In this document: piece by piece, positions 1 to 64,000 of the stretch | Layout: the number at the start of each line of letters is the position of its first letter | Numbering within the stretch: the first letter of the stretch is position 1 | Assembly (NCBI GenBank): GCA_963741205.1 | Contig: CAVUHW010000026.1 | Coordinates: forward strand, 224,001-288,000 | From: Nitrospirota bacterium | Lineage (GTDB): Bacteria; Nitrospirota; UBA9217 | Length of the DNA: 64,000 bases | Reading direction: 5' to 3' | Position numbers and translations under genes: made by a program | The notes under the pieces: model-generated | What the model saw: only the letters and a program-made list of their open reading frames with translations | Database searches by the model: none | What the model was told of the DNA's origin: nothing

Positions 1-1070
1 TCTGGTCCACGCCGCATTCGGCCGCCATGATCCCCGCGAAGTAGGCCACCTCGCGCGCATGCATGAGCACGTTCTGTCCGTAGCTCGTCCGGTACTTGAG
101 CCTGCCGATGAGCTTGATGATCTCGGGATGCAGATTGTGGATGCCGAGGTCGAAGGCCGCCTTCTCGCCCTCTTCCTTCATGGAGACATCGAGGTCTTTC
201 TTCACCTTTTCGGCGATCTCCTCGATCCGGGCGGGATGGATGCGTCCGTCGTGCATCAGCCGTTCGATCGTGAGCCTCGCGATCTCCCGCCGGAGCGGGT
301 CATAGCACGACAGGATGACCGCCTCGGGCGTATCGTCGATGATCAGGTCGATGCCCGTGGCCGCTTCGATGGCCCGGATGTTCCTGCCCTCGCGCCCGAT
401 GATCCTGCCCTTCATCTCATCGTTGGGGAGATTGACGACCGATACCGTGGCCTCGGCCACATAGTCGCTCGCGTAACGCTGGATGGCCAGGCTGATGATG
501 TTCTTGGACTTCTTGTCGGCCTCGTCCTTCGCCTCGTCCTCGATCCGCTTGATGGTCTTGGCCGCCTCGAACTTCGCCTCGTCCTCCATGGCGACCATGA
601 GCTGGCGCTTGGCCTCTTCCGCCGTCATGTTCGCGATCTTCTCGAGCAGTCTCGCGCTGCTCGCGCAGGCCCCTGTCAAAGCGTTCTTCCTTTTCGACCG
701 CGACCTTTTCGCGCGCGGAGAGCTCGCGTTCGCGGCGGATCGCATCGGACTCCCGCTTTTCAACCAGGTCGATCTTCTTTTCGAGGTTTTCTTCTTTCTG
801 GGTGAGCCGCCGTTCCTGGTTCTGGATCTCCTGCCGTTTCTCGCGGTTTTCCTTCTCGAACTCCGCGCGGGCCTGGTAGAGCTTGTCCTTGGCCTCGAGG
901 ACGGCCTCTTTGCGTTTGGTCTCGGCCTCGCGCTCGGCGTTCGCAATGATCCTCGCCGCCTCGCCTTCGGCGTCCCGGATCTTGCCCGCTGCGGCCTTTC
1001 CTTTGACCAGCAGGCCCAGGCCGAATCCTCCGGCCAGTCCCGCCACCACTAGTACAATATACTCGATCAT
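1..1070 (-). CDS. rny: Ribonuclease Y (3' end beyond window edge; frameshift near 650)
   Basis: N-terminal TM helix and coiled coil (ORF 417..1070). The downstream frame reads ...[14 protein letters not shown]... (KH domain) and [16 protein letters not shown] (start of HD domain). Confidence 0.93.
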
Positions 1071-2382
1071 TTTTGTTCCTCCTGATGTCTCTTCTTGAGC
1101 CCGGCAAGACGCTCCTTGATTCTCTTTTCTTCGCCCTGCTCCGTGGGCCGGTAATAATCCCGCTGCTGCGGGAGGTAATCCTGGGCCGCATAATGGCCCG
1201 GATAATCGTGCGGATACTTGTAGCCTTTTCCCCTGCCGAGCCTCGCGGCCCCCTGGTAATGGGAGTCCTTGAGATGGTCCGGTACGGGAAGCAGCGTCCC
1301 TTCCTCGATGTCCTTCATCGCCGCCTTGATGCCGAGGTAGGATGCGTTGCTCTTGGGGGCCGCGGCGACATACACGGCGGCCTGCGCCAGGGGGATCGCC
1401 CCTTCGGGCATGCCGATGCGCTCCAAGGCCTGATAGGCCGCGGTCGCGACGAGGAGCGCCCGGGGGTCGGCGTTCCCCACGTCCTCGCTCGCGGCGATCA
1501 CGATCCTGCGCGCGATGAACAGCGGGTCTTCCCCGGCAGTGATCATCTTCGCCATCCAGTAGAGCGCGGCATCGGGATCGCTCCCGCGCATGCTCTTGAT
1601 GAAAGCCGATATGGTATCGTAGTGTTCGTCCTCATCGTAGACCAGGGCCTTTTTCTGGATGGATTCCTCCGCCGTGCGGAGGTCGTAGAGGATCGACGCC
1701 GTCTGCGCCGGGCGGCGTTGAAAGCACGCCGATCTCGAGCGCGTTCAGCGCCCGCCTCGCGTCTCCGTCGGACTTCGCGATGATGAAATCGAGCGCCTCC
1801 GGCGTCAGGTTCACGGCCAGGTTCCCCAGCCCCCGTTCCTTGTCCGCAAGCGCGCGGAGAACCAGGCTTCTCATATGTTCGGCCTCCGAGCGGTTTGAAT
1901 TCAAAAATCTGCGAGCGGGACGACAGCGCGGGAATGATCGAGAAGAAGGGATTTGACGTCGAGGCGCCGATGAGGATGATGTTCCCCCGCTCCACGTCGG
2001 GCAGGAGCGCGTCCTGCTGCACCCGGGTAAAGCGGTGGATCTCGTCGATGAAGAGGATGGTCTTCTTCCCGCCCTCGTTGCGCTCCGCGGCCGCCTCCTG
2101 CGTCACCCGCCGGATGTCGGCGACGCCTGCGGTCACGGCATTGAGCGACACGAAATGGGCGCGGCTTTTCTCCGCGATAAGGTGAGCAAGCGCGGTCTTC
2201 CCCACCCCCGGCGGTCCGTAGAGGATGAGCGACATGAGGCGGTCGGTCTCAATGGCCCTGCGCAGGAGTTTTCCCGGCCCAAGGATATGCTCCTGGCCGA
2301 CGAACTCGGAAAGGTCGCGGGGCCGCATGCGCCACGCAAGAGGCGGGTTTGCAGGCTCTGCAGGCAGGGACTCCGTCTGCAT
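1067..2382 (-). CDS. rarA: Replication-associated recombination protein A (AAA+), split by indels
   Basis: PLAWRMRP, GPPGVGKT and FIDEIHRF in ORF 1543..2598; SDGDARRALNALE in 1632..1904; RGSDPDAALYW...ASEDVGNADP...PKSNA in 1067..1591. Confidence 0.93.
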
Positions 2383-2926
2383 GTTTCTTTTAAGGTTTTT
2401 TAGACCCAACGTAATTACTTCAGGAGGGAGGGCACGGCAGTGTGATAGCGGGCGAAAAAAAGTTCTGAATTCAACCAGCTCAGGAGAGAACAGTACCCGG
2501 GGAAGCGACTGGCGTCGGGGAACCTGCTGATTTTCCAGGAAATTGAGTAGTACGGGTGGATAATCTGCTGCCTCTGCCCGTTGTCTGCAAAATGCCACAT
2601 CCTGGTTGTTCCCCTTCGGTGCTTATATGTTGTATTCGTAAGTTTCCCCATGGTCTTATTATGTTGCCAAGCTGGTAAAACAATTTTCGCGCGGTCCGAA
2701 GGAGCGAAGCTTCGTGAGAAGCTCGGTTGTTTTAACTTCCCCTCGGTACCGCTGTTTCTTGAGACTATCACAAGCGCCGGAGCCTTCCCTACTTCCCGCT
2801 CCTTATGGACTTGCTAGCGCTGATTACTCATTTAAGGAGATATATCTGTCATCATGGATAACGAGGATACTTGAAGGATGATACTATGTATCGTACAGAT
2901 GACCCTCTCTGTCTATTATATAAAAA

Positions 2927-3103
2927 TCCCCCGCTTTTGCCGTGTAGATAGACTTGATTCCTGGACTTTGCCAGGTGGGCGCCATGATGGAAAGTTCAGG
3001 CTTCCCAGTCCTGTCTGGGCATGCACACCCTTTCCAGAAGATAGCTCCCTTTAATTTTTTTTCACGAGGAACAAGTTATATCCATCACGCGCAAAGCAGG
3101 GGA
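2927..3103 (-). ncRNA. ssrS: 6S RNA
   Basis: The ends pair (5' TCCCCTGCTTTGCGCGTG with 3' CACGGCAAAAGCGGGGGA) over about 177 nt. Internal GGGAGCT, GTGTGCATGCCC, GGGAAGCCTGAA and CCCACCTGG motifs are typical of 6S RNA. It lies in the canonical position downstream of zapA. Confidence 0.8.
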
Positions 3104-3263
3104 CGATTATTTTTTTCTGTATGTATATATACCAGAATCAGGGAAAAATGGCAAGGATAAAAAAATGTGGACAGGAGAGCAGGTAAAACACATGACTTTC
3201 AGCAAGTTACAAGTGCGATATGCCTCGAACATACCCCGGTGATTTCCTGGAGTAGAACATCGT

Positions 3264-3548
3264 TCATTCCGTTCCCGCACTTTTTCCGTCATGTCGAGCA
3301 TGCGTTTTACGGCATTTCTCAGCGGTCGTTTCCAGCTCGCCGTATCGCTCCCGCAGGCCATAGAGTTCATCGGCTATCGTAAGCGCCGTCAGGATGGCGA
3401 CGCGATGGGGATCGACCGTGCCCGTCCCCTTCTCTACTTCCTTCATTTTTTTATCAACATAGGAGGCAAGTTCGCGTATATGGGCGGGATCGTCCGCTCC
3501 CTTGAGGCTGTAGACCTGACCGTATATTTCGACCTGGACGGGTTCCAT
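3264..3548 (-). CDS. zapA: Cell division protein ZapA (C-terminus probably frameshifted)
   Basis: VEIYGQVYSLKG...LASYVDKKM...VAILTALTIADEL signature. Confidence 0.9.
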   Translation of the reverse strand: MEPVQVEIYGQVYSLKGADDPAHIRELASYVDKKMKEVEKGTGTVDPHRVAILTALTIADELYGLRERYGELETTAEKCRKTHARHDGKSAGTE

Positions 3549-3691
3549 AGCTATAACTACCAGAATACTGCAAATATCATTCGCGCAAGATCCTGAACGG
3601 GAATGCCATTATTATAAACGTCACAATGGATCTCCGCTAGCTCTCATTCGCGATGACTAAGCTATTTGGATCATGACGAATTTATGCCTTT

Positions 3692-4599
3692 CTACAACAG
3701 CGCATCGACGAATTCCTTCGGATCGAAACTCCGCAGGTCTTCGACCGCTTCTCCGATGCCGACAAACTTCACCGGGATGTCGAGCTCCTTGGTGATGGCG
3801 AACACGATTCCGCCCTTGGACGTCCCGTCGAGCTTCGTGAGCACGATGCCGGTGACGCCGACCGCCTCATTAAACATTTTCGCCTGGACGAGCGCGTTCT
3901 GGCCGGTGTTCCCGTCGAGGACCAGCAGCGTCTCGTGCGGCGCGCCCGGCAGTTCGCGCGCGATGAGTGCGCTTCACTTTCTTGAGCTCCTCCATGAGGT
4001 TCGACTTGGTATGCAGCCTGCCGGCCGTATCCACGATGAGCACGTCATAGGACCTTGCTTTTACGGCGCTTACGGCATCGAACACCACCGCGCCCGGGTC
4101 GGCCCCTTCCCGGTGTTTTATCACGGGAATCCCGACGCGTTCACCCCAGATGGAGAGCTGTTCGGCAGCTGCCGCGCGGAAGGTGTCTCCCGCGGCGAGC
4201 ATGACCTTTTTCCCTTCGGCCTGCAGCCGGTGCGCCAGCTTGCCGATCGTCGTGGTTTTGCCCGTGCCGTTCACGCCGACGACGAGCACGACGGCGGGGG
4301 CGGCGCTGAGCGAGAACGCCGAGGAACGCGCGGACAGGATCTCGACGAGGAGCTGCCTTCAGCCGCTCCTTTACCTGCGCGGGCGTTCCCAGCTCGTTAC
4401 GTTTGTACCGTTCTTTAAGGTCTTTGAGCACGAACGTCGCCGTGTCGACGCCCACGTCGGACGCTATGAGCGCCTCTTCAAGCTCATCGAGAAACATCTC
4501 GTCGATCTTCTCGCCGAGGACCAGGTTCCCGATCTTGTCCGCCAGGTTCTTTCTGGTCTTTGCAAGCCCGTCGCTGAGACTCTTGAGTACGCCGAACAT
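3692..4599 (-). CDS. ftsY: SRP receptor FtsY (NG domain only), split by indels
   Basis: [35 protein letters not shown] and [10 protein letters not shown] across three ORF pieces. Confidence 0.93.
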
Positions 4600-4740
4600 A
4601 CGATACCTCGCAACATCAAAATCCTAATTAAGCACAAAATTCTAAACAAATCATAATTTCAAATTGGCCAAACCAACCCCGCGCAGCCTTGGGAATTTGA
4701 AAGTCTTGAAAGTTTAGAAATTCGTACTTTGTACTTGCCG

Positions 4741-5799
4741 TTAAATATCCAGCGGCAGCTTGCCCGTCGAACCCGCGCTGTGATTGCCTTTCCCGGCCTT
4801 GACGCCCGGGGCCCGTATTTCTTCGGTCTCTTCCGTTTCCCCGGCCGTCCCTTCATAGGACATCTGACGGTACAGATAGCGGTCGTGCATCTTGCTGAAC
4901 CCCGTCCACTCGCCCGCGGCCACGTTCTCCTTCTTCAGGGTCGCCTGGAAGTTGTTGATCTTTGCCGAGAGGTCATCGAGATAGTTGATGATGATGGCTT
5001 CTTGGATCTTGGGTCGCTTGGGCGAACCGAACTCGTACTCGCCGTGATGCGAAAGCATGATGTGCTTGAGCAGCATGGCGAGCTCCGCGGGGAACCGCGG
5101 AATGGCATTGACCTTCTCCGTGACCATTTCATATCCCAGCGAGATGTGCCCCAGCAAACGCCCCTCGGTCGTGTACCCGATGGACTTCTTGACCGTCAGC
5201 TCCCTGACCTTGCCGATATCATGGAGAAAGGCGCCGACCGTCAGCAGGTCGATGTCGGCCGAGGGAAAATGTTTTGCCAGATCCCGGGCGATGTTCATCA
5301 GTTCCAGCACGTGCTCAAGTAGGCCGCCGATATAATTGTGGTGGAGAGTCTTGGCGGCCGGCGCCTGCCTGAACGCGGCCATGAACGCCGTGTCGTTCAG
5401 GAAGCCGTTCATCAGCTGACGGAGATGCGCGTTTTGCACCGAGCCGGCAACGGCCCTGAGTTCCTTTACCATCTCGTCGATGTTCCGGGGGGACGATTCG
5501 AGGAAGTTGACCATGTCAACCCGTGAGTCGTCGACCTTTTCGAGTGTCTTCATCTTGATTTGCATCGAGCCCTGGTAGTTCGAAGCCATGCCCTTGATGC
5601 GCACGAAATCCTCTCGCTCGAACTTCCCGGCCACTTCATCGGCGTTGTCCCATAGCCTGCCGTCGATCTCGCCGGTCCTGTCCGCGAGCTTCAGCGACAG
5701 GTACGTCACGCCGTTCTTGGCCGTCGACACCTGCTTGGACGTGACGAGGTATATCTCCTCGACCCAGTCGCCTTCCTTCAGGGACGATATGGTCTGCAT
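4741..5799 (-). CDS. yhaM: YhaM/Cbf1-family 3'-5' exoribonuclease (OB fold + HD domain)
   Basis: YLSLKLADRTGEI OB fold; PAAKTLHH...GGLLEH, LHDIGK and SHHG..EFGSP HD motifs. Confidence 0.85.
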   Translation of the reverse strand: MQTISSLKEGDWVEEIYLVTSKQVSTAKNGVTYLSLKLADRTGEIDGRLWDNADEVAGKFEREDFVRIKGMASNYQGSMQIKMKTLEKVDDSRVDMVNFLESSPRNIDEMVKELRAVAGSVQNAHLRQLMNGFLNDTAFMAAFRQAPAAKTLHHNYIGGLLEHVLELMNIARDLAKHFPSADIDLLTVGAFLHDIGKVRELTVKKSIGYTTEGRLLGHISLGYEMVTEKVNAIPRFPAELAMLLKHIMLSHHGEYEFGSPKRPKIQEAIIINYLDDLSAKINNFQATLKKENVAAGEWTGFSKMHDRYLYRQMSYEGTAGETEETEEIRAPGVKAGKGNHSAGSTGKLPLDI

Positions 5800-5945
5800 C
5801 GTGCGCCTCCCTTTTTTGGTGCTGTGATAATAAACTATCGACCCTGCCTTGTCAAACGGAAAGCGGGCGGAGCGCCTGCGGTTTGACGGGAGACTCAAAC
5901 TATCAATGAAGGGAATTTCCAGCTGGGACAAGGGAAGGAGAGGGA

Positions 5946-6188
5946 TTACTTTTTTCGTACGTAGACGTGGTACTCGCCGTTTTCCCGGGTGAGGCCCAGA
6001 AATTCATTACCTGTCAGCTTGCACCATGCCGGCATGTCCTTTTCAATTCCGTCGTCATCAGACTGCACTTCAAGCACCTCGCCCGTCTTCATTTCCTTGA
6101 TCCTGTTCGAGGCCTTGAAGATCGGCAAGGGACATGCCATACCTACCGTGTCCAATACAGCGTCGGGTTTGATGTCTTTGATATCCAT
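5946..6188 (-). CDS. tusA: TusA-family sulfur carrier
   Basis: LDTVGMACPLP motif, about 80 aa, directly after iscU. Confidence 0.85.
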   Translation of the reverse strand: MDIKDIKPDAVLDTVGMACPLPIFKASNRIKEMKTGEVLEVQSDDDGIEKDMPAWCKLTGNEFLGLTRENGEYHVYVRKK

Positions 6189-6296
6189 CGTGAAATCAAT
6201 TTCGGATTGCGCCCTGCACTCGCGCAAAGCACTCGTAAGCGCTGGGTGCAGGCGGAATGCGGATTGCGGAGTTTTAATCCGAAATCCGCAATCGAA

Positions 6297-6725
6297 TTAG
6301 CCCATCTCGTGCTCATGCCCCGATTCCGCGGGCATCTTCACGGGGGACGCAATCCCCTTCTTCTTGTAATAATCGTCGAGCGCGGACTTGAGCGCCTCTT
6401 CGGCCAGCACGGAACAGTGCATCTTAACTTTCGGCAGCCCGCCGAGCGCCTCCGCCACCGCCGCGTTCGATATGGAGAGCGCCTCATCGATGGTCTTGCC
6501 TTTTACCAGGTCGGTCACCATGCTGCTCGTGGCGATGGCTGCGCCGCACCCGAAGGTCTTGAACTTGGCATCGGTAATGACGTTGCCCTCGACTTTGATA
6601 TAGAGCCGCATGACATCTCCACAGACAGGATTTCCCACGGTGCCCACCCCGTCGGCGTTCTCGATTTCTCCCACGTTGTGCGGATGGGCGAAATGATCCA
6701 TCACCTTTGAACTGTACTGTTCCAT
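6297..6725 (-). CDS. iscU: Fe-S scaffold IscU/NifU-N
   Basis: GNPVCGD, FKTFGCGAAIA and LPKVKMHCS motifs. Confidence 0.93.
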   Translation of the reverse strand: MEQYSSKVMDHFAHPHNVGEIENADGVGTVGNPVCGDVMRLYIKVEGNVITDAKFKTFGCGAAIATSSMVTDLVKGKTIDEALSISNAAVAEALGGLPKVKMHCSVLAEEALKSALDDYYKKKGIASPVKMPAESGHEHEMG

Positions 6726-6735
6726 AATCTCCTCC

Positions 6736-7920
6736 TCACCGGACTTTTTCCTTTTTGATCATATCCTCATAGAGAGGCGACATCTCCCTCAGCCGTTGAA
6801 CGATAGGGGGCAGCTTCTCTATCACGTAATCTATGTCTTCCGCCGTATTGCCCATGCCGAGCGACATGAGCAGCGTTCCATTCGCGACCGCGGCATCGGT
6901 CCCGATGCACGTGAGAACGTGAGACGATTTGAGCGAGCGCGACGTGCACGCCGAACCGCTTGATACCGAGACCCCCTCCATGTTCAGGAACAGCAGCATC
7001 GATTCCCCTTCAACGTACCACAGGGAGACGTTCAAGTTGTGCGGCAACCGCCTGGTCGGGTGGCCGTTGATGACCAGATGGTCGATCTTGTCCATGAGCC
7101 CCTTCTGCAGCCGGTCCCGCAGCGGAGCAACGTAGCTCATCCTCTGCAGGACGTCCGCCGCGGCAAGCTCCGCGGCCTTGCCCAGTCCCACGAGGGCCGG
7201 CACGTCCTCGGTGCCCGCCCGCCTGCCGTCCTCCTGGATGCCGCCTTCGATTTGCGGCTTGATCCGGACGCCTTTCCGCACGTAGAGCGCCGCGGCCCCC
7301 TTCGGGCCGTAGAACTGGTGGCCCGAAAGCGAGAGCGCGTCCACGCCGAGGGTCTGGACATTCACCGGGATCCAGCCGGTGGTCGCCACCGCATCGGTAT
7401 GAAAGAGCACGCCCCGCTCCTTCGCGATCTTCGAAATCTCTTCGATCGGTTCGATCGTGCCGATTTCGTTGTTCGCATGCATGATCGAGATGAGGACCGT
7501 CTCCTTGGTGATGGCCCGAGCGACATCCTCCGGGTTCACGAGCCCCTCTTTGTCCGTCGGGAGGTACGTGACCGAGAAACCCGCCTTCTCAAGCGTCTTT
7601 GCGGGATGGAGGATCGAGAAATGCTCGATCTGCGATACGATGATATGCCTGCCCTTCTGGCTGTTCGCCTGGACTAATCCCTTCAAGGCGAAGTTGTTGG
7701 ACTCGGCGCCGCTCGCGGTAAAATAGATTTCCTCGGGCTTTGCCCCGATGAGCGCGGCGGTCTTCGCCCTCGCCTCCTCAACAGCGTTCTTGGCCTCCCT
7801 GCCGATGTCGTGCAGGTTCGACGGATTGCCGAACTTGCTCGAAAAGTAGGGAAGCATCGCCTCCAGAACCTTTGGATGGACCGGCGTCGTCGCCGCATGA
7901 TCAAGATAGACTTTTCTCAC
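6736..7920 (-). CDS. iscS: Cysteine desulfurase IscS/NifS
   Basis: YLDHAATT, HANNEIGT, HTDAV and SSGSACTS motifs. The usual PLP-Lys motif (SGHK) reads SGHQFYGPKG here. Confidence 0.9.
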   Translation of the reverse strand: MRKVYLDHAATTPVHPKVLEAMLPYFSSKFGNPSNLHDIGREAKNAVEEARAKTAALIGAKPEEIYFTASGAESNNFALKGLVQANSQKGRHIIVSQIEHFSILHPAKTLEKAGFSVTYLPTDKEGLVNPEDVARAITKETVLISIMHANNEIGTIEPIEEISKIAKERGVLFHTDAVATTGWIPVNVQTLGVDALSLSGHQFYGPKGAAALYVRKGVRIKPQIEGGIQEDGRRAGTEDVPALVGLGKAAELAAADVLQRMSYVAPLRDRLQKGLMDKIDHLVINGHPTRRLPHNLNVSLWYVEGESMLLFLNMEGVSVSSGSACTSRSLKSSHVLTCIGTDAAVANGTLLMSLGMGNTAEDIDYVIEKLPPIVQRLREMSPLYEDMIKKEKVR

Positions 7921-7921
7921 G

Positions 7922-8401
7922 CTAACATACCCCCTTCCCTGTCATGGCGGCCTTCTTTCCGGGTTTCAGAAGGACGGGCGCCTTGTGTTCCATTTGCTGA
8001 CGCAAGAGATCGTCGAAGCTGATGCTGTCGAGGGCCTCTTCTATCTTCGCTCCCACCTGGGCCCACACCATCCGGGCAACGCAGGCATCCGTCTGTGAGC
8101 ACTCTTCGGACTCGCCTGGTTCGAGACAGTGCGACAGGGCGATAGGCCCCTCCAGGGTCCGAACGATGTCTCCGATGGTAAGTTCCGCCGGCTTGCGAGC
8201 GAGCAGGTATCCGCCCGCCGGCCCCCGCACGCTCTCGATCACGCCCGATTTACCCAGCTTGTGCAGGATCTGTTCGAGATACGAGAAAGAAATCCCCTGG
8301 CGGTCGGCGATCTCCTTGATGGTGATCGGCCCCTTGCCGTAATGCCGCGCGATCTCGAAGACCGCCCGGACGCCGTATTTTCCTTTCGTAGAAAGTTTCA
8401 T
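7922..8401 (-). CDS. iscR: Rrf2-family regulator, IscR-like
   Basis: MKLSTKGKYG, SYLEQIL and SVRGPAGGY motifs; three Cys (HC...EC...AC); first gene of the isc operon. Confidence 0.85.
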   Translation of the reverse strand: MKLSTKGKYGVRAVFEIARHYGKGPITIKEIADRQGISFSYLEQILHKLGKSGVIESVRGPAGGYLLARKPAELTIGDIVRTLEGPIALSHCLEPGESEECSQTDACVARMVWAQVGAKIEEALDSISFDDLLRQQMEHKAPVLLKPGKKAAMTGKGVC

Positions 8402-8475
8402 GTATGTTCCGCCCTCGCTCCGCTCAGGCGACAAAAACAAACAGGACCTTTTCCGTCCTGCAATTCGTTACCTTA

Positions 8476-8505
8476 ACCATAACAAACTTGACCAATTCTG
8501 TCAAG
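8476..8505 (-). promoter_or_regulatory. sigma70 promoter of iscR operon overlapped by palindromic Rrf2/IscR box
   Basis: Minus strand reads TTGACA-17 bp-TATGGT. The inverted repeat CTTGAC-N7-GTCAAG at 8487..8505 covers the -35 element. Confidence 0.7.
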
Positions 8506-8573
8506 AATAAATTTCCGGCTTGTCTTTGTCGTAACATTATACTAAGGTATACTTGAAGCTAGGGAGAAACGGC

Positions 8574-8846
8574 ATGCATACCGATGAATTCGAGATATCA
8601 CTCCACCGGGAATTGAAAGTCTGCGAGAGTGCGATCCAGCGGATTAAAAAAACCCTCAGTTTGATGGAGCAGAAACATCACAAGACCACGGAAGCCTTCA
8701 TCGAGGAGTACCGAAGCGGGAAGCCGGATGCCGACAAGGAACATGAAGACGATTACCGGGTATGGGAAAGCAGCTTTGAATCTCTCAGGAAATGGCAGGA
8801 CCTCGAACAGCAGTACCGGGAGCAGTTCCGGAAGATGAAGATCTGA
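8574..8846 (+). CDS. Hypothetical helical protein
   Basis: RBS-like AGGGAG before the ATG; 90 aa charged helical ORF. Confidence 0.55.
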   Translation: MHTDEFEISLHRELKVCESAIQRIKKTLSLMEQKHHKTTEAFIEEYRSGKPDADKEHEDDYRVWESSFESLRKWQDLEQQYREQFRKMKI

Positions 8847-9051
8847 CGCATTATTAACCACAGGCGGCTTCGCCGCACACGGTCAACCCAAATTCAATAT
8901 TTGGTTTTTATCCAACCTGCGTATATCCGCCTGCACCCAGAGGTTATAAGTGCTACGTCGCGAATGCAGTGTGTGTGTTCTGCGAAGCAGAACCCGTGGT
9001 TTCAATATCAGTCATTGCGGCCGAAGGCCGCGCTATGATATACTCTCCCGC

Positions 9052-9870
9052 ATGCAGCGAACGACCCCGCATACCCCCGTCTCCAGCAAAGACAACAGCA
9101 TCATAAAATATCTTCGTTCCCTCGCCGACCCGAAACACCGGAAAAAAGAGCAGGCCTTCCTGATCGAAGGCATCAAGATGGTGGAAGAGGCGCTCCGGGA
9201 GGATGCCGGGGTAACGATGGTCGTTGCATCGCCTGCCCTCGTCCAGCACCACGGCAAAGGCGTGCTCAAACTCGCGGAGAGCAGGGGTGTGGACATCCTT
9301 TGGATATCCGAACGCCTCATGGACGCGGTATCGGAAAGCAAAACACCGCAGCCCGTGATGGCTGTTGTCCGGATGAAACGGCATAGCGAAGAAGAGCTCC
9401 TGGGTCACAGCGCGAAGCTCATTATCGTTGCCCACCGGCTCCAGGACCCCGGCAATCTCGGCACGATCATCCGCACCGCGGAGGCGGTCGGCGCGTCAGG
9501 CGTCGCGCTCACGGAGAACACGGTCGACCCGTATAATGCCAAGGCCGTTCGCGCCTCCATGGGCAGCATCCTGCGCCTTCCCGTTACACCGGTCGGTGAC
9601 TTGACGTTGTTCCTGAAAACATGCAAAGCGAAAGGCTTTCAGACAGCGGCAACGGTGTTGACCGGGGAAAAGACGCACTTTGACGTTGACCTGACAAAAC
9701 CGACTGTCGTGATTTTAGGACAGGAGGGGGCAGGGCTTTCCGAGGACATCATGGCCGGCATTGATCTGCGCGTTCGCATCCCGATGGCGGAAACGATCGA
9801 TTCCCTGAATGTGGCGACGGCCGCGGCAGTGATCCTCTACGAGGCCTTGCGGCAGAGGCTCAAGAGGTGA
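9052..9870 (+). CDS. TrmH/SpoU-family RNA methyltransferase
   Basis: LQDPGNLGTIIRTA, VRASMGS, GQEGAGL and IPM..SLNVATA SPOUT motifs. Confidence 0.92.
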   Translation: MQRTTPHTPVSSKDNSIIKYLRSLADPKHRKKEQAFLIEGIKMVEEALREDAGVTMVVASPALVQHHGKGVLKLAESRGVDILWISERLMDAVSESKTPQPVMAVVRMKRHSEEELLGHSAKLIIVAHRLQDPGNLGTIIRTAEAVGASGVALTENTVDPYNAKAVRASMGSILRLPVTPVGDLTLFLKTCKAKGFQTAATVLTGEKTHFDVDLTKPTVVILGQEGAGLSEDIMAGIDLRVRIPMAETIDSLNVATAAAVILYEALRQRLKR

Positions 9871-10165
9871 ACCATGCAGTCTTCTCACGTGACGATGTGC
9901 ATTGATTTCCATATTATACACATTAAGGTGATCTCATGAGCACAATCGTAATAAAGAGAAGGTCGTCAGGGCGGCAAAAAAAGGAGTCAGGCATATGAAG
10001 CCTGCTGCAGCTGAGATTCCGAAACTTGTTATCGTAAAACGATTTTTAACCCACCACATCTGGAAGAATAGAAATTCCTGAGAACCACATCCCGAAGTTT
10101 CGTGCCCAATAATGACGATTCCGGATAATTTTGAAAAAACACCATATTTCGGTGAAAAGATACGA

Positions 10166-10200
10166 GGCGGAAAAAAAGGAGCAGGCTGAAGCCTGCTCCC
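10166..10200 (-). terminator. Intrinsic terminator downstream of RCC1-repeat gene (degenerate second copy at ~9970-10007)
   Basis: GGAGCAGGC-TTCA-GCCTGCTCC hairpin followed by a T-run on the minus strand. Confidence 0.65.
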
Positions 10201-10264
10201 GGTCAAACTTATCGGTAAAACGAATTTCAACATCTGAAGAATAGAAGTTCATTACCTTCCGGTT

Positions 10265-11940
10265 TCACGTCATATCATGCGGTACGAGCACTTTTGTCGT
10301 TCCCGTTGACTGGTTTCCCGCTTCATCAGTTGTGACGGCAGTAATGGTGTACAATCTGCCGTCCATATCCGTGCTTTCACGCCAGGCCTCGAGCGGAACC
10401 ACGCTTCCGAAACCACCCGTAACAGTCTTATTGTATTTTCCGTATTCGTCGGTTACCGTAATTATTGTTGAAGCGATTCCCGATCCGCCATCGGCAACCG
10501 AGCCTCCAATCAAAACGTTCACAATTTTATGATTAGGCGGCCAGAGGATCGCCGAGCTAACGGAAGAGAAGGGTTCGACGGAGATGTTTTATCGATATTG
10601 ACGATCATCTCATGAGTCGGCGTCTCCACGTTCCCTGCATTGTCGATTGCATAAAAGGTCACTGTATGGGTCCCATCGCTCACGATTGAAAGCGAGGCCC
10701 CACTTCCCTGCACGACGGTCTCTGTGCCGTCAACGGAGTAATGTATCTCCTTCACGCCCGCGCCGCCGTCATTGTCTGTTGCGGTCAATGTCATCTGCAC
10801 ATCAGACACATACCACCCGTTATTGCCCTGTGTCCCGGTCATCATGGATGTTGTAATTGGCGGAGTGACATCCAGAGTTGCCGCGCCTGCAGGATCGCAT
10901 ATAGGCATAATGTTCGTCCAGTCGGGTGGGAAGACAGCCGGCGACTGGCCATCGCCATTATTTCCGTCAGCCACGACGGTCCCATCGTCTTTAAGCCCAA
11001 CCGTATGATTCCAGCCTGCTGCAATGGCCTTTATATTCGTCCAGGCGGGTGGGAAGACAGTCGGCGGCGACTGGCCATTGTAATAAGACCCGACAGCCAC
11101 GACGGTCCCGTCCTCTTTAAGCCCGACCGTATGATACGGCCTGCAGCAATGGCCTTTATATTCGTCCATGAGGGAGACATCCGGCGACTGGCCTAGCCAT
11201 TATCTCCGACAGCCACGACGGTCCCGTCCTCTTTAAGCCCGACCGTATGATACGCGCCTGCAGCAATAGCCTTTATATTCGTCCATGTGGGAAGACATCC
11301 AGCTGGCCATAGCCATTATCTCCGACAGCCACGACGGTCCCATCCTCTTTAAGCCCGACCGTATGATACGCGCCTGCTGCAATGGCCTTTATATTCGTCC
11401 ATGAGGAGGAAGACATCCGGCGCTGGCCATGCGATTATCTCCGACAGCCACGACGGTCCCATCCTCTTTAAGCCCGACCGTATGATACGTGCCTGCTGCA
11501 ATGGCCTTTATATTCGTCCATGGGGGGAAGACATCCGGCTGGCCATAGCTATTATATCCGACAGCCACGACGGTCCCGTCCTCTTTAAGCCCGACCGTAT
11601 GATACGTGCCTGCTGCAATGGCCTTTATATTCGTCCATGTGGAGACATTCAGCTGGCCATAGCTATTATACCCGACAGCCACGACGGTCCCATCCTCTTT
11701 AAGCCCGACCGTATGATAGCGGCCTGCTGCAATGGTAGCTACATCAGAGCATTGAACGGCCTGGGACAGGGACAGGGAAAGGGAAACGGACTTAGAGAAC
11801 GTTGCTTGGGCAGCTGGCTGGAGTACAGGCGTCTCCCCAACACCACAAGCAAAAAGCAGGGATGCCACCGACATAACCAGAACTAACCGCATAGCATGCT
11901 TGATCATATGAAGCTTCCTCCTTGCCAACGAGAGTTTCAT
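10265..11940 (-). CDS. RCC1/BLIP-II-repeat lipoprotein with C-terminal beta-sandwich (OmpL47-like/Ig-like) domains, split by indels
   Basis: Lipobox LFAC; repeats IAAGxYHTVGLKEDGTVVAVGxNxYGQ; D.TPP.T...GNNGWY.SDV...A.DNAGNVE domain; three ORF pieces. Confidence 0.8.
10905..11740 (-). repeat. Seven near-identical ~115-125 bp coding tandem repeats (RCC1 blades)
   Basis: CAGCCACGACGGTCCC.TC.TCTTTAAGCCC.ACCGTATGAT recurs at about 10968, 11094, 11210, 11326, 11445, 11562 and 11676. Confidence 0.9.
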
Positions 11941-12098
11941 GGCTTACCTCCTTTTACGGAAACAACAGGCAAAACCAGTAATGCAACAAACAGCTATTTT
12001 ATGGCCTCCTTTTAAAACGTAAATGGCTGCTTTCGTTTTTGCGACTTATTGTATAGAATATTGTAAGCATAAAGTATTAGTTAACTTGATGTATTGCA

Positions 12099-12114
12099 AG
12101 CAATACTAGTACCA
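12099..12114 (-). promoter_or_regulatory. Putative sigma54 (-24/-12) promoter of RCC1-repeat gene
   Basis: Minus strand reads TGGTAC-TAGTA-TTGCT, giving the GG-N10-GC spacing, in an AT-rich upstream region. Confidence 0.55.
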
Positions 12115-12545
12115 TAGTACTTCTATTAATTTTTAGACAGTTATAAGTGCGATTCGGACATATATTAGGGAAGGAGATGCCTAACTGTGTAACGAACTAC
12201 ACAGAGTAAATTCTTGCCCCGAAACAAATTTTTTATGTTTTTAACATTTAAAATAGCCAATTTTTCAGGATTTTCCTGGGAAAGAGTACCGAGTTGGAGC
12301 GTTCCCTGAGGCGAAAGACCATGAACCATCTCCGTCTATTACCTTCCTTCTTAATGACTACGGGTTGTAAATTGCCGCCCTGAACCCCGTGGCGAACCAC
12401 TTCACCGGCCTTCTCTGCTGAAACCTTAGTATCCAAAGACACAATACTGAACGCCATTCCTGGTCCGATGGTTGACGCCTGCACTACCCGGTGCTATCGT
12501 TCAAATAGAAAAGCAGGGAATTGCATGTGCAGGAGGTAATAAGTC

Positions 12546-12944
12546 ATGAAAATGAATCCAGTAGTCCATTTTGAAATGCCGGCTGAAGACAGGAAGCGCA
12601 TGGCAGGTTTTTACTCGGGTGTGTTTGGGTGGAAAACCGAGCTGTTGGGTGAAGAAATGGGAAACTACGTCCTTGCCACCACGACCGAGACTGACGAAGA
12701 AGGCCGCCCTAAAACACCGGGGGCCATCAACGGCGGATTCTATCCGAAATCGGATGACATGCCGGCGCAATATCCTTCAGTGGTTATTGCTGTAGAAAAC
12801 ATTAAGGAGTATATGAAGAAGGTAGAAAAGGCGGGAGGCAAAGTGCTCGGCGAGCCTATGGATATCCCCGGAGTCGGATTGTACGTGTCGTTCATAGATA
12901 CGGAAGGCAACAGAGTAAGCATGCTGCAGCCGAAGCGGCCGTGA
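12546..12944 (+). CDS. VOC/glyoxalase-family protein
   Basis: PVVHFEMPA, GAINGG and FIDTEGNRV motifs; strong RBS AGGAGG. Confidence 0.88.
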   Translation: MKMNPVVHFEMPAEDRKRMAGFYSGVFGWKTELLGEEMGNYVLATTTETDEEGRPKTPGAINGGFYPKSDDMPAQYPSVVIAVENIKEYMKKVEKAGGKVLGEPMDIPGVGLYVSFIDTEGNRVSMLQPKRP

Positions 12945-13020
12945 GAAGCAAACCGGGTGTATGTATAGCCAGGTCGGGCCAAGCGAAGCTGTGGAAAAAA
13001 GGAATATTCCCGATACGAGA

Positions 13021-13338
13021 CTACCGCATACGAACTTTTTTCTTGAAACCACGCATCATGGAGATGATCCGTTCCGTATCCGGGAGGTCGGAAGCGGAGC
13101 TAACGGGAGCGTTTATGCCCTCAAAAAACGTAGCGCTAACCAAATTGTAGTAATCGAGAATGTCCAGGCAGTCCTTGCCCACTGCGGAGCCGTAACGGAC
13201 GTGGCAGATGTTCCCGTTCTTGAAAAACATTCGGTAGAGGTCCTCGCTTGTTTCAAGGATCCGGACATAGAGGGCACCGGTCTTTTTTTCATCATAAAGC
13301 TCCTGCAGAATGTCCGCGAAATAAAGCTCCTTTTGCAT
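13021..13338 (-). CDS. Stand-alone DUF4388/PATAN-like domain protein
   Basis: L.DILQEL...KKTGALYV...MFFKNGNI pattern; RBS AGGAGG. Confidence 0.5.
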   Translation of the reverse strand: MQKELYFADILQELYDEKKTGALYVRILETSEDLYRMFFKNGNICHVRYGSAVGKDCLDILDYYNLVSATFFEGINAPVSSASDLPDTERIISMMRGFKKKVRMR

Positions 13339-13442
13339 GTGTTCCTCCTGTAACGAGTTAGTGAGCATGCGGTACTTAAAGATTGAGTTGTTAACCTAAT
13401 TGCGCAGGGAAATAGCTGAGAGTTATTAAAATCGGTGTTCCT

Positions 13443-13925
13443 CTACCTCCCGAACTTCCTCCTTAATTTTTCGACGACCACCCTCGGGACAAGACTCGAT
13501 ACATCGCCGCCGTAGCTCGCGGCCTCCTTCACGATCGTCGAGGTGATGAACGAATACTCCTCATTCGGCATCAGGAACACTGTCTCAATCCTGCTGTCGA
13601 GCCTCCGGTTCATGAGGGCCATCTGCATCTCGTACTCGAAGTCGGATACCGCCCGGAGGCCGCGGATGATGCCCGACGCCTTTTTCTGCCGGACATAATC
13701 GACCAGGAGCCCGTCGAACCCTTCGATCCGCACCCGCCGGTAGCGGGCTATGACTTTCCTGAACATATCGATCCGCTCTTCCAGGGAAAAGAGCGGCTCC
13801 TTCTTCGGGTTCGCCGCAACAGCGACGATCAATTCATCGAAGATCCTGAGGCTCCGCTCGACGAGGTCTATATGACCTTTCGTGACGGGATCGAAGGTGC
13901 CGGGATAGACGCCGATGTGTTTCAT
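13443..13925 (-). CDS. coaD: Phosphopantetheine adenylyltransferase
   Basis: YPGTFDPVTKGH and IIRGLRAVSDFEYE motifs. Confidence 0.96.
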   Translation of the reverse strand: MKHIGVYPGTFDPVTKGHIDLVERSLRIFDELIVAVAANPKKEPLFSLEERIDMFRKVIARYRRVRIEGFDGLLVDYVRQKKASGIIRGLRAVSDFEYEMQMALMNRRLDSRIETVFLMPNEEYSFITSTIVKEAASYGGDVSSLVPRVVVEKLRRKFGR

Positions 13926-14089
13926 GATGTATACGCTCCTCTACGGTGAACTGCTCTGGGATCAAGCGATCCAAGTCTATCACAAGATACGCCTGCACTC
14001 AAGACTGTTTGCGAAGACGGAGTTCTTTACCGCTGCGGGCTCCTCATTCTCCTTGCTATGCACTCGTCTCATTCCGCGTTCCGCATTCG

Positions 14090-16114
14090 TCATTCCGCAA
14101 TTATTCCTACTCCACCTTCACCCCCACAGCCATCTCCTGCTGCCGGAGCGACCGGATCTTGTCGCGGAGTTCCGCCGCTGTCTCGAAATCCAGTTCCTTC
14201 GCCGCGGCGCGCATCTGTCTTTCGAGCGACGCGATGAGCTGCGGGAATATTCACGGTCGATACGTACTCGCCGGCGTCTTCTGCGGCGATCGGCACGGTA
14301 AAGTAATCCTGCTCGTACACGGTGCGGAGCGTTGCCTGGATGTTTCTCTTGATGGACTACCGGCGTGATGTTATGCTTCTCGTTGTACTCTTCCTGCACG
14401 GTGCGCCGCCTGTTCGTCTCGGCGATGGCGTTTCGCATGGAGTCGGTGATGTTCTCGGCGTAGAGGATGACCTCGCCGTTCACGTTCCGCGCCGCGCGGC
14501 CCATGGTCTGGATGAGCGACCGCGTGGAGCGGAGGAACCCTTCCTTGTCGGCGTCCAGAATCGCGACGAGCGAGACCTCGGGGATGTCGAGCCCCTCGCG
14601 CAGGAGGTTGATGCCGATCAGGACGTCGTACTTTCCCAGGCGCAGATCGCGGATGATATCCACCCGCTCGAGGGTCTCGACATCGGAGTGGAGATACGCC
14701 ACTTTAACGTTCAGTTCTTTGTAATGCTCGGTCAGGTCTTCCGCCATGCGCTTCGTGAGCGTGGTCACGAGCACGCGCTCTTTGGCTTCGGCGTGTCTCC
14801 TGATTTCGTTCAACAGGTCATCCACCTGCCCCTTGACCGGCCTGATGGCGATCTTCGGGTCGGTAAGGCCGGTGGGCCTGATGACCTGTTCGATGATCCT
14901 GTTCCCGGATTTCCCGATCTCAAAATCGGCCGGCGTTGCCGAAACATACACGGTCTGGTTCACCCGCTCTTCGAACTCCTGAAAATTGAGCGGACGGTTG
15001 TCCAGCGCCGACGGCAGCCGGAAGCCGTACTCCACGAGCGTCGTCTTTCTCGCGCGGTCGCCGTTGTACATGCCGCCGATCTGCGGGATCGTGGCGTGGG
15101 ACTCGTCGACGACGAGGAGAAAATCCTTGGGGAAATAGTCGAGCAGCGTCGGCGGGGGTTCTCCGGGAGCCCTGCCCGGAGAGGTGGCGCGAGTAGTTCT
15201 CGATGCCGTGGCAGTAGCCCATCTCCTGGATCATCTCGAGGTCGAACATGGTCCGCTGCTCGATGCGCTGCGCCTCGATGAGCTTGTTCATCCTGCGGAA
15301 GTCCTGGATCCGTTCCCTGAGCTCATCGTGAATGCCGTCGATGGCCGTCTTCATGCGCGTTTCCGGGATCACGTAATGGCTGTTCGGGTAGACGGCGATC
15401 TTTTCGAGCTTCGGAGCGGCGTTCCCAGGAGCGGGTCGAACTCGGAGATCGTATCGATCTCGTCGCCGAACAGCTCGACGCGGAGGGCCGTGCTCTCGTG
15501 GGAGGCGGGAAAGATCTCGACCACGTCGCCGCGCACCCGGAACGTCCCGCGCTGGAAATCGAAATCGTTCCGCGCATACTGGATGTCCACGAGCTTGCGG
15601 AGGATGTCGTTGCGCTCGATATGCTGCCCCTTTTCCAGGAACAGCAGCATGCCGTGATAGGCCTCGGGCGAACCCAGGCCGTAGATGCACGAGACCGACG
15701 AGACGACGATCACGTCGTTCCGCTCTAAGAGCGCGTTCGTCGCCGAGTGGCGCATGCGGTCGATCTGTTCGTTGATGGAGGAGTCCTTCTCGATATAGGT
15801 GTCCGTCGTCGGGAGATACGCCTCGGGCTGGTAGTAGTCATAGTAGGAGACGAAGTATTCGACGGCATTCTCGGGGAAAAGCTCCTTGAACTCGTTGTAG
15901 AGCTGGGCCGCCAGCGTCTTGTTGTGCGCGATGACGAGCGTGGGTTTCTGGACCTTCTCACGACGTTCGCCATGGTGAAGGTCTTGCCCGAGCCGGTCAC
16001 GCCGAGCAGGACCTGGTGGCGAAGACCCTTGAGGATGCCTTCGGAGAGCTTGTCGATGGCCTGGGGCTGGTCGCCGGTGGGCTTGAAATCAGAGGCGATC
16101 TTGAATTTCAGCAT
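14090..16114 (-). CDS. uvrB: Excinuclease ABC subunit B, split by indels
   Basis: [51 protein letters not shown] and QTMGRAARN across several ORF pieces. Confidence 0.95.
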
Positions 16115-16174
16115 AGAAACATACTACTCTACTCGTTGCCGGCGTGTCAATGCGGGCAATCCACAGCTCTACGC

Positions 16175-16279
16175 TGTCATTCCCGTCGCCGCTTCCGCGG
16201 GGATAAACTTGCCCCCGTGAAAACGGGGGGCGGGAATCCATTTGAGAAAATTGGATTCCGGTTCAAGCCCGGAATGACA
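16175..16279. repeat. GTCATTCCCG...GGGAATCC / GGATTCC...GGAATGAC palindromic (REP/dRS3-like) element
   Basis: Nested inverted repeats; the same family occurs at seven other intergenic sites in the window. Confidence 0.75.
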
Positions 16280-16304
16280 CCAAAAGAACAGGGACGTATG
16301 ATCG

Positions 16305-16934
16305 CTACGACTCCCACTTCGTCGGCATGATCCTGTTTCTGATCCTGAGCCACGTCCGCTCGCGCGGAGTCATCAGCCCGGGTCCGTAGAGGGTCTTCAT
16401 TTTGATGAGCGATAGCAGATCGGCGACCCCCACGAGGGAGGTCAGGCACTTGCCGATGAGAGGCGCGGACCCCGTATGAAGGGCGGACGCAAGGTCCACC
16501 ACGAAGACCTTGCCGTCGATGAGGAGGATGTTCGAGCGCCGGTGAAGGTCGAGATGGACCCAGCCGCGCGCATGCAGGTCGCGCACGATCCGCTCGAACT
16601 GATGTATGATGTCGGGTCCTATCTCTCCGCGTTCAACGGCGCCGAAGTCCTTTCCCTGCAGATACTCGACGGCAAACGAAAAGGGCGACAACCGCTTGAA
16701 CCTCGCCGGCAGGCCATCTATTCCTTCGAGCGCGGCATACGCCCGGGCCTCGCGACCGATGACGATGCGTCCGACAAGGTTCCGCTCCCAGAACCCTTTC
16801 CGGGCATAGTCCTTTACCACGAAGCGACGTCCCTCGGACCGGGTAATGAACACGTCGGCCTTGGTGAACCGTCCCTTGATCAGGACCTTTTCCGTATTCG
16901 CTAGTGCTTCAACGTACGTCAACTCAATGGGCAT
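16305..16934 (-). CDS. RIO1/Kdo-like atypical kinase
   Basis: VVKDY, HLDL...NILL and VVDLA kinase-like motifs. Confidence 0.6.
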   Translation of the reverse strand: MPIELTYVEALANTEKVLIKGRFTKADVFITRSEGRRFVVKDYARKGFWERNLVGRIVIGREARAYAALEGIDGLPARFKRLSPFSFAVEYLQGKDFGAVERGEIGPDIIHQFERIVRDLHARGWVHLDLHRRSNILLIDGKVFVVDLASALHTGSAPLIGKCLTSLVGVADLLSLIKMKTLYGPGLMTPRERTWLRIRNRIMPTKWES

Positions 16935-16981
16935 AATCGGGATGAAACAGCCGGCAAACTTTCAGCATACCTTATTATTGA

Positions 16982-17084
16982 CGTCATTCCCGAATGTTTA
17001 AATCGGGAATCCAGTAGCTTTTTGCATGAAGAAGATAAAACGAAGGCACTGGATTCCCGATAGGACCGTTCGTCGCGAATGACG
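16982..17084. repeat. GTCATTCCCG palindromic element
   Basis: CGTCATTCCCGA...TCGGGAATCCAG...CTGGATTCCCGA...GAATGACG. Confidence 0.7.
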
Positions 17085-17114
17085 ACCCAGAGATCTTTAA
17101 GGAAGGTGGAAAAA

Positions 17115-18611
17115 CTATCGCTTTTTCTCGTAGTCCCTCAAAAACTGCGTCAGGAGCCTTACCCCGATGCCGGTCGCGCCCTTCGGGGTGTAGGGCCGGT
17201 CCTTGTCGCTCCAGGCCGTCGCGGCGATGTCGAGGTGCACCCAGGGATATTTCTGCACGAACTTGGACAGAAGCGCCGCGGCCGTAATCACGCCTCCCTG
17301 CCTGCCGCCGGTGTTCTTCATGTCCGCGATGTCGCTCTTGATCTGGTCGTAGTACTCCTCCCAGAGCGGAAGCTCCCACACGCGCTCTCCGGTCTTTTCG
17401 CCGGCCTCGCGTATCTTCCGTTTGAACGCATCATGGGTGCCGACCATGCCGGTCGCTTCCTGACCGAGCGCGATGCCGCATGCGCCGGTCAAGGTCGCGA
17501 TGTCCACGATCACCGCCGGCTTGTATCGGCAGGCATAGGCGAGCCCGTCGGAGAGGATGAGCCGCCCCTCCGCGTCGGTGTTGAGGATCTCGATGGTCTG
17601 TCCGGACATCGTGCGCAGGACGTCGCCGGGCTTGTACGCGCTGCCGCCCGGCATGTTCTCCGTGGCGGGAAGCAGCCCTACAATGTTGAGCGGGAGCCCC
17701 AGCGCGGCGGCCGCACGGATTGCGCCCAGGACCGCGGCCCCGCCGGACATGTCGTCCTTCATCCTGTCCATGTTCTCCGCGGGTTTGATCGAGATGCCGC
17801 CGGAATCGAAGGTAATGGTCTTGCCCACAAGGGCGATGAAGGGCTTCTTGCCGCCCTTCCGGTATTCGACGATGATGAACTTCGGCGGCTGCATGCTGCC
17901 CGACGCAACGCCCAGGAGCCCGCCCATGCCGAGCCTTTCCATCTGTGCCCGCTCGAGGACCCGGACTTTGAGGCCGGACAGCCGGGAGAGTTCCCTCGCC
18001 TTCGCGGCAATGACCGCCGGCGTCATGTCAACGGGCGGAGAGCTTACCATGTCGCGGGCCATCATGACGGACTCGGCGATCACTGCGCCCGCCTTCGCGC
18101 CCTTCTCCAGGGCCTTGACCGCGGCCGCCGTTTCGCTCACCAGGGTCATCGTCCGGATGTCCTGCCTGCGTTCGTTCTCCTCGTCGGTCTTATACTTGAG
18201 AAAACGGTACAGGCCGAGCTTGGCCCCCTCGGCAACCGCCTGGCCGGTTTCCTCCGCATCCAGACTGAAGCCGTCGATGAGGAGCGTGATGTTCGCTGCT
18301 CCGGCGGCCCTGAGAGCAGGCGCCGCCTTGCCCACGGCGTGTCGCAGCCTGTTGAGCGTAAATTCACCGCGCTTGCCCAGCCCGGCAAGGAGCAGCCGCT
18401 CCGGGGCGATTGTTCCCCCCGGATGCACCGGGTAAACCGCCCCGGGCTTGGCCTTAAAATCGCCGCGCTTCATAATTCGCCCGATCATACCGCCGAGCGC
18501 CTTGTCCACCCGGGCCGCGGCCCCCCCCGGTTTTTCTCCGTCAAAGAGAAACAGCACCGCGCCGTCGGTCTTCAGCTTTTCTATCCAGCCCGTCGCAACG
18601 TTGATTTTCAT
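17115..18611 (-). CDS. pepA: Leucyl aminopeptidase (M17)
   Basis: VGKTITFDSGGISIKP, MKDDMSG, NTDAEGRL and DIATLTGA motifs. Confidence 0.96.
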   Translation of the reverse strand: MKINVATGWIEKLKTDGAVLFLFDGEKPGGAAARVDKALGGMIGRIMKRGDFKAKPGAVYPVHPGGTIAPERLLLAGLGKRGEFTLNRLRHAVGKAAPALRAAGAANITLLIDGFSLDAEETGQAVAEGAKLGLYRFLKYKTDEENERRQDIRTMTLVSETAAAVKALEKGAKAGAVIAESVMMARDMVSSPPVDMTPAVIAAKARELSRLSGLKVRVLERAQMERLGMGGLLGVASGSMQPPKFIIVEYRKGGKKPFIALVGKTITFDSGGISIKPAENMDRMKDDMSGGAAVLGAIRAAAALGLPLNIVGLLPATENMPGGSAYKPGDVLRTMSGQTIEILNTDAEGRLILSDGLAYACRYKPAVIVDIATLTGACGIALGQEATGMVGTHDAFKRKIREAGEKTGERVWELPLWEEYYDQIKSDIADMKNTGGRQGGVITAAALLSKFVQKYPWVHLDIAATAWSDKDRPYTPKGATGIGVRLLTQFLRDYEKKR

Positions 18612-18663
18612 GGTTCCTCACCCGGATGACCGGATTTCCGATCCGTATTTTTCCCTGAACCGG

Positions 18664-19416
18664 TCAATCTTTCCGTATGACAACCGGTTCCAGGCCTTCG
18701 AGCGTCAGCTTGGCAGCGACCTGCTCCGCCCGTTCCGCCGATGCGTAGGAGCCGATGCGCACATGGTATAAACGCGCGCGCGAGGTTTCTGTCTCAACAA
18801 TAAAGACCAGTTCGAATTTCTTCGAGAGCCGGTCCTTGAGCATGCGCGCGTTCTCCTCTTCCGTATAGGTCGCGGCCTGGACCGTGTAGCGTGCAGCGCC
18901 GCGCACCGCTGCCAGGGTTTCCAGCTTGACCCGGGCCGTACCGCTTGAAAGGAACCCCAGCTCCCTCGCTGCTTCGTACGACACGTCGAGGATCCTGTTT
19001 TTGACGAAGGGGCCCCGGTCGGTGATTGTTACGTCGATGCTCTTGGAATTGCGGAGGTTCGTGACGCGAATGACCGTGCCGAACGGCAGCGTCCGGTGGG
19101 CAGCCGAGAGGCCCTCCCTATGGAAGACGCCGCCGGACGCCGTCTTTTTGCCGTGAAGCTCCTTCCCGTACCAGCTGGCGACACCCGTTTCCTTGTAGAC
19201 CGGGCCCCGAACAGGGGCTGCCTTAGGAACGGCGGCCGCCGGTTGCGGTGGAGTGACCGCGGGCGCAGGTTCCTCCACCGTGCCTGAGGGAATACTGTGG
19301 AGAGACTGTTGCGGTAAGTCAGGCGCCAATACGGGCGCAGGTTCCTTCACTCTGCCCGCGCATGCCGACAGCGCCGCCAGCGCAAGAAATGCGCCGATTC
19401 TGAACAGCACCTTCAT
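18664..19416 (-). CDS. rlpA: RlpA-family lytic transglycosylase lipoprotein with SPOR domain
   Basis: Lipobox LSAC; GVASWYG, AAHRTLPFG and DRGPF motifs; C-terminal SPOR domain. Confidence 0.9.
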   Translation of the reverse strand: MKVLFRIGAFLALAALSACAGRVKEPAPVLAPDLPQQSLHSIPSGTVEEPAPAVTPPQPAAAVPKAAPVRGPVYKETGVASWYGKELHGKKTASGGVFHREGLSAAHRTLPFGTVIRVTNLRNSKSIDVTITDRGPFVKNRILDVSYEAARELGFLSSGTARVKLETLAAVRGAARYTVQAATYTEEENARMLKDRLSKKFELVFIVETETSRARLYHVRIGSYASAERAEQVAAKLTLEGLEPVVIRKD

Positions 19417-19455
19417 CCTATAGGAATAACAGCGTGACACCGCATTGCCTTCCGG

Positions 19456-19683
19456 TTATGCCGGCGCCTTTTCCCCGCCGGCTTTGGCCTCGGCCGCTTT
19501 CTTTGCAGCCAGTTTGTAATTCTTGACTGCGCGCAGTTTCCGCTGTGCGCGCTTCACCTGCTTGAGGGCCTTGCGGGCCTCGGGTTCGGACTTCTTGCCG
19601 CCGGCCTTCGATGCCTTCTCCGTCGCGGTCTTTTTCAGCTTTTCAATCTTTTGCTTGAGCTCTTCCTGGTTTATCTTGACCAC
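19456..19683 (-). CDS. Small Lys/Ala-rich basic hypothetical protein
   Basis: GGAGGA RBS before a GTG start; KQVKRAQRKLR basic helix. Confidence 0.55.
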   Translation of the reverse strand: MVKINQEELKQKIEKLKKTATEKASKAGGKKSEPEARKALKQVKRAQRKLRAVKNYKLAAKKAAEAKAGGEKAPA

Positions 19684-19860
19684 TGTAACAATCCTCCTTG
19701 AACGTAAATGACGCGTGTATTTGAACGAGAAACAATAATAGACAAAACCACCTTCGAAATCAAGAAATTTCGTGTTTTCCTGTGAAGGAACCGCGAAGGC
19801 GCCGCCCTTTGGAGGCAATGAACCGCAGTGTGTACCGGGATCGGGGTGTCGTCGAGAGGA

Positions 19861-19894
19861 CAAAAAAAGGGAGTCTCCTTTCGGGGACTCCCTT
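19861..19894 (-). terminator. Intrinsic terminator after the 19911..20201 gene
   Basis: AAGGGAGTCCCC-GAAA-GGAGACTCCC followed by TTTTTTT on the minus strand. Confidence 0.8.
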
Positions 19895-19910
19895 GAGAGC
19901 GTTCCTGAGA

Positions 19911-20201
19911 TTAGCAACCCACGGATGCCTTGGGCTTTGCCTTCATCTCTTTGATCTCTTTCACGGTGTCTTTATCCACCATGATCTCCGCCTTCGTATC
20001 GGCCTTGACCTTGCTGAGATCTACGCCTTTGTCGGCCTTGAGCGTCATGTCGGTGGTGGTGCCTTCCGCACAAAAGGAAATCGTGCCTGCCTTGACGTCT
20101 ACAGCCTTGATGGTGCCCTTCTTTGCTTCAGCGGCAAAAACCATGGAAACGAGAGAAACAACCATAATTACGACTGCGAGAACTGCTGCGACCTTCTTCA
20201 T
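19911..20201 (-). CDS. Small secreted beta-rich protein ending in -VGC
   Basis: AGGAGGAG RBS; Sec signal (..VFA|A); OB-like strands; terminal Cys; own terminator. Confidence 0.75.
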   Translation of the reverse strand: MKKVAAVLAVVIMVVSLVSMVFAAEAKKGTIKAVDVKAGTISFCAEGTTTDMTLKADKGVDLSKVKADTKAEIMVDKDTVKEIKEMKAKPKASVGC

Positions 20202-20489
20202 TTTTTGCTCCTCCTTGCTTGGATTTGGACTGATAATGACTGTGGGGACATACAATACCACAAGTTTAAGAAATACTCAATTAAAATTTTAAATGATGCG
20301 ATTTGAAAATTTTACGGCTTGGAGGGCCAAGAATAACGTGGGTCTGCTTGCACTTATCGAGAGTAAGGGGAATCACGAATCACGCCTGTACTTCGCAGTA
20401 GTTTTCTATGTAGGAAATTGCGAGATTCACCTACTAGTGTGTAATGGCGTTGACTAAATATCAATGCAGTATACGGCTTGTAAAGTGTA

Positions 20490-20554
20490 CATGAACGCCT
20501 GAGCTCAGGGGCGCCGCGATAGCGGCGTCCCTTGGGCGGAGCGCGTAGTTAGCG
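20490..20554 (-). mobile_element. attC-like integron recombination site 1
   Basis: Minus strand reads CGCTAAC...CCAAGGGACGCCGC tatc GCGGCGCCCCTGAGCTCAGGC GTTCATG, an imperfect 65 bp palindrome bounded by AAC and GTT. Confidence 0.55.
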
Positions 20555-20723
20555 CGCACAGTTTGTAGACAGCATATTCACGTCGCATCCGTAGCCATCT
20601 TGGCGCGCCGGTTTTAACCGGTTAAATATCTTCCGGGTGTGACTGCCAAACCCGTATACGGTAGTACGATTATTCGCTCTTGTCAACCGATATTTCGACC
20701 AGTTCGTGCAGTGACGGCTGGCA

Positions 20724-21500
20724 TCAAACCGCGGGTGAAGAAGGCGTGGTCCCGTTTCCGGACGGGCGTTTCGACCGGAGATACCGCACGCCGGTCCAAA
20801 GCAGCATCAAGGCAAATGCGACACGCAACGCGGCATCGGAGAGCGTGTGGGCGAGCGATCCGCCCAGGAAGGTTCCGAGGAGGATGCCGGGGACGAGTCC
20901 CTTCAGAAGATCCGTCCGCATATTTCCAAGCTTCCAGTGAGTATAGGCGCCGGCGCTGGCCGGGGGAACCATGGCCAGCATGGAAGTGCCCTGTGCCACG
21001 TGTTGATCGAAACCGGCAATGAGCACCATGGCGGGGATCATGATCGCGCCGCCGCCGACACCCATCATTCCCGCAAGAAATCCCATAAACGCCCCGGTGA
21101 ACAGAAGTACGATGCCCTGCATCATGCCCGAGGCCAGCGCATGCAGGATGGTGAGGTAGGGTTTGAACAGCAGGAGGCCTGATACGACCAGCAGGTAGCC
21201 GCCGAAGGAGCGCTTCAGCTTCCACTCCGGAAGGGAATGTGCAAAGCGCGCACCTGCGCGCGCGGTCATGACACCCGGCGTTGCCATGAGGAGTGCCGCG
21301 GTTACATCCACGGTCCCCTTCATGGCATAGGTAATGGCGCCGGCAATCCCGGTGAAGACGAGGGCGAGCAGACTGATGCCGTGTGCCTTATGCTGGTCAA
21401 CCCTGAGGACGCTGACCAGGAGGGGGATCATAACGACCCCGCCGCCACCGCCAATGAGGCCGCCGAAGACGCCGGCAAGAAAACCGATAAAAAAGCTCAT
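20724..21500 (-). CDS. TSUP (TauE/SafE) family membrane transporter
   Basis: Duplicated GxxGxGGG...P motifs (GLIGGGGGVVMIP, GMMGVGGGAIMIP); about 8 TM helices. Confidence 0.9.
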   Translation of the reverse strand: MSFFIGFLAGVFGGLIGGGGGVVMIPLLVSVLRVDQHKAHGISLLALVFTGIAGAITYAMKGTVDVTAALLMATPGVMTARAGARFAHSLPEWKLKRSFGGYLLVVSGLLLFKPYLTILHALASGMMQGIVLLFTGAFMGFLAGMMGVGGGAIMIPAMVLIAGFDQHVAQGTSMLAMVPPASAGAYTHWKLGNMRTDLLKGLVPGILLGTFLGGSLAHTLSDAALRVAFALMLLWTGVRYLRSKRPSGNGTTPSSPAV

Positions 21501-21746
21501 AGAGGATTTTTCGTCAGCCTTTCGTCTTCGAGATGATCTCGCCGAACCGTTTTGCCGAGCTTACGCTGCCTGAATCATCGGCGGGTGAGTGCCCATCGCG
21601 AGGTCTAAGAACACGGAACAACCTCGTGGCAAATATTACAATCAATCCTCAGTATTGTATCGACTGCCCGGATTCCGTCACCTTCACCTACGAGCTTGCA
21701 CGCGTGTTGACTAAAATTCAATGCGACATGCTACTTGAAAAGTGTA

Positions 21747-21804
21747 TATGAACGCTGCGCTCAGCCGCGCGTTCCGGCGCGTCGGTTGCAGTGCATTGTT
21801 GGGC
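21747..21804 (-). mobile_element. attC site 2 (3' end of ModA-like cassette)
   Basis: Minus strand reads GCCCAAC AATGCACTGCAACCGAC...GCGGCTGAGCGCAGC GTTCATA, the classic R''-L''-L'-R' layout, 12 bp after the stop codon. Confidence 0.75.
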
Positions 21805-21816
21805 GGCCAGCTCGCA

Positions 21817-22615
21817 TCAGTCCGGAAGGCGTTTCGCGAGCGGCTCCATCCCGCTGCTCCTGATCACGTCGGATGCGCGCTCGGAGGCGAAGAACGCGAT
21901 CAGTCGCTTCGCCGCTTCAATCTCATTCGATCTCGCCACGACCGCCGCTGAGAACACCTGGTTCAGCTGGATCTCCTCCGCGATCACACCTGCAAAGTCG
22001 ACGCCTGGTGCGTGCACGATTTCGCTGACTGGCATGATCGCAACGTCCGCTTGTCCCGCGGCGACCATGGCCGCCGCGCCTGTGCCGCGCGGCGCGGCCT
22101 TGACGTTTACCCGGTCCGCGATGCCAAGCCGCGGAAAAACGTCCTTCGTAAGGAAGATGCCGCTCGTGCTGCTCGGGACGGCGACAGCCTTGGAGTTCAA
22201 TACGACGCTGTTTGAAGGCTTCGACGGTGCTGACGTCAGGTTTTGCAGCCCCAGCGGACACCGCCACGCCGAGGGGTGTTCGCGCCAGATCTACATCCGT
22301 TCCGGCGGCGATCCGTTGCGCGGCGATCAACTCAGTGAGACCTTCCCTGGAGAGGATCACCACGTCAACAGGAATGCCGCTGGCGAGTTGCGCCCCGATG
22401 GTCTGCGGCCCCGTTCCCTGCGACGAACCTGAGCCGGTGGTGACCTTGATGCCCGTCGTGCGCTCGAACTCCGGCAACAGCTTCTCGTACGGTCCGGAGA
22501 AGCCGCCCGATATCAGCACCTTCAACTGCGCCGATGCGGCGAGCGGCCACATCAACAGTGTCGTGACGACGATCGCATTAACCGCGCTCCACCTGCGTGA
22601 TGATAAAGCATTCAT
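21817..22615 (-). CDS. ModA-like (molybdate-type) ABC substrate-binding protein in a gene cassette, one frameshift near 22205
   Basis: Signal peptide; LISGGF, DVVILS, PDVSTVEAF, STSGI and SEIVH.PGV motifs; GAGGAG RBS directly after the GTTGGGC core site. Confidence 0.75.
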
Positions 22616-22626
22616 GGCTCCTCGCC

Positions 22627-22682
22627 GCCCAACGCGCGCGTGTACCGCCTCGTAGCGCTCGGACACGACGCGCTCGTTGGAA
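22627..22682 (-). mobile_element. attC-like site 3 (supplies the core site of the ModA-like cassette)
   Basis: Minus strand reads TTCCAAC GAGCGCGTCGTGTCCG...CGGTACACGCGCGC GTTGGGC. Its GTTGGGCGG is the exact complement of CCGCCCAAC in attC 2. Confidence 0.7.
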
Positions 22683-23345
22683 CTCTTATCGTGATATGAG
22701 GATTATTTGCACAATATCGACTCGATCTATAATAATAACGCGGTTTGTGAGCTCACCTAAGCGACAAGCATGTATGCTCCGCTAAGTCATTCATTGTTCT
22801 CTCCTGTGGTATGCCATTCTTGCCCATGGAGATTTTTGTTCCTACTGAATTAATCACGCAGTCAACTTTCCAGAATCCGTCTTCGAGGCGAACAACAAAA
22901 CCAAGGAATTCTGTCATTTCGCGCAGATCCTTATCTATCCAGTCTCTTCTGTAGAAAAGCCTTCCAGCAGTACCACGACCCTCAGCCCGGACAAACGTGA
23001 AATTCTGAATACCAACATGATATTTAGAAACGCTTTTCAAGGCGGCCGATATTATTAGGGTAAGCGATACAAACATTGTGGTTGTGCTTTCAATTTCAAG
23101 AATATGTAACCGTTTGAGCTACAGGAAAGAACCTCTTACCAAAACATTCGAGATCAATATGCATATTTCATGTCGTAATGTTGACTTCTTCATCGAATCA
23201 TCGGCAACACCTACAGGATGTAGTCGATGATTGTTCACGCTTTTTGAAATTGCAGAATTGCGAGTGAAGGTTGGCATTTCCAAGATCAGTTTGACATGGG
23301 GAATGAAGGAGGACCGTTGGATGTCCCCCAAAGACGCGTGAAAAT

Positions 23346-24677
23346 CTATTCTTCCTTCAGGATGCGCCAGAGGCTCGTCCGCGAGATGCCGAGCACCTCC
23401 GCGGCCTTTGATTTATTGCCGCCGAGCATGTCGATCACCTTCTCGGCGTAATCCTTGTTCAGCTCCTCGATGGTCTTGACCTTGTCCGGCTCGATGGTCT
23501 CGATCTGAAACATCTTGATGGTCTGCGGAAGGCTTTCGGGAGTTATGACGCCGGTCTTTTCCAGGATGATCGCCCGTTCGACGATATTTTCAAGCTCCCG
23601 CACGTTGCCCGGATAGCTGTAGTTCGTCAGCACGTCCAGCGACTCCTTCGTGAAGCCGGTGATCTTCTTGCGGGAGCTCGGGAGGTGCTTTTCCAGGAAA
23701 TAAGCGCAGAGCGGCGGGATGTCGTCCCGGCGGTCGCGGAGCGGCGGGATGACGATCTCCATGATGTTCAGGCGGTAGTACAGGTCCTCCCGGAACCTGC
23801 CCTCGGCGATGATCGTCCGCACGTTCTGGTTCGTCGCGGCGATGAACCGCACGTCCACCTTGATCGGCTTGGTCCCGCCCACCCGGTAGAATTCGCCCTC
23901 CTCGATGACTTTCAGGAGCTTGGCCTGGAGGTTCGGCGCCATCTCCGCGATCTCGTCCAGAAACAGCGTGCCCGTGTCCGCGATCTCCACGAGGCCCTGC
24001 TTGGTTTTGACCGCGCCGGTGAACGCGCCCTTTTCGTGCCCGAAAAGCTCGGAGGCCAGGAGTTCCTCGGTGAGCGTGGCGCAGTTGATCGAAAGAAAGG
24101 GCATGCTCTGGCGCCGGCTCGTGAAGTGGATGATCTTGGCGAGCAGGCTCTTGCCCACGCCGGTCTCCCCGGTCAGGAGCACGTTGCAGTCCGAGTCCTT
24201 CATCCCGTCGATGGTGTCGAGTATCCGGCTCATGCTCACGCTCTTGGCGATGATCGAGACCTTGCGGTCCATGCCCATGAAGGCCTTGAGCGCGATGTTC
24301 TCCTTTTTCAGCGTCCGCTGTTCCCGGATCTTCGCGACCTTGAGCAGGAGTTCGTCGAGGTTGAAGGGTTTGGTGACGTAATCGTACGCCCCCTTCTTCA
24401 TCGCCTCCACCACGGAGCCGATGCTGCCGAAACCGGTGATGATGATCACCTCGGTCTCGATCTGCTTCTCCTTGATCTTGTCGAGAAGCTCGATGCCGGT
24501 CATGCCCGGCATCTTGATATCGGCGATCAAAAGGTCGAAGTGGTCGCTCTCGATCTTCCGGAGCGCGTCCTGTCCGTTTTGCGTCCCGACTGCCGCGTAG
24601 CCGGCCTTCTGCAGGGTATTGACCAGGTGCTTCAGGGTGATCTCTTCGTCTTCGGCTATGAGGATTTTGAAGGCCAT
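23346..24677 (-). CDS. sigma54-dependent response regulator (REC-AAA+-Fis HTH)
   Basis: DIKMPG, GETGVGKS, GAFTGA, FREDLYYRL, PGNVREL and GISRTSLW motifs. Confidence 0.95.
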   Translation of the reverse strand: MAFKILIAEDEEITLKHLVNTLQKAGYAAVGTQNGQDALRKIESDHFDLLIADIKMPGMTGIELLDKIKEKQIETEVIIITGFGSIGSVVEAMKKGAYDYVTKPFNLDELLLKVAKIREQRTLKKENIALKAFMGMDRKVSIIAKSVSMSRILDTIDGMKDSDCNVLLTGETGVGKSLLAKIIHFTSRRQSMPFLSINCATLTEELLASELFGHEKGAFTGAVKTKQGLVEIADTGTLFLDEIAEMAPNLQAKLLKVIEEGEFYRVGGTKPIKVDVRFIAATNQNVRTIIAEGRFREDLYYRLNIMEIVIPPLRDRRDDIPPLCAYFLEKHLPSSRKKITGFTKESLDVLTNYSYPGNVRELENIVERAIILEKTGVITPESLPQTIKMFQIETIEPDKVKTIEELNKDYAEKVIDMLGGNKSKAAEVLGISRTSLWRILKEE

Positions 24678-24703
24678 GGCTTATCTTCTTTAATTCTGAA
24701 CAA

Positions 24704-24795
24704 GTCGATTCCCGAATGCATTTCTCAATCGGGAATGCCATTTTGCAATCAAGACTTTAAAAGCCAATGGATTCCTGCTTTCGCGGGAATGACGA
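24704..24795. repeat. GTCATTCCCG-type palindromic element
   Basis: ATTCCCGA...TCGGGAAT and GGATTCCTGCTTTCGCGGGAATGAC. Confidence 0.7.
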
Positions 24796-24833
24796 CCTTA
24801 GCGGCCTTGCTCACTTGGTAATCCTTTCTTCCT

Positions 24834-26413
24834 TTACGGCTTACCGACCGGCAGCGTGATCGTGAACGTCGTTCCCTTGCCCTCGTCGCTCTCGACCGCG
24901 ATGTCGCCGCCGTGCTTTTTGATGATATTATAGACGATCGCGAGCCCGAGCCCCGTCCCCTTGTCCTTCGTCGTAAAAAAAGGCTCGAAGATCTTGTCCT
25001 GAGATTCCCGGGGAATCCCTCTTCCGCTGTCGGAGACCCTGATGACCACGCTTGCGGCGTCCTGTTTCGCCATCACGGTAATCTGCCCCTCCGCCTGCAT
25101 TGCGTCCGCGGCGTTCAGGAACAGGTTGGTGAACACCTGCTCCATCTGTCCCTGATCGACGGAGAGGGTGATCCGGAGAGGGTCTGACGAGCAGATATAC
25201 CGGATTCCGCCCAGGTTCCTCGAACTGGCGGCGTGTCGGTACGCATCCGTAATGAGCCCGCACAGGTCCGTTTCCTGGTACTGCAGCTCCCTCCCGCGGG
25301 CGAACTCCAGGAGATCGCTGACGATGCGCTTCACGCGCTCGGTCTGGCCCACGATGTCGCCGACCGCCTCTTGCACATCCGGGGAACAGCTCTCACCAGC
25401 CTCCCGCATAAGCACCTGCGCGGAAAGGTAAATATTGTTGAGCGGATTGTTCAACTCATGGGCCACGCCGGACGCGAGCGTTCCGATAGCCGCCAGTTTC
25501 TTGGCCTGCATCAGCTCCCGGTTTTTTTGCTCCAGTTCCTGCTCGTGCAGGGCAAGCTGGTCCTCCATGTCATTGAACTTGTCGATCAGCACCCCCACCT
25601 CGTCGCGGGCATTTCCGTCCGACGGGGCGACGGCAAGGTGCGGATAGGAGCCCTTTCCCGTTTTTTCCACCATGGTGATGAGGAGCATGAGCCTCCTCAC
25701 CACGTTCGCCGTGATGAAAAACAGCATGCCGATGCCCACGACGAAAAACAGCGGGAAGAAGATGAGGATCGCGAGCTGCGAAACGCGGATCACCGTCTCC
25801 ACTTTTTCCCGGGCGACCTTGTCGAGGTCCTTGGAAATGACCAGGATGTCCTCACCCGTTTTCCTGAGCGCCATGATGTCCGCATCAAGCCTGCGAAGGC
25901 CCGTCACCAGATCGTGGTGCAGGGGACAGCCGGAACACCGTGGTCAGAAATTCCGCCGACTGCGCCGGGCCGCTCAAGAAAGGTCGCTTCCACGAGGGCG
26001 AGGTACACGCTGTTTCTCGGGTCCGCCGCCTTGACCTTTTCGAAGGCCGCGGTGAGGGACGTTGCCGCCGCATCGATTTTGTCGAAACGCTCTTCATAGT
26101 CCTGGATGCCGGCCCGAAGCGACAGCTGGTCCGCCTTGTCGATATGCGGGTTCTGCGCGAGACCTTCCTTGATCTGGCCGATGTAGTCGCGGACTGCGGC
26201 GGCCTCCTCGCCTGCCTTGCCGGGTCCGAAGAGAAAAAAGTTCTTTTCATGCCGCCTGAGCTGGAGCGATTTGCGGCCCAGCGTATCCGTGATTTCGAGA
26301 TACCGGATCTCCTTCCTGATCTCGAGGAAGCTCGCATACTCAAACGCCGCGAGGATCGCGATAATGAAGGCACTGATGAAGAAGCTGAGCGCTATTTTTT
26401 TCTTTAATGACAT
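24834..26413 (-). CDS. HAMP-domain sensor histidine kinase, frameshift near 25920
   Basis: TM-periplasmic (LQLRRHEKNFFLF)-TM-HAMP layout; GVAHELNNPL H-box; FEPFFTTK..GTGLGL. Confidence 0.9.
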
Positions 26414-26494
26414 AGTGTCTAATCAAGGTTCAGGCTCTCAGACAATGTTCCAAGTTCCAACTTTTCAATTTCCAGTGTTGCAATCCGCAATGCG

Positions 26495-27844
26495 CTACCG
26501 TTCCTTCGGGATTCCCCACTTCTTCCTTTTTTCCCAGAGCGATTTACGCGTGATCCCGAGCCTGTCCGCGAGATGCTGTTCATTGCATTCGGTCTGATAC
26601 CGGACGATGAAGGCCTTCGTGTAGTCTTCGATGGAGAGCTTCTGGCCGAAGGACTCAAGCAGGAACGGCGCGGCGGTTTTCATGCCGCCGGGCAGGTGCT
26701 CTGGCCTGATGAGGTCCCCGTCGGAGATCAGGATGGCGCGCTCGATCACGTTCTGGAGTTCGCGGACGTTGCCGGCCCAGTCGTAGTTCAGCAGGATCTC
26801 CATGGCATCTGGAGCGATCTCCTTGACCTGCTTGCCCATCTCATGGCAGTACCATTCGAGGTAATACTGCAAGAGCGCCCCGATGTCCTCTTTCCGCTCT
26901 CTGAGCGGCGGTATCTGGAGGGTGATCACGTTGATGCGGTAGTACAGGTCCTCCCGGAAAGCTCCCGTCTTGACCGCGGCCTTCAGGTCCTTGTTCGTGG
27001 CGGTGATGAAGCGGATGTCGACCTTGGTCCCCTTGGTGCTGCCCACGGGACGGATTATCTGGTCTTCGATGACGCGCAGCAACTTCGCCTGGAGCGACAT
27101 ACTCATGTCGCCGATCTCGTCCAAAAACACGGTGCCGCCCTCGGCCTCTTCGAGGATGCCCTTTTTCGTCGCGACCGCGCCGGTGAAGGCCCCGCGCATG
27201 TGGCCGAACAGCTCGGTCTCGAGCAGGTTCTCGGGGATGGCGGAGCAGTTGATCGGCACGAACGGCATGTCCCGGCGGGGGCTGTTGTGGTGGATGACCC
27301 GCGCGAAGAGCTCCTTCCCCGTGCCGGTCTCGCCGAGAAGCAGGACGTTGCTCCGGGCGTTGGTGATCTTCTTCACCTCGCTGAGAATGGCCTTGATCGC
27401 CGGGCTCGCCCCGATGATGCTGCTGAAATCGTAGTCCTTGCCGATCTCGCGCTTGAGCAGCGCGTTCTCGGCCTGGAGGCTCTTCTGCCGCAGCGCGTTC
27501 CGCACGATCAGCTTGATCTCCTCGTGGATGATCGGCTTCATGATATAATCGTAGGCCCCGGCCCGCAGCGCCTTCACCGACGTGTCGAGCGACGCGTAGG
27601 CCGTGACGATGATGACGATCTGGTCCGGGTTCTGCTCCCGCACCTTGGACAGCATCTCGATGCCGTCCATGCCGGGCAGGATGATGTCCGATATGATCGC
27701 GTCATAGTGGTTCGCTTCAAACAGCGCGAGCCCCTTCTCCGCAGATTCCGCGCCCTCGACGGCATACCCCTCTTTGCTGAAGATCCGCTTGAGGGACTCC
27801 CGCAGCGTGTCTTCGTCTTCTACGATGAGAATGCTTTTTGGCAT
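26495..27844 (-). CDS. sigma54-dependent response regulator
   Basis: DIILPG, GETGTGKE, GAFTGA and GITRKSLW motifs. Confidence 0.95.
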   Translation of the reverse strand: MPKSILIVEDEDTLRESLKRIFSKEGYAVEGAESAEKGLALFEANHYDAIISDIILPGMDGIEMLSKVREQNPDQIVIIVTAYASLDTSVKALRAGAYDYIMKPIIHEEIKLIVRNALRQKSLQAENALLKREIGKDYDFSSIIGASPAIKAILSEVKKITNARSNVLLLGETGTGKELFARVIHHNSPRRDMPFVPINCSAIPENLLETELFGHMRGAFTGAVATKKGILEEAEGGTVFLDEIGDMSMSLQAKLLRVIEDQIIRPVGSTKGTKVDIRFITATNKDLKAAVKTGAFREDLYYRINVITLQIPPLRERKEDIGALLQYYLEWYCHEMGKQVKEIAPDAMEILLNYDWAGNVRELQNVIERAILISDGDLIRPEHLPGGMKTAAPFLLESFGQKLSIEDYTKAFIVRYQTECNEQHLADRLGITRKSLWEKRKKWGIPKER

Positions 27845-27861
27845 TGAAACCTCTCTCCTCT

Positions 27862-30807
27862 TTACCCTTCCGCCGGAATCCGGATTGTGAACCGCGTGCC
27901 CTTGTCCTTCTCCGAGTCGATCTCAATCGTGCCGCCGTGGTCTTTGATGATGCTGTAGCAGATGGAAAGACCGAGTCCCGTCCCCTTGGTCGGTCCCTTG
28001 GTGCTGAAGAAAGGGTCGAAAACCTTGTCCCTCACGTCGGGATCGATCCCGTGTCCCGTGTCCGAAAACTGCATCTCGACCTGGCCGTCATGCCGGTGTA
28101 TCGCTATGTCGAGGCTCCCGCCGTCCGGCATGGCGTCACGCGCGTTCAGGATGAGGTTCAGAAAGACCTGCTGCATCTGGTCCGGGTCTATCTTGAGCGC
28201 GGGCGTTTCCTGGACGTCGGCGTGGATCTCGATCTTCCGGAAATTTTTGTCGTACCGCACCAGGTTCAGCGTGTTCTCCAGGATGTCCTTGAGGCTGGTC
28301 GGGACTTTCTGGCGGGGATAGAGCCGGGCGAAATCGCCGAGGTTCCGGACGATCCGCGCGATGCGGTGCACATGCTGGATGATCGTGGTGAGTGATTCCT
28401 TGGTAAAGGCCGTCAGGTCCTCGGTCTGCAGTTCCTGAACGAGCGAGGAGATGGAAGCCAGCGGGTTCCCGATCTCGTGGGCAACGCCCGCTGCAAGCCT
28501 CCCGACGCTCGCGTGCTTGGTGGCCCGGAAGAGCTCCTCCTCGATCTTTTTCTTTTCCGTGATGTCCTCCAGGACGAGCACGTATCCCTTTTGCGCGCCC
28601 GTGAGCCGGCTCACGTACCCCTTCAGGATGATCTGGGGGTCGAAGTTTCTCCTGCAGGTTATTTCTCCCTCGTGGATCTGCGGGGTGAAGAGCCGGGGCT
28701 CAAGGCAGGTGAGCAGGTCCGAGGCGTCGGTGTCGAGAGCGTCGGACTTCTCGACGCCCGTGATCATTTCCATGCCGCTGTTCCAGTATTTGACGGAGAG
28801 CGCCTCGTCCAGCGTTGCCACGCCGAGCGGAAGACTTTCAATGATGTTCTCGCTGAATTCCTTGAGCATCGCCAGTTGCCGGTTCGCCTCGGCGAGTTCC
28901 TGACGCGAGAGCCTGAGGCTCCGCGAGATCTGCTGGATCGAATTCGAAACGCGCAGGGCCTCGTCGTGGGTCAGGACCGTCCGGTCCTGGAACACCAGCG
29001 TACTGATGGAGGTGCCGAGGGCGCCCGAGAGGACCCGTTCGGCCTCCTGCCTCAGTTTCAGGAGCAAATCGCCGGTTATAGTTTCCCGGTCCGCGCCGTT
29101 CCTCTTCAGGAACCCGTCGACTGCCTCCCGGGCCTCTGCGGGTCCGATATACTGGTCGAGGATGCCCTCGATCTCGGCGACACTGGCGGGCCGCTGCGCA
29201 GGGGTCAGGGGAAGCGGAGAAAAGGAATCCACGAAGACGATGGCCTGATGCGTTTCAGCGTCGGACTGGCGCGTAAAGATCGAGACCCCCACGTAGAAAC
29301 CGACATTCAGGAACATGCCCCAGAACAGGGAATGGCTCCACCGGTCCAATCCTTCCAGGCCGAAGAGCGCCGTGGGGTTTAGGAGCGTGGAATTGAAGAC
29401 CGCGGCCATGAACCCGCCCGCCTCGATGATGCCGGCGCGCATGAGCGCGGGGATCAGGAGCGTATAGATCCAGACGCTGAAGCCGGCGATGATTCCGGCA
29501 ATGGCGCCCTTTTTGTTTCCTCCCTTCCAGTAGAGGCCTATCAGGATGGAGGGCGCGAAAATGGTGACGGCCTCGAACGATTTGAGGCCGATGTCCACGA
29601 GACTGTAGAACTCCCCGACATACACGGCAAAGGCATAGCCCAGAAACACGCAGCCCAGGATCACCAGCCGCTTGATGTTCAGGACCACGGCGTGGAAGTT
29701 CCTGATGGCGGAGAGGTCCCAGAGCGTGGGCATGACGAAACTATTCATGACCATGGTTGAGAGGGCTACGGACTCGACGATGATCATGGCCGTGGCCGCC
29801 GAGAAGCCGCCTATGAACACGATGAGCGCGAGGACGGACTGCTCATAGTGCATCGGAATGCTGAGCACGAAATAGTCGGCGCTCGACTGGATCTCTCCCA
29901 GAAGCAGTCCGCCGTATGCAATGGGCAGCACGAAGATATTGATGAGGAACAGATAGAGCGGAAAGAGCCACATGGCTTTCTTGATATGGTCCACCGAAAA
30001 ATTTTCGACCACGGCCACGTGGAACTGCCGCGGCAGGAACAGGATGGCCATCATGGACAGGAACGTGAGCGACGTCCACTCAAGAAAACTCACCGGCGAC
30101 TCTCTGCCGACGGTCATGAGGGACGCATAGGGCCCCGACTTGATCTTCTCGAAGATCTCGCCGAAACCATTAAAGAGACCGTAGGTAACGAACAATCCGA
30201 CGAGGAGGAAGGCGATGAGCTTAAAGGCGGACTCAAAAGCGATGGCGAAGACCAGGCCCCCGTGCCGTTCCGAGGCATCGAGCCTCCGGGCGCCGAAGAT
30301 CACGGCGAAGATGCCGAGCAGGAGCGAGATGAACCAGCCTGCGAAGTGGCTCCCCTCGGGCCTGCCCGAGAGCAGGGAAAACGACGTCATGACGGCCTTG
30401 AGCTGGAGGCCGAGGTAAGGGGTGATGCCGACGACCGCCACGAGCGTGACGAGGACCGACAGGCCCAGGGACTTTCCGTAGCGCGATGATATGAAGTCCG
30501 CGATCGTGGTGATCCTGTTTTCCTTCGAGAGATAGACGATCTTGCGGAGGACGACCCACCAAAGGGCCGCCATAAGCGTGGGGCCGATGTAGGTCGTCAG
30601 AAAGCTGAGGCCCGAATTCGCCGCCCTGCCGACGCTGCCGTAGAAAGTCCAGGACGTACAGTACACGGCCAGGGAAAGCGAATAGATGTAAGGGTTGGAA
30701 ACAAGGCTCCTGCCCGCAAGCTCCTTGCGTTCCGCGTAATAGGCTACGGAAAAAAGCAGGAGTAAATAGGAAAGAATGATAGTGAGTAAGAGCCAGGGAG
30801 AAAACAA
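27862..30807 (-). CDS. Na+/solute-symporter-domain sensor histidine kinase (CbrA/CrbS-like) with PAS domain
   Basis: YSLSLAVYCTSWTFYGSVG and LPRQFHV motifs; about 13 TM; STAC-like linker; PAS; AHEIGNPL H-box. Confidence 0.92.
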   Translation of the reverse strand: MFSPWLLLTIILSYLLLLFSVAYYAERKELAGRSLVSNPYIYSLSLAVYCTSWTFYGSVGRAANSGLSFLTTYIGPTLMAALWWVVLRKIVYLSKENRITTIADFISSRYGKSLGLSVLVTLVAVVGITPYLGLQLKAVMTSFSLLSGRPEGSHFAGWFISLLLGIFAVIFGARRLDASERHGGLVFAIAFESAFKLIAFLLVGLFVTYGLFNGFGEIFEKIKSGPYASLMTVGRESPVSFLEWTSLTFLSMMAILFLPRQFHVAVVENFSVDHIKKAMWLFPLYLFLINIFVLPIAYGGLLLGEIQSSADYFVLSIPMHYEQSVLALIVFIGGFSAATAMIIVESVALSTMVMNSFVMPTLWDLSAIRNFHAVVLNIKRLVILGCVFLGYAFAVYVGEFYSLVDIGLKSFEAVTIFAPSILIGLYWKGGNKKGAIAGIIAGFSVWIYTLLIPALMRAGIIEAGGFMAAVFNSTLLNPTALFGLEGLDRWSHSLFWGMFLNVGFYVGVSIFTRQSDAETHQAIVFVDSFSPLPLTPAQRPASVAEIEGILDQYIGPAEAREAVDGFLKRNGADRETITGDLLLKLRQEAERVLSGALGTSISTLVFQDRTVLTHDEALRVSNSIQQISRSLRLSRQELAEANRQLAMLKEFSENIIESLPLGVATLDEALSVKYWNSGMEMITGVEKSDALDTDASDLLTCLEPRLFTPQIHEGEITCRRNFDPQIILKGYVSRLTGAQKGYVLVLEDITEKKKIEEELFRATKHASVGRLAAGVAHEIGNPLASISSLVQELQTEDLTAFTKESLTTIIQHVHRIARIVRNLGDFARLYPRQKVPTSLKDILENTLNLVRYDKNFRKIEIHADVQETPALKIDPDQMQQVFLNLILNARDAMPDGGSLDIAIHRHDGQVEMQFSDTGHGIDPDVRDKVFDPFFSTKGPTKGTGLGLSICYSIIKDHGGTIEIDSEKDKGTRFTIRIPAEG

Positions 30808-30984
30808 TTATCCGCTCCCATCCTCCCGGTCCGGGAATTTCGTGGAGACAAAAATGACGGCGATGAAAATCAGCCACATGACGAACAGGTAAATAGCCAG
30901 GCCGTGTTCAAAAATGCTGATGAGCGGCCAGCTGAAAAGAACCATGCCGATGAAAAACAGGAATATCCCGATGTCCTTTCTCAT
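30808..30984 (-). CDS. 58-aa two-TM protein translationally coupled to the SSS kinase (not in ORF track)
   Basis: Translates as MRKDIGIFLFFIGMVLFSWPLISIFEHGLAIYLFVMWLIFIAVIFVSTKFPDREDGSG*. GGGGAG RBS; its TAA abuts the TTG start of the kinase. Confidence 0.75.
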   Translation of the reverse strand: MRKDIGIFLFFIGMVLFSWPLISIFEHGLAIYLFVMWLIFIAVIFVSTKFPDREDGSG

Positions 30985-31194
30985 TGTTTATCTCCCCGCG
31001 CCCGCCCGTGTAACCTTTTTGCACATTGCCTCGTAACAGTGTTCAAAATAACACAATAATCCTGATAAATCAAGCTAATAGATGTAACTGTAGACGGGCC
31101 GCGCCGGTAGAGATTATTTTTCATGTTTCGGATGGGCATCGGGGAGAGGTACCGTTACAGTTTTACTCAAAGTGAAACCCACTGTGCGGCATAC

Positions 31195-31230
31195 CAAAAA
31201 AAGGGAGGGCAGTGCGCTGCCCTCCCTTTC
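31195..31230 (-). terminator. Intrinsic terminator ending the TSUP...PPDK-like operon
   Basis: AAAGGGAGGGCAG-CGCA-CTGCCCTCCC-TTTTTTTT on the minus strand. Confidence 0.85.
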
Positions 31231-31245
31231 ATCGTTTCGGCTCTT

Positions 31246-33829
31246 TTAGCGGGAATCATAAACTCCCGCCAAAAAGTCCCTTGCATAGCGGTCAACGGCG
31301 TTGTCATCATGAAGCGCAGCGTCGAGCTGCCGGGCATAGGCGATCAGCCTTCCCGTCTGGTCGAGGACCTGCTCCATGTCCTCTTGACGAAGTCCGGCAA
31401 GACGCGCGATGAGGAGGTCGCCTTTTATCTTGATGTTGAACCCGTACTCCTTCAAAATTTTCGCGATGAGTTCCAGCCGCCTCGAACGCTTCAGCAGGTC
31501 GGTCGCCCCGCCCGCGAAGCGGAAATAGATGTGGTTGTTTCTTGCGTTTTCGCTCATGAAGCAGTCGATCATGTTGAAATGATATCCGAACCTGATGCTC
31601 ATGTTCACATACTCGCGGGAGATGACGGCAACGTTGTATCCCGCCGTGCTGCCCGTAGCGGACGCTATGTCCGGCATCCTCATCATGCTCGACAGAAAAT
31701 CCTGCGCGGTGAGCGCCACGGCTTCCGAATGCCACGCCCCGGGATGGATCATGCCCTTGACGATCGCCCTGAACGGCAGGGAGTCAATCTGTTCGAAAGT
31801 CGCCTTCCCCTCCTGATCCCCTTCCCGCAGGCCTCCGCCCAGGTCCATGACCACGATGCCGGTGGGGATCGTGAGGTCCAGTTGAACGACCGCGCTCTGC
31901 CTCTTCATCCTGACGCTTCCCTCGCGGGCGCTGTCCACCAGCTCGGCAACGGCCTTCTCATGGATGAACCGCAGGATGTCGTGCAGGGTCCTGCACCGCT
32001 CGGGCGTGAACTCGTCCATGAGCGGATCGATGAGATGGAGCGGTGAGATGTACCGAAGGATGTACCGCTTGCGGCGGAACTCGTAAACGCTCTCCATCTG
32101 TTGTTGATCCTCGCCGGCCTTTGTAAGCAGCTCGCGGATGATCCCTGAGTAGATCATCGAGGTATTGCCCTCTCCCGCGACGAGCGTTATGTCCTGTCCC
32201 TGTTTCAGGATTTCCGTCGCCCCGGGCATATTCACGAGAGTCGGCACTTTCAATTCCCGGCAAAGCGCCGCCATGTGGCTGGTTTGAGAGCCCGTCTCGG
32301 TTACAATCGCGGCGACATAGGGCATGGCCCTGACAAAGAGCGAGGAATCATGAGGAGCGACCAGGATGGCCCCTTTCGGGATGGTAGCGATATCCTCGGG
32401 ATTCCTGACAATAAAGACCATGCCGGCGCCGATGCCGCGCTGGACCACCATGCCGCGGTCTTGCGCAAGAATGGGGTGGTCTGTCGTAGAAGCGGCACTC
32501 ACGCCCTTTGCCGGATCGGAGGCTTGATCCGCGGCCTGAACGTTCAAGGGACGGGCCTGGAGGATAAAGATCGCGCCTTTTTTATCGACGGCCCATTCAA
32601 TGTCCCGGGGACTGCCGAAGTACCGTTCGATGGTCATGGCCTGTCTTGCCAGCGTTACTATTTGTTCAGGAGTGAGACAGGGCCGCGCTTGCAGCTCGTC
32701 GGGGGTCTGGACCTCGACCGTCCCGCCCTTTGCGCTGCTCACGATCATGGATTTTTTAATGCCGTAGGTTGCCCGCACGAGTTCAGGGTCCGTTCCCTTT
32801 TCGAACAACGTACAGGTCTGTCTCCGTCTTGCCTTCGACGATCGCTTCTCCCAGCCCCCAGGCAGCGCTGATGATCAGCCTGTCACGGTCGCCTTCCGGT
32901 GTCGTCGAATAGATGACTCCGCTCGTCTCGGCCCCGACCATGACCATGCAGCCGACCGCCATTTTGAGCGCACTGATGTCATAGCCCAGCTGTTGCTCGT
33001 AGGCGACAGCCTTGCCCGAGTAGAGGCTGGCAACCACCTTTCGGTACGCCCGCTCCACTTCCTGGAGATCCAGGGAAACATTCAGGACGGTCTTGAACTG
33101 GCCGGCAAAGGAATGGCCGCCGTCCTCCTCCCCGGCGCTGCTCCGGAGCGCGAGGAAGGAGCCGTTGTTGCGCCTGCGTATCTTGTCCAGGGCCTTCTGG
33201 ATCCTGCGGCTGACCTCCGGAGGGATTTCTCCATGAAGGATGAGCTCCTGAAGTTCCTGGAGGGCCGAGTCCGACAACGAGGAGTCCTTCGTCAGCTGTT
33301 CGATATGGCCGTCAAGGCGATTATGTTTGACGAAGGCATCAAACCCCGCGGTCGTGATGACGAAGCCGTCGGGGACCGAAAGGTGCAACTGGTTTTTTAC
33401 CTCGGCGAGGTTGGCGTTCTTGCCGCCCACGATCTGCGACACACCCCAGGGGATCTCTTCGAAAAACAGAACGGGCGCCCCTGCCGCCGGCAACGCCTCG
33501 TCCACCATGCTGCTGATCAGGGTGTCGATGTGTTCGAAGGCTTCGCGCAGCCGTTCGTACCTGCCCTGCGTGAGCGCATCGAAAGCACGGAGCGAATTCT
33601 CCATGTCGTTCCTGAGGGAGGCATAGGCCTTTTTAACGTAAACAATATCGAAGAGATAGTCGCCGCCCAGCTTTTCGCCCATGTCCGTTATGGTTTCCAG
33701 TGCGCGGTTGTTGCTTTCGAGTACACCCTTGAAGCGGTCGAATATTGCCCTGAACGCAGCGGGATCGGAAGGGAACTTCCTGCGGGAGAAGGTCCGGGAC
33801 AGGGAGGATACTATGGATTTTATGTCCAT
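31246..33829 (-). CDS. PEP-synthase/PPDK-like protein (ATP-grasp + phospho-His swivel domain + atypical C-terminal domain), frameshift near 32800
   Basis: VGGKNANL, VPDGFVITT, RSSA..ED...SFAGQF, GLGEAIVEG, DIEWA..LQARP and TGSQTSHMAALCRE (His domain). Confidence 0.85.
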
Positions 33830-34041
33830 GGGGTGTTTCCTGGTCTTTCTCTTGTGTCATACCTGCGAAAGCAGGTATCCAGCCTGCACCCGGCGTCTAC
33901 TAGTGCGAGAGCACGAGTGCAGAATGGGCTTCACCATGCAAGGAATGGAGCCTGCCCCAGCATGATTCTAGCCGGGGCGGGAATGACAAAAAAGGGTGCG
34001 CTCGGGGATGACGACCAAAAGAGTACGGCATCGCGCCTGCA

Positions 34042-34411
34042 TCACGCCGTGCCGAGCGCCCGTCTGATCGACTCCTTCAGTTCCTTGATCTTGACCGGCT
34101 TGGGGAAAAAGTCGTGCACGTCCCCCCGGAGCGCCTCGATCGCGGCGTCGAGATTGGCGAAGGCCGTGATCATGATCACCGTCGTGGCAGGGTAGCTCTT
34201 TTTACGGTCCGGAGCACCTCCATGCCGTCGATGCCCTTCATCTTGTAATCGGTCACGACAACGTGGAATTTTTTTTCCTTCAGCCGCGTCAGCGCCGGCT
34301 CGGCATTCAGAAAGGTCTCGACCTCGTAGCCTTCCTGTTCGAGCGACAATTTCGCCATGTCGCCCACGATCTTCTCATCGTCAATGACCATGATGCTGTA
34401 TCATTATCCAT
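34042..34411 (-). CDS. Single-domain response regulator, frameshifted
   Basis: VIDDE and VTDYKMKGIDG; the next frame gives IMITAFA...FFPKPVKI. Confidence 0.85.
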
Positions 34412-34430
34412 TATTGCTTGTCTCCTCTTT

Positions 34431-35836
34431 TTACGCATGACTCATGAACATGGGCAGCTCGATGGTAAAGGTCGTGCCGACCCCCACTTTGCTCTCCACC
34501 CTGATCTCGCCTTTATGGTTTTTTATGATGCCGTAGCTGACCGAAAGCCCCAGGCCCGTCCCGCCCTCGCCCTTGGTGCTGAAAAAGGGATCGAAGATGT
34601 GCGGCAGGAACTCGGGGGGTATGCCCTTGCCCGTGTCCATCACCGTGATCTCGACGGAATCCCCGCCCTTCCCTGGCCGTCGACGCGATAAACAGCCTTC
34701 CTCCCGCGGTCATGGCCTGGACGGCGTTCGTGATGAGATTGACGAGCACCTGCTGGATCTGGTGCTCGTCGATGAACAGATGCGGCAAGCCCGCTGTCCA
34801 GATTCACCATGGTCTCGATATTCGACACATCGATCATGTTCTGGACCAGCGTGAGCGTCTTCTGGATCACGCTGTTGATGTCCGCTTCTTTCGGGTTGCG
34901 CGTCCTTGGGCTTCGAAAAGTCCAGAAGGTTCTTGACGATCTTGCGGATTCGCTCGGTTTCCGCGTCCACCTTGTTCATGAACTCCGATCCGGTCCTTTT
35001 CGCTCAGCTTCGGCGTACAGCTCCGCATAGGTCTGGGCGATCATGGAGATATTGTTCAGGGGATTGGTGATCTCATGCGCGACGCCGGCAGTGAGGATGC
35101 CGAGGGAGGCGAGCTTCTTGGACTGGATGATCTCTTCTTCCCGGTGCGCCAGCTCCTCGGACATGGAATTGATCGCCGTGATGACCGAGCCAAGCTCGTC
35201 CCTGGACTGGAAGCCTTCGATCCGGTTGAAGTTGCCCTCGGAGATGGACTTGGTCAGCTTTTCGATCTGCCCTGAGCGAGCGCACGATCTTCTGCGAGAT
35301 GAAATGGCTGATCAAAAGCGCCGAAACCAGGATGGCCCAGAAGGAAAAGATCAGGATGTGCTTCGAGCTCAGGATGATGTCGTTCACGCGTTTTCGCTCG
35401 AGACGCGTGATGGAATCGGAATATTCCTTCAGTTTCCTCCCCGCCGCCCGGATACTCGCCTCCAGCTCGGGGTCCTGGAGGCTCTTGCGGTCCGCTTCCT
35501 CGATGACCTTCGATAGAACTTCAGATGGGATTCGAGCTGCCTGAGGTCGGTCTCTCCGATCGCCCGGATGATGTCGTCTTTCGCGGCCTTGATGGTCTCC
35601 TGCGTGGCAAGGATCTTTTCCTGGATCTCGGCGAGCGCTTTTTTGTCATGGTACAGGAAATAATTCTTCTCCGACAGCCTCATTTCGAGGAAGGACGCGT
35701 TCAGATCATCGGCGATCTCCACGAACCGGAGCTTCGTCAGTACCAGGCTCATGTTCTGAAAGGCGAAAAAGCCGATCAGGATGATGAAGGCGCCGTTGAT
35801 GATGTTCGATATGATGAGTTTGTTTTCTATTTTCAT
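34431..35836 (-). CDS. HAMP-domain sensor histidine kinase, multiple indels
   Basis: [13 protein letters not shown] periplasmic motif; [10 protein letters not shown]; [10 protein letters not shown]; [14 protein letters not shown]. Confidence 0.85.
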
Positions 35837-35873
35837 TGTGCGGCCACTTGCTGTGATCAGATAATATTTTGAT

Positions 35874-36019
35874 CGTCATTCCCGCGAAAGCGGGAATCCA
35901 GCGACTTCCCAGACTAAGACACATCCTGCACTCGCGCTGCCGCACACCCTGCATTCGCGGCGTAGCTCTCATGATCGCTGCTCGTCTGCATTTCCCGATA
36001 GAAGCATTCGGGAATGACG
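35874..36019. repeat. GTCATTCCCG palindromic element inside the operon
   Basis: CGTCATTCCCGCGAAAGCGGGAATCC ... ATTTCCCGATAGAAGCATTCGGGAATGACG. Confidence 0.75.
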
Positions 36020-36020
36020 T

Positions 36021-37262
36021 TTAGCACTCACATCGGCACCGGGACTCCGGGATCTCCGCCTGTTCCTTCCTGACCGGCAAATACCACAGGAGGCCGTCCA
36101 CGGCCATGAAGACGCCGGCCGCAATCAGAAGGACATCGAAGGCGGTAAGCAGGCTGAACCCGAAATAGTGCATAAGCCCGAGCCCGACGCTCGTAAAGGA
36201 CACGCCGGTCCGGATAAACGCCAGACCCGTCCGCGCGCGGGCGTAGATCGTGCGGTAGCAGGCGGCCACGGTGCGCTGCGCCGCGAGCACGTTCCGTCGC
36301 CGCGCCAGGTGCGTGCGTTCCCTGCTGGCCGGCTGAGGGATAGAGAATGGTGCTGTAGCCGCCGATGCAGTCGCCAAGCCGGGCGAGCATGGTCCCCTTC
36401 GTCGGCCGCTCGATGCTGCAGTGGTCAAGGTCGTGGTAATTCTCAAGGAACTGCATGGTCGCCGACGTCACCTCAATGAGCGTCTGGTGGCCCGGCGTGC
36501 TCATCCTTGTTCTCCGCACGTTGAGATACCCGGTCAGCCCGAAGACGCCAAGGACCGCGCCCGCCGCGATCATCAACCAGTAGAAGACGGGGAGGATGGC
36601 GCCTGTCTGGCGGGTCCTCATGAGCACGATCGGACAGGGCGATGAGGCCCAGCCCCCAGCGGAGGATGGCGAGGTCCGTCCTGCCCTTGGCCAGATCGTT
36701 CCGGTAGCAGGCGAGCCTCGTCCTCCAGTGGGCCATGGTATTGCGCCAGAAGGCGAGGCCCGTCCGCTCCGTCCCGATCAGAAGGCCGGGTTTCGCATGC
36801 AGGTAATCCTGGATGAACCACTGGATATCTTCTTCGAGCGCCACCCAGAATTCATACCTCTCGGCCTTGATGGAGCGTCTTGACCTCCTCGAACATACCG
36901 CGGGTCCTGCGGGTTTGCCGCGGCTATAACAACCGTGTCGCCGTCATGGATGATCGGGAACCACTGGCTGAAGGAAAGCCGCTCGCTGTCGAGGCCCTCC
37001 AGGAAGTTCGGGAGGGATGGGCATCCGCTCGTCATATTCCACAAAGGGGCAGTTATAGTATTCCGACAGCGCAGCCAGGAGGTCCTTTTTCGCAACACCG
37101 TACTCCCGCATCAGGACCTGCTCGAGCTCGATGCCGCGGGCAACGGCAGTGCGTTCCGCGGCTCGCAGCCCGGCCTCCGTCAAAACGCCCCAGTCGAGCA
37201 GAATAAGGAACCGTTCGGCCTGCTGCCTCGGATTCTATATCATATGCGATCTTAGACGTCAT
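36021..37262 (-). CDS. T2SSE_N/MshEN-like domain fused to two DUF202 (YidH/Vtc1-like) membrane repeats (subunit B), multiple indels
   Basis: Joined frames give LLAALSEYYNCPFVEYDE...WFPI...VIAAANPQDP (T2SSE_N-like); then ERTGLAFWRNTMAHWRTRLACYRNDLAKGRTDLAILRWG+2TM; then ERTHLARRRNVLAAQRTVAACYRTIYARARTGLAFIRTG+2TM. Confidence 0.7.
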
Positions 37263-38901
37263 CGTGACTGAACACCGCCTTTTTCCATGATCGGGCGGGC
37301 TTGCCGTAATCCGGGACCGCGATCTCCATTTCGCCGTAACAATAGGGAAACTGTTCCCGCGTGCGTTCGGCCGGAATATGCCAGAAGAGCCCGTCGGCGA
37401 TAAAGAGCAGTGCCCGCAATGATCATCGCTGCGTCGAAGACGGTCCAGAGGACATTTCCGGTCCCGAAATACACCAGGAGCCCCAGACCCACGGCTGAGA
37501 TGCTCATCCCCGTTCTGAGGAGCGCCATCCCCGTCCTGGAACGGGCCATGACCGTCCTCAGCCGGGCCATGACGTTTCGCCGTCTCCGCAAGGAGCGTGC
37601 GCTCCAGGGCAAGGCCCGTCGTGGCCCATATCCCGGGCGAGGCAAACCCCTTGACAGGGGGAGCTGTCCGCAAGGGGCTCGGAGCCGTCATGCCTGAACC
37701 GGGGAGGGAACACAACATCCCAGATGCCGGACTTATGCTCCGTTCTCTTGACGGCCTCACTGCTCTCCCGGCCCGCGCGGCGTCCGGGAAGATACCAGTA
37801 AAAACCCTCCGCCACCATCAGTGATCCCTGCAAGGATAAGCGCCGCGTCCGCAATGCTCCAGGGCCCGGCAGGGAACTGCCTGAGGAGGGCGACACCGAG
37901 CCCGATAAAGGCGAACCCCGTGCGCGTAAACGAAAGCCCCGTGCGCGACCGCGCCATGAGCGTCCGGTAGCACGCGAGCGCCGTGCGTTCTTCGGCAAAG
38001 TCCGTGCGGTCGCTTGCCAGGAACCTCCGCCGCATGACCGGAGAAAGGCTGTTCCACCCGCTCCGGAGCTCGTCCGCGCCCGGCGACCTCGGCGCTCCTC
38101 AGGAAAGACCGGATCGTCGCCGGGGTTTGACACTTCGAGCACCGTCGTCCCGCCCGTAGGCTCCGTTGATCCGCAGACGACCAGCTTCTTCCCGACCCTG
38201 CGGGCGGGCAGGTACCACTTGAAGCCGTCTACGGCCATGACGAGCCCGTGACGCGAACAGGAGCCCTTCGACGACAGTCAGATATCCAAGGCCGAAGACC
38301 CTGAACAGGACGAGCGAGATCGTGATGAAGGAGACGCCGGTGCGGAGGAAGGCAAGCCCCGTCCTGCCCTTCGCAAGCGAGGTCCGATAGGAGGCAAGCA
38401 TCGAACGCCGGTCCGCGAGAAAGGTGCGGACCTTGGCAAGCGGCGTCCTGCCGCCGGCGGGGGGAAGCCGGGATTGAGGTCCTGATTGTGTTCTATGATC
38501 CTGACGAGGTCCGACGGAAGGGCGACTTTGAAGTCGATCTGACTTACACCGAGGGTCTTCCGTACATCATCCAGCACGGCCGGATCGTCGGGACGGCAGG
38601 CGATGACCTCGGCGCTGTCCCCTGTGATCGACAGGGGAAGCCAGAGCGCGCGTTTGAGCCGCTCCATGTCCATCCGCCGTGTGATCTGCTGAGAAACGAT
38701 GACACTTTCGTCATACTCCACGAAGGGGACGCCGTAGTATTCCCCGAGACAGAAGAGGACCTCATGCCTCGGCACTCCCCTCCGGAGAAGCAATTCCTCG
38801 ACAGGAAGGGACGATTCGCCTGCATCACGGACTACGCTCTCCAGGTCCTGCGCGGAGATCTCGCCGCGGCTGACGAGCCTATAATATTTACTTTGCTCCA
38901 T
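37252..38901 (-). CDS. T2SSE_N/MshEN-like domain fused to three DUF202 membrane repeats (subunit A), multiple indels
   Basis: LFCLGEYYGVPFVEYDE...WLPL...VIACRPDD; then three R/T-periodic helices (RTSLAKGRTGLAFLRTG; ERTALACYRTLMARSRTGLSFTRTG; ERTLLA..RNVMARLRTVMARSRTGMALLRTG), each followed by 2 TM ending DG/EG.xW(Y/H)xP. Confidence 0.7.
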
Positions 38902-38967
38902 ACGGATATAATACCACGTGGCGGGAACACCGTATCAAAGGAACGCCGTGCAGGAACGTGCGGAGGA

Positions 38968-39157
38968 TCAGGACTTCTTTTCTTCCTTATTATCCAGCGA
39001 AGGGGCATCCTGGCCGTCTTTCATGGCCTTTCTTGAACTCCCGGATGCTCTTGCCGAGCCCCTCTCCGAGCTCCGGGAGTTTTCCTGGTCCGAAGATGAT
39101 CAGGACGATCAGAAGTATCAGGATCAGGTGCATCGGCTGCATTAAACCTTCGAACAT
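38968..39157 (-). CDS. tatA: Twin-arginine translocase TatA/E subunit (not in ORF track; +1 indel near 39030)
   Basis: Translates as [43 protein letters not shown]; AAGGAG RBS. Confidence 0.88.
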
Positions 39158-39177
39158 GATCTTGCTCCTTTATTTCC

Positions 39178-39600
39178 TCACAACCCGACGACATACACCG
39201 GGCAGGTCGCTCGGTCGATCACCTTCTCCACGATGTGATCGCCGAAAAGCCTGGTGAAGATGCCCTTTTTCTTCTTCGATCCCATGATGATGAGGTCGCA
39301 TTTTTCCTCTTCCGCGACCTCGACGATCCTGTCCGGCACGTCCCCTGACTCCAGCCGCGTCTTGACCATCGCGCCCTCGGCCTTCGCGATCTTGTTGATA
39401 TCGGAGACGGCCTGGGCCCCGCCGTCGTCCAGCACGTCGTTCAGGTTCTTGATGCCGGTCAGGTTCAGGTCGCCCTCGAACGGCTGGACCACCTTCACGA
39501 CGGTGATCCAGGTCCGCTCGTCCTGGGCCAGCTTGATCCCCTGCTTCAGGACTTCCTTGGAACCATTCAGCGCGATAAGAACTTTTCTATAGCCTTTCAT
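39178..39600 (-). CDS. Universal stress protein
   Basis: KVLIALNGS...GDVPDRIVEVA...DLIIMGS...KVI..A.CPVYVV. Confidence 0.9.
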   Translation of the reverse strand: MKGYRKVLIALNGSKEVLKQGIKLAQDERTWITVVKVVQPFEGDLNLTGIKNLNDVLDDGGAQAVSDINKIAKAEGAMVKTRLESGDVPDRIVEVAEEEKCDLIIMGSKKKKGIFTRLFGDHIVEKVIDRATCPVYVVGL

Positions 39601-39727
39601 GTCGGTTCACTCCTTCATACTGAACTATCGAAAGTACGTTACTGGATACTGATGCTATACTGCTCTAGACATCGGATGCGGAATTGCCAACTTATTTCAT
39701 CACATCCTGATCGATCCTCCGCTGCAT

Positions 39728-40592
39728 CTACTTCGCGATCAATATCGGGCACGTGGCATAGGCGATGACCCGCTCCGCCGTGCTCCCCATGATCGCCTTG
39801 TCCACGCCGCTCCATCCGTGGGTCCCCACGACGATCAGATCATGCTTCATCGTGTCGGCGATCTCCACGATCTTGTCGCCGGCGTGGCCTTCCTGCACGA
39901 CCGCCTTGATCTCCACCCCAAGCGCCGAGGCGAGCTTTTTCGCCCCTTCTACGATCTTCTCCGCCTCCTGGAAAAGGCTTTTCTTGACGGACTCGGTCTT
40001 GAAGAAGTCCATCATTTCCTCGTAGCGGGGGATCACATAGAGGACTGACACCTCTGCGCCGTCCACCTTCGACAGTTCGCAGGCCCGCGTCAGCGCCTTC
40101 TTGCTCGATTCGGAGCCGTCAAAGGGGACCAGCAGGGAATGGTAGCTCCCGGTGCATTTGGAGCACGGCTTCTTCACCACCAGCACGTCGCAGGGCGAAT
40201 TCAGGATGACCTGCGAGGTCACGCTGCCCATGAGCAGCCGTTTGAGGCCCTTCCTCCCGTAGGTCCCGAGGGCGATCAGGTCCGCGTTGTTGCCTGAGCG
40301 CCGTTTCCACGATCACCTGGGGCGGCTCGCCTTCGCACACGAGGGATTCGACATTTCCGTTCAGGCCGAACTCGGATTTGATGTCGTTCTTCGCCAGCCG
40401 GCATACCTGCGTGCCGATCTCGAACCGCCTTTCCATCTGCGACGGCAGGATGGCGAACTCCTCCTGGTCGAAGTACACCGCATGGACCAGATGGAGTTTC
40501 CCGCCGTGATTTTTCACCCAGAGCGAGGCTTCCTTCAAGGCCGCCTTGCTCGATACCGACTCATCATATCCGACGACAATGGAGTTGTACAT
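39728..40592 (-). CDS. Tandem two-domain universal stress protein, frameshift near 40300
   Basis: IVVGYDES...; MGSVTSQVI..PCDVLVV; LLVPFDGS...GTHG...MGSTAERV. Confidence 0.88.
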
Positions 40593-41401
40593 TAATGAGA
40601 ACCTCCGCCTTTCCTGAACACCAGGCTCACGCCGAAACCCGCTCCCAGCGCGATGCCGATGGAGAGGATACCGTAGAACGCCGGCGTTGTTCTTCGCCAT
40701 GGTAGCGAGCGTCTTGACCATGCCGACCTGCTCGACGTTCACCTTGGACTCGGCCTGCTCCACGACCTTGCCGTTCTTTACCGCATAGACCGTGACCAGA
40801 TAGTCGCCGGGCGCGGCCTGATAGGGCCAGTCGGTCAGAATGTAATATTCCTGCCGCCCGTCGGCGTTCGTCTTTGTCTCGATCTTTCCGAACGATGTGG
40901 CGTAGACGTGCGAATCTTCCTTGAACTTCACGAACTCATCGAACCATTTGGCCTTTTCTTCCTCGTTCGCGACCGGGGTTATCTCAACATGTTTCTCCAG
41001 GGCGGGGTATCCGATCGTATATTTTTCCAGTTCTTCCCTGCTCAGGATATCTTCCAGGCTTTTTCGTGCTGAAGACCGCGTAGAAGTTCGGGACATGCTC
41101 GAACTTCAGGGTCCCCACGTTCATCCAGAGCATGCCGCCCGACCTTGCCCTTCTGCTTCAGCGTCTGGTGCCCTTCGGGGGCGGTTATCTTGATGACCAG
41201 GTCCACGCCCGGATCCGACTCGCCGCGGACGCTCACGGTGCTGCCGTGATAGAAGAAGTCGATGGTGATGTGGTCATGGTTCGCCCTTGCCGTCAGCATG
41301 GCCGACGCCGTTCCCGCAAACCCGAAGGATAAGAACCAGTGCCAATACGGCGATTGCCGTAATTCCCCGATTTCGTGATTCCGCATTCCGAACTTCTTCA
41401 T
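40592..41401 (-). CDS. TIGR02186-family protein (TSUP partner), indels
   Basis: ITIDFFYHGSTVSV.G, KGKV..LWMN and WPYQAAPGDY.V motifs; C-terminal TM ending GGGSH; directly follows TSUP. Confidence 0.75.
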
Positions 41402-42330
41402 TTAATGTCCTCCCGCCTGCGATATGAGTAATGACGGTGTCAAGGTAAGTTCGAAAACGATCTTCACGGTCACGGCGAGCACGATCCCCGCGAGAAGGAT
41501 CTTGAGCTGGTCGGCCTTGAGCTTCCGGCCGAACACCGCTCCGATCTGGGCGCCGACGGTGGAACCCGAGGAGCAGCAGCACCGCCAGCACGAAATCCAC
41601 GCTGTGGTTCGTATAGGCCTGCAGGAACGTCACCTCGATGCAGGTGAAGAGGATCTGGAACAGGCTCGTTCCGACGACCACATGCATCGGCATCCGGAGC
41701 ATATAGACCATGATCGGCACCATCAGGAACCCGCCGCCCACGCCCATGATCGCGGCAAGCACGCCCACGAACGCTCCCGAGAACGATCGGCACGAGGACG
41801 GAATGGGTGATGCCGGACTTCTCGAAACGGGTCTGGAGCGGGAGCGACTTCAGGAACCTGCCCACGGCCGATTCTTTCTCTTCCTTTACCTCAACGGCCT
41901 GCGCGCCCTTTTTCTTCTTCATGCTCTGGAGGCTTTCGATGAACATGTAGCCGCCGACGATGCCGAGCATGAGCATATAGGTCATCTTGATCACGAAATC
42001 GGCGTTGCCCATGGCATGGAGCAGCTTGATCGCCTGAACGCCGACGATGCCGCCCAGGAAACCGCCTACCAGAAGGTAAAGCCCCATCTTGAAATCGACG
42101 TTGCCGACCTTCCAGTGCGCATAGGTGCCGGACGTAGACGCGGCCACGATCTGGTTCGAGTCGGTCGCCGCCGCCACGGTCGAAGGAATGCCGAACATGA
42201 TGAGAAGCGGCGTCATGAGAAAGCCTCCGCCCACGCCGAACAGGCCGGAAAGCAGCCCCACGGCAAGCCCGAGCCCCACAGGGACCAGGATATTGATACT
42301 TGTCAATGCCACCGGTAAATACAAATGCAT
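41402..42330 (-). CDS. TSUP (TauE/SafE) family permease, indels
   Basis: MHLYLPVA, SGLFGVGGGFLMTP, MGVGGGFLMVP and VVGTSLFQI motifs. Confidence 0.9.
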
Positions 42331-42441
42331 TGTCTCAACTCCTTTTCTTCGAATTTAAAATACGGTGCTCTTTTCAGCCGCCGTTCTCCGCACAAACGGT
42401 TAGTTTTTTTTGTAATACCCTTAATGATAAAGTTCAGTAGG

Positions 42442-42936
42442 CTACGCCATCGCGGCCTGTCTCGTCATGGTCACGATCGGACGCGACGCCGTCCGGACAA
42501 GACGGTTCAGGTCCTTGGCTGAAACATTGCCATTGCCGGTCACGGCGGGGCTCAGCACGACCTTGTCGATTCCCGCATGGTTCTTGAGAAACGTCCGGAT
42601 GCCCGATACCGCATCGAGGTCCGTTTCCTGAACGCCCACCTGGATGCCTTCCCGTCGGCATTTATCCATGAGCACGGAGAGCAGCTTTTCATACTGCCGG
42701 CCGGAATCGGCGGAATCGCCCGACATAATCTCGCGCGCCGTCACGTGCTCATCTGCCTCGGCAAAGCTCACGGCCGTCATCAGGTCCCCGAGCCTGTCCA
42801 TGAGCTTGCTCTTCTTCTGAACCATAAGAAGCGTGATGTCCTCGTACATCGCCTTGGCCAGTTCGATTGCATACGATACGCCCTCTTCCAGATTCTCATC
42901 CCGGTAGGTGACGAACAGCAACTGCCTCTTTCCCAT
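42442..42936 (-). CDS. Hypothetical protein, degenerate USP-like fold; first gene of the operon
   Basis: AAGGAGG RBS; LLFVTY...GVSYAIELAK...PIVTM resembles USP topology. Confidence 0.6.
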   Translation of the reverse strand: MGKRQLLFVTYRDENLEEGVSYAIELAKAMYEDITLLMVQKKSKLMDRLGDLMTAVSFAEADEHVTAREIMSGDSADSGRQYEKLLSVLMDKCRREGIQVGVQETDLDAVSGIRTFLKNHAGIDKVVLSPAVTGNGNVSAKDLNRLVRTASRPIVTMTRQAAMA

Positions 42937-42977
42937 TGTAGTGGCCTCCTTTAAATTCGGAATACTGCCATGGTTAA

Positions 42978-42995
42978 TAGCAACTGTGATGCCAA
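42978..42995 (-). promoter_or_regulatory. sigma54 (-24/-12) promoter of the TSUP operon
   Basis: Minus strand reads TTGGCAT-CACAG-TTGCTA, near consensus, about 40 bp upstream of the ATG. Confidence 0.8.
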
Positions 42996-43047
42996 TGCAT
43001 AACATGTTGTAATTACGAGGGAATATGCGTGGAGGCTTTTTTATCGC

Positions 43048-43217
43048 CGTTTCATATTTGAACGCACGTGAAACACTGCAGGATAGACGAGTAGGGAGAA
43101 CAGGTGGTGAAAAGAGGCGGAAGGCCTTTGTTTGCAGGCTTAAACTCTGTGATAAAAAAACCGGCCTGACACGGGAAGGGAATTTTCACCCGTCATTTCG
43201 TGTTTCAATATGGAACA
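43048..43217. promoter_or_regulatory. Two putative enhancer (UAS) sites GTTTCA-N5-GAAC
   Basis: CGTTTCATATTTGAACG (43048..43064) and TGTTTCAATATGGAACA (43201..43217) lie upstream of the sigma54 promoter. Confidence 0.45.
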
Positions 43218-43318
43218 GGAAACTGCTTTGCAATTGTAAAATTATCTGGTAGGATGGAAAAACGATCTTGACGCGGATACAAAGAGGACTAAAGAAGGCT
43301 TAATTTTGAGAGGAAACC

Positions 43319-43929
43319 ATGGCGGAAGCGAACAACCCCGGTGAAGACAAAGCATGGGAGGTCCTTGCATCGATGAGTCCCGACGCAGTCTGCAGAGCGG
43401 CGGCTGTGGCTTATGATGCCGGGACGAAAACTTACCTGATAAAGTCCTTCGGCATGGATTTCAGCGTTTCTCCGCGAACAAAGACCATATCGAGCACTGC
43501 TGCGGGAAGCCCGGTCCTGCTCCAGAGGCTCGGCTATTTTTCCCGGCTCTCGGTACTCTGGTATCTCGTAAGCGTCAAGGACATTGCCTGCACAGGCAGG
43601 CCCGTCAAGCTTGAAAATATTCCCGGCGGAGATATCTTCACGAAGGGATCGCACGTCCTGCCGCTCGACCAGGTGGCCCGGAAATACGGCAAGGACAAGG
43701 CGGGATTTATCGAAAAAGCAAACCGCCTCGGCGGAGAGATCGTGCGGGGGGAGATGCTTCGATCCGGCTTTTACCGCTGCCGCGGATACCGGTCGTCCTG
43801 ACGCTCTGGCTGGAGGATGAGGAGTTCCCTCCGCGAGCAGACCTTTTTTTTGATTCCACCTGCAGCATGCAGATGCCCACGGACATGCTCTGGTCCGTCG
43901 CGATGATGAGCATCCTGATCATGCTGTGA
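43319..43929 (+). CDS. DUF3786-family protein, frameshift near 43750
   Basis: LWYL...IPGG.IF..G; the next frame gives LP.IPV.L.LW.EDEEFP.RA.LFFD. Confidence 0.7.
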
Positions 43930-44035
43930 AATCATACTGTTAGCTTGGAGGTTGGGCAAAAGCATCTTTGCACCGCGACTTTTCGCGGCAGTTTGGTACT
44001 CAAGCAGCCATCTCAATAACGGTCTGACCTGCCGA

Positions 44036-44401
44036 CTACCGCGATATTCTCAGCCTGCCGGACTGGAATACACAAAACTTTCCGGATAACTTGTCCTCGT
44101 GGTCACGCAGGATGGTTTTAACCGCTTCAACTTTTTCGCTACCGTTCGCGTCTTCAAGCCTGAGGATTAAAACACCGGAATGTGATTTCCCGGATTTAAA
44201 CACCAAGCTCGCCGAAAATCCTTATCCGATGATCACAACCATGCGCGACTCGGAAACGGCCATTTTCAGAATTATTCCGTCCGCCGCCTTCGGATCGCTA
44301 TCGCGCACAGCCTTCATGTCATAGCCGTTGTCCTTGAGCCATTGCTCAACTTTTTTGCCGACACCGACATCGATGAGAAATTTCAGTTTGTGTCGCGGCA
44401 T
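44036..44401 (-). CDS. DUF5615 PIN-like protein, reading frame disrupted near 44220 (not in ORF track)
   Basis: Translates as LKFLIDVGVG...GYDMKAV...D..ILKMA..E.RMV.. (DKDFGEL out of frame) ..HSGVLILRL. Confidence 0.65.
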
Positions 44402-44472
44402 GGCGTTATCACCTCATCGCCGCATTATTTCGTAATGCTCCAGATGCGTCCTTTGCGCGCTTTACGGAGTCG

Positions 44473-44772
44473 TCACAATTTGAGCAAAACTTTGAAAAAC
44501 CGGTTCATGATAAGGCCGGCCGCGGCTCCCATCAACGCGCCGAACCCCGCAAGGAAAGCCATCACGACTACCAGGACGAGCGTGACGGCGAAATAATTCT
44601 GGCCGCAGCTCTGGCCGAACATTCTGGTCACATCCTTTGCCGCTGCATCGTGCCAGGTCCCCTGGAAGGTATCGGAGAAAAACAGGTCCATGGACAGGGC
44701 GATGCCCAGCGTAACAAGCGCGCCGAGAACCGCGCCGATGAGGACGGCCTTCTTAAGTCCCTTGTCGCTCAT
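44473..44772 (-). CDS. Small two-TM hypothetical protein
   Basis: Two hydrophobic helices with a GTW.DA loop. Confidence 0.6.
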   Translation of the reverse strand: MSDKGLKKAVLIGAVLGALVTLGIALSMDLFFSDTFQGTWHDAAAKDVTRMFGQSCGQNYFAVTLVLVVVMAFLAGFGALMGAAAGLIMNRFFKVLLKL

Positions 44773-44900
44773 GGATCACCCCATGATCATTTCGGATTGC
44801 AGAATTTGACAGGATTCGGGCGAGTTGTTGCGGCTGCGCATCGCGAGTTGCAGTTCAAAACGCCATAACTCCGCATTCCCCCAACTCCGCATTCCGCAAT

Positions 44901-45555
44901 TTATTTTAAAATCTCCCCCGTCTTGCGCGACCAGAGGAGCAGGTCCAGATGGTCCATGTCGATACCGATCTCTTCAGCAAACCGCTCGAGTTTTTTCTCT
45001 ATGGCGAGATAGCTCGCCCGGCCCGTCGGACGCGCCTTTTTGCCGATCACGCCCAGTTCCCGGAGACTGTTCACGATGTGCTTGTCCAGGATTGCGTAAC
45101 CCGGAAACCCTATATTCCGGAGAAAATGGCTCGCCTCCTTGTACCCCAGCCCCTTGATTGATTTGTTTTGCGCGAAATAGTCGCGACGGGCGTCCCGGCT
45201 TTCAAAGGACGCGAGAAGCTCGCGGAGCTTCATCCCGCAGGCCTTGTTGAGGTATTCACGCGTCTGGACGATGTACGACGGCCGCAGACGCCAGAACCGG
45301 ACACGGTGCGCCTCGGCGCGACTCTGCAGCTCTAATTCGCCGCCCGTGTGAAGGAGATCCTTCAACGCCGCCACCGTGCGCATGCCCATCTTGGCGCTGC
45401 TGCCCGCGGTCAGGATGCAGTAACAGAGCTCCTCGAAGATTGCACGGTCGCCTTTTTCGTAGACCCCCCTGAATTCGGCGAGGCGTTTGACGATGACCGG
45501 CTTTTTTGCGCGATAATCTTTTTTCAGCTCACGCGGTGAATTCTTTTCCAGGCAT
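44901..45555 (-). CDS. ogg: 8-oxoguanine DNA glycosylase/AP lyase (OGG2 type); 5' end frameshifted
   Basis: FEELCYCILT, VRFW, IKGLGYKEASHFLRNIG, AILDKH and LDLLLW...TGEILK motifs. Confidence 0.88.
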
Positions 45556-45901
45556 GGTAACCGCCCTTAAGATTGTAAAGGTTCTTGTAGCCCATCCCCA
45601 TCAACCGCTTGATGGCCCAGATGCTCCGGCTGCCGTTCTGACAGAAGACGACGAGTTCCTTGTCCTTCTTGAGCTTCTTGATCTTTTCGCCGATGTCCGA
45701 AAAGGGGATATGGATCGCGCCCGGGATATGGCCTTGCTCGTACTCCTTATCGGTGCGGACATCGAGGATCATGATCCCTTTCTTCTGGTCGAGTTCCTTC
45801 GGGGAAATCTGCTTAATCCCCAGCCGGCTCAGGTAGCCGAAAAACTTGATGATGAGGTAGAGCGCTGCGATGACGATCAGTACCGTTGATGCGGTATCCA
45901 A
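45524..45901 (-). CDS. Membrane-anchored rhodanese-domain protein
   Basis: LDVRT..EY..GHIPGA, FCQNGSRS and LKGG..AW motifs. Confidence 0.9.
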   Translation of the reverse strand: MDTASTVLIVIAALYLIIKFFGYLSRLGIKQISPKELDQKKGIMILDVRTDKEYEQGHIPGAIHIPFSDIGEKIKKLKKDKELVVFCQNGSRSIWAIKRLMGMGYKNLYNLKGGYHAWKRIHRVS

Positions 45902-45956
45902 AATGCCTCCTTAAATGATTGACAGTCTCAAAATAATAACGACAGAACAATTAAGA

Positions 45957-46051
45957 TGTCATTCCCCCTGCTTTAATCATGCTGGGGATCTGAGCGGGAA
46001 TCCATTTTTGTCATTAAACAATGGATCCCCGAGAGGCATTCGGGGATGACA
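45957..46051. repeat. GTCATTCCC-type palindromic element
   Basis: TGTCATTCCC...GGGAATCCAT...ATGGATCCCCG...CGGGGATGACA. Confidence 0.65.
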
Positions 46052-46079
46052 AACTCGTTTGGATTCGATGTACTCCAAC

Positions 46080-48262
46080 CTATAAACTCCGAACTTCCGT
46101 CGACGCTGTCGGCAGCTCGATGATGAACCGGGCGCCCTGGGGCGCGTTTTGCTCGACGCGTATCGATCCACTGTGGTCCTTGATGATCCTCTGCACGATG
46201 GCCAGACCCAGGCCGCTTTTCTTCTTCTTTCTTGAAAAATCGGGCTCGAACAGTTTCGGCACGTCCTCGTCCGCGATGCCGCACCCCTCGTCGGCTATGT
46301 CGATCTGCGCCCTGCCGGGTCCGGACATTTCCGCCGTCAGCCATATCCTGCCCTTTCCGCTCATTGCCTCGACGGCGTTCTCGAAGAGGTTGATGAAGAC
46401 CCGTTTCATCTGCTCGCGGTCGAGCAGCACGTCGGGCATGCCCGGCGCGATTTCCTTGATGACGGTGATATCCTTATGCGCCCCGCTGTAAAGCTGCGCC
46501 ACGCCTTCCAGAACCGGCGCAGCGGCTGTGGTGTCGGATTCGAGCTGGGCATCCGGGCGAAATTCGCGAATTCATCGACCAGCTTCCGCAGGCCGTCCGC
46601 CTCCTGTACGATCGTCCGGCTGCACTCCTCGAACACCGCATCGAAATCGGGGGCGCCCTCGGCGTGTTTTTTCCGAAGGCGTTCGGCCGAAAGCTTGATC
46701 GGCGTCAGGGGATTCTTGAACTCGTGGGCTATCCGGCGGGCGACGTCCTGCCAGGTCTCGGCCTTTTTCGCGCGCAGCAGCTCCGTCATGTCGTCGAAGG
46801 TGATGACGGACCCGATGGGGGTGCCGCCGCCGTCCCTGAGCGCGGTGATGCGCATCCGGAGCGTCAGCATGCGTCCGCGGACATTGAGCGACAATTCCTC
46901 CTCGGCCCGGCCTTTGCCCTCTTCAAGCTTGCGGAAGAGGCTGCGGATCGGGTCCAGCTCGATGAACCCGAAGGCCGCGTCATACCTCTTGCCGAGCACG
47001 TCCTTTTCCTGGATGTCGAGGATCTCCGACGCCGACTGGTTGACGGTCGTGATCCTGCGCCGACCGGTCGATGGACACGACGCCCGTATCGATGTTCGAC
47101 AGGATCGTCTTCTTGTAGTTGATTTCCTGTTCGAGCTGCTCACGGGAGTTCTTGAGCTCCCGCGTCATCACGTTGAAGGAATCGACGAGGACGCCGACCT
47201 CGTCGCCGGACTTCTCGTCGATCTGGTAATCGAATTTTCCCGCGGCCACGGCCGCGGTTCCCTCCGCCAGCTTCCTGATCGGCACGGTGATGCCGGCGGC
47301 GACCCGGAGCGCCACCCAAATGGCTGACAAGAGGAGCGCCAGAGTCACGGCAAGAAATCCGAGCCGGTAGGCAAGCTTGATCGGCTCCTTCTGCTTGAAC
47401 GCTGAACGGTATTGCGAATAGCCTGCGCGGATTTCGTCGGCCTTCGCGGCCAGGTTCGGGGGGATATAATAACTCACGGCGATTGCCGCCGCCACCTTTT
47501 TCCCCTCCTGGGTTTCAGGGAGCGGGACAACCACCCGCATGACATCCGCCTTTTTCGCTGTACCCGACAGATCAGCCGAGTCCAGCGACGGCAAAAGCCC
47601 GCGCAACCAGAGTCCGTCGACGTCTGGGTAAAGGTCTCCGGTGGATACTGATTGGTGACGATGACCACCGTGCGCTTGCGCGGGGAGGTAAAGAGCTCGA
47701 TCGAACCCAGGCCGTACTCCTCCGCTTTTTTGGCCAGATACTCCTTGATCACCTCATTCTCGAACCGGGACAAAAGCCGCCCCTCGACCATCTGTTTGCT
47801 GATCTGCCTGCCGAAGATCAGGGCGTCCTTCTGGAGCCGGTCGTAATATTCCTGGGTGAGCGAAACGGAGTCCTTTAATGAATTTTCGATACGCAGACTG
47901 AACAGCCGCTCGATACTGCTGGTAAACATGCCGCTCCCGATGATGAAAAGGAGGATGGGGGGGATGAACGAAAGGCTGACAAAGGCAAAAACAAGTTTCG
48001 TCCTGAACCGGGCGCCGAGCACGCCGTGTTTTCGCTCAACCGAGAGTTTCCACAGGCTCTTGGCGATCATGAAGACGACGGCCGCAAGGAGCAGGAAGTT
48101 CGCGTTGATGAGAAGGATAATAAGGAGGTTGTCCGAAAGCGGACCTCCGAAACCCCGGTACTTGAGCTGGAGTATGATCGCGACAGCCGTCAGGACCAAA
48201 AAACCGAAGAGGTATATTACGCCTCTCCATCCTGCTTGGCCTTCCTTAGCGTTGGTCACCAT
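46080..48262 (-). CDS. NtrY-like PAS/HAMP sensor histidine kinase, indels
   Basis: GARFRTKLV..F; HAMP; PAS; WQDVARRIAHEFKNPLTPI.LSAERL; GLGLAIV. Confidence 0.88.
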
Positions 48263-48418
48263 GATATTCGCAGAATACCAAAAACCCCCTGCAAAAGCAA
48301 TACCTGGTTTAGGCTCATCCTGATTTATTCTCTTGACAAACAAGAGGTTTCTCGTATATCTTAGGAAAAAATGGCCCTCGCTGCTCCTCAAAGAGGAAGA
48401 ATAAATCAGGAGGCAGGA

Positions 48419-49673
48419 ATGACCACAAAGCCGAACGCCGTTATCCAGGCAGCATGCATTTCTCTGCTCCTCACGCTCCTTCCGGGGACCGCTGTTCCCC
48501 AGGAGCCGAAGGAGGCTGCAGGGGGATCGGCGCAGCTGAAGTCGGAAGCATCCATGACCCCTTCCGCAGGGGTTGGTGAGCCGCAGGCGACAGCAGCGAA
48601 GCAGGAAGGGGCGCCTACCCCCGCTGCGGAACCCCTTGCTCCCGAAGCCGAGAAAGCATCCGAGTACACCATCAAGCCGGGCGATACGCTCTGGGATATT
48701 GCGAACACCTTGTTCAAGGACCCGTTCCTGTGGCCCTTCATCTGGAAGGCAAACCCATCCATAACCAACCCCGACCTGATCTACGCCGGAAATAAACTGA
48801 CCGTACCAAGCCTCGCGCCTATCGAGCGGGCCATGCAGGCCCCTGCCGGACCCTCCCCGGTCGCGGAGGCAGTCCCAGCTCCGGCACCCGAGCCGAAACC
48901 GCAGGAGGGAATCTCCGCAGCCCGGCCGCTCCAACCCAAGCCGCCCGTCCCTACTCAAGAAGAGGCGCTGACCGGGGGCGAAAAGATCATAGTGCCCGAA
49001 GAAGAGGCGCAGCCGGTCACCGACAAATACTCCTTCCTCAGTGCGGGCTTCGTGAATGACGCGGAGAGCACCGGCACGATCGTTGGCCCGAAAGAGCACG
49101 TGAAAGACGATCATGGGATATGATGACGTCGTCTATGCCAGGTTCAATTCCAACGACAACGTGAATATCGGCGATAAATTTCTCATCTATGCGCCTCTTC
49201 AGTCAGTGAAGCACCCCCAGACCGGCAAGCCTTACGGACGGCTTATCCGCGGCCTGGGCATTCTCCAGATCACGGCCAAGGACCCCGCGGCCGACGTGGT
49301 CACGGCGCGAATCACGCTTTCCTTCGATGCCATTGAAGGGGGAAGCCTGCTGACGCCTTACCAGGAGCCGGTGCTCGTTTATCAGTCCCCGGAAAAGAAG
49401 GCTAAGGACATCTCGGGGTATATCCTGGAGGTGACCGACCACCGCACCATCAACGGCCAAATGGACATCGTGTACCTGGACAAGGGGAGTGCTGACGGCG
49501 TTGATCCCGGGGATAAATTCGTCGTCTACGCGGAACCCGTACAAAAGGGTTACCCGAGGGAAATGGTCGGCGAGGTACAGGTGTTTCTGGTGAAGGAACG
49601 CACTTCAACGGCCGTGGTGAGAAAAAGTTTGTATGCCCTGTCGAAGGGACAGCCGGTGGATTTCAAGAAATAG
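48419..49673 (+). CDS. Secreted LysM peptidoglycan-binding protein (TsaP-like), frameshift near 49105
   Basis: Signal peptide; YTIKPGDTLWDIA...DPFLWP.IW.ANP.I.NPDLIY.G; VYLDKG..DGV..G. Confidence 0.82.
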
Positions 49674-49788
49674 AAGAAAGATGACTGTTGCGGGTCTGCA
49701 GCGCTGGTATCGAGGTGCTGGGTACAAATCCTGCACGCACATAACTCGCAACTCGCAGTCCACGTCAACTCGCAATCGCATTTCACCG

Positions 49789-50322
49789 CTACTTCATAAA
49801 CAGAAAGAACCCGTTAAAGAAGTACACGAGGCCAGCGCAGCCGGCGGCCATGCCGAGGAACCAGAAGTACTTCTGCTTCATCAGGGCCGCGATGGATGAA
49901 AGCAGGATCGCGATCTGGAGGAACATGGCGGCCATGCCGAACGCTCCGGAATGTTTCTGAGCATCATCGCGCCTTGCTTCGAGCTCTTCGGCCTTTTTCT
50001 TGATGTCCTCCTTTTCCTTTTCGTATCGTTCGATCTTCTCCTTGTATGCCGCGATCCGCTTCTCGTAATCCGCGACCAGCGCCTGGGACGGCCTCATCGC
50101 CTTCAGGTCCATCTCGAACTTCTCTTTCTGAAGATCATAGACATACCCCTTGATGCTCTTCGACTGGAAAAAGGCCCACTGGTCCGAGGCCTGCGACTGG
50201 GACATCACCGCCTTGGATCCATATCCTCCGCCCTTCAGCGTTGAGAGTGTTGCGCACACGGCGAAGACCACCGTCGTCAGCGCCAGATAGTTGAGCCATG
50301 GTTCTTTTTTTTCGTCCGCCAT
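49789..50322 (-). CDS. DUF4337-family membrane protein
   Basis: ASDQWAFFQSKSIK and LQIAILLSSI motifs. Confidence 0.8.
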   Translation of the reverse strand: MADEKKEPWLNYLALTTVVFAVCATLSTLKGGGYGSKAVMSQSQASDQWAFFQSKSIKGYVYDLQKEKFEMDLKAMRPSQALVADYEKRIAAYKEKIERYEKEKEDIKKKAEELEARRDDAQKHSGAFGMAAMFLQIAILLSSIAALMKQKYFWFLGMAAGCAGLVYFFNGFFLFMK

Positions 50323-50576
50323 TATAGTCCTCCGCAAATATCAATGATGTTATGCGGCCACATACTACCCAAATCGGCTTCGTTAGTCAAGACCGTCCTC
50401 AAGCCCGGGTGTGGCAGGCGAGCGAAGTATATGCTACTATATTTAGAAGATATATCTTCAGATCCGTCATTCCCGAGATGTAAATCAACTATCCTTCTCC
50501 GAACGAATCTATCGGAGATAGAATTATTCGGCCGGAATGCACAAACACGGTTTTTCGTATGATGGGGGAACGACGC

Positions 50577-51665
50577 ATGATCATCGGAGTGCCCAGGGAA
50601 ATCAAGACGGAAGAGTTTCGTGTAGGACTGACCCCTGTCGGAGCAAGGGAACTCGTTGAAAGCGGCCATGCGGTTGTGGTGGAGACGGGCGCGGGTGAGG
50701 GCAGCGGTTTTACCGACGACGAATACAGGAGGGCCGGCGCTGAAGTCGCGGCCCGGGAACCGGTCTTCAGCCGGGCGGATCTGATCGTCAAGGTGAAGGA
50801 GCCCATTCCACCGGAGTACCGTCTCCTGCGCGAAGGCGCGGCGATCTTCACCTATCTCCATCTGGCGCCCAACCCGGAGCTGACGAAGCTCTTGCTCACA
50901 AAGAAGGTCACCGGCCTTGCCTATGAGACCCTTGAACAGGGCGGGAAACTTCCGCTGCTTGCCCCCATGAGTGAGATAGCCGGCAGGATGGCTCCGCTGA
51001 TGGCCGCCTTCTATCTCCAGAAGTTCAAGGGGGGCTCGGGCGTCCTTCCCACCGGCGTCTCCGGGGTCCGCCCGGGAAAGATCGTGATACTCGGCGCAGG
51101 GGTCGTCGGCGCTAACGCGGCCCGCGTCGGCATCGGCCTCGGAATGGAAACCGTCGTGATCAACAAAGACACGGCCGGACTCACGCGGATCGACGAGCTT
51201 TTCAAAGGCCGGGCCCGGACCCTGCCCATGTCGGTCCACGCCCTGGAGGAAGAGATCATCGACGCGGACATCGTAATAGGCGCCGTGCTGGTCCCCGGCG
51301 GCAGGACGCCGGTGCTGATAACGCGGCGGATGCTCGCGACCATGAAAAAGGGTTCCGTTATCGTGGATGTGTCCGTGGACCAGGGCGGATGCATCGCAAC
51401 CTCACACCCTACCACGCATGACGACCCTGTATTCGTGGTGGACGGTATCGTTCACTACTGCGTGGCCAACATGCCGGGTGCATATCCAAGGACATCTACC
51501 CTCGCGCTCACAAACGCGACGCTGCCCTTCATCAGAATCATTGCGGAAATCGGCATTGAAAAGGCCGTGCAAGAGGACCCGGTTATCATGAGCGCGTTAA
51601 ATACCTATCACGGAAAGATTGTAAACAAGGCGCTGGCGGAGTCGCTGGAGTCTTCGGCGCCTTGA
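50577..51665 (+). CDS. ald: Alanine dehydrogenase
   Basis: IGVPREIK, KVKEP, FTYLHLA, PLLAPMSEIAGR, DQGGC and YCVANMPGA motifs. Confidence 0.96.
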   Translation: MIIGVPREIKTEEFRVGLTPVGARELVESGHAVVVETGAGEGSGFTDDEYRRAGAEVAAREPVFSRADLIVKVKEPIPPEYRLLREGAAIFTYLHLAPNPELTKLLLTKKVTGLAYETLEQGGKLPLLAPMSEIAGRMAPLMAAFYLQKFKGGSGVLPTGVSGVRPGKIVILGAGVVGANAARVGIGLGMETVVINKDTAGLTRIDELFKGRARTLPMSVHALEEEIIDADIVIGAVLVPGGRTPVLITRRMLATMKKGSVIVDVSVDQGGCIATSHPTTHDDPVFVVDGIVHYCVANMPGAYPRTSTLALTNATLPFIRIIAEIGIEKAVQEDPVIMSALNTYHGKIVNKALAESLESSAP

Positions 51666-51790
51666 TGACCGCTCGGCTGAATCATTGGAGAGAAGGCAGG
51701 CAAGACGCAGGAGAGTATTAATAAATTGAGAGCACTTAACTGTATGAGAAATCAAACAGCAAGACCCTTCCGGAACCAGTGGGGGCAATC

Positions 51791-52124
51791 ATGATTAATC
51801 GCTCTGCTTTAATTATTCGGGCAAAGCCGCCATTTCTAGCGTGGATCAAGTCACTGCCCGATCCCGCTGATGCTAACTCTGGAGGAGGTTAACCAGGATA
51901 ACACGGTCTATCTTTTATCGGACTCCTCATATTACGATGATCAGGACGATATCTTAGGACAATTCTATAACCTGATTTTTGAAGATCAGCTAAGCGGATG
52001 GTGGACGGACGTGGCCGATTGGCCGCCAAATCGAGATCTTGCTGTATTTAAGGAATGGTTCGGTGTGGAATTTCACTCATCAGTGCTCGATCTCGTCGAT
52101 GCCCCCCTGGAAGATGATGAGTAA
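51791..52124 (+). CDS. Conserved acidic hypothetical protein, frameshift near 51870
   Basis: MINRSALIIRAKPPFLAWI... joins to IFEDQLSGWWTD...WP...F.EWF.VEFHS.V.DL. Confidence 0.6.
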
Positions 52125-52399
52125 TCGTAACAAACATTTTAATCAAAATGTAGTCTTTGATACCTTCCTCAAGCTGGTTGAAGTTTCCGTCCTTTGAAAC
52201 TCCTGGAGTTACGACCTCTGTTCGTTATCATATCTATCCATAAGACCCAATCACAAACTCAGTGATAGAAAAAGTATTTAGGCAATAATCAACCTTGCCA
52301 GCCGAAGCGTTTTGCATCTCCATGAAAATAAACCTTCGCTTCTCACTTCTGCAAAAATTTGTCATTATCTGTTTCCAGCAAATTCAGCACTGTTACCTT

Positions 52400-52416
52400 T
52401 TGGCACGCGTCCTGCA
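52400..52416 (+). promoter_or_regulatory. sigma54 promoter of the Gly-rich membrane protein pair
   Basis: TTGGCAC-GCGTC-CTGCA, 40 bp upstream of the ATG at 52457. Confidence 0.7.
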
Positions 52417-52456
52417 ATAACCCAGGCAAGACTGAACGAAAAAGGGGGACACGAAA

Positions 52457-52771
52457 ATGAAGACCACAATGACAAAACAGGGTGCTTACATCGGCGCGGG
52501 AGCGGGACTGGTAGTATTCGCGCTGTTCGGACTTTTACCCGGCAGCCTCCTTGGAGGCGCGGCAGGCATCAGCTTCGCGGGGATGTTCTTAGGGCTTCCG
52601 CTTCACCCGGGGCTGATATCCAGGGCGATCGTGCTTGCCGGCATGCTCGTGGGCGTCCTCGTTTCCGGCATCGCGATCGTAACGGCGTCATCCACCATCG
52701 GCTGGCTTGCAGGCGCCGTGGTTGGGTCAACTGTACAGGAAAAAAATATGGCTTCGGCCGAAAGGAGATAA
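52457..52771 (+). CDS. Small Gly-rich membrane protein (paralog 1)
   Basis: GAYIGAGAGLVVFALFGLLPGSLLGG; AGGGGG RBS. Confidence 0.75.
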   Translation: MKTTMTKQGAYIGAGAGLVVFALFGLLPGSLLGGAAGISFAGMFLGLPLHPGLISRAIVLAGMLVGVLVSGIAIVTASSTIGWLAGAVVGSTVQEKNMASAERR

Positions 52772-52773
52772 TC

Positions 52774-53088
52774 ATGAAGAACGAAACAGTCAAGACGGGA
52801 ATGAAGATAGGAGCAACAGTGGGAGGGCTGGTATTTCTGGTGTTCGGCATCATGCCGGGGTTCTACTTCGGGTCTTTCGGGACGTTGATCCTGCTTCAGA
52901 AACTGATGGGCGGCACCGTTGAGCCGACACTCATCGCACGGGCACTGATCGTCATGGGCATCATGGTCGGGATCACCTGCGCGGCTGCGGTATGCCTCGT
53001 GGTCGGCGGCCTCCTCGGTACGGCTATGGGCTTTATCGTGTCAGTGCCTTCGGCAATACGGGCGAAACAGGCGGCGGAAAAAGCTTAA
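52774..53088 (+). CDS. Small Gly-rich membrane protein (paralog 2)
   Basis: GMKIGATVGGLVFLVFGIMPGFYFGS; AAGGAG RBS; aligns by eye with paralog 1. Confidence 0.75.
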   Translation: MKNETVKTGMKIGATVGGLVFLVFGIMPGFYFGSFGTLILLQKLMGGTVEPTLIARALIVMGIMVGITCAAAVCLVVGGLLGTAMGFIVSVPSAIRAKQAAEKA

Positions 53089-53178
53089 CACATCCGGAGG
53101 CGCGTGTGACGCGCCGGTCCAACGTAATCTTGGTAGAGATTTGGATTACGCTTCGGAATAATCGTTGGAGGGTCGGCA

Positions 53179-53616
53179 ATGCCAATCGATATTAGAGTTC
53201 TGCATGACGGCGTGGGTATACGGTATGTCTGCCATGGAACAGTGAGAGGTAAAGACTTCATAGATGCCAACAGACGACTTCTCCATTTTAAAAAGCTTTT
53301 AATACGGGCGAGATATGGGATCGTAGATGAGACGGCAAGTGTCGACATTCAAATGTCCGAGTCAGAAATGCTGACGATAGTTGCGCAGAATAAAAAGATA
53401 GCCGGTCTCGTTTCACCTGGGGCCGTTGTCGCTGTAATAGCCAAGGGTGATTACGCTTTTGATCTTGCTCATATCTGGGAATCATTCATTGAGCATACAG
53501 GTTGGGAAACCATGACATTTAGAACCAAGTGGCAGGCAGAAAGTTGGATCAAAGAAAAGGTAAAAGCTGATTGTGGAATCGATTTAAACTTTCAATTATC
53601 AGAACAAAAGATGTAG
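53179..53616 (+). CDS. Hypothetical protein (SpoIIAA/STAS-like alpha/beta pattern)
   Basis: G.V...DF...IVD...VAVIA...F....AESWI pattern. Confidence 0.5.
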   Translation: MPIDIRVLHDGVGIRYVCHGTVRGKDFIDANRRLLHFKKLLIRARYGIVDETASVDIQMSESEMLTIVAQNKKIAGLVSPGAVVAVIAKGDYAFDLAHIWESFIEHTGWETMTFRTKWQAESWIKEKVKADCGIDLNFQLSEQKM

Positions 53617-53895
53617 ATGGGCGGTCAAAGAACACCATCTTTCCGTTACCGTTAAGGCTTCCGTTCTTTGAAACACATAAACTTTCAACCCGCATACGAT
53701 AACGCCCAGCCGCAAAATGACCAATCGGTTATTGACAATCCATGGCATCAAGCATATATTCGTCCAAGATACCGTGAGTATTTTCGAATGTTCACTGCTA
53801 AACTCGGGAACAGTTCAAGTCCGATGATATTGTATACATAGACCATTCCTAATAAATATAAGGTTCAATAATAACATAATGTTCGACGAGGTGTA

Positions 53896-55639
53896 ATGGA
53901 GAACAAAACTATTAACAAGAGAACATTGTTCAATAGAGACGGATCTCAGACAGCGGAAATTCTTACTGTTGTTTTGAACAATATTGCGCAGGGCATGGTC
54001 GTTGTCGGGCCAGACTATGCCGTGCTGGCATTCAACAAACAGTTGGAGACACTTTTTGGATTGCAGCAGGGAGCACTCGAGGTAGGCCGTGATTTCAGAG
54101 ATGTTCTCAAGGTATGGGCTGATGTAACGGGGCAAACACAGGATATCCTTAAACAGACTTTGCGAGAGCTTGATCAGCCCAATCCCTTTGAAATTGAATT
54201 TCCGCAAACGATACAAGGGGTTAATCAATGGTGCCTGCTGTCCCATAATCCTTTGCCCTCAAAGGGATTTGTAAGGACATATTCTGACATCACCGCGAGG
54301 AAAAAGGCGGATGAGCAGCATAGGTATGATGCCTTCCACGATCCCCTGACAGGCCTTCCGAACCGGGCACTTTTCATGGACCGGCTCCAACACGTCATCA
54401 CCGCGTCTCAACGACGGCAGGGCACTTCTAACTATGCGGTCTTTTTCCTCGACATGGACCGGTTTAAGATCATCAACGACAGCCACGGTCATACCGTCGG
54501 CGATCAACTTCTCGTCGTCGTCGGTCGCAAGCTGGCCGATTGCATCCGGCCCGGAGATACCATCGCGCGGCTGGGTGGTGATGAATTTGCCCTTCTCCTG
54601 CAGAACATCAACGATCCCGCTTACACGGTCAACGTCGCCGAGCGGATCCGGGAAAAATTGGCAGCTCCCCTCGATATCAAAGGCCATAGGATATTCACGT
54701 CGATCAGCATCGGAATCGCCTTAGGCTCGGAAGGCTATGAACGGCCGGAACAAGTCCTGCGCGACGCGGACATCGCGATGTACGAGGCAAAAGGACGGGG
54801 AAATGCATCGTATGAGATCTTCGATATCAGGCTGCATGCCAATATCCTGGACCGAATGCAATTGGTAGCCGACCTGAGGGGAGCAGTCGACAATAAGGAG
54901 CTTACTCTCTACTATCAGCCCATCATCGACCTGAACACGCAGCAGTTGAAGGGATTTGAGGCACTCGTCCGATGGAATCATCCGAAGCGCGGGCTTATCT
55001 ACCCCATGGAGTTCATCCCCTTGGCAGAGGAACAGGGACTCATCTACCAGATCGGAGCATGGATTCTTCACGAAGCCTGCCGCGAGCTGAAATTGCTCCA
55101 GACGCGGTACCCCTCGCCAGCAGCCGCTTAATATGAGCATCAACATTTCAAGCAGGCAATTCTCTCAGCAGGACCTTGTCGGCATACTCTCCGAATGTCT
55201 CACAGAGACGGGCGTTGATCCGCACACCGTGATATTGGAAATCACCGAGAGTATGATCATGGAGAACGTCAGTGCCGCCGTGGAGACAATGAACCGCCTG
55301 CGCAACATGGGCGTACAGATCCATATTGATGATTTCGGCACCGGGCATTCTTCACTGGGCTACCTCCAACTCTTTCCGGTCAGTGCGCTCAAGATCGACC
55401 GCAGTTTTATCAACAAACTTACCACGAGCGGTGGCAATCAGGAAATCATCACACACATTGTTTCCTTGGCCAAGAGCCTGAATTTCGAGGTGATTGCCGA
55501 AGGAGTCGAGATGGAGCATCAATTAGCCAACATCAAGAATTTGCACTGCGGCTACGGCCAGGGTTTCCTCTTTGCCCGTCCCATGGCTTTTAATGCAATA
55601 GACGCGTGGATGCAAGAGCAGCAGCATCATCATCTATAA
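53896..55639 (+). CDS. PAS-GGDEF-EAL diguanylate cyclase/phosphodiesterase, frameshift near 55125
   Basis: HDPLTGLPNR, RPGD I-site, GGDEF, YQPI, EALVRW, EITES, DDFGTG and AEGVE motifs. Confidence 0.93.
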
Positions 55640-56234
55640 GCCATATTTAAATATTTCAAGCACTTCTTCCCGATGTTCTCGGCAGTTGCGTCTTTTTGAA
55701 ATTTTACATAATTAACTAAAATGCATAGTTTGGATTATTGAAATAAATTTTTTGTCTTTTTTATACGTAAAAGCGTATACAGTTAAATGCAATATGCGGC
55801 AATCCACAATAATAAAATTTTCCCCTTGCGGTTTGGAAATTCCTCGGCTATAGTAAGTACTAGATTGAGAATGATCGGGGGGAAAATACTCGTTCATAAA
55901 ATTACCTTGGGTTTTGAGGGAGAGGGACCACTTGTAAGAGCGCCGTCTATAAGATGCGGTGTGCAAGCCCTCAACAGATTCAGAGAGGGTAGCCTGAAGC
56001 GTCTGCTGCGGCAAATAAGTTTGGGATTAGCCTCGAAATCATCAAAACCCAAGGTATCTTCATTCACTGCACTTCACTAAAGACCCATCCTTTGTGCTTT
56101 ATCTTATCGCAAAATTCCTTTATACTTTTTTACGTTCAACAATATCTTGTTGAGACCTGTCCATTTTGCGTAGACAACGAGGATAAGACACCTTCACCTA
56201 TCGCCATAATTCCCAATCGGAGGATGATTCATCG

Positions 56235-57233
56235 ATGACCTATCTCCTCAAACCTTTAAAAGTGCGTGCAATGAACTTGGCCGGCAGGCTGGTCATGCCG
56301 CCGATGGCGACAGCAAAAGCCGAACCTGACGGAAAAGTCAGCCAGGCGCTTCTCGACTACTACGAGGAAAAATCCCGTGGCGGCTATATTCCATTGATCA
56401 TCATCGAGCACAGCTATATAACCCCCGACGGAAAGGCAAGCGATAATCAGCTTTCCGTTTCCGATGACGCCGCGATCCCGGGTCTGCGCAAATTAGCGGA
56501 TGTCATTCACCGGAATGGATCAAAAGCCGCAATGCAGATCAATCACGCCGGAAGCGCGGCGCTAAAGGAAGTCACGAGAACGACACCCCTGGCTCCTTCG
56601 GCAACAGCGAATCCGAGACGCGGCGACATGCCCCGCGAACTTACGCAGAAGGAGATCGGCGAAATCGTGAACGCCTTCAAAGACGCTAGCCGCAGGGTCC
56701 AGGAGGCAGGCTTTGACTCTGTGGAAATACATTCCGCTCATGGATACCTTCTCAATCAGTTCTTGTCTCCCCTGACAAACAAACGGACAGACGAGTACGG
56801 CGGAAACATTTCCAACCGCATTCGTATTCATTTGCAGGTCATCGAGGCGGTACGCTCGGCAGTCGGGCCGGATTTCCCCATTCAGGTACGGTTAGGTGCT
56901 TCGGATTACACAGAAGGCGGAACGACAATTGAAGATAGCAAAATTGCCGCCCGGGCATTTGAAAAGTCAGGTGTGGATATCATTCACATTTCCGGCGGGT
57001 TTGTCGGATATACTCCCCCCGGCCTCACCGGCCAAGGTTACTTCGCTCCCCTCAGCGAGGCGATCAAGAGCGCTGTTTCCATTCCCGTAATCCTTACCGG
57101 CGGGATTACCGAAGGAGAAGCTGCAGAGAAGTTCTTGATGCAGGGGAAAGCAGACCTGATCGGCGTAGGAAGAGCAATTCTGCAAGACAGCACATGGGCG
57201 AAGCGTGCAATCGAAAATCTTCGATCGACGTAG
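56235..57233 (+). CDS. NADH:flavin oxidoreductase (Old Yellow Enzyme family)
   Basis: QINHAG and EIHSAHGYLLNQFLSPLTNKRTDEYGG motifs. Confidence 0.93.
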   Translation: MTYLLKPLKVRAMNLAGRLVMPPMATAKAEPDGKVSQALLDYYEEKSRGGYIPLIIIEHSYITPDGKASDNQLSVSDDAAIPGLRKLADVIHRNGSKAAMQINHAGSAALKEVTRTTPLAPSATANPRRGDMPRELTQKEIGEIVNAFKDASRRVQEAGFDSVEIHSAHGYLLNQFLSPLTNKRTDEYGGNISNRIRIHLQVIEAVRSAVGPDFPIQVRLGASDYTEGGTTIEDSKIAARAFEKSGVDIIHISGGFVGYTPPGLTGQGYFAPLSEAIKSAVSIPVILTGGITEGEAAEKFLMQGKADLIGVGRAILQDSTWAKRAIENLRST

Positions 57234-57334
57234 AGTTTCATTGAAACGCCGGTAATTTGGATGCTGTGAAGAGGTAGTCGCAGTATTGTAAACTTATTGA
57301 GCTTCGCTTGTTAACGAAAACAGGAGGATATCGG

Positions 57335-58060
57335 ATGAGATCAATCGCTCGAATATCACTACTCGTTGTGCTGCTGACCCTGTCCGGAACAAATATTTTC
57401 GGTCTCGATAAGCAGGATGCAAAAAAAGCGCCTCCCCAGGGCAGCACCGCGGTCCTGATTGAGCCGGCATTTACCATTAATCCCTCCAGGACAGCGGTAC
57501 TCATCATGGACTATGAGAACGATATCGTAGGTATGCTTCCCGAGGACGTCCGAGGTCCGTTGATCGAAAAAGCAAGTGCAATACTCAAGGAAGCGCGGCA
57601 GGCAAAGATTCAGATCATCTATGTCGTAGTCCGGTTTCGCGACGGCTACCCCGAGGTCAATCTGCAGAACAAGCTATTCAGCAGTTTGAAACAGTCAGGC
57701 CGACTTGTTGAAGGCACGCCGGGTGCGGAAATAGAAGCGAGGGTAGCGCCGCAACCGGGAGATATCGTGGTCACGAAGCGACGGGTCGGAGCTTTTTCCA
57801 CAACCGACCTGGAAACGATACTCCGGTCAAAGAATATCAACAAACTGGTTTTATTCGGGATCTCGACAAGCGGCGTGGTCTTGTCAACTGTCCGCTGGGC
57901 CGCCGATATGGACTACTCGCTGGCCGTTGTGTCCGACGCCTGCGCCGACCGCGATCCCGAAGTGAACCGTGTACTCATGGACAAGGTTTTCCCGTGGCAG
58001 GCAACGGTCGTAACCAGCCACGAACTCCTGAAGGCCATCGGCGCCAGGGATATAAAATAA
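57335..58060 (+). CDS. Isochorismatase-family hydrolase with N-terminal signal peptide
   Basis: TAVLIMDY, KRRVGAF..TDL, GISTSGVVLST and DACAD motifs. Confidence 0.85.
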   Translation: MRSIARISLLVVLLTLSGTNIFGLDKQDAKKAPPQGSTAVLIEPAFTINPSRTAVLIMDYENDIVGMLPEDVRGPLIEKASAILKEARQAKIQIIYVVVRFRDGYPEVNLQNKLFSSLKQSGRLVEGTPGAEIEARVAPQPGDIVVTKRRVGAFSTTDLETILRSKNINKLVLFGISTSGVVLSTVRWAADMDYSLAVVSDACADRDPEVNRVLMDKVFPWQATVVTSHELLKAIGARDIK

Positions 58061-58183
58061 TCCGTTCGTTTTCTTCCGGAACTACACGGGAGTTTCACTT
58101 TCTGAAAATTTTCCTTCAATTGCGGATTAGTTAGTGTACTAAACATCCAGCCATTAAACCACACCTGGTTCATGGGGTTTTGC

Positions 58184-59308
58184 ATGTCAACTGTCTATTT
58201 CTCTTCTGCCCGCACGCTCCGCTGGGACTACAACCACAGTATCCCCGGAAAACTCGAAACCCTGATCGGGAAGATGGGCTTCTCTGCGCGCTTCGGGGAA
58301 GACGAATGGGTCGCGATCAAAACCCATTGGGGATCGCATGGAGCCTTCCGCATTGTCCCGCCGGTCATGATCAGGAAGGTCGTTGAGGCTGTTCAGGCAG
58401 CGGGAGCGAAACCGTTCGTCACGGACACGGTCAGGATCATGGGTCTCGATTACCTTGAGGTTGCAAACCAGAATGGGCTCAACCACCTCTCCTGCGGCGC
58501 GCCCGTGGTCCTGGCTGACGGGCTTTACGGTAAGGACAGCATCCTCGTCAAAGCAGGTCCGATCCTGGGAGAGATTGCCGTGGCCTCGGCTATCCATGAC
58601 ATTCCCGCCATGGTCGTCTGTTCCCACACAAAGGGCCATATCAACGCGGGCTATGCGGGCGCTCTGAAGAACCTTGCCATGGGCTGCGTGAGCTCTCGCC
58701 ACCGGCAGCACGGATGGAAAAAGGGACGCGGCGGAATGCACTGCCACGGCGAGATGGGGCTTCAGTGGGACCCCGAGGTCTGCACTTTCTGCGAACAGTG
58801 CAAGAACATCTGCCCCCTCCATGCCATCGATTTCAAGGAAGGCGCATTCGTTGTCGACGAGAACAACTGCTGGCATTGCGGGCGTTGTTCTCGGGTGTGC
58901 CAGGAGGGAGCGCTCACGCTGCCGCAGGATGACGTGACCTTCCAGAAGAGCCTTGCCGAGGCGGCTGCCGCGGTACTTTCCACATTCCAGAAGGGCAAGG
59001 TCGTCTACATCAACTTCCTCTATGCGATCCAGCCCGAATGCGACTGCATGCCTGTAGCGGACGTGCCGGTGGTCCAGGACCAGGGCATCATGATATCAGA
59101 CGATATCGTCGCCATCGAGCAGGCGTCTCTTGATATGCTTAGGACCGCCTTCCCGCTTCCCCAGTCCGCGGCCGAAGACCTCGGGCTCAAACCCGGAGAC
59201 GATGTGATGGCGAGGCTCAACCCCCGGCCCATGCAGATCCAGATCGATGAAGCGGAACGGCTGGGACTGGGGACGAAGGATTACGAACTGGTGAAGGTGG
59301 AACCGTGA
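58184..59308 (+). CDS. DUF362 Fe-S protein with 2x[4Fe-4S] domain
   Basis: AIKTHWG, H.KGH...GALKNL.MG, CTFCEQCKNICP, CWHCGRCSRVC and PECDC motifs. Confidence 0.88.
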   Translation: MSTVYFSSARTLRWDYNHSIPGKLETLIGKMGFSARFGEDEWVAIKTHWGSHGAFRIVPPVMIRKVVEAVQAAGAKPFVTDTVRIMGLDYLEVANQNGLNHLSCGAPVVLADGLYGKDSILVKAGPILGEIAVASAIHDIPAMVVCSHTKGHINAGYAGALKNLAMGCVSSRHRQHGWKKGRGGMHCHGEMGLQWDPEVCTFCEQCKNICPLHAIDFKEGAFVVDENNCWHCGRCSRVCQEGALTLPQDDVTFQKSLAEAAAAVLSTFQKGKVVYINFLYAIQPECDCMPVADVPVVQDQGIMISDDIVAIEQASLDMLRTAFPLPQSAAEDLGLKPGDDVMARLNPRPMQIQIDEAERLGLGTKDYELVKVEP

Positions 59309-59409
59309 GAATCGGAAGGTAAAAGCCAGAATTAAGAAATTAGATGACAGAAGACAAACAAAATATGCTATATTTCAAATGTTGTCTTGTAGGCTTCAAG
59401 CTGGATTCC

Positions 59410-59480
59410 GACTTCTGACTTCTGACTTCTGACTTCTGACTTCTGTCTCCTGACTACTATCTTCTAACTCCCGACTCCCG
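59410..59480 (+). repeat. Heptamer tandem repeat (GACTTCT)x5 plus degenerate copies upstream of pyk
   Basis: Directly visible in the sequence; partly complementary AGAA-rich heptamers at about 59325-59358. Confidence 0.85.
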
Positions 59481-59490
59481 AGGTTTTCCA

Positions 59491-60918
59491 ATGTCCAAAC
59501 GCACCAAGATCATCGCCACCATCGGCCCAGCGTCGAACTCGCCCGCAATCATCGCCAGGCTCATCCGCGCAGGCATGGACGCGGCAAGGGTGAACTTTTC
59601 CCACGGCGAATGGGAGGACCACACGAGGCGCATCAGGATCATCCGGCAGGAGGCTGAAAAGGCAGGAAAACAGATCGCCATCATCCAGGACCTGCAGGGT
59701 CCGAAGCTGCGTGTCGGCGTCATGGAGAATGACGCGGTTACGCTGAAGCGCGGGGACATGTTGACCGTGGCTTTAAAAAATATCACGGGAACAAGCCGCA
59801 TCATTTCCATGACCTATCCTCGGCTGACGAAAGATCTGAAAACCGGCGACGCGATCCTTCTGGACGACGGCAGGCTTGAGCTTGCCGTCATGAAAAAAAA
59901 TGTCGCCGGCCTTGTCTGCAAGGTAGTCCGGGGCGGCATTCTCAAAAGCCACAAAGGGGTCAATCTGCCCGGCGCAAAGCTTTCGCTTCCCTCTCTTTCA
60001 CGCAAGGACAAAGCGGACCTCCGTTTCGGCATCGCCCAGGGAGTGGACTATATCGCGCTTTCGTTCGTGCGCAGGGCCGACGACATCGACTCGACGCGCC
60101 GTTTCCTGAAAGCTCACGGCGCGGACATCCCGATCATCGCGAAGATAGAAAAAGCCGAGGCCGTTCACAACCTCGAGGAGATCATCGAGGCGGCCGACGG
60201 GATCATGGTGGCTCGCGGCGACCTGGGCGTTGAGATGTCTCCCGAACAGGTGCCGCTGCTTCAAAAGAAGATCATCGCTGCCTGCAACCTGGCCGAGAAG
60301 CCGGTAATCACCGCCACCCAGATGCTCGAAAGCATGATCGAGAACCCCCAGCCCACGCGTGCGGAGGCCTCGGACGTCGCAAACGCCATCCTCGACGGCA
60401 CGGACTGCGTCATGCTCTCGGGCGAGACCGCCATGGGCAAGCACCCGGTCCAGGCGGTGGAGGTCATGGCGAGGTTCGCCATGCAGGCCGAGACATCCCT
60501 CGCGCCCTGGCCGCCCGATGCCCACATCTCCGGACCTGACGTGAGCGTGGCCCACGCCGCCTGCCGCGCGGCTGAAGAGCAGCACGCGCAGGCAATCGTG
60601 ACCTTTACCCAGTCCGGTTCCACGGCGCTCCGGGTCTCGAAACACCGCCCCCGGATGAGTATAATCGCGCCGACGCCTTTCGATCAGGTGGCGAGAAAGA
60701 TATCGCTCTACTGGGGTGTGACGCCCATCCTCGTGAAAGCCAAGCGCACCACCGACGACATGATCGCGAGCGTCGAGCGCGCCATGCTCTATCACAAGCT
60801 GGTCAGATCGCACGACCTTATTGTCATCACTGCAGGCGTGCCCATCGGCGTTGCCGGCAGCACGAATATGATGAAGATCCACCGCGTGGGGGAGGTCAAG
60901 GGGCTGGAAACACGGTAG
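59491..60918 (+). CDS. pyk: Pyruvate kinase
   Basis: RTKIIATIGPAS, NFSHG, DLQGPKLR, MVARGDLGVE, ATQMLESM and MLSGETA motifs. Confidence 0.97.
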   Translation: MSKRTKIIATIGPASNSPAIIARLIRAGMDAARVNFSHGEWEDHTRRIRIIRQEAEKAGKQIAIIQDLQGPKLRVGVMENDAVTLKRGDMLTVALKNITGTSRIISMTYPRLTKDLKTGDAILLDDGRLELAVMKKNVAGLVCKVVRGGILKSHKGVNLPGAKLSLPSLSRKDKADLRFGIAQGVDYIALSFVRRADDIDSTRRFLKAHGADIPIIAKIEKAEAVHNLEEIIEAADGIMVARGDLGVEMSPEQVPLLQKKIIAACNLAEKPVITATQMLESMIENPQPTRAEASDVANAILDGTDCVMLSGETAMGKHPVQAVEVMARFAMQAETSLAPWPPDAHISGPDVSVAHAACRAAEEQHAQAIVTFTQSGSTALRVSKHRPRMSIIAPTPFDQVARKISLYWGVTPILVKAKRTTDDMIASVERAMLYHKLVRSHDLIVITAGVPIGVAGSTNMMKIHRVGEVKGLETR

Positions 60919-60988
60919 ACCCGGGCAGTGGTTTTCTGTTATAATGGCGATTATTGCGGACCCCTCGATCAAACCGCAGAGGTGACGT

Positions 60989-61420
60989 ATGAAAGTAAGA
61001 GCATTGCTCGAGTCCAAGGGAAAAGATGTCGTATCCATTGATGCCGAAAGTTCAGTGGAGGACGCCATCAGGTCCATGAACTCCAGAAAGATCAGTGCCA
61101 TCATGGTGACCAAGAACGGTAAGACGACCGGCATCTTCACGGAGCGGGACGTCGTTCGGAGCTATATATCCTCGAACGGCAACAGCTTCAAGAACATGAA
61201 GGTCGGCAATTTCATGGTGACCGATCTCATCGTTGCGGTGCCGGACGACGATGTGGAGAACAGCGCGGTGATCATGATCGAAAAAAACATCCGCCATCTG
61301 CCCGTCATCGAAAACAACAAAGTCGTCGGAATGCTGTCTATCCGCGATATCATCCAGACCCAGGTTAAAAAGCTCACCGCCGAGATCCATCACCTGAAGG
61401 ACTATATCACCGGTTTCTAG
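60989..61420 (+). CDS. CBS-pair protein
   Basis: GIFTERD, IRHLPV and GMLSIRDI motifs. Confidence 0.9.
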   Translation: MKVRALLESKGKDVVSIDAESSVEDAIRSMNSRKISAIMVTKNGKTTGIFTERDVVRSYISSNGNSFKNMKVGNFMVTDLIVAVPDDDVENSAVIMIEKNIRHLPVIENNKVVGMLSIRDIIQTQVKKLTAEIHHLKDYITGF

Positions 61421-61596
61421 AGACGGCAGGCCTTTTCGACCCGGCAGGAGTCTTACTCTATCGCCTGTCCACGGGGATTTTCATGCCGCATGCGGTCCCC
61501 GTGCCTTTCATTGCTTGTCGCCGGGCTTCAAAACCACCACCGCCGCAAAACCGAAGAGGTTCCTACCTGATAATCCGATGTTACAACCGACGCTTC

Positions 61597-61637
61597 AAAA
61601 AAAAACCGGGGACCCTGTAGGGGGTACCCCGGTTTCT
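61597..61637. terminator. Terminator hairpin between convergent genes
   Basis: A-run-CCGGGGACCC...GGGTACCCCGG-TTT. Confidence 0.7.
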
Positions 61638-61657
61638 GCTTTCTCGTCCGGTCCTGT

Positions 61658-61960
61658 TTACTCTTCGTCGTAGTTCGGGTTCGCCGGTTTACGATGCTTC
61701 GCGAGGTAATCGTGACTGAATGCCGGGATCACGCCTTTTTCTCCGTTCTGGGGATGGATCATGCAGCGATAGGACACCATTTGCCCGACAGACTTCATCA
61801 TGTGGTCCCAGCCCTTCTTAAACAGCGTGCATTCGTTATTGAAGCAGACCCAAAGATAGGGAGACTCCCAATCCAGGTGGCGGGCGTCCATTTGCTCCAT
61901 GACCTGCTGGCAGTGCGGACAGGTCGGGGCCTCGGTGACTTTCCAATTTGTCGTGTCCAT
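61658..61960 (-). CDS. Small Zn-ribbon (Ogr/Delta-like) protein
   Basis: CPHC...VCFNNEC..F.KGW...SYR pattern. Confidence 0.65.
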   Translation of the reverse strand: MDTTNWKVTEAPTCPHCQQVMEQMDARHLDWESPYLWVCFNNECTLFKKGWDHMMKSVGQMVSYRCMIHPQNGEKGVIPAFSHDYLAKHRKPANPNYDEE

Positions 61961-62114
61961 TACAACAACCTCCGTGAACCGTCAATCAAAGAATGGGTTA
62001 TTATACGTCGCAGCATCTTCCTTTGCAACAGGAAAAGCCCGGCAGTCTTCTGAAAATATCTCTTGAGCCTTCGTTGCGGGCTCGTAGCGAAGCTATCTCA
62101 TTTTCAATCTATTC

Positions 62115-63245
62115 TCATCGCCTCATTCTTTTTGCCATCTCCCTTCGCGCTATAAATATGTCAAAACGAGCGAGCAGGCAGTAGCTGAACCGTTCCTTCA
62201 ATTTCTGGATCATGGGACGGTTATGCCACTCCTCGATGCCGATGCGGACGGACTTCGTGAGGTCTTCCTCAAAATCAGCGCGGGCCTGGGCTGCGAGCTT
62301 GGGATCCTCCACGATCGCCACCAGTTCGTAGTTGATCCTTCCGCTCCGAATATCCATGTTCGCGGACCCCGCGATCACGGTATCGTCGGCGATCGCGATC
62401 TTGGAATGCATCATGGAAGGCGTGTATTCCCATACCTCGACGCCGGCCCTGAGAAGCCTGCCGTAAAGGCCTCGCGCGGCCCAACGCGTGATGGGGATGT
62501 CCGTGTGCAACGGGACCATGAGCCTGACCTGGACCCCGCGCCGAACCGCGCGTTTGAGTGCCCGCAGCATCCTGCCGTGCGGGTAAAAGTAGCCCATGGC
62601 AAGGTCGATCGTTCGCTTCGCATTCTTTACCACCTGGCGGTAGGCCCTGCGCACAGGGCGCATCGGATTTTCCGGCCCGCTCTCGAGAAACCGGACGGCG
62701 CCGGCCGTTCTCCTCCTGGCCCTGTGTTCGCGCGGCAACGGGGAGAACAGCCTGCGAAGCGGTGAACCTGCAATGGCCCACATCCGGGAGAAGGATCGGC
62801 GCAGACCGGCGACCTCGGGTCCTTCGATTTTCAGTGCGTTGTCACGCCAGGGAAGCTCGTTGTTCGCCCCCCGAAAGTACTCGTTGGAGATGTTCAACCC
62901 CCCAAGGAAGGCGATGGTGTCGTCGATCAGCAGTAATTTTCGATGATTGCGGAATGGAAGGAACCCCTTTGAAAGAGGACGGAACCAGCGGACCGCCCCC
63001 CCGGCGGCGCGAAGTCCGTCCCAGAATGAGTCCGGCAGGTTCCAGGAGCCCCATGCGTCAACGAGGACCCTGACCTGGAGGCCTCTACGCGCTGCCCCCA
63101 CGAGGCGGTCGCGGAATTCAGAACCGGTCTCGTCATCGGCCATAATATACATCTCGAGCGAGACGGACGATACGGCGCTTTCCAGAGCGGAAAACATGGC
63201 CGGAAAGGCCTCGGCGCCGTTTCTAAGGAGCCGGACGGTGGTCAT
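62115..63245 (-). CDS. clsB: Cardiolipin synthase B-type phospholipase D protein
   Basis: Two HKD motifs (HRKLLLID, HSKIAIAD); GGLN, WRD and GSAN motifs; no N-terminal TM. Confidence 0.82.
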   Translation of the reverse strand: MTTVRLLRNGAEAFPAMFSALESAVSSVSLEMYIMADDETGSEFRDRLVGAARRGLQVRVLVDAWGSWNLPDSFWDGLRAAGGAVRWFRPLSKGFLPFRNHRKLLLIDDTIAFLGGLNISNEYFRGANNELPWRDNALKIEGPEVAGLRRSFSRMWAIAGSPLRRLFSPLPREHRARRRTAGAVRFLESGPENPMRPVRRAYRQVVKNAKRTIDLAMGYFYPHGRMLRALKRAVRRGVQVRLMVPLHTDIPITRWAARGLYGRLLRAGVEVWEYTPSMMHSKIAIADDTVIAGSANMDIRSGRINYELVAIVEDPKLAAQARADFEEDLTKSVRIGIEEWHNRPMIQKLKERFSYCLLARFDIFIARREMAKRMRR

Positions 63246-63391
63246 AGGGAGTACTGAATCATGGGAAATTGAAGGTTGAACATTTGAAATTGGAAACTGT
63301 TCAAAAACGCAATGTCATACGTGACTCGTGGGGTTCCTTTTGAAATTTCGATTCTTCAATTTCCAATTTACAAATCGCGCCTCGCGCAGCG

Positions 63392-63865
63392 CTACATGTT
63401 CTCAAACGTGTAGTCCACCTTCATCTTCATGTCTTTTCTGAGCGTGTGGTAGACCGAGCAGTACTTTTCGTGCGAAAGGGAAATGGCGCGCTCGAGCTTC
63501 TTCTCCGTGAGTCCCGTACCCGTAACCGAAATGATCATCTCCATCGACGTATAATACTGGGGCGGCGTGGGATTTCTCTCGCCCACGATGTCCATCTTAT
63601 ATGTTTTGATTTCGCACTTCATCTTCTTGAGGAACGAGACCATGTCGATCCCCATGCAAGCAGCGACGGAGAGGAGGAGCGTCTCGGTCGGCGAGCAACC
63701 CCACTGCTGCTGCGCGTCGAACTCCACCTCGTAACCCCGGTTTGTGCGGCCGATGAAGATCAGTTCCTTGTCCCAGGTCAGGGTCGCCTTGTTCACCTGG
63801 GAAATCTTCGATTTGTAGACATCGAGTGATTCTTCGAGTTCCTTGACTTCCTTGTCATCCGCCAT
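63392..63865 (-). CDS. OsmC/YhfA-family protein
   Basis: SPTETLLLSVAACMGID and AISLS.EKYCSV motifs. Confidence 0.88.
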   Translation of the reverse strand: MADDKEVKELEESLDVYKSKISQVNKATLTWDKELIFIGRTNRGYEVEFDAQQQWGCSPTETLLLSVAACMGIDMVSFLKKMKCEIKTYKMDIVGERNPTPPQYYTSMEMIISVTGTGLTEKKLERAISLSHEKYCSVYHTLRKDMKMKVDYTFENM

Positions 63866-63902
63866 CCGTTGCTCCTTATTGAAAAGATTTCGTTTTTCTG
63901 TC

Positions 63903-63971
63903 TGTCATTCCCGCGAAAGCGGGAATCCATTTATTAATAAAATTGGATTCCGGGTCAAGCCCGGAATGACA
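63903..63971. repeat. GTCATTCCCG palindromic element
   Basis: TGTCATTCCCGCGAAAGCGGGAATCCA...TGGATTCCGGGTCAAGCCCGGAATGACA. Confidence 0.8.
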
Positions 63972-64000
63972 ATTAAAGTGATGGGACTTACAACACACAA

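Follow-up and report, generated by a model that had tools for sequence, protein, structure and literature searches.

What do two overlapping genes encode when each of them joins an MshEN-like N-terminal domain to a tandem series of DUF202-type membrane hairpins, and does the total of five hairpins have a structural meaning? The two genes, here denoted A and B, are located on the minus strand of the window, the 64,000-nucleotide stretch of a Nitrospirota genome analyzed here. To our knowledge, the only understood members of the large DUF202 family form a eukaryotic polyphosphate channel; its bacterial members are of the YidH type. The A/B pair represents a natural experiment within this family: five fixed, distinct units on two chains carry a very conspicuous, invariant ladder of arginines, and a defined group of partner genes accompanies the pair in two phyla of anaerobes that take part in sulfur cycling. 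Both proteins carry the database name "YidH (DUF202 family)", and a literature search found no publication on this protein pair.

Domain architecture of the gene pair

Gene A (37252..38901, minus strand, with the ATG at 38901 and the stop codon at 37252) encodes an MshEN-like domain followed by three DUF202-type hairpin units, and gene B (36021..37262, minus strand, with the ATG at 37262 and the stop codon at 36021) encodes an MshEN-like domain followed by two such units. In intact relatives, the products are 546-620 and 401-460 amino acids long, respectively. The start of gene B overlaps the end of gene A by 11 nt in the window and by 8-14 nt in the relatives (e.g., by 8 nt, ATGAATAATGA, in the loci L017 and L018). 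The MshEN/GSPII-type domain of A (38464..38886, minus strand) is recognized by its own profile with an E-value of 8e-58 and by PF05157 with 48.4 bits; the corresponding domain of B (36785..37210, minus strand) is recognized by its own profile with an E-value of 2.8e-35. The hairpin units, all on the minus strand, are A1 (38191..38452, an Arg-ladder helix with TM1 and TM2, frame switch near 38249), A2 (37771..38035, frame switch near 37821), A3 (37336..37609, with a ladder of five arginines, frame switch near 37411), B1 (36502..36772, frame switch near 36629) and B2 (36060..36323, own profile E-value 2.9e-41). The most divergent unit is B1, with RWG in place of RTG and a polar TM1.

At the Pfam gathering scores of 23.1 bits for MshEN (PF05157) and 23.4 bits for DUF202 (PF02656), the raw fragments of the window yield MshEN with 48.4 bits (E-value 9e-13, 38278-38901) and DUF202 in two fragments, with 24.9 bits (38099-38401) and 29.4 bits (37757-38035); two more fragments match DUF202 below the cut-off, with 18.3 and 20.8 bits. 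In the intact relatives, Pfam identifies MshEN with 33.8-42.1 bits, accompanied by three DUF202 stretches in A (59.9 and 63.8 bits) and by two in B (31.9 and 28.3 bits). Both profiles thus exceed their cut-offs in the relatives as well as in the window, and the two-gene MshEN-DUF202 architecture proposed in a sequence-only reading of this DNA is borne out at these coordinates. The same reading had pointed to the lack of an ATPase domain after MshEN, and indeed, neither Pfam nor NCBIfam detects T2SSE in A or B. The SPX and TTM polyphosphate polymerase domains are also absent from both proteins, in which Pfam finds MshEN and DUF202 only. The nearest Atlas clusters are all DUF202 (0.87, 0.84 and 0.83) and serve here as leads only.

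Frame splits in the window

Profiles derived from intact relatives cover positions 2-546 of gene A across at least seven frame switches and positions 5-400 of gene B across at least four, that is, at least 11 switches within 2.9 kb. Such a density might suggest that A and B are decayed pseudogenes that encode nothing functional in this genome; however, all six neighboring genes tested are split as well, namely those for TauE (3 pieces), Alph_Pro_TM (4), a double USP protein (2), a histidine kinase (at least 3), a receiver protein (2) and a dikinase (2). Moreover, all profile positions are retained in A and B, and no stop codon was noted inside the matched segments. Contigs with about 90% identity to the window, from four sequencing runs, have one base fewer than the window at positions 36336, 36597, 36629, 36878, 36900, 37230, 37411, 37584, 37821, 38086, 38106 and 38249; each of these 12 places is seen in 2-4 runs, and most of them coincide with the sites of the frame switches; 15 further places were found. 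With the related contigs as the reference, the switches in the window are single extra bases. Given that the neighboring genes are equally split and that the related contigs lack these single bases, the frame splits in A and B are assembly noise rather than decay, and pseudogene status appears extremely unlikely. Once the frames are restored, no separate small genes emerge and the similarity to DUF202 is kept. The window's own sequence was found in none of the sequencing runs (shares 0.05-0.07). Contigs from RNA libraries of relatives span parts of A and B, which is no proof of transcription.

The arginine ladder of the hairpin units

Each unit consists of one continuous helix of about 52 residues and a second membrane helix that comes after it. 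Along its cytoplasmic half, the long helix bears arginines at an exact spacing of seven residues, each next to a threonine or an asparagine, for a total of 29 (6+6+5+6+6). In the 80 A-type and 82 B-type reading frames from which these counts were obtained, arginine occupies the model positions 3, 10, 17, 24, 31 and 38 of every unit in 77-82 of the 80-82 sequences, the sole exception being position 3 of unit A3; the ladder arginines are invariant in alignments of 35 A and 26 B sequences. The Arg-Thr heptads that had been noticed in the single sequence are therefore real and far beyond chance. An additional conserved arginine is located deep in TM1 of units A1 (78/80) and A2 (79/80).

The first membrane helix of the units begins with a signature of the ERTxLAWxRT type: their consensus, ...ARTGLAFIRTG..., lines up with ANERTFLAWVRT in the canonical DUF202 protein that this genome encodes. 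The glutamate that precedes the arginine is not retained at rung 5, where the residues ahead of the rung are G, A, S, A and A in the consensus sequences of the five units. In the canonical DUF202 protein, the pattern R......ERT....VRT aligns with K24/E30-R31/N38 of Vtc1, and in unit A2, the Pfam DUF202 match begins at the fourth arginine; on these grounds, rungs 4, 5 and 6 correspond to the Vtc1 positions 24, 31 and 38. Among relatives of the single-unit type, P0312 and P0315 contain a dozen or more consecutive RTxLAxx heptads, and some, such as P0310, end in a receiver domain.

Five units in two phyla

Among 80 loci from Nitrospirota and Desulfobulbales, 70 have exactly the arrangement of MshEN plus three units followed by MshEN plus two units; of the others, three are cut by contig ends, two have a split A, and five include a second A-type gene, which is 71% identical to A in locus L055. 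The 34 carriers among the 251 genomes sampled encode five units in 32 cases, ten in one and six in one, and six further genomes of this set yield one weak single match each. In all 16 relatives with A, gene B is adjacent; all full-length representatives have three units if A-type (9/9) and two if B-type (7/7); and none of the 34 carrier genomes encodes A or B alone. A search for fused or longer forms (962-2745 amino acids) found none, although this is weak evidence. The 3+2 count read from the single locus is thus nearly invariant, and neither A without B nor a variable number of units per gene, both of which that reading had named as evidence against itself, is observed.

In a phylogenetic tree of the units, each of the five positions occupies one side of a branch, across the two phyla, with bootstrap/SH-aLRT support of 100/99-100 for A1, A2, A3 and B1 and of 79/91 for B2. 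Thus, the five units are five distinct paralogues that were anciently fixed as 3+2.

The MshEN domains and c-di-GMP

In models of relatives, the cytoplasmic N-terminal domains of A and B match MshE (5htl_B), with a Z-score of 14.0 (rmsd 3.2 over 138 residues) and 14.3 (rmsd 3.5 over 139 residues), respectively. Given that the fold matches include c-di-GMP-bound MshE and the GSPII-B domain of PilF, with a Foldseek E-value of 7e-5, and that B shows a weak match to the NCBIfam model NF053729, "c-di-GMP_motif" (19.6 bits), A and B might be viewed as canonical c-di-GMP receptors in which MshE-type binding opens or closes the membrane part. However, this model has a cut-off of 38 bits, which B does not reach, and it finds no match in A. 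When the 24-residue c-di-GMP motif (PMC5013675) is placed by hand on the turn glycine of 35 A and 26 B sequences, the glycine in position 3 is replaced by phenylalanine in motif I and by glutamate or lysine in motif II, the glutamine in position 24 is replaced by serine or alanine or by tyrosine, and the arginine in position 1 is mostly missing. Judging from these alignments, the canonical c-di-GMP-contacting residues are absent from both MshEN domains, in support of the doubt about c-di-GMP binding that was voiced at the outset, and a canonical receptor function is very unlikely.

Structure models

The AlphaFold2 model of A (pLDDT 83.3, pTM 0.75) consists, after the MshEN domain, of three pairs of helices (154-205 and 211-239, 290-344 and 351-391, 431-480 and 485-518), and the model of B (pLDDT 77.5, pTM 0.55) likewise includes two helices per unit. 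After MshEN, the best matches of the helical part of A are designed toroid arcs and a parallel alpha-helical barrel formed by one chain (8e0o_B, Z 12.5; 7rdr, Z 10.8; 6xr1, Z 10.8; 8qai, Z 10.1), all with Z-scores below 13, which can reflect a common arrangement for helical repeats. The four helices of the B model resemble a syntaxin-type bundle (Z about 10), and this resemblance could be due to intramolecular packing. A Foldseek search of the PDB with the A model matches the MshEN domain alone; a likeness of the membrane part of A to ABC exporters (E-value above 0.03, TM-score 0.11-0.15) is regarded as noise. The VIA-align searches with the A and B models recover no VTC chain among the matches listed, which is uninformative because the VTC subunits are single short chains.

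Neighboring genes

Directly downstream of gene B, on the same strand, is a histidine kinase gene (34431..35836, minus strand; HAMP-HisKA-HATPase_c), followed by genes for a receiver-only response regulator of about 122 amino acids (34054..34400, minus strand) and a PpsA-like dikinase of about 860 amino acids (31264..33850, minus strand). The dikinase combines a PPDK_N ATP-grasp domain with a phospho-His mobile domain and lacks the PEP/pyruvate-binding domain; its N- and C-terminal parts and the small neighboring proteins receive no assignment from Pfam, NCBIfam or Atlas. The kinase, the receiver and the dikinase travel together with A and B in both phyla. A, B, the dikinase and four neighbors match 0 families in PADLOC (anti-phage defense). 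The presence of the polyphosphate kinases PPK1 (2/41 genomes) and PPK2 (3/41) was considered as a discriminator and discarded as not informative, these enzymes being rare in carriers and non-carriers alike. The neighboring genes point to no substrate for A and B.

Proposed function and alternatives

The interpretation that we favor, to which we attach about an even chance, is that A and B are co-translated subunits of a single inner-membrane complex that forms a candidate five-helix, arginine-lined anion path. In such a complex, the five long helices would run parallel around a central axis, like the five TM1 helices of VTC, with the return helices outside, and the ladders would form stacked positive rings that carry a pore mouth of the VTC type about 30 residues (45-50 Å) further into the cytoplasm. 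The substrate to be passed or held by the complex would be an anion, most likely an oligo- or polyanion; phosphate chains and sulfur oxyanions are examples. A protein partner could dock on the MshEN domains, with two candidates: the receiver-only response regulator, which the adjacent kinase would phosphorylate, and the PpsA-like dikinase. A five-unit pore of this kind would require counter-ions for some 30 like charges in a narrow bundle, which counts against it, and the second A-type gene in 5/80 loci and the one genome with six units count against a fixed 3+2 complex. A more specific version, which we regard as a long shot, is that of a bacterial counterpart of VTC, in which the dikinase would synthesize a polymer of phosphate or some other phospho-anionic chain, dock on MshEN and feed a five-hairpin channel, whose chimney of 29 arginines would lead the product through the inner membrane, with the kinase and the receiver in control. 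Nearly all these anaerobes lack both known polyphosphate kinases.

A different function for the same ladders is that of a polyanion-binding stalk or scaffold through which nothing is translocated: in the cytoplasm, the ladders would bind something of negative charge (for example, a nucleic acid, a polyphosphate granule, an acidic stretch of protein or the acidic head groups of lipids), or else they would both anchor the dikinase and the two-component system to the membrane and regulate them. We consider this possible, if rather unlikely. The ladder is located mostly outside the membrane, with four of the six rungs ahead of the Pfam DUF202 match; the heptads of P0312 and P0315 exceed the needs of any pore; the receiver domain of P0310 looks like signaling; MshEN-type domains are docking hubs, as in the case of the PilB N-terminus with PilZ (7lko) and PATAN regulators; and the helices of the B model form a bundle of four. 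However, the last rungs align with the pore-lining residues of VTC, the gate-equivalent position is occupied by small residues, the arginine deep in TM1 is conserved in A1 (78/80) and A2 (79/80), and a mere tether requires neither a strict five nor five fixed unit identities. Alternatively, A and B could form separate homo-oligomers, A as a pseudo-trimer or a self-multimer and B likewise, in which case the sum of five would be structurally meaningless. The constant adjacency and overlap of the two genes, the lack of either one alone in the 34 carrier genomes and the long separate conservation of each unit position make this arrangement improbable, even with the confident, compact single-chain model of A (pTM 0.75), the two A-type genes per one B in 5/80 loci and the failure to find an A-B fusion on its side.

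If the favored five-unit pore is real, it would be the first channel of the VTC type in bacteria and would exemplify a hetero-pentamer hard-wired as 3+2, with a direct route to the substrate via flux assays, ladder mutants and dikinase activity. Should the ladders bind rather than conduct, they would represent a new kind of polyanion-binding membrane stalk.

Comparison with known systems

The units of A and B belong to the same Pfam family, DUF202, as those of VTC (three Vtc1, Vtc3 or Vtc2, and Vtc4; PDB 7ytj and 8i6v). The link to the VTC membrane domain that the sequence-only reading drew holds in part: the four best PDB matches of the canonical DUF202 protein of this genome are Vtc1 chains, with weak E-values of only 0.36-0.54, but a search of PDB sequences with the unit profile itself retrieves no VTC chain, its best match (E-value 0.19) being unrelated. 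As described for VTC (PMC9911596; bioRxiv 10.1101/2023.01.27.525886), the pore consists of five DUF202 subunits and is lined by TM1, each Vtc1 subunit has three transmembrane helices, and Vtc1 K24 and R31, seven residues apart, form two positive rings in the pore, in accord with the basic lining that had been assumed; the SPX-VTC-DUF202 architecture is named in PMC12388464. Both systems have five non-identical units, 3+2 in A/B, where a pentamer is a conjecture, and 3+1+1 in VTC, and both carry basic residues seven apart on the first helix, which in VTC are the positive rings of the pore mouth. Unlike those of VTC, the A/B units are joined in tandem within two chains, have two membrane helices each (AlphaFold2) rather than three, and present six arginine rungs instead of two. 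The E30-R83 inter-subunit ionic lock of VTC is missing in A/B, and the R83 segment of Vtc1 has no counterpart if it belongs, as assumed here, to the third helix. Where VTC has its hydrophobic gate, M42, the five units have small residues (Ser, Ala, Ser, Gly, Ser). VTC contains SPX and TTM polymerase domains on its large subunits and resides in a eukaryotic membrane, whereas A and B contain MshEN domains instead and belong to the bacterial inner membrane.

The MshEN/GSPII (T2SSE_N) domains of MshE, PilB, PilF, GspE and NfrB share PF05157 and the fold with A and B; unlike in those proteins, the domain in A and B is attached to a membrane domain, is not followed by an ATPase or glycosyltransferase domain, and has the c-di-GMP-contacting residues replaced. 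Bacterial DUF202 proteins of the E. coli YidH type share with A/B the first membrane helix and its ERTxLAWxRT signature but are single units of about 115 amino acids, without MshEN and without an extended ladder, in contrast to the multi-unit A/B. The YidH-type proteins presumably have three membrane helices. The one functional mention found, in PMC10299036, lists YidH as a candidate for D-alanine export; in cells that overexpressed it, intracellular D-Ala was no different from that of the host strain.

By analogy only, the CorA/Mrs2 magnesium channels have the same build as the one proposed for A/B, namely a long stalk helix in the cytoplasm that runs on into the TM1 lining the pore, then a short outer loop and an outer TM2, with five-fold symmetry. 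MRS2 (8ts1) appears in the search with the B model with a Z-score of 8.0, which is within the noise for helical proteins, and CorA has no sequence relationship to A or B. Furthermore, CorA is a cation-conducting homopentamer with an acidic or neutral pore, whereas the lining of the proposed A/B path would be strongly basic.

The A and B genes and the state of the assembly

As proposed together with the sequence-only reading, adjacent homolog pairs were searched for and their repeats counted. Every one of the 16 relatives with an A-type match also has a B-type match, 1.2-1.7 kb downstream on the same strand, and the repeat number is nearly constant. In eight excised relative loci, the intact A genes encode 546-585 and the intact B genes 401-429 amino acids, and in the relatives' loci the A stop and B start codons overlap by 8-14 nt. 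A Pfam search of these intact relatives identifies an MshEN domain and three DUF202 stretches in A, and MshEN and two DUF202 stretches in B, the same architecture that had been read from the window. No NCBIfam family matches gene A. At E <= 1e-5, 861 A-like and 1305 B-like homologs are found among approximately 8000 database candidates scored; when named, they are annotated as "DUF202 domain-containing protein", "YidH (DUF202 family)" or, rarely, "type II secretion protein". A literature search, with subscription journals and supplements outside its scope, found no paper that pairs "DUF202" with "MshEN"; judged by titles and abstracts, none of the papers mentioning DUF202 deals with the A/B architecture, and the papers found for YidH, T2SSE_N, PF02656 and PF05157 add nothing relevant.

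In the window, the minus strand shows repeated changes of reading frame from 38901 to 36021, and the two genes were rebuilt by aligning profiles from intact relatives to the three minus-strand frames. Gene A (38901-37252, minus strand) contains at least seven frame switches and matches its profile over positions 2-546, and gene B (37262-36021, minus strand) contains at least four and matches over positions 5-400, so that two overlapping paralogous genes emerge once the indel-split frames are joined, as had been suggested. On the raw, unjoined fragments, Pfam detects MshEN with 48.4 bits and DUF202 in four fragments, two of which exceed the cut-off. All six neighbors tested against the proteins of a relative (TauE, Alph_Pro_TM, the double universal stress protein (USP), histidine kinase, receiver and dikinase) are split as well. 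At each of 12 listed single-base sites (15 further ones exist), contigs that share about 90% identity with the window, from two to four of four public sequencing runs, lack one base that is present in the window, and the frame-switch sites match most of these 12 (36336, 36629, 36878/36900, 37411, 37584, 37821, 38086/38106, 38249). Thus, the window assembly, which comes from an 84% complete genome in 50 contigs, is rich in single-base insertions; the frame breaks do not mean that A and B are decaying, and the same observations on neighbors and related contigs make the alternative that A and B are pseudogenes a less likely one. Frame shifts occur across the window (e.g., 39731-42333 and 31264-35836), and gene calls from this assembly require frame-aware reading. 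The only canonical DUF202 gene of the genome (locus L013, G000:C30, 841-1728; 57.4 bits) continues in a single frame from a multi-pass membrane segment upstream of it and has a garbled end; this odd shape is probably another frame-shift artefact.

Count and identity of the five units

Of 150 listed cluster representatives, the nine full-length A-type proteins all contain three units and the seven full-length B-type proteins all contain two, the remainder being fragments or single-unit relatives. The B alignment leads to 80 loci, one genome per species, in Nitrospirota/Thermodesulfovibrionales and in Desulfobulbaceae, Desulfocapsaceae and Desulfurivibrionaceae, 70 of which have exactly the [MshEN+3][MshEN+2] arrangement; the other ten comprise three loci truncated by a contig end, two in which A is split, and five with an extra A-type gene upstream. 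In these five (L055, L062, L064, L068 and L070), the second A-type gene lies directly upstream of A, and that of L055 is 71% identical to A. Of 251 genomes sampled evenly from the phylum, 34 carry the module and 32 of these carriers have exactly five units, which together with the 80 loci upholds the original count of 3+2 = 5. One carrier has six units and another has ten, the latter (G232) because it possesses two complete A+B modules, on contigs C76 and C84; six more genomes of this sample give a single weak one-unit match, and none has a total of 2, 3, 4 or 7-9 units. A maximum-likelihood tree was built from 115 units of 23 loci, with six single-unit relatives as outgroups; in it, a single branch sets each of the five positions apart from all other units (support 100/99-100 for A1, A2, A3 and B1, and 79/91 for B2), and every positional group includes both phyla, B1 being the most divergent. 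The separate branches and the constant count indicate that the five positions are fixed, non-equivalent and old.

The arginine ladder and the predicted structures

The five units can be aligned across about 90 residues: five to six xRTxLAx heptads lead into a hydrophobic helix, a second such helix follows after a short loop, and DGxxWYxPxR(K/R) closes the unit. Across 35 aligned A and 26 aligned B sequences, the ladder Arg is invariant with an exact spacing of 7 (A alignment positions 154/161/168/175/182/189, 294-295/301/308/315/322/329 and (436)/443/450/457/(464); B alignment positions 164/.../199 and 312/.../347), and in the 80 A-type and 82 B-type frames from the 80 loci each ladder position is Arg in 77-82 sequences. 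The first rung is missing from unit A3, so that the ladder totals 29 positions; an additional Arg is found 14 residues deeper in A1 (78 of 80) and A2 (79 of 80). In the AlphaFold2 models of A (pLDDT 83.3, pTM 0.75) and B (pLDDT 77.5, pTM 0.55), the ladder and the first membrane segment form a single uninterrupted helix, 50-55 residues long, and a return helix of 29-41 residues comes next; each unit is therefore predicted to contain two membrane helices, and all units would have a uniform orientation. The alignments, with respect to Arg, and the models, with respect to the helices, agree with the earlier description of a long helix with an Arg every seven residues that runs into two TM helices.

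In structure searches, the helical part of A ranks best, next after the MshEN matches, with arcs from circular repeat proteins made by design and from a single-chain parallel alpha-helical barrel (8e0o_B, Z 12.5, rmsd 3.5, 166 residues; 7rdr and 6xr1, Z 10.8; 8qai, Z 10.1), all with Z < 13, the range that the search tool calls common for helical repeats. The matched topology, with parallel inner and returning outer helices, is what a ring model would predict for a three-fifths arc. The B model resembles a four-helix bundle.

The N-terminal domains of A and B match MshE with bound c-di-GMP (5htl_B, Z 14.0 and 14.3, 138-139 residues), as well as PilF GSPII-B, XpsE and the PilZ-bound PilB N-terminus. 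When the c-di-GMP motif given in the available text of PMC5013675 is placed on the A and B alignments by its turn glycine, motif position 3 has Phe (motif I) or Glu/Lys (motif II) in place of Gly, position 24 has Ser/Ala or Tyr in place of Gln, and Arg at position 1 is mostly missing; B reaches 19.6 bits with the NCBIfam model of the c-di-GMP motif (cut-off 38), which has no match in A. These replacements and the sub-cut-off score make canonical c-di-GMP binding by the A/B MshEN domains unlikely, as had been suspected from the degenerate motif, and canonical c-di-GMP control of A/B appears among the less likely readings. Docking of a protein by an MshEN-type domain is seen in the PilB-PilZ complex 7lko; according to the available text of a study of PATAN regulators (bioRxiv 10.1101/2021.06.11.447907), these bind the PilB N-terminal region, and receiver-only proteins showed no binding there.

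Genomic context

In Nitrospirota, the gene order is a 165-aa protein, TauE, Alph_Pro_TM, double USP, (USP), TatA-like, A, B, (a 194-aa membrane protein), histidine kinase, receiver-only regulator and a dikinase of about 860 aa. The upstream block (39731-42936, minus strand; a 165-aa protein of no family, a TauE/SafE permease, Alph_Pro_TM of the TIGR02186 family and universal stress proteins) is kept in Nitrospirota relatives and not in the Desulfobulbales loci. Against the model of the magnetosome protein MamO (cut-off 800), TauE scores a low 46.7 bits, with the match in the C-terminal part of the model. Directly upstream of A is a TatA/TatE-family gene (55 aa; 38990-39157, minus strand), as in the relative locus L018 (62 aa; 7238-7426; TIGR01411, 72.5 bits). 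Desulfobulbales have different flanks, yet A, B, kinase, receiver and dikinase are kept together in the three loci examined, two of which (L101 and L084) contain a second dikinase paralog directly upstream of A; in L101, the paralogs flanking the module are located at 803-3403 and 7975-10545.

The PpsA-like dikinase (about 860 aa; 31264-33850, minus strand) is co-inherited with A and B. It matches PEP synthase solely across the ATP-grasp and phospho-His domains (313 bits, cut-off 598), and residues 129-574 match PDB 2ols; family, structure and cluster searches give no match for the first ~128 and last ~280 residues. No PADLOC model matches A, B, the dikinase or the neighbors tested.

Functional interpretation

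The most likely reading, with about an even chance of being correct, is that A and B assemble into a hetero-oligomer that serves an anionic substrate as a regulated channel or conduit, in which the two proteins would be present in equal amounts and five Arg-lined helices would face inward. Fixed, non-equivalent and old positions are what a hetero-pentameric ring would require, without proving one; separate homo-oligomers of A and of B appear less likely. The main rival, a non-conducting polyanion-binding stalk or signalling scaffold, seems rather improbable, and is favored by single-unit relatives in which about a dozen or more consecutive RTxLAxx heptads precede one hairpin (P0312, P0315, P0354, P0310 and P0306), with a C-terminal receiver domain added in P0310 and P0306. 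As for the substrate of the putative channel, PPK1 is found in two and PPK2 in three of 41 relatives, carriers and non-carriers alike (a sample of the window's class, genomes G001-G040, that includes 28 genomes at least 90% complete). This near absence leaves polyphosphate without a known source in most carriers and, unless the dikinase supplies it, argues against a simple polyphosphate role.

Comparison with the yeast VTC channel

As described in the available text of PMC9911596 and bioRxiv 10.1101/2023.01.27.525886, yeast VTC consists of three Vtc1, one Vtc3 and one Vtc4, with three membrane helices apiece; five TM1 helices line the pore, the cytoplasmic mouth has two positive rings made by Vtc1 K24 and R31 together with the corresponding residues of the other subunits, M42 is the hydrophobic constriction, and E30 is paired with R83 of the adjacent subunit. 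The proposed link from the module through DUF202 to Vtc1 holds in part: the units belong to DUF202, and the four best PDB matches of the canonical DUF202 protein of this genome are Vtc1 chains, albeit with weak scores (E 0.36-0.54), but a profile of the A/B units reaches no VTC chain among PDB sequences. In this weak match, R......ERT......RT of the canonical protein is aligned to Vtc1 K24, E30-R31 and N38. Given this alignment and the Pfam DUF202 match of unit A2, which begins at the fourth Arg, we infer that Vtc1 positions 24, 31 and 38 may be the counterparts of rungs 4, 5 and 6; three further rungs would then carry the ladder away from the membrane, and at the position equivalent to the gate (rung 5 + 11) A has Ser, Ala and Ser, and B has Gly and Ser. 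The third helix and the ionic-lock Glu of the VTC subunits are both missing from the A/B units, which form a distinct subfamily within DUF202.
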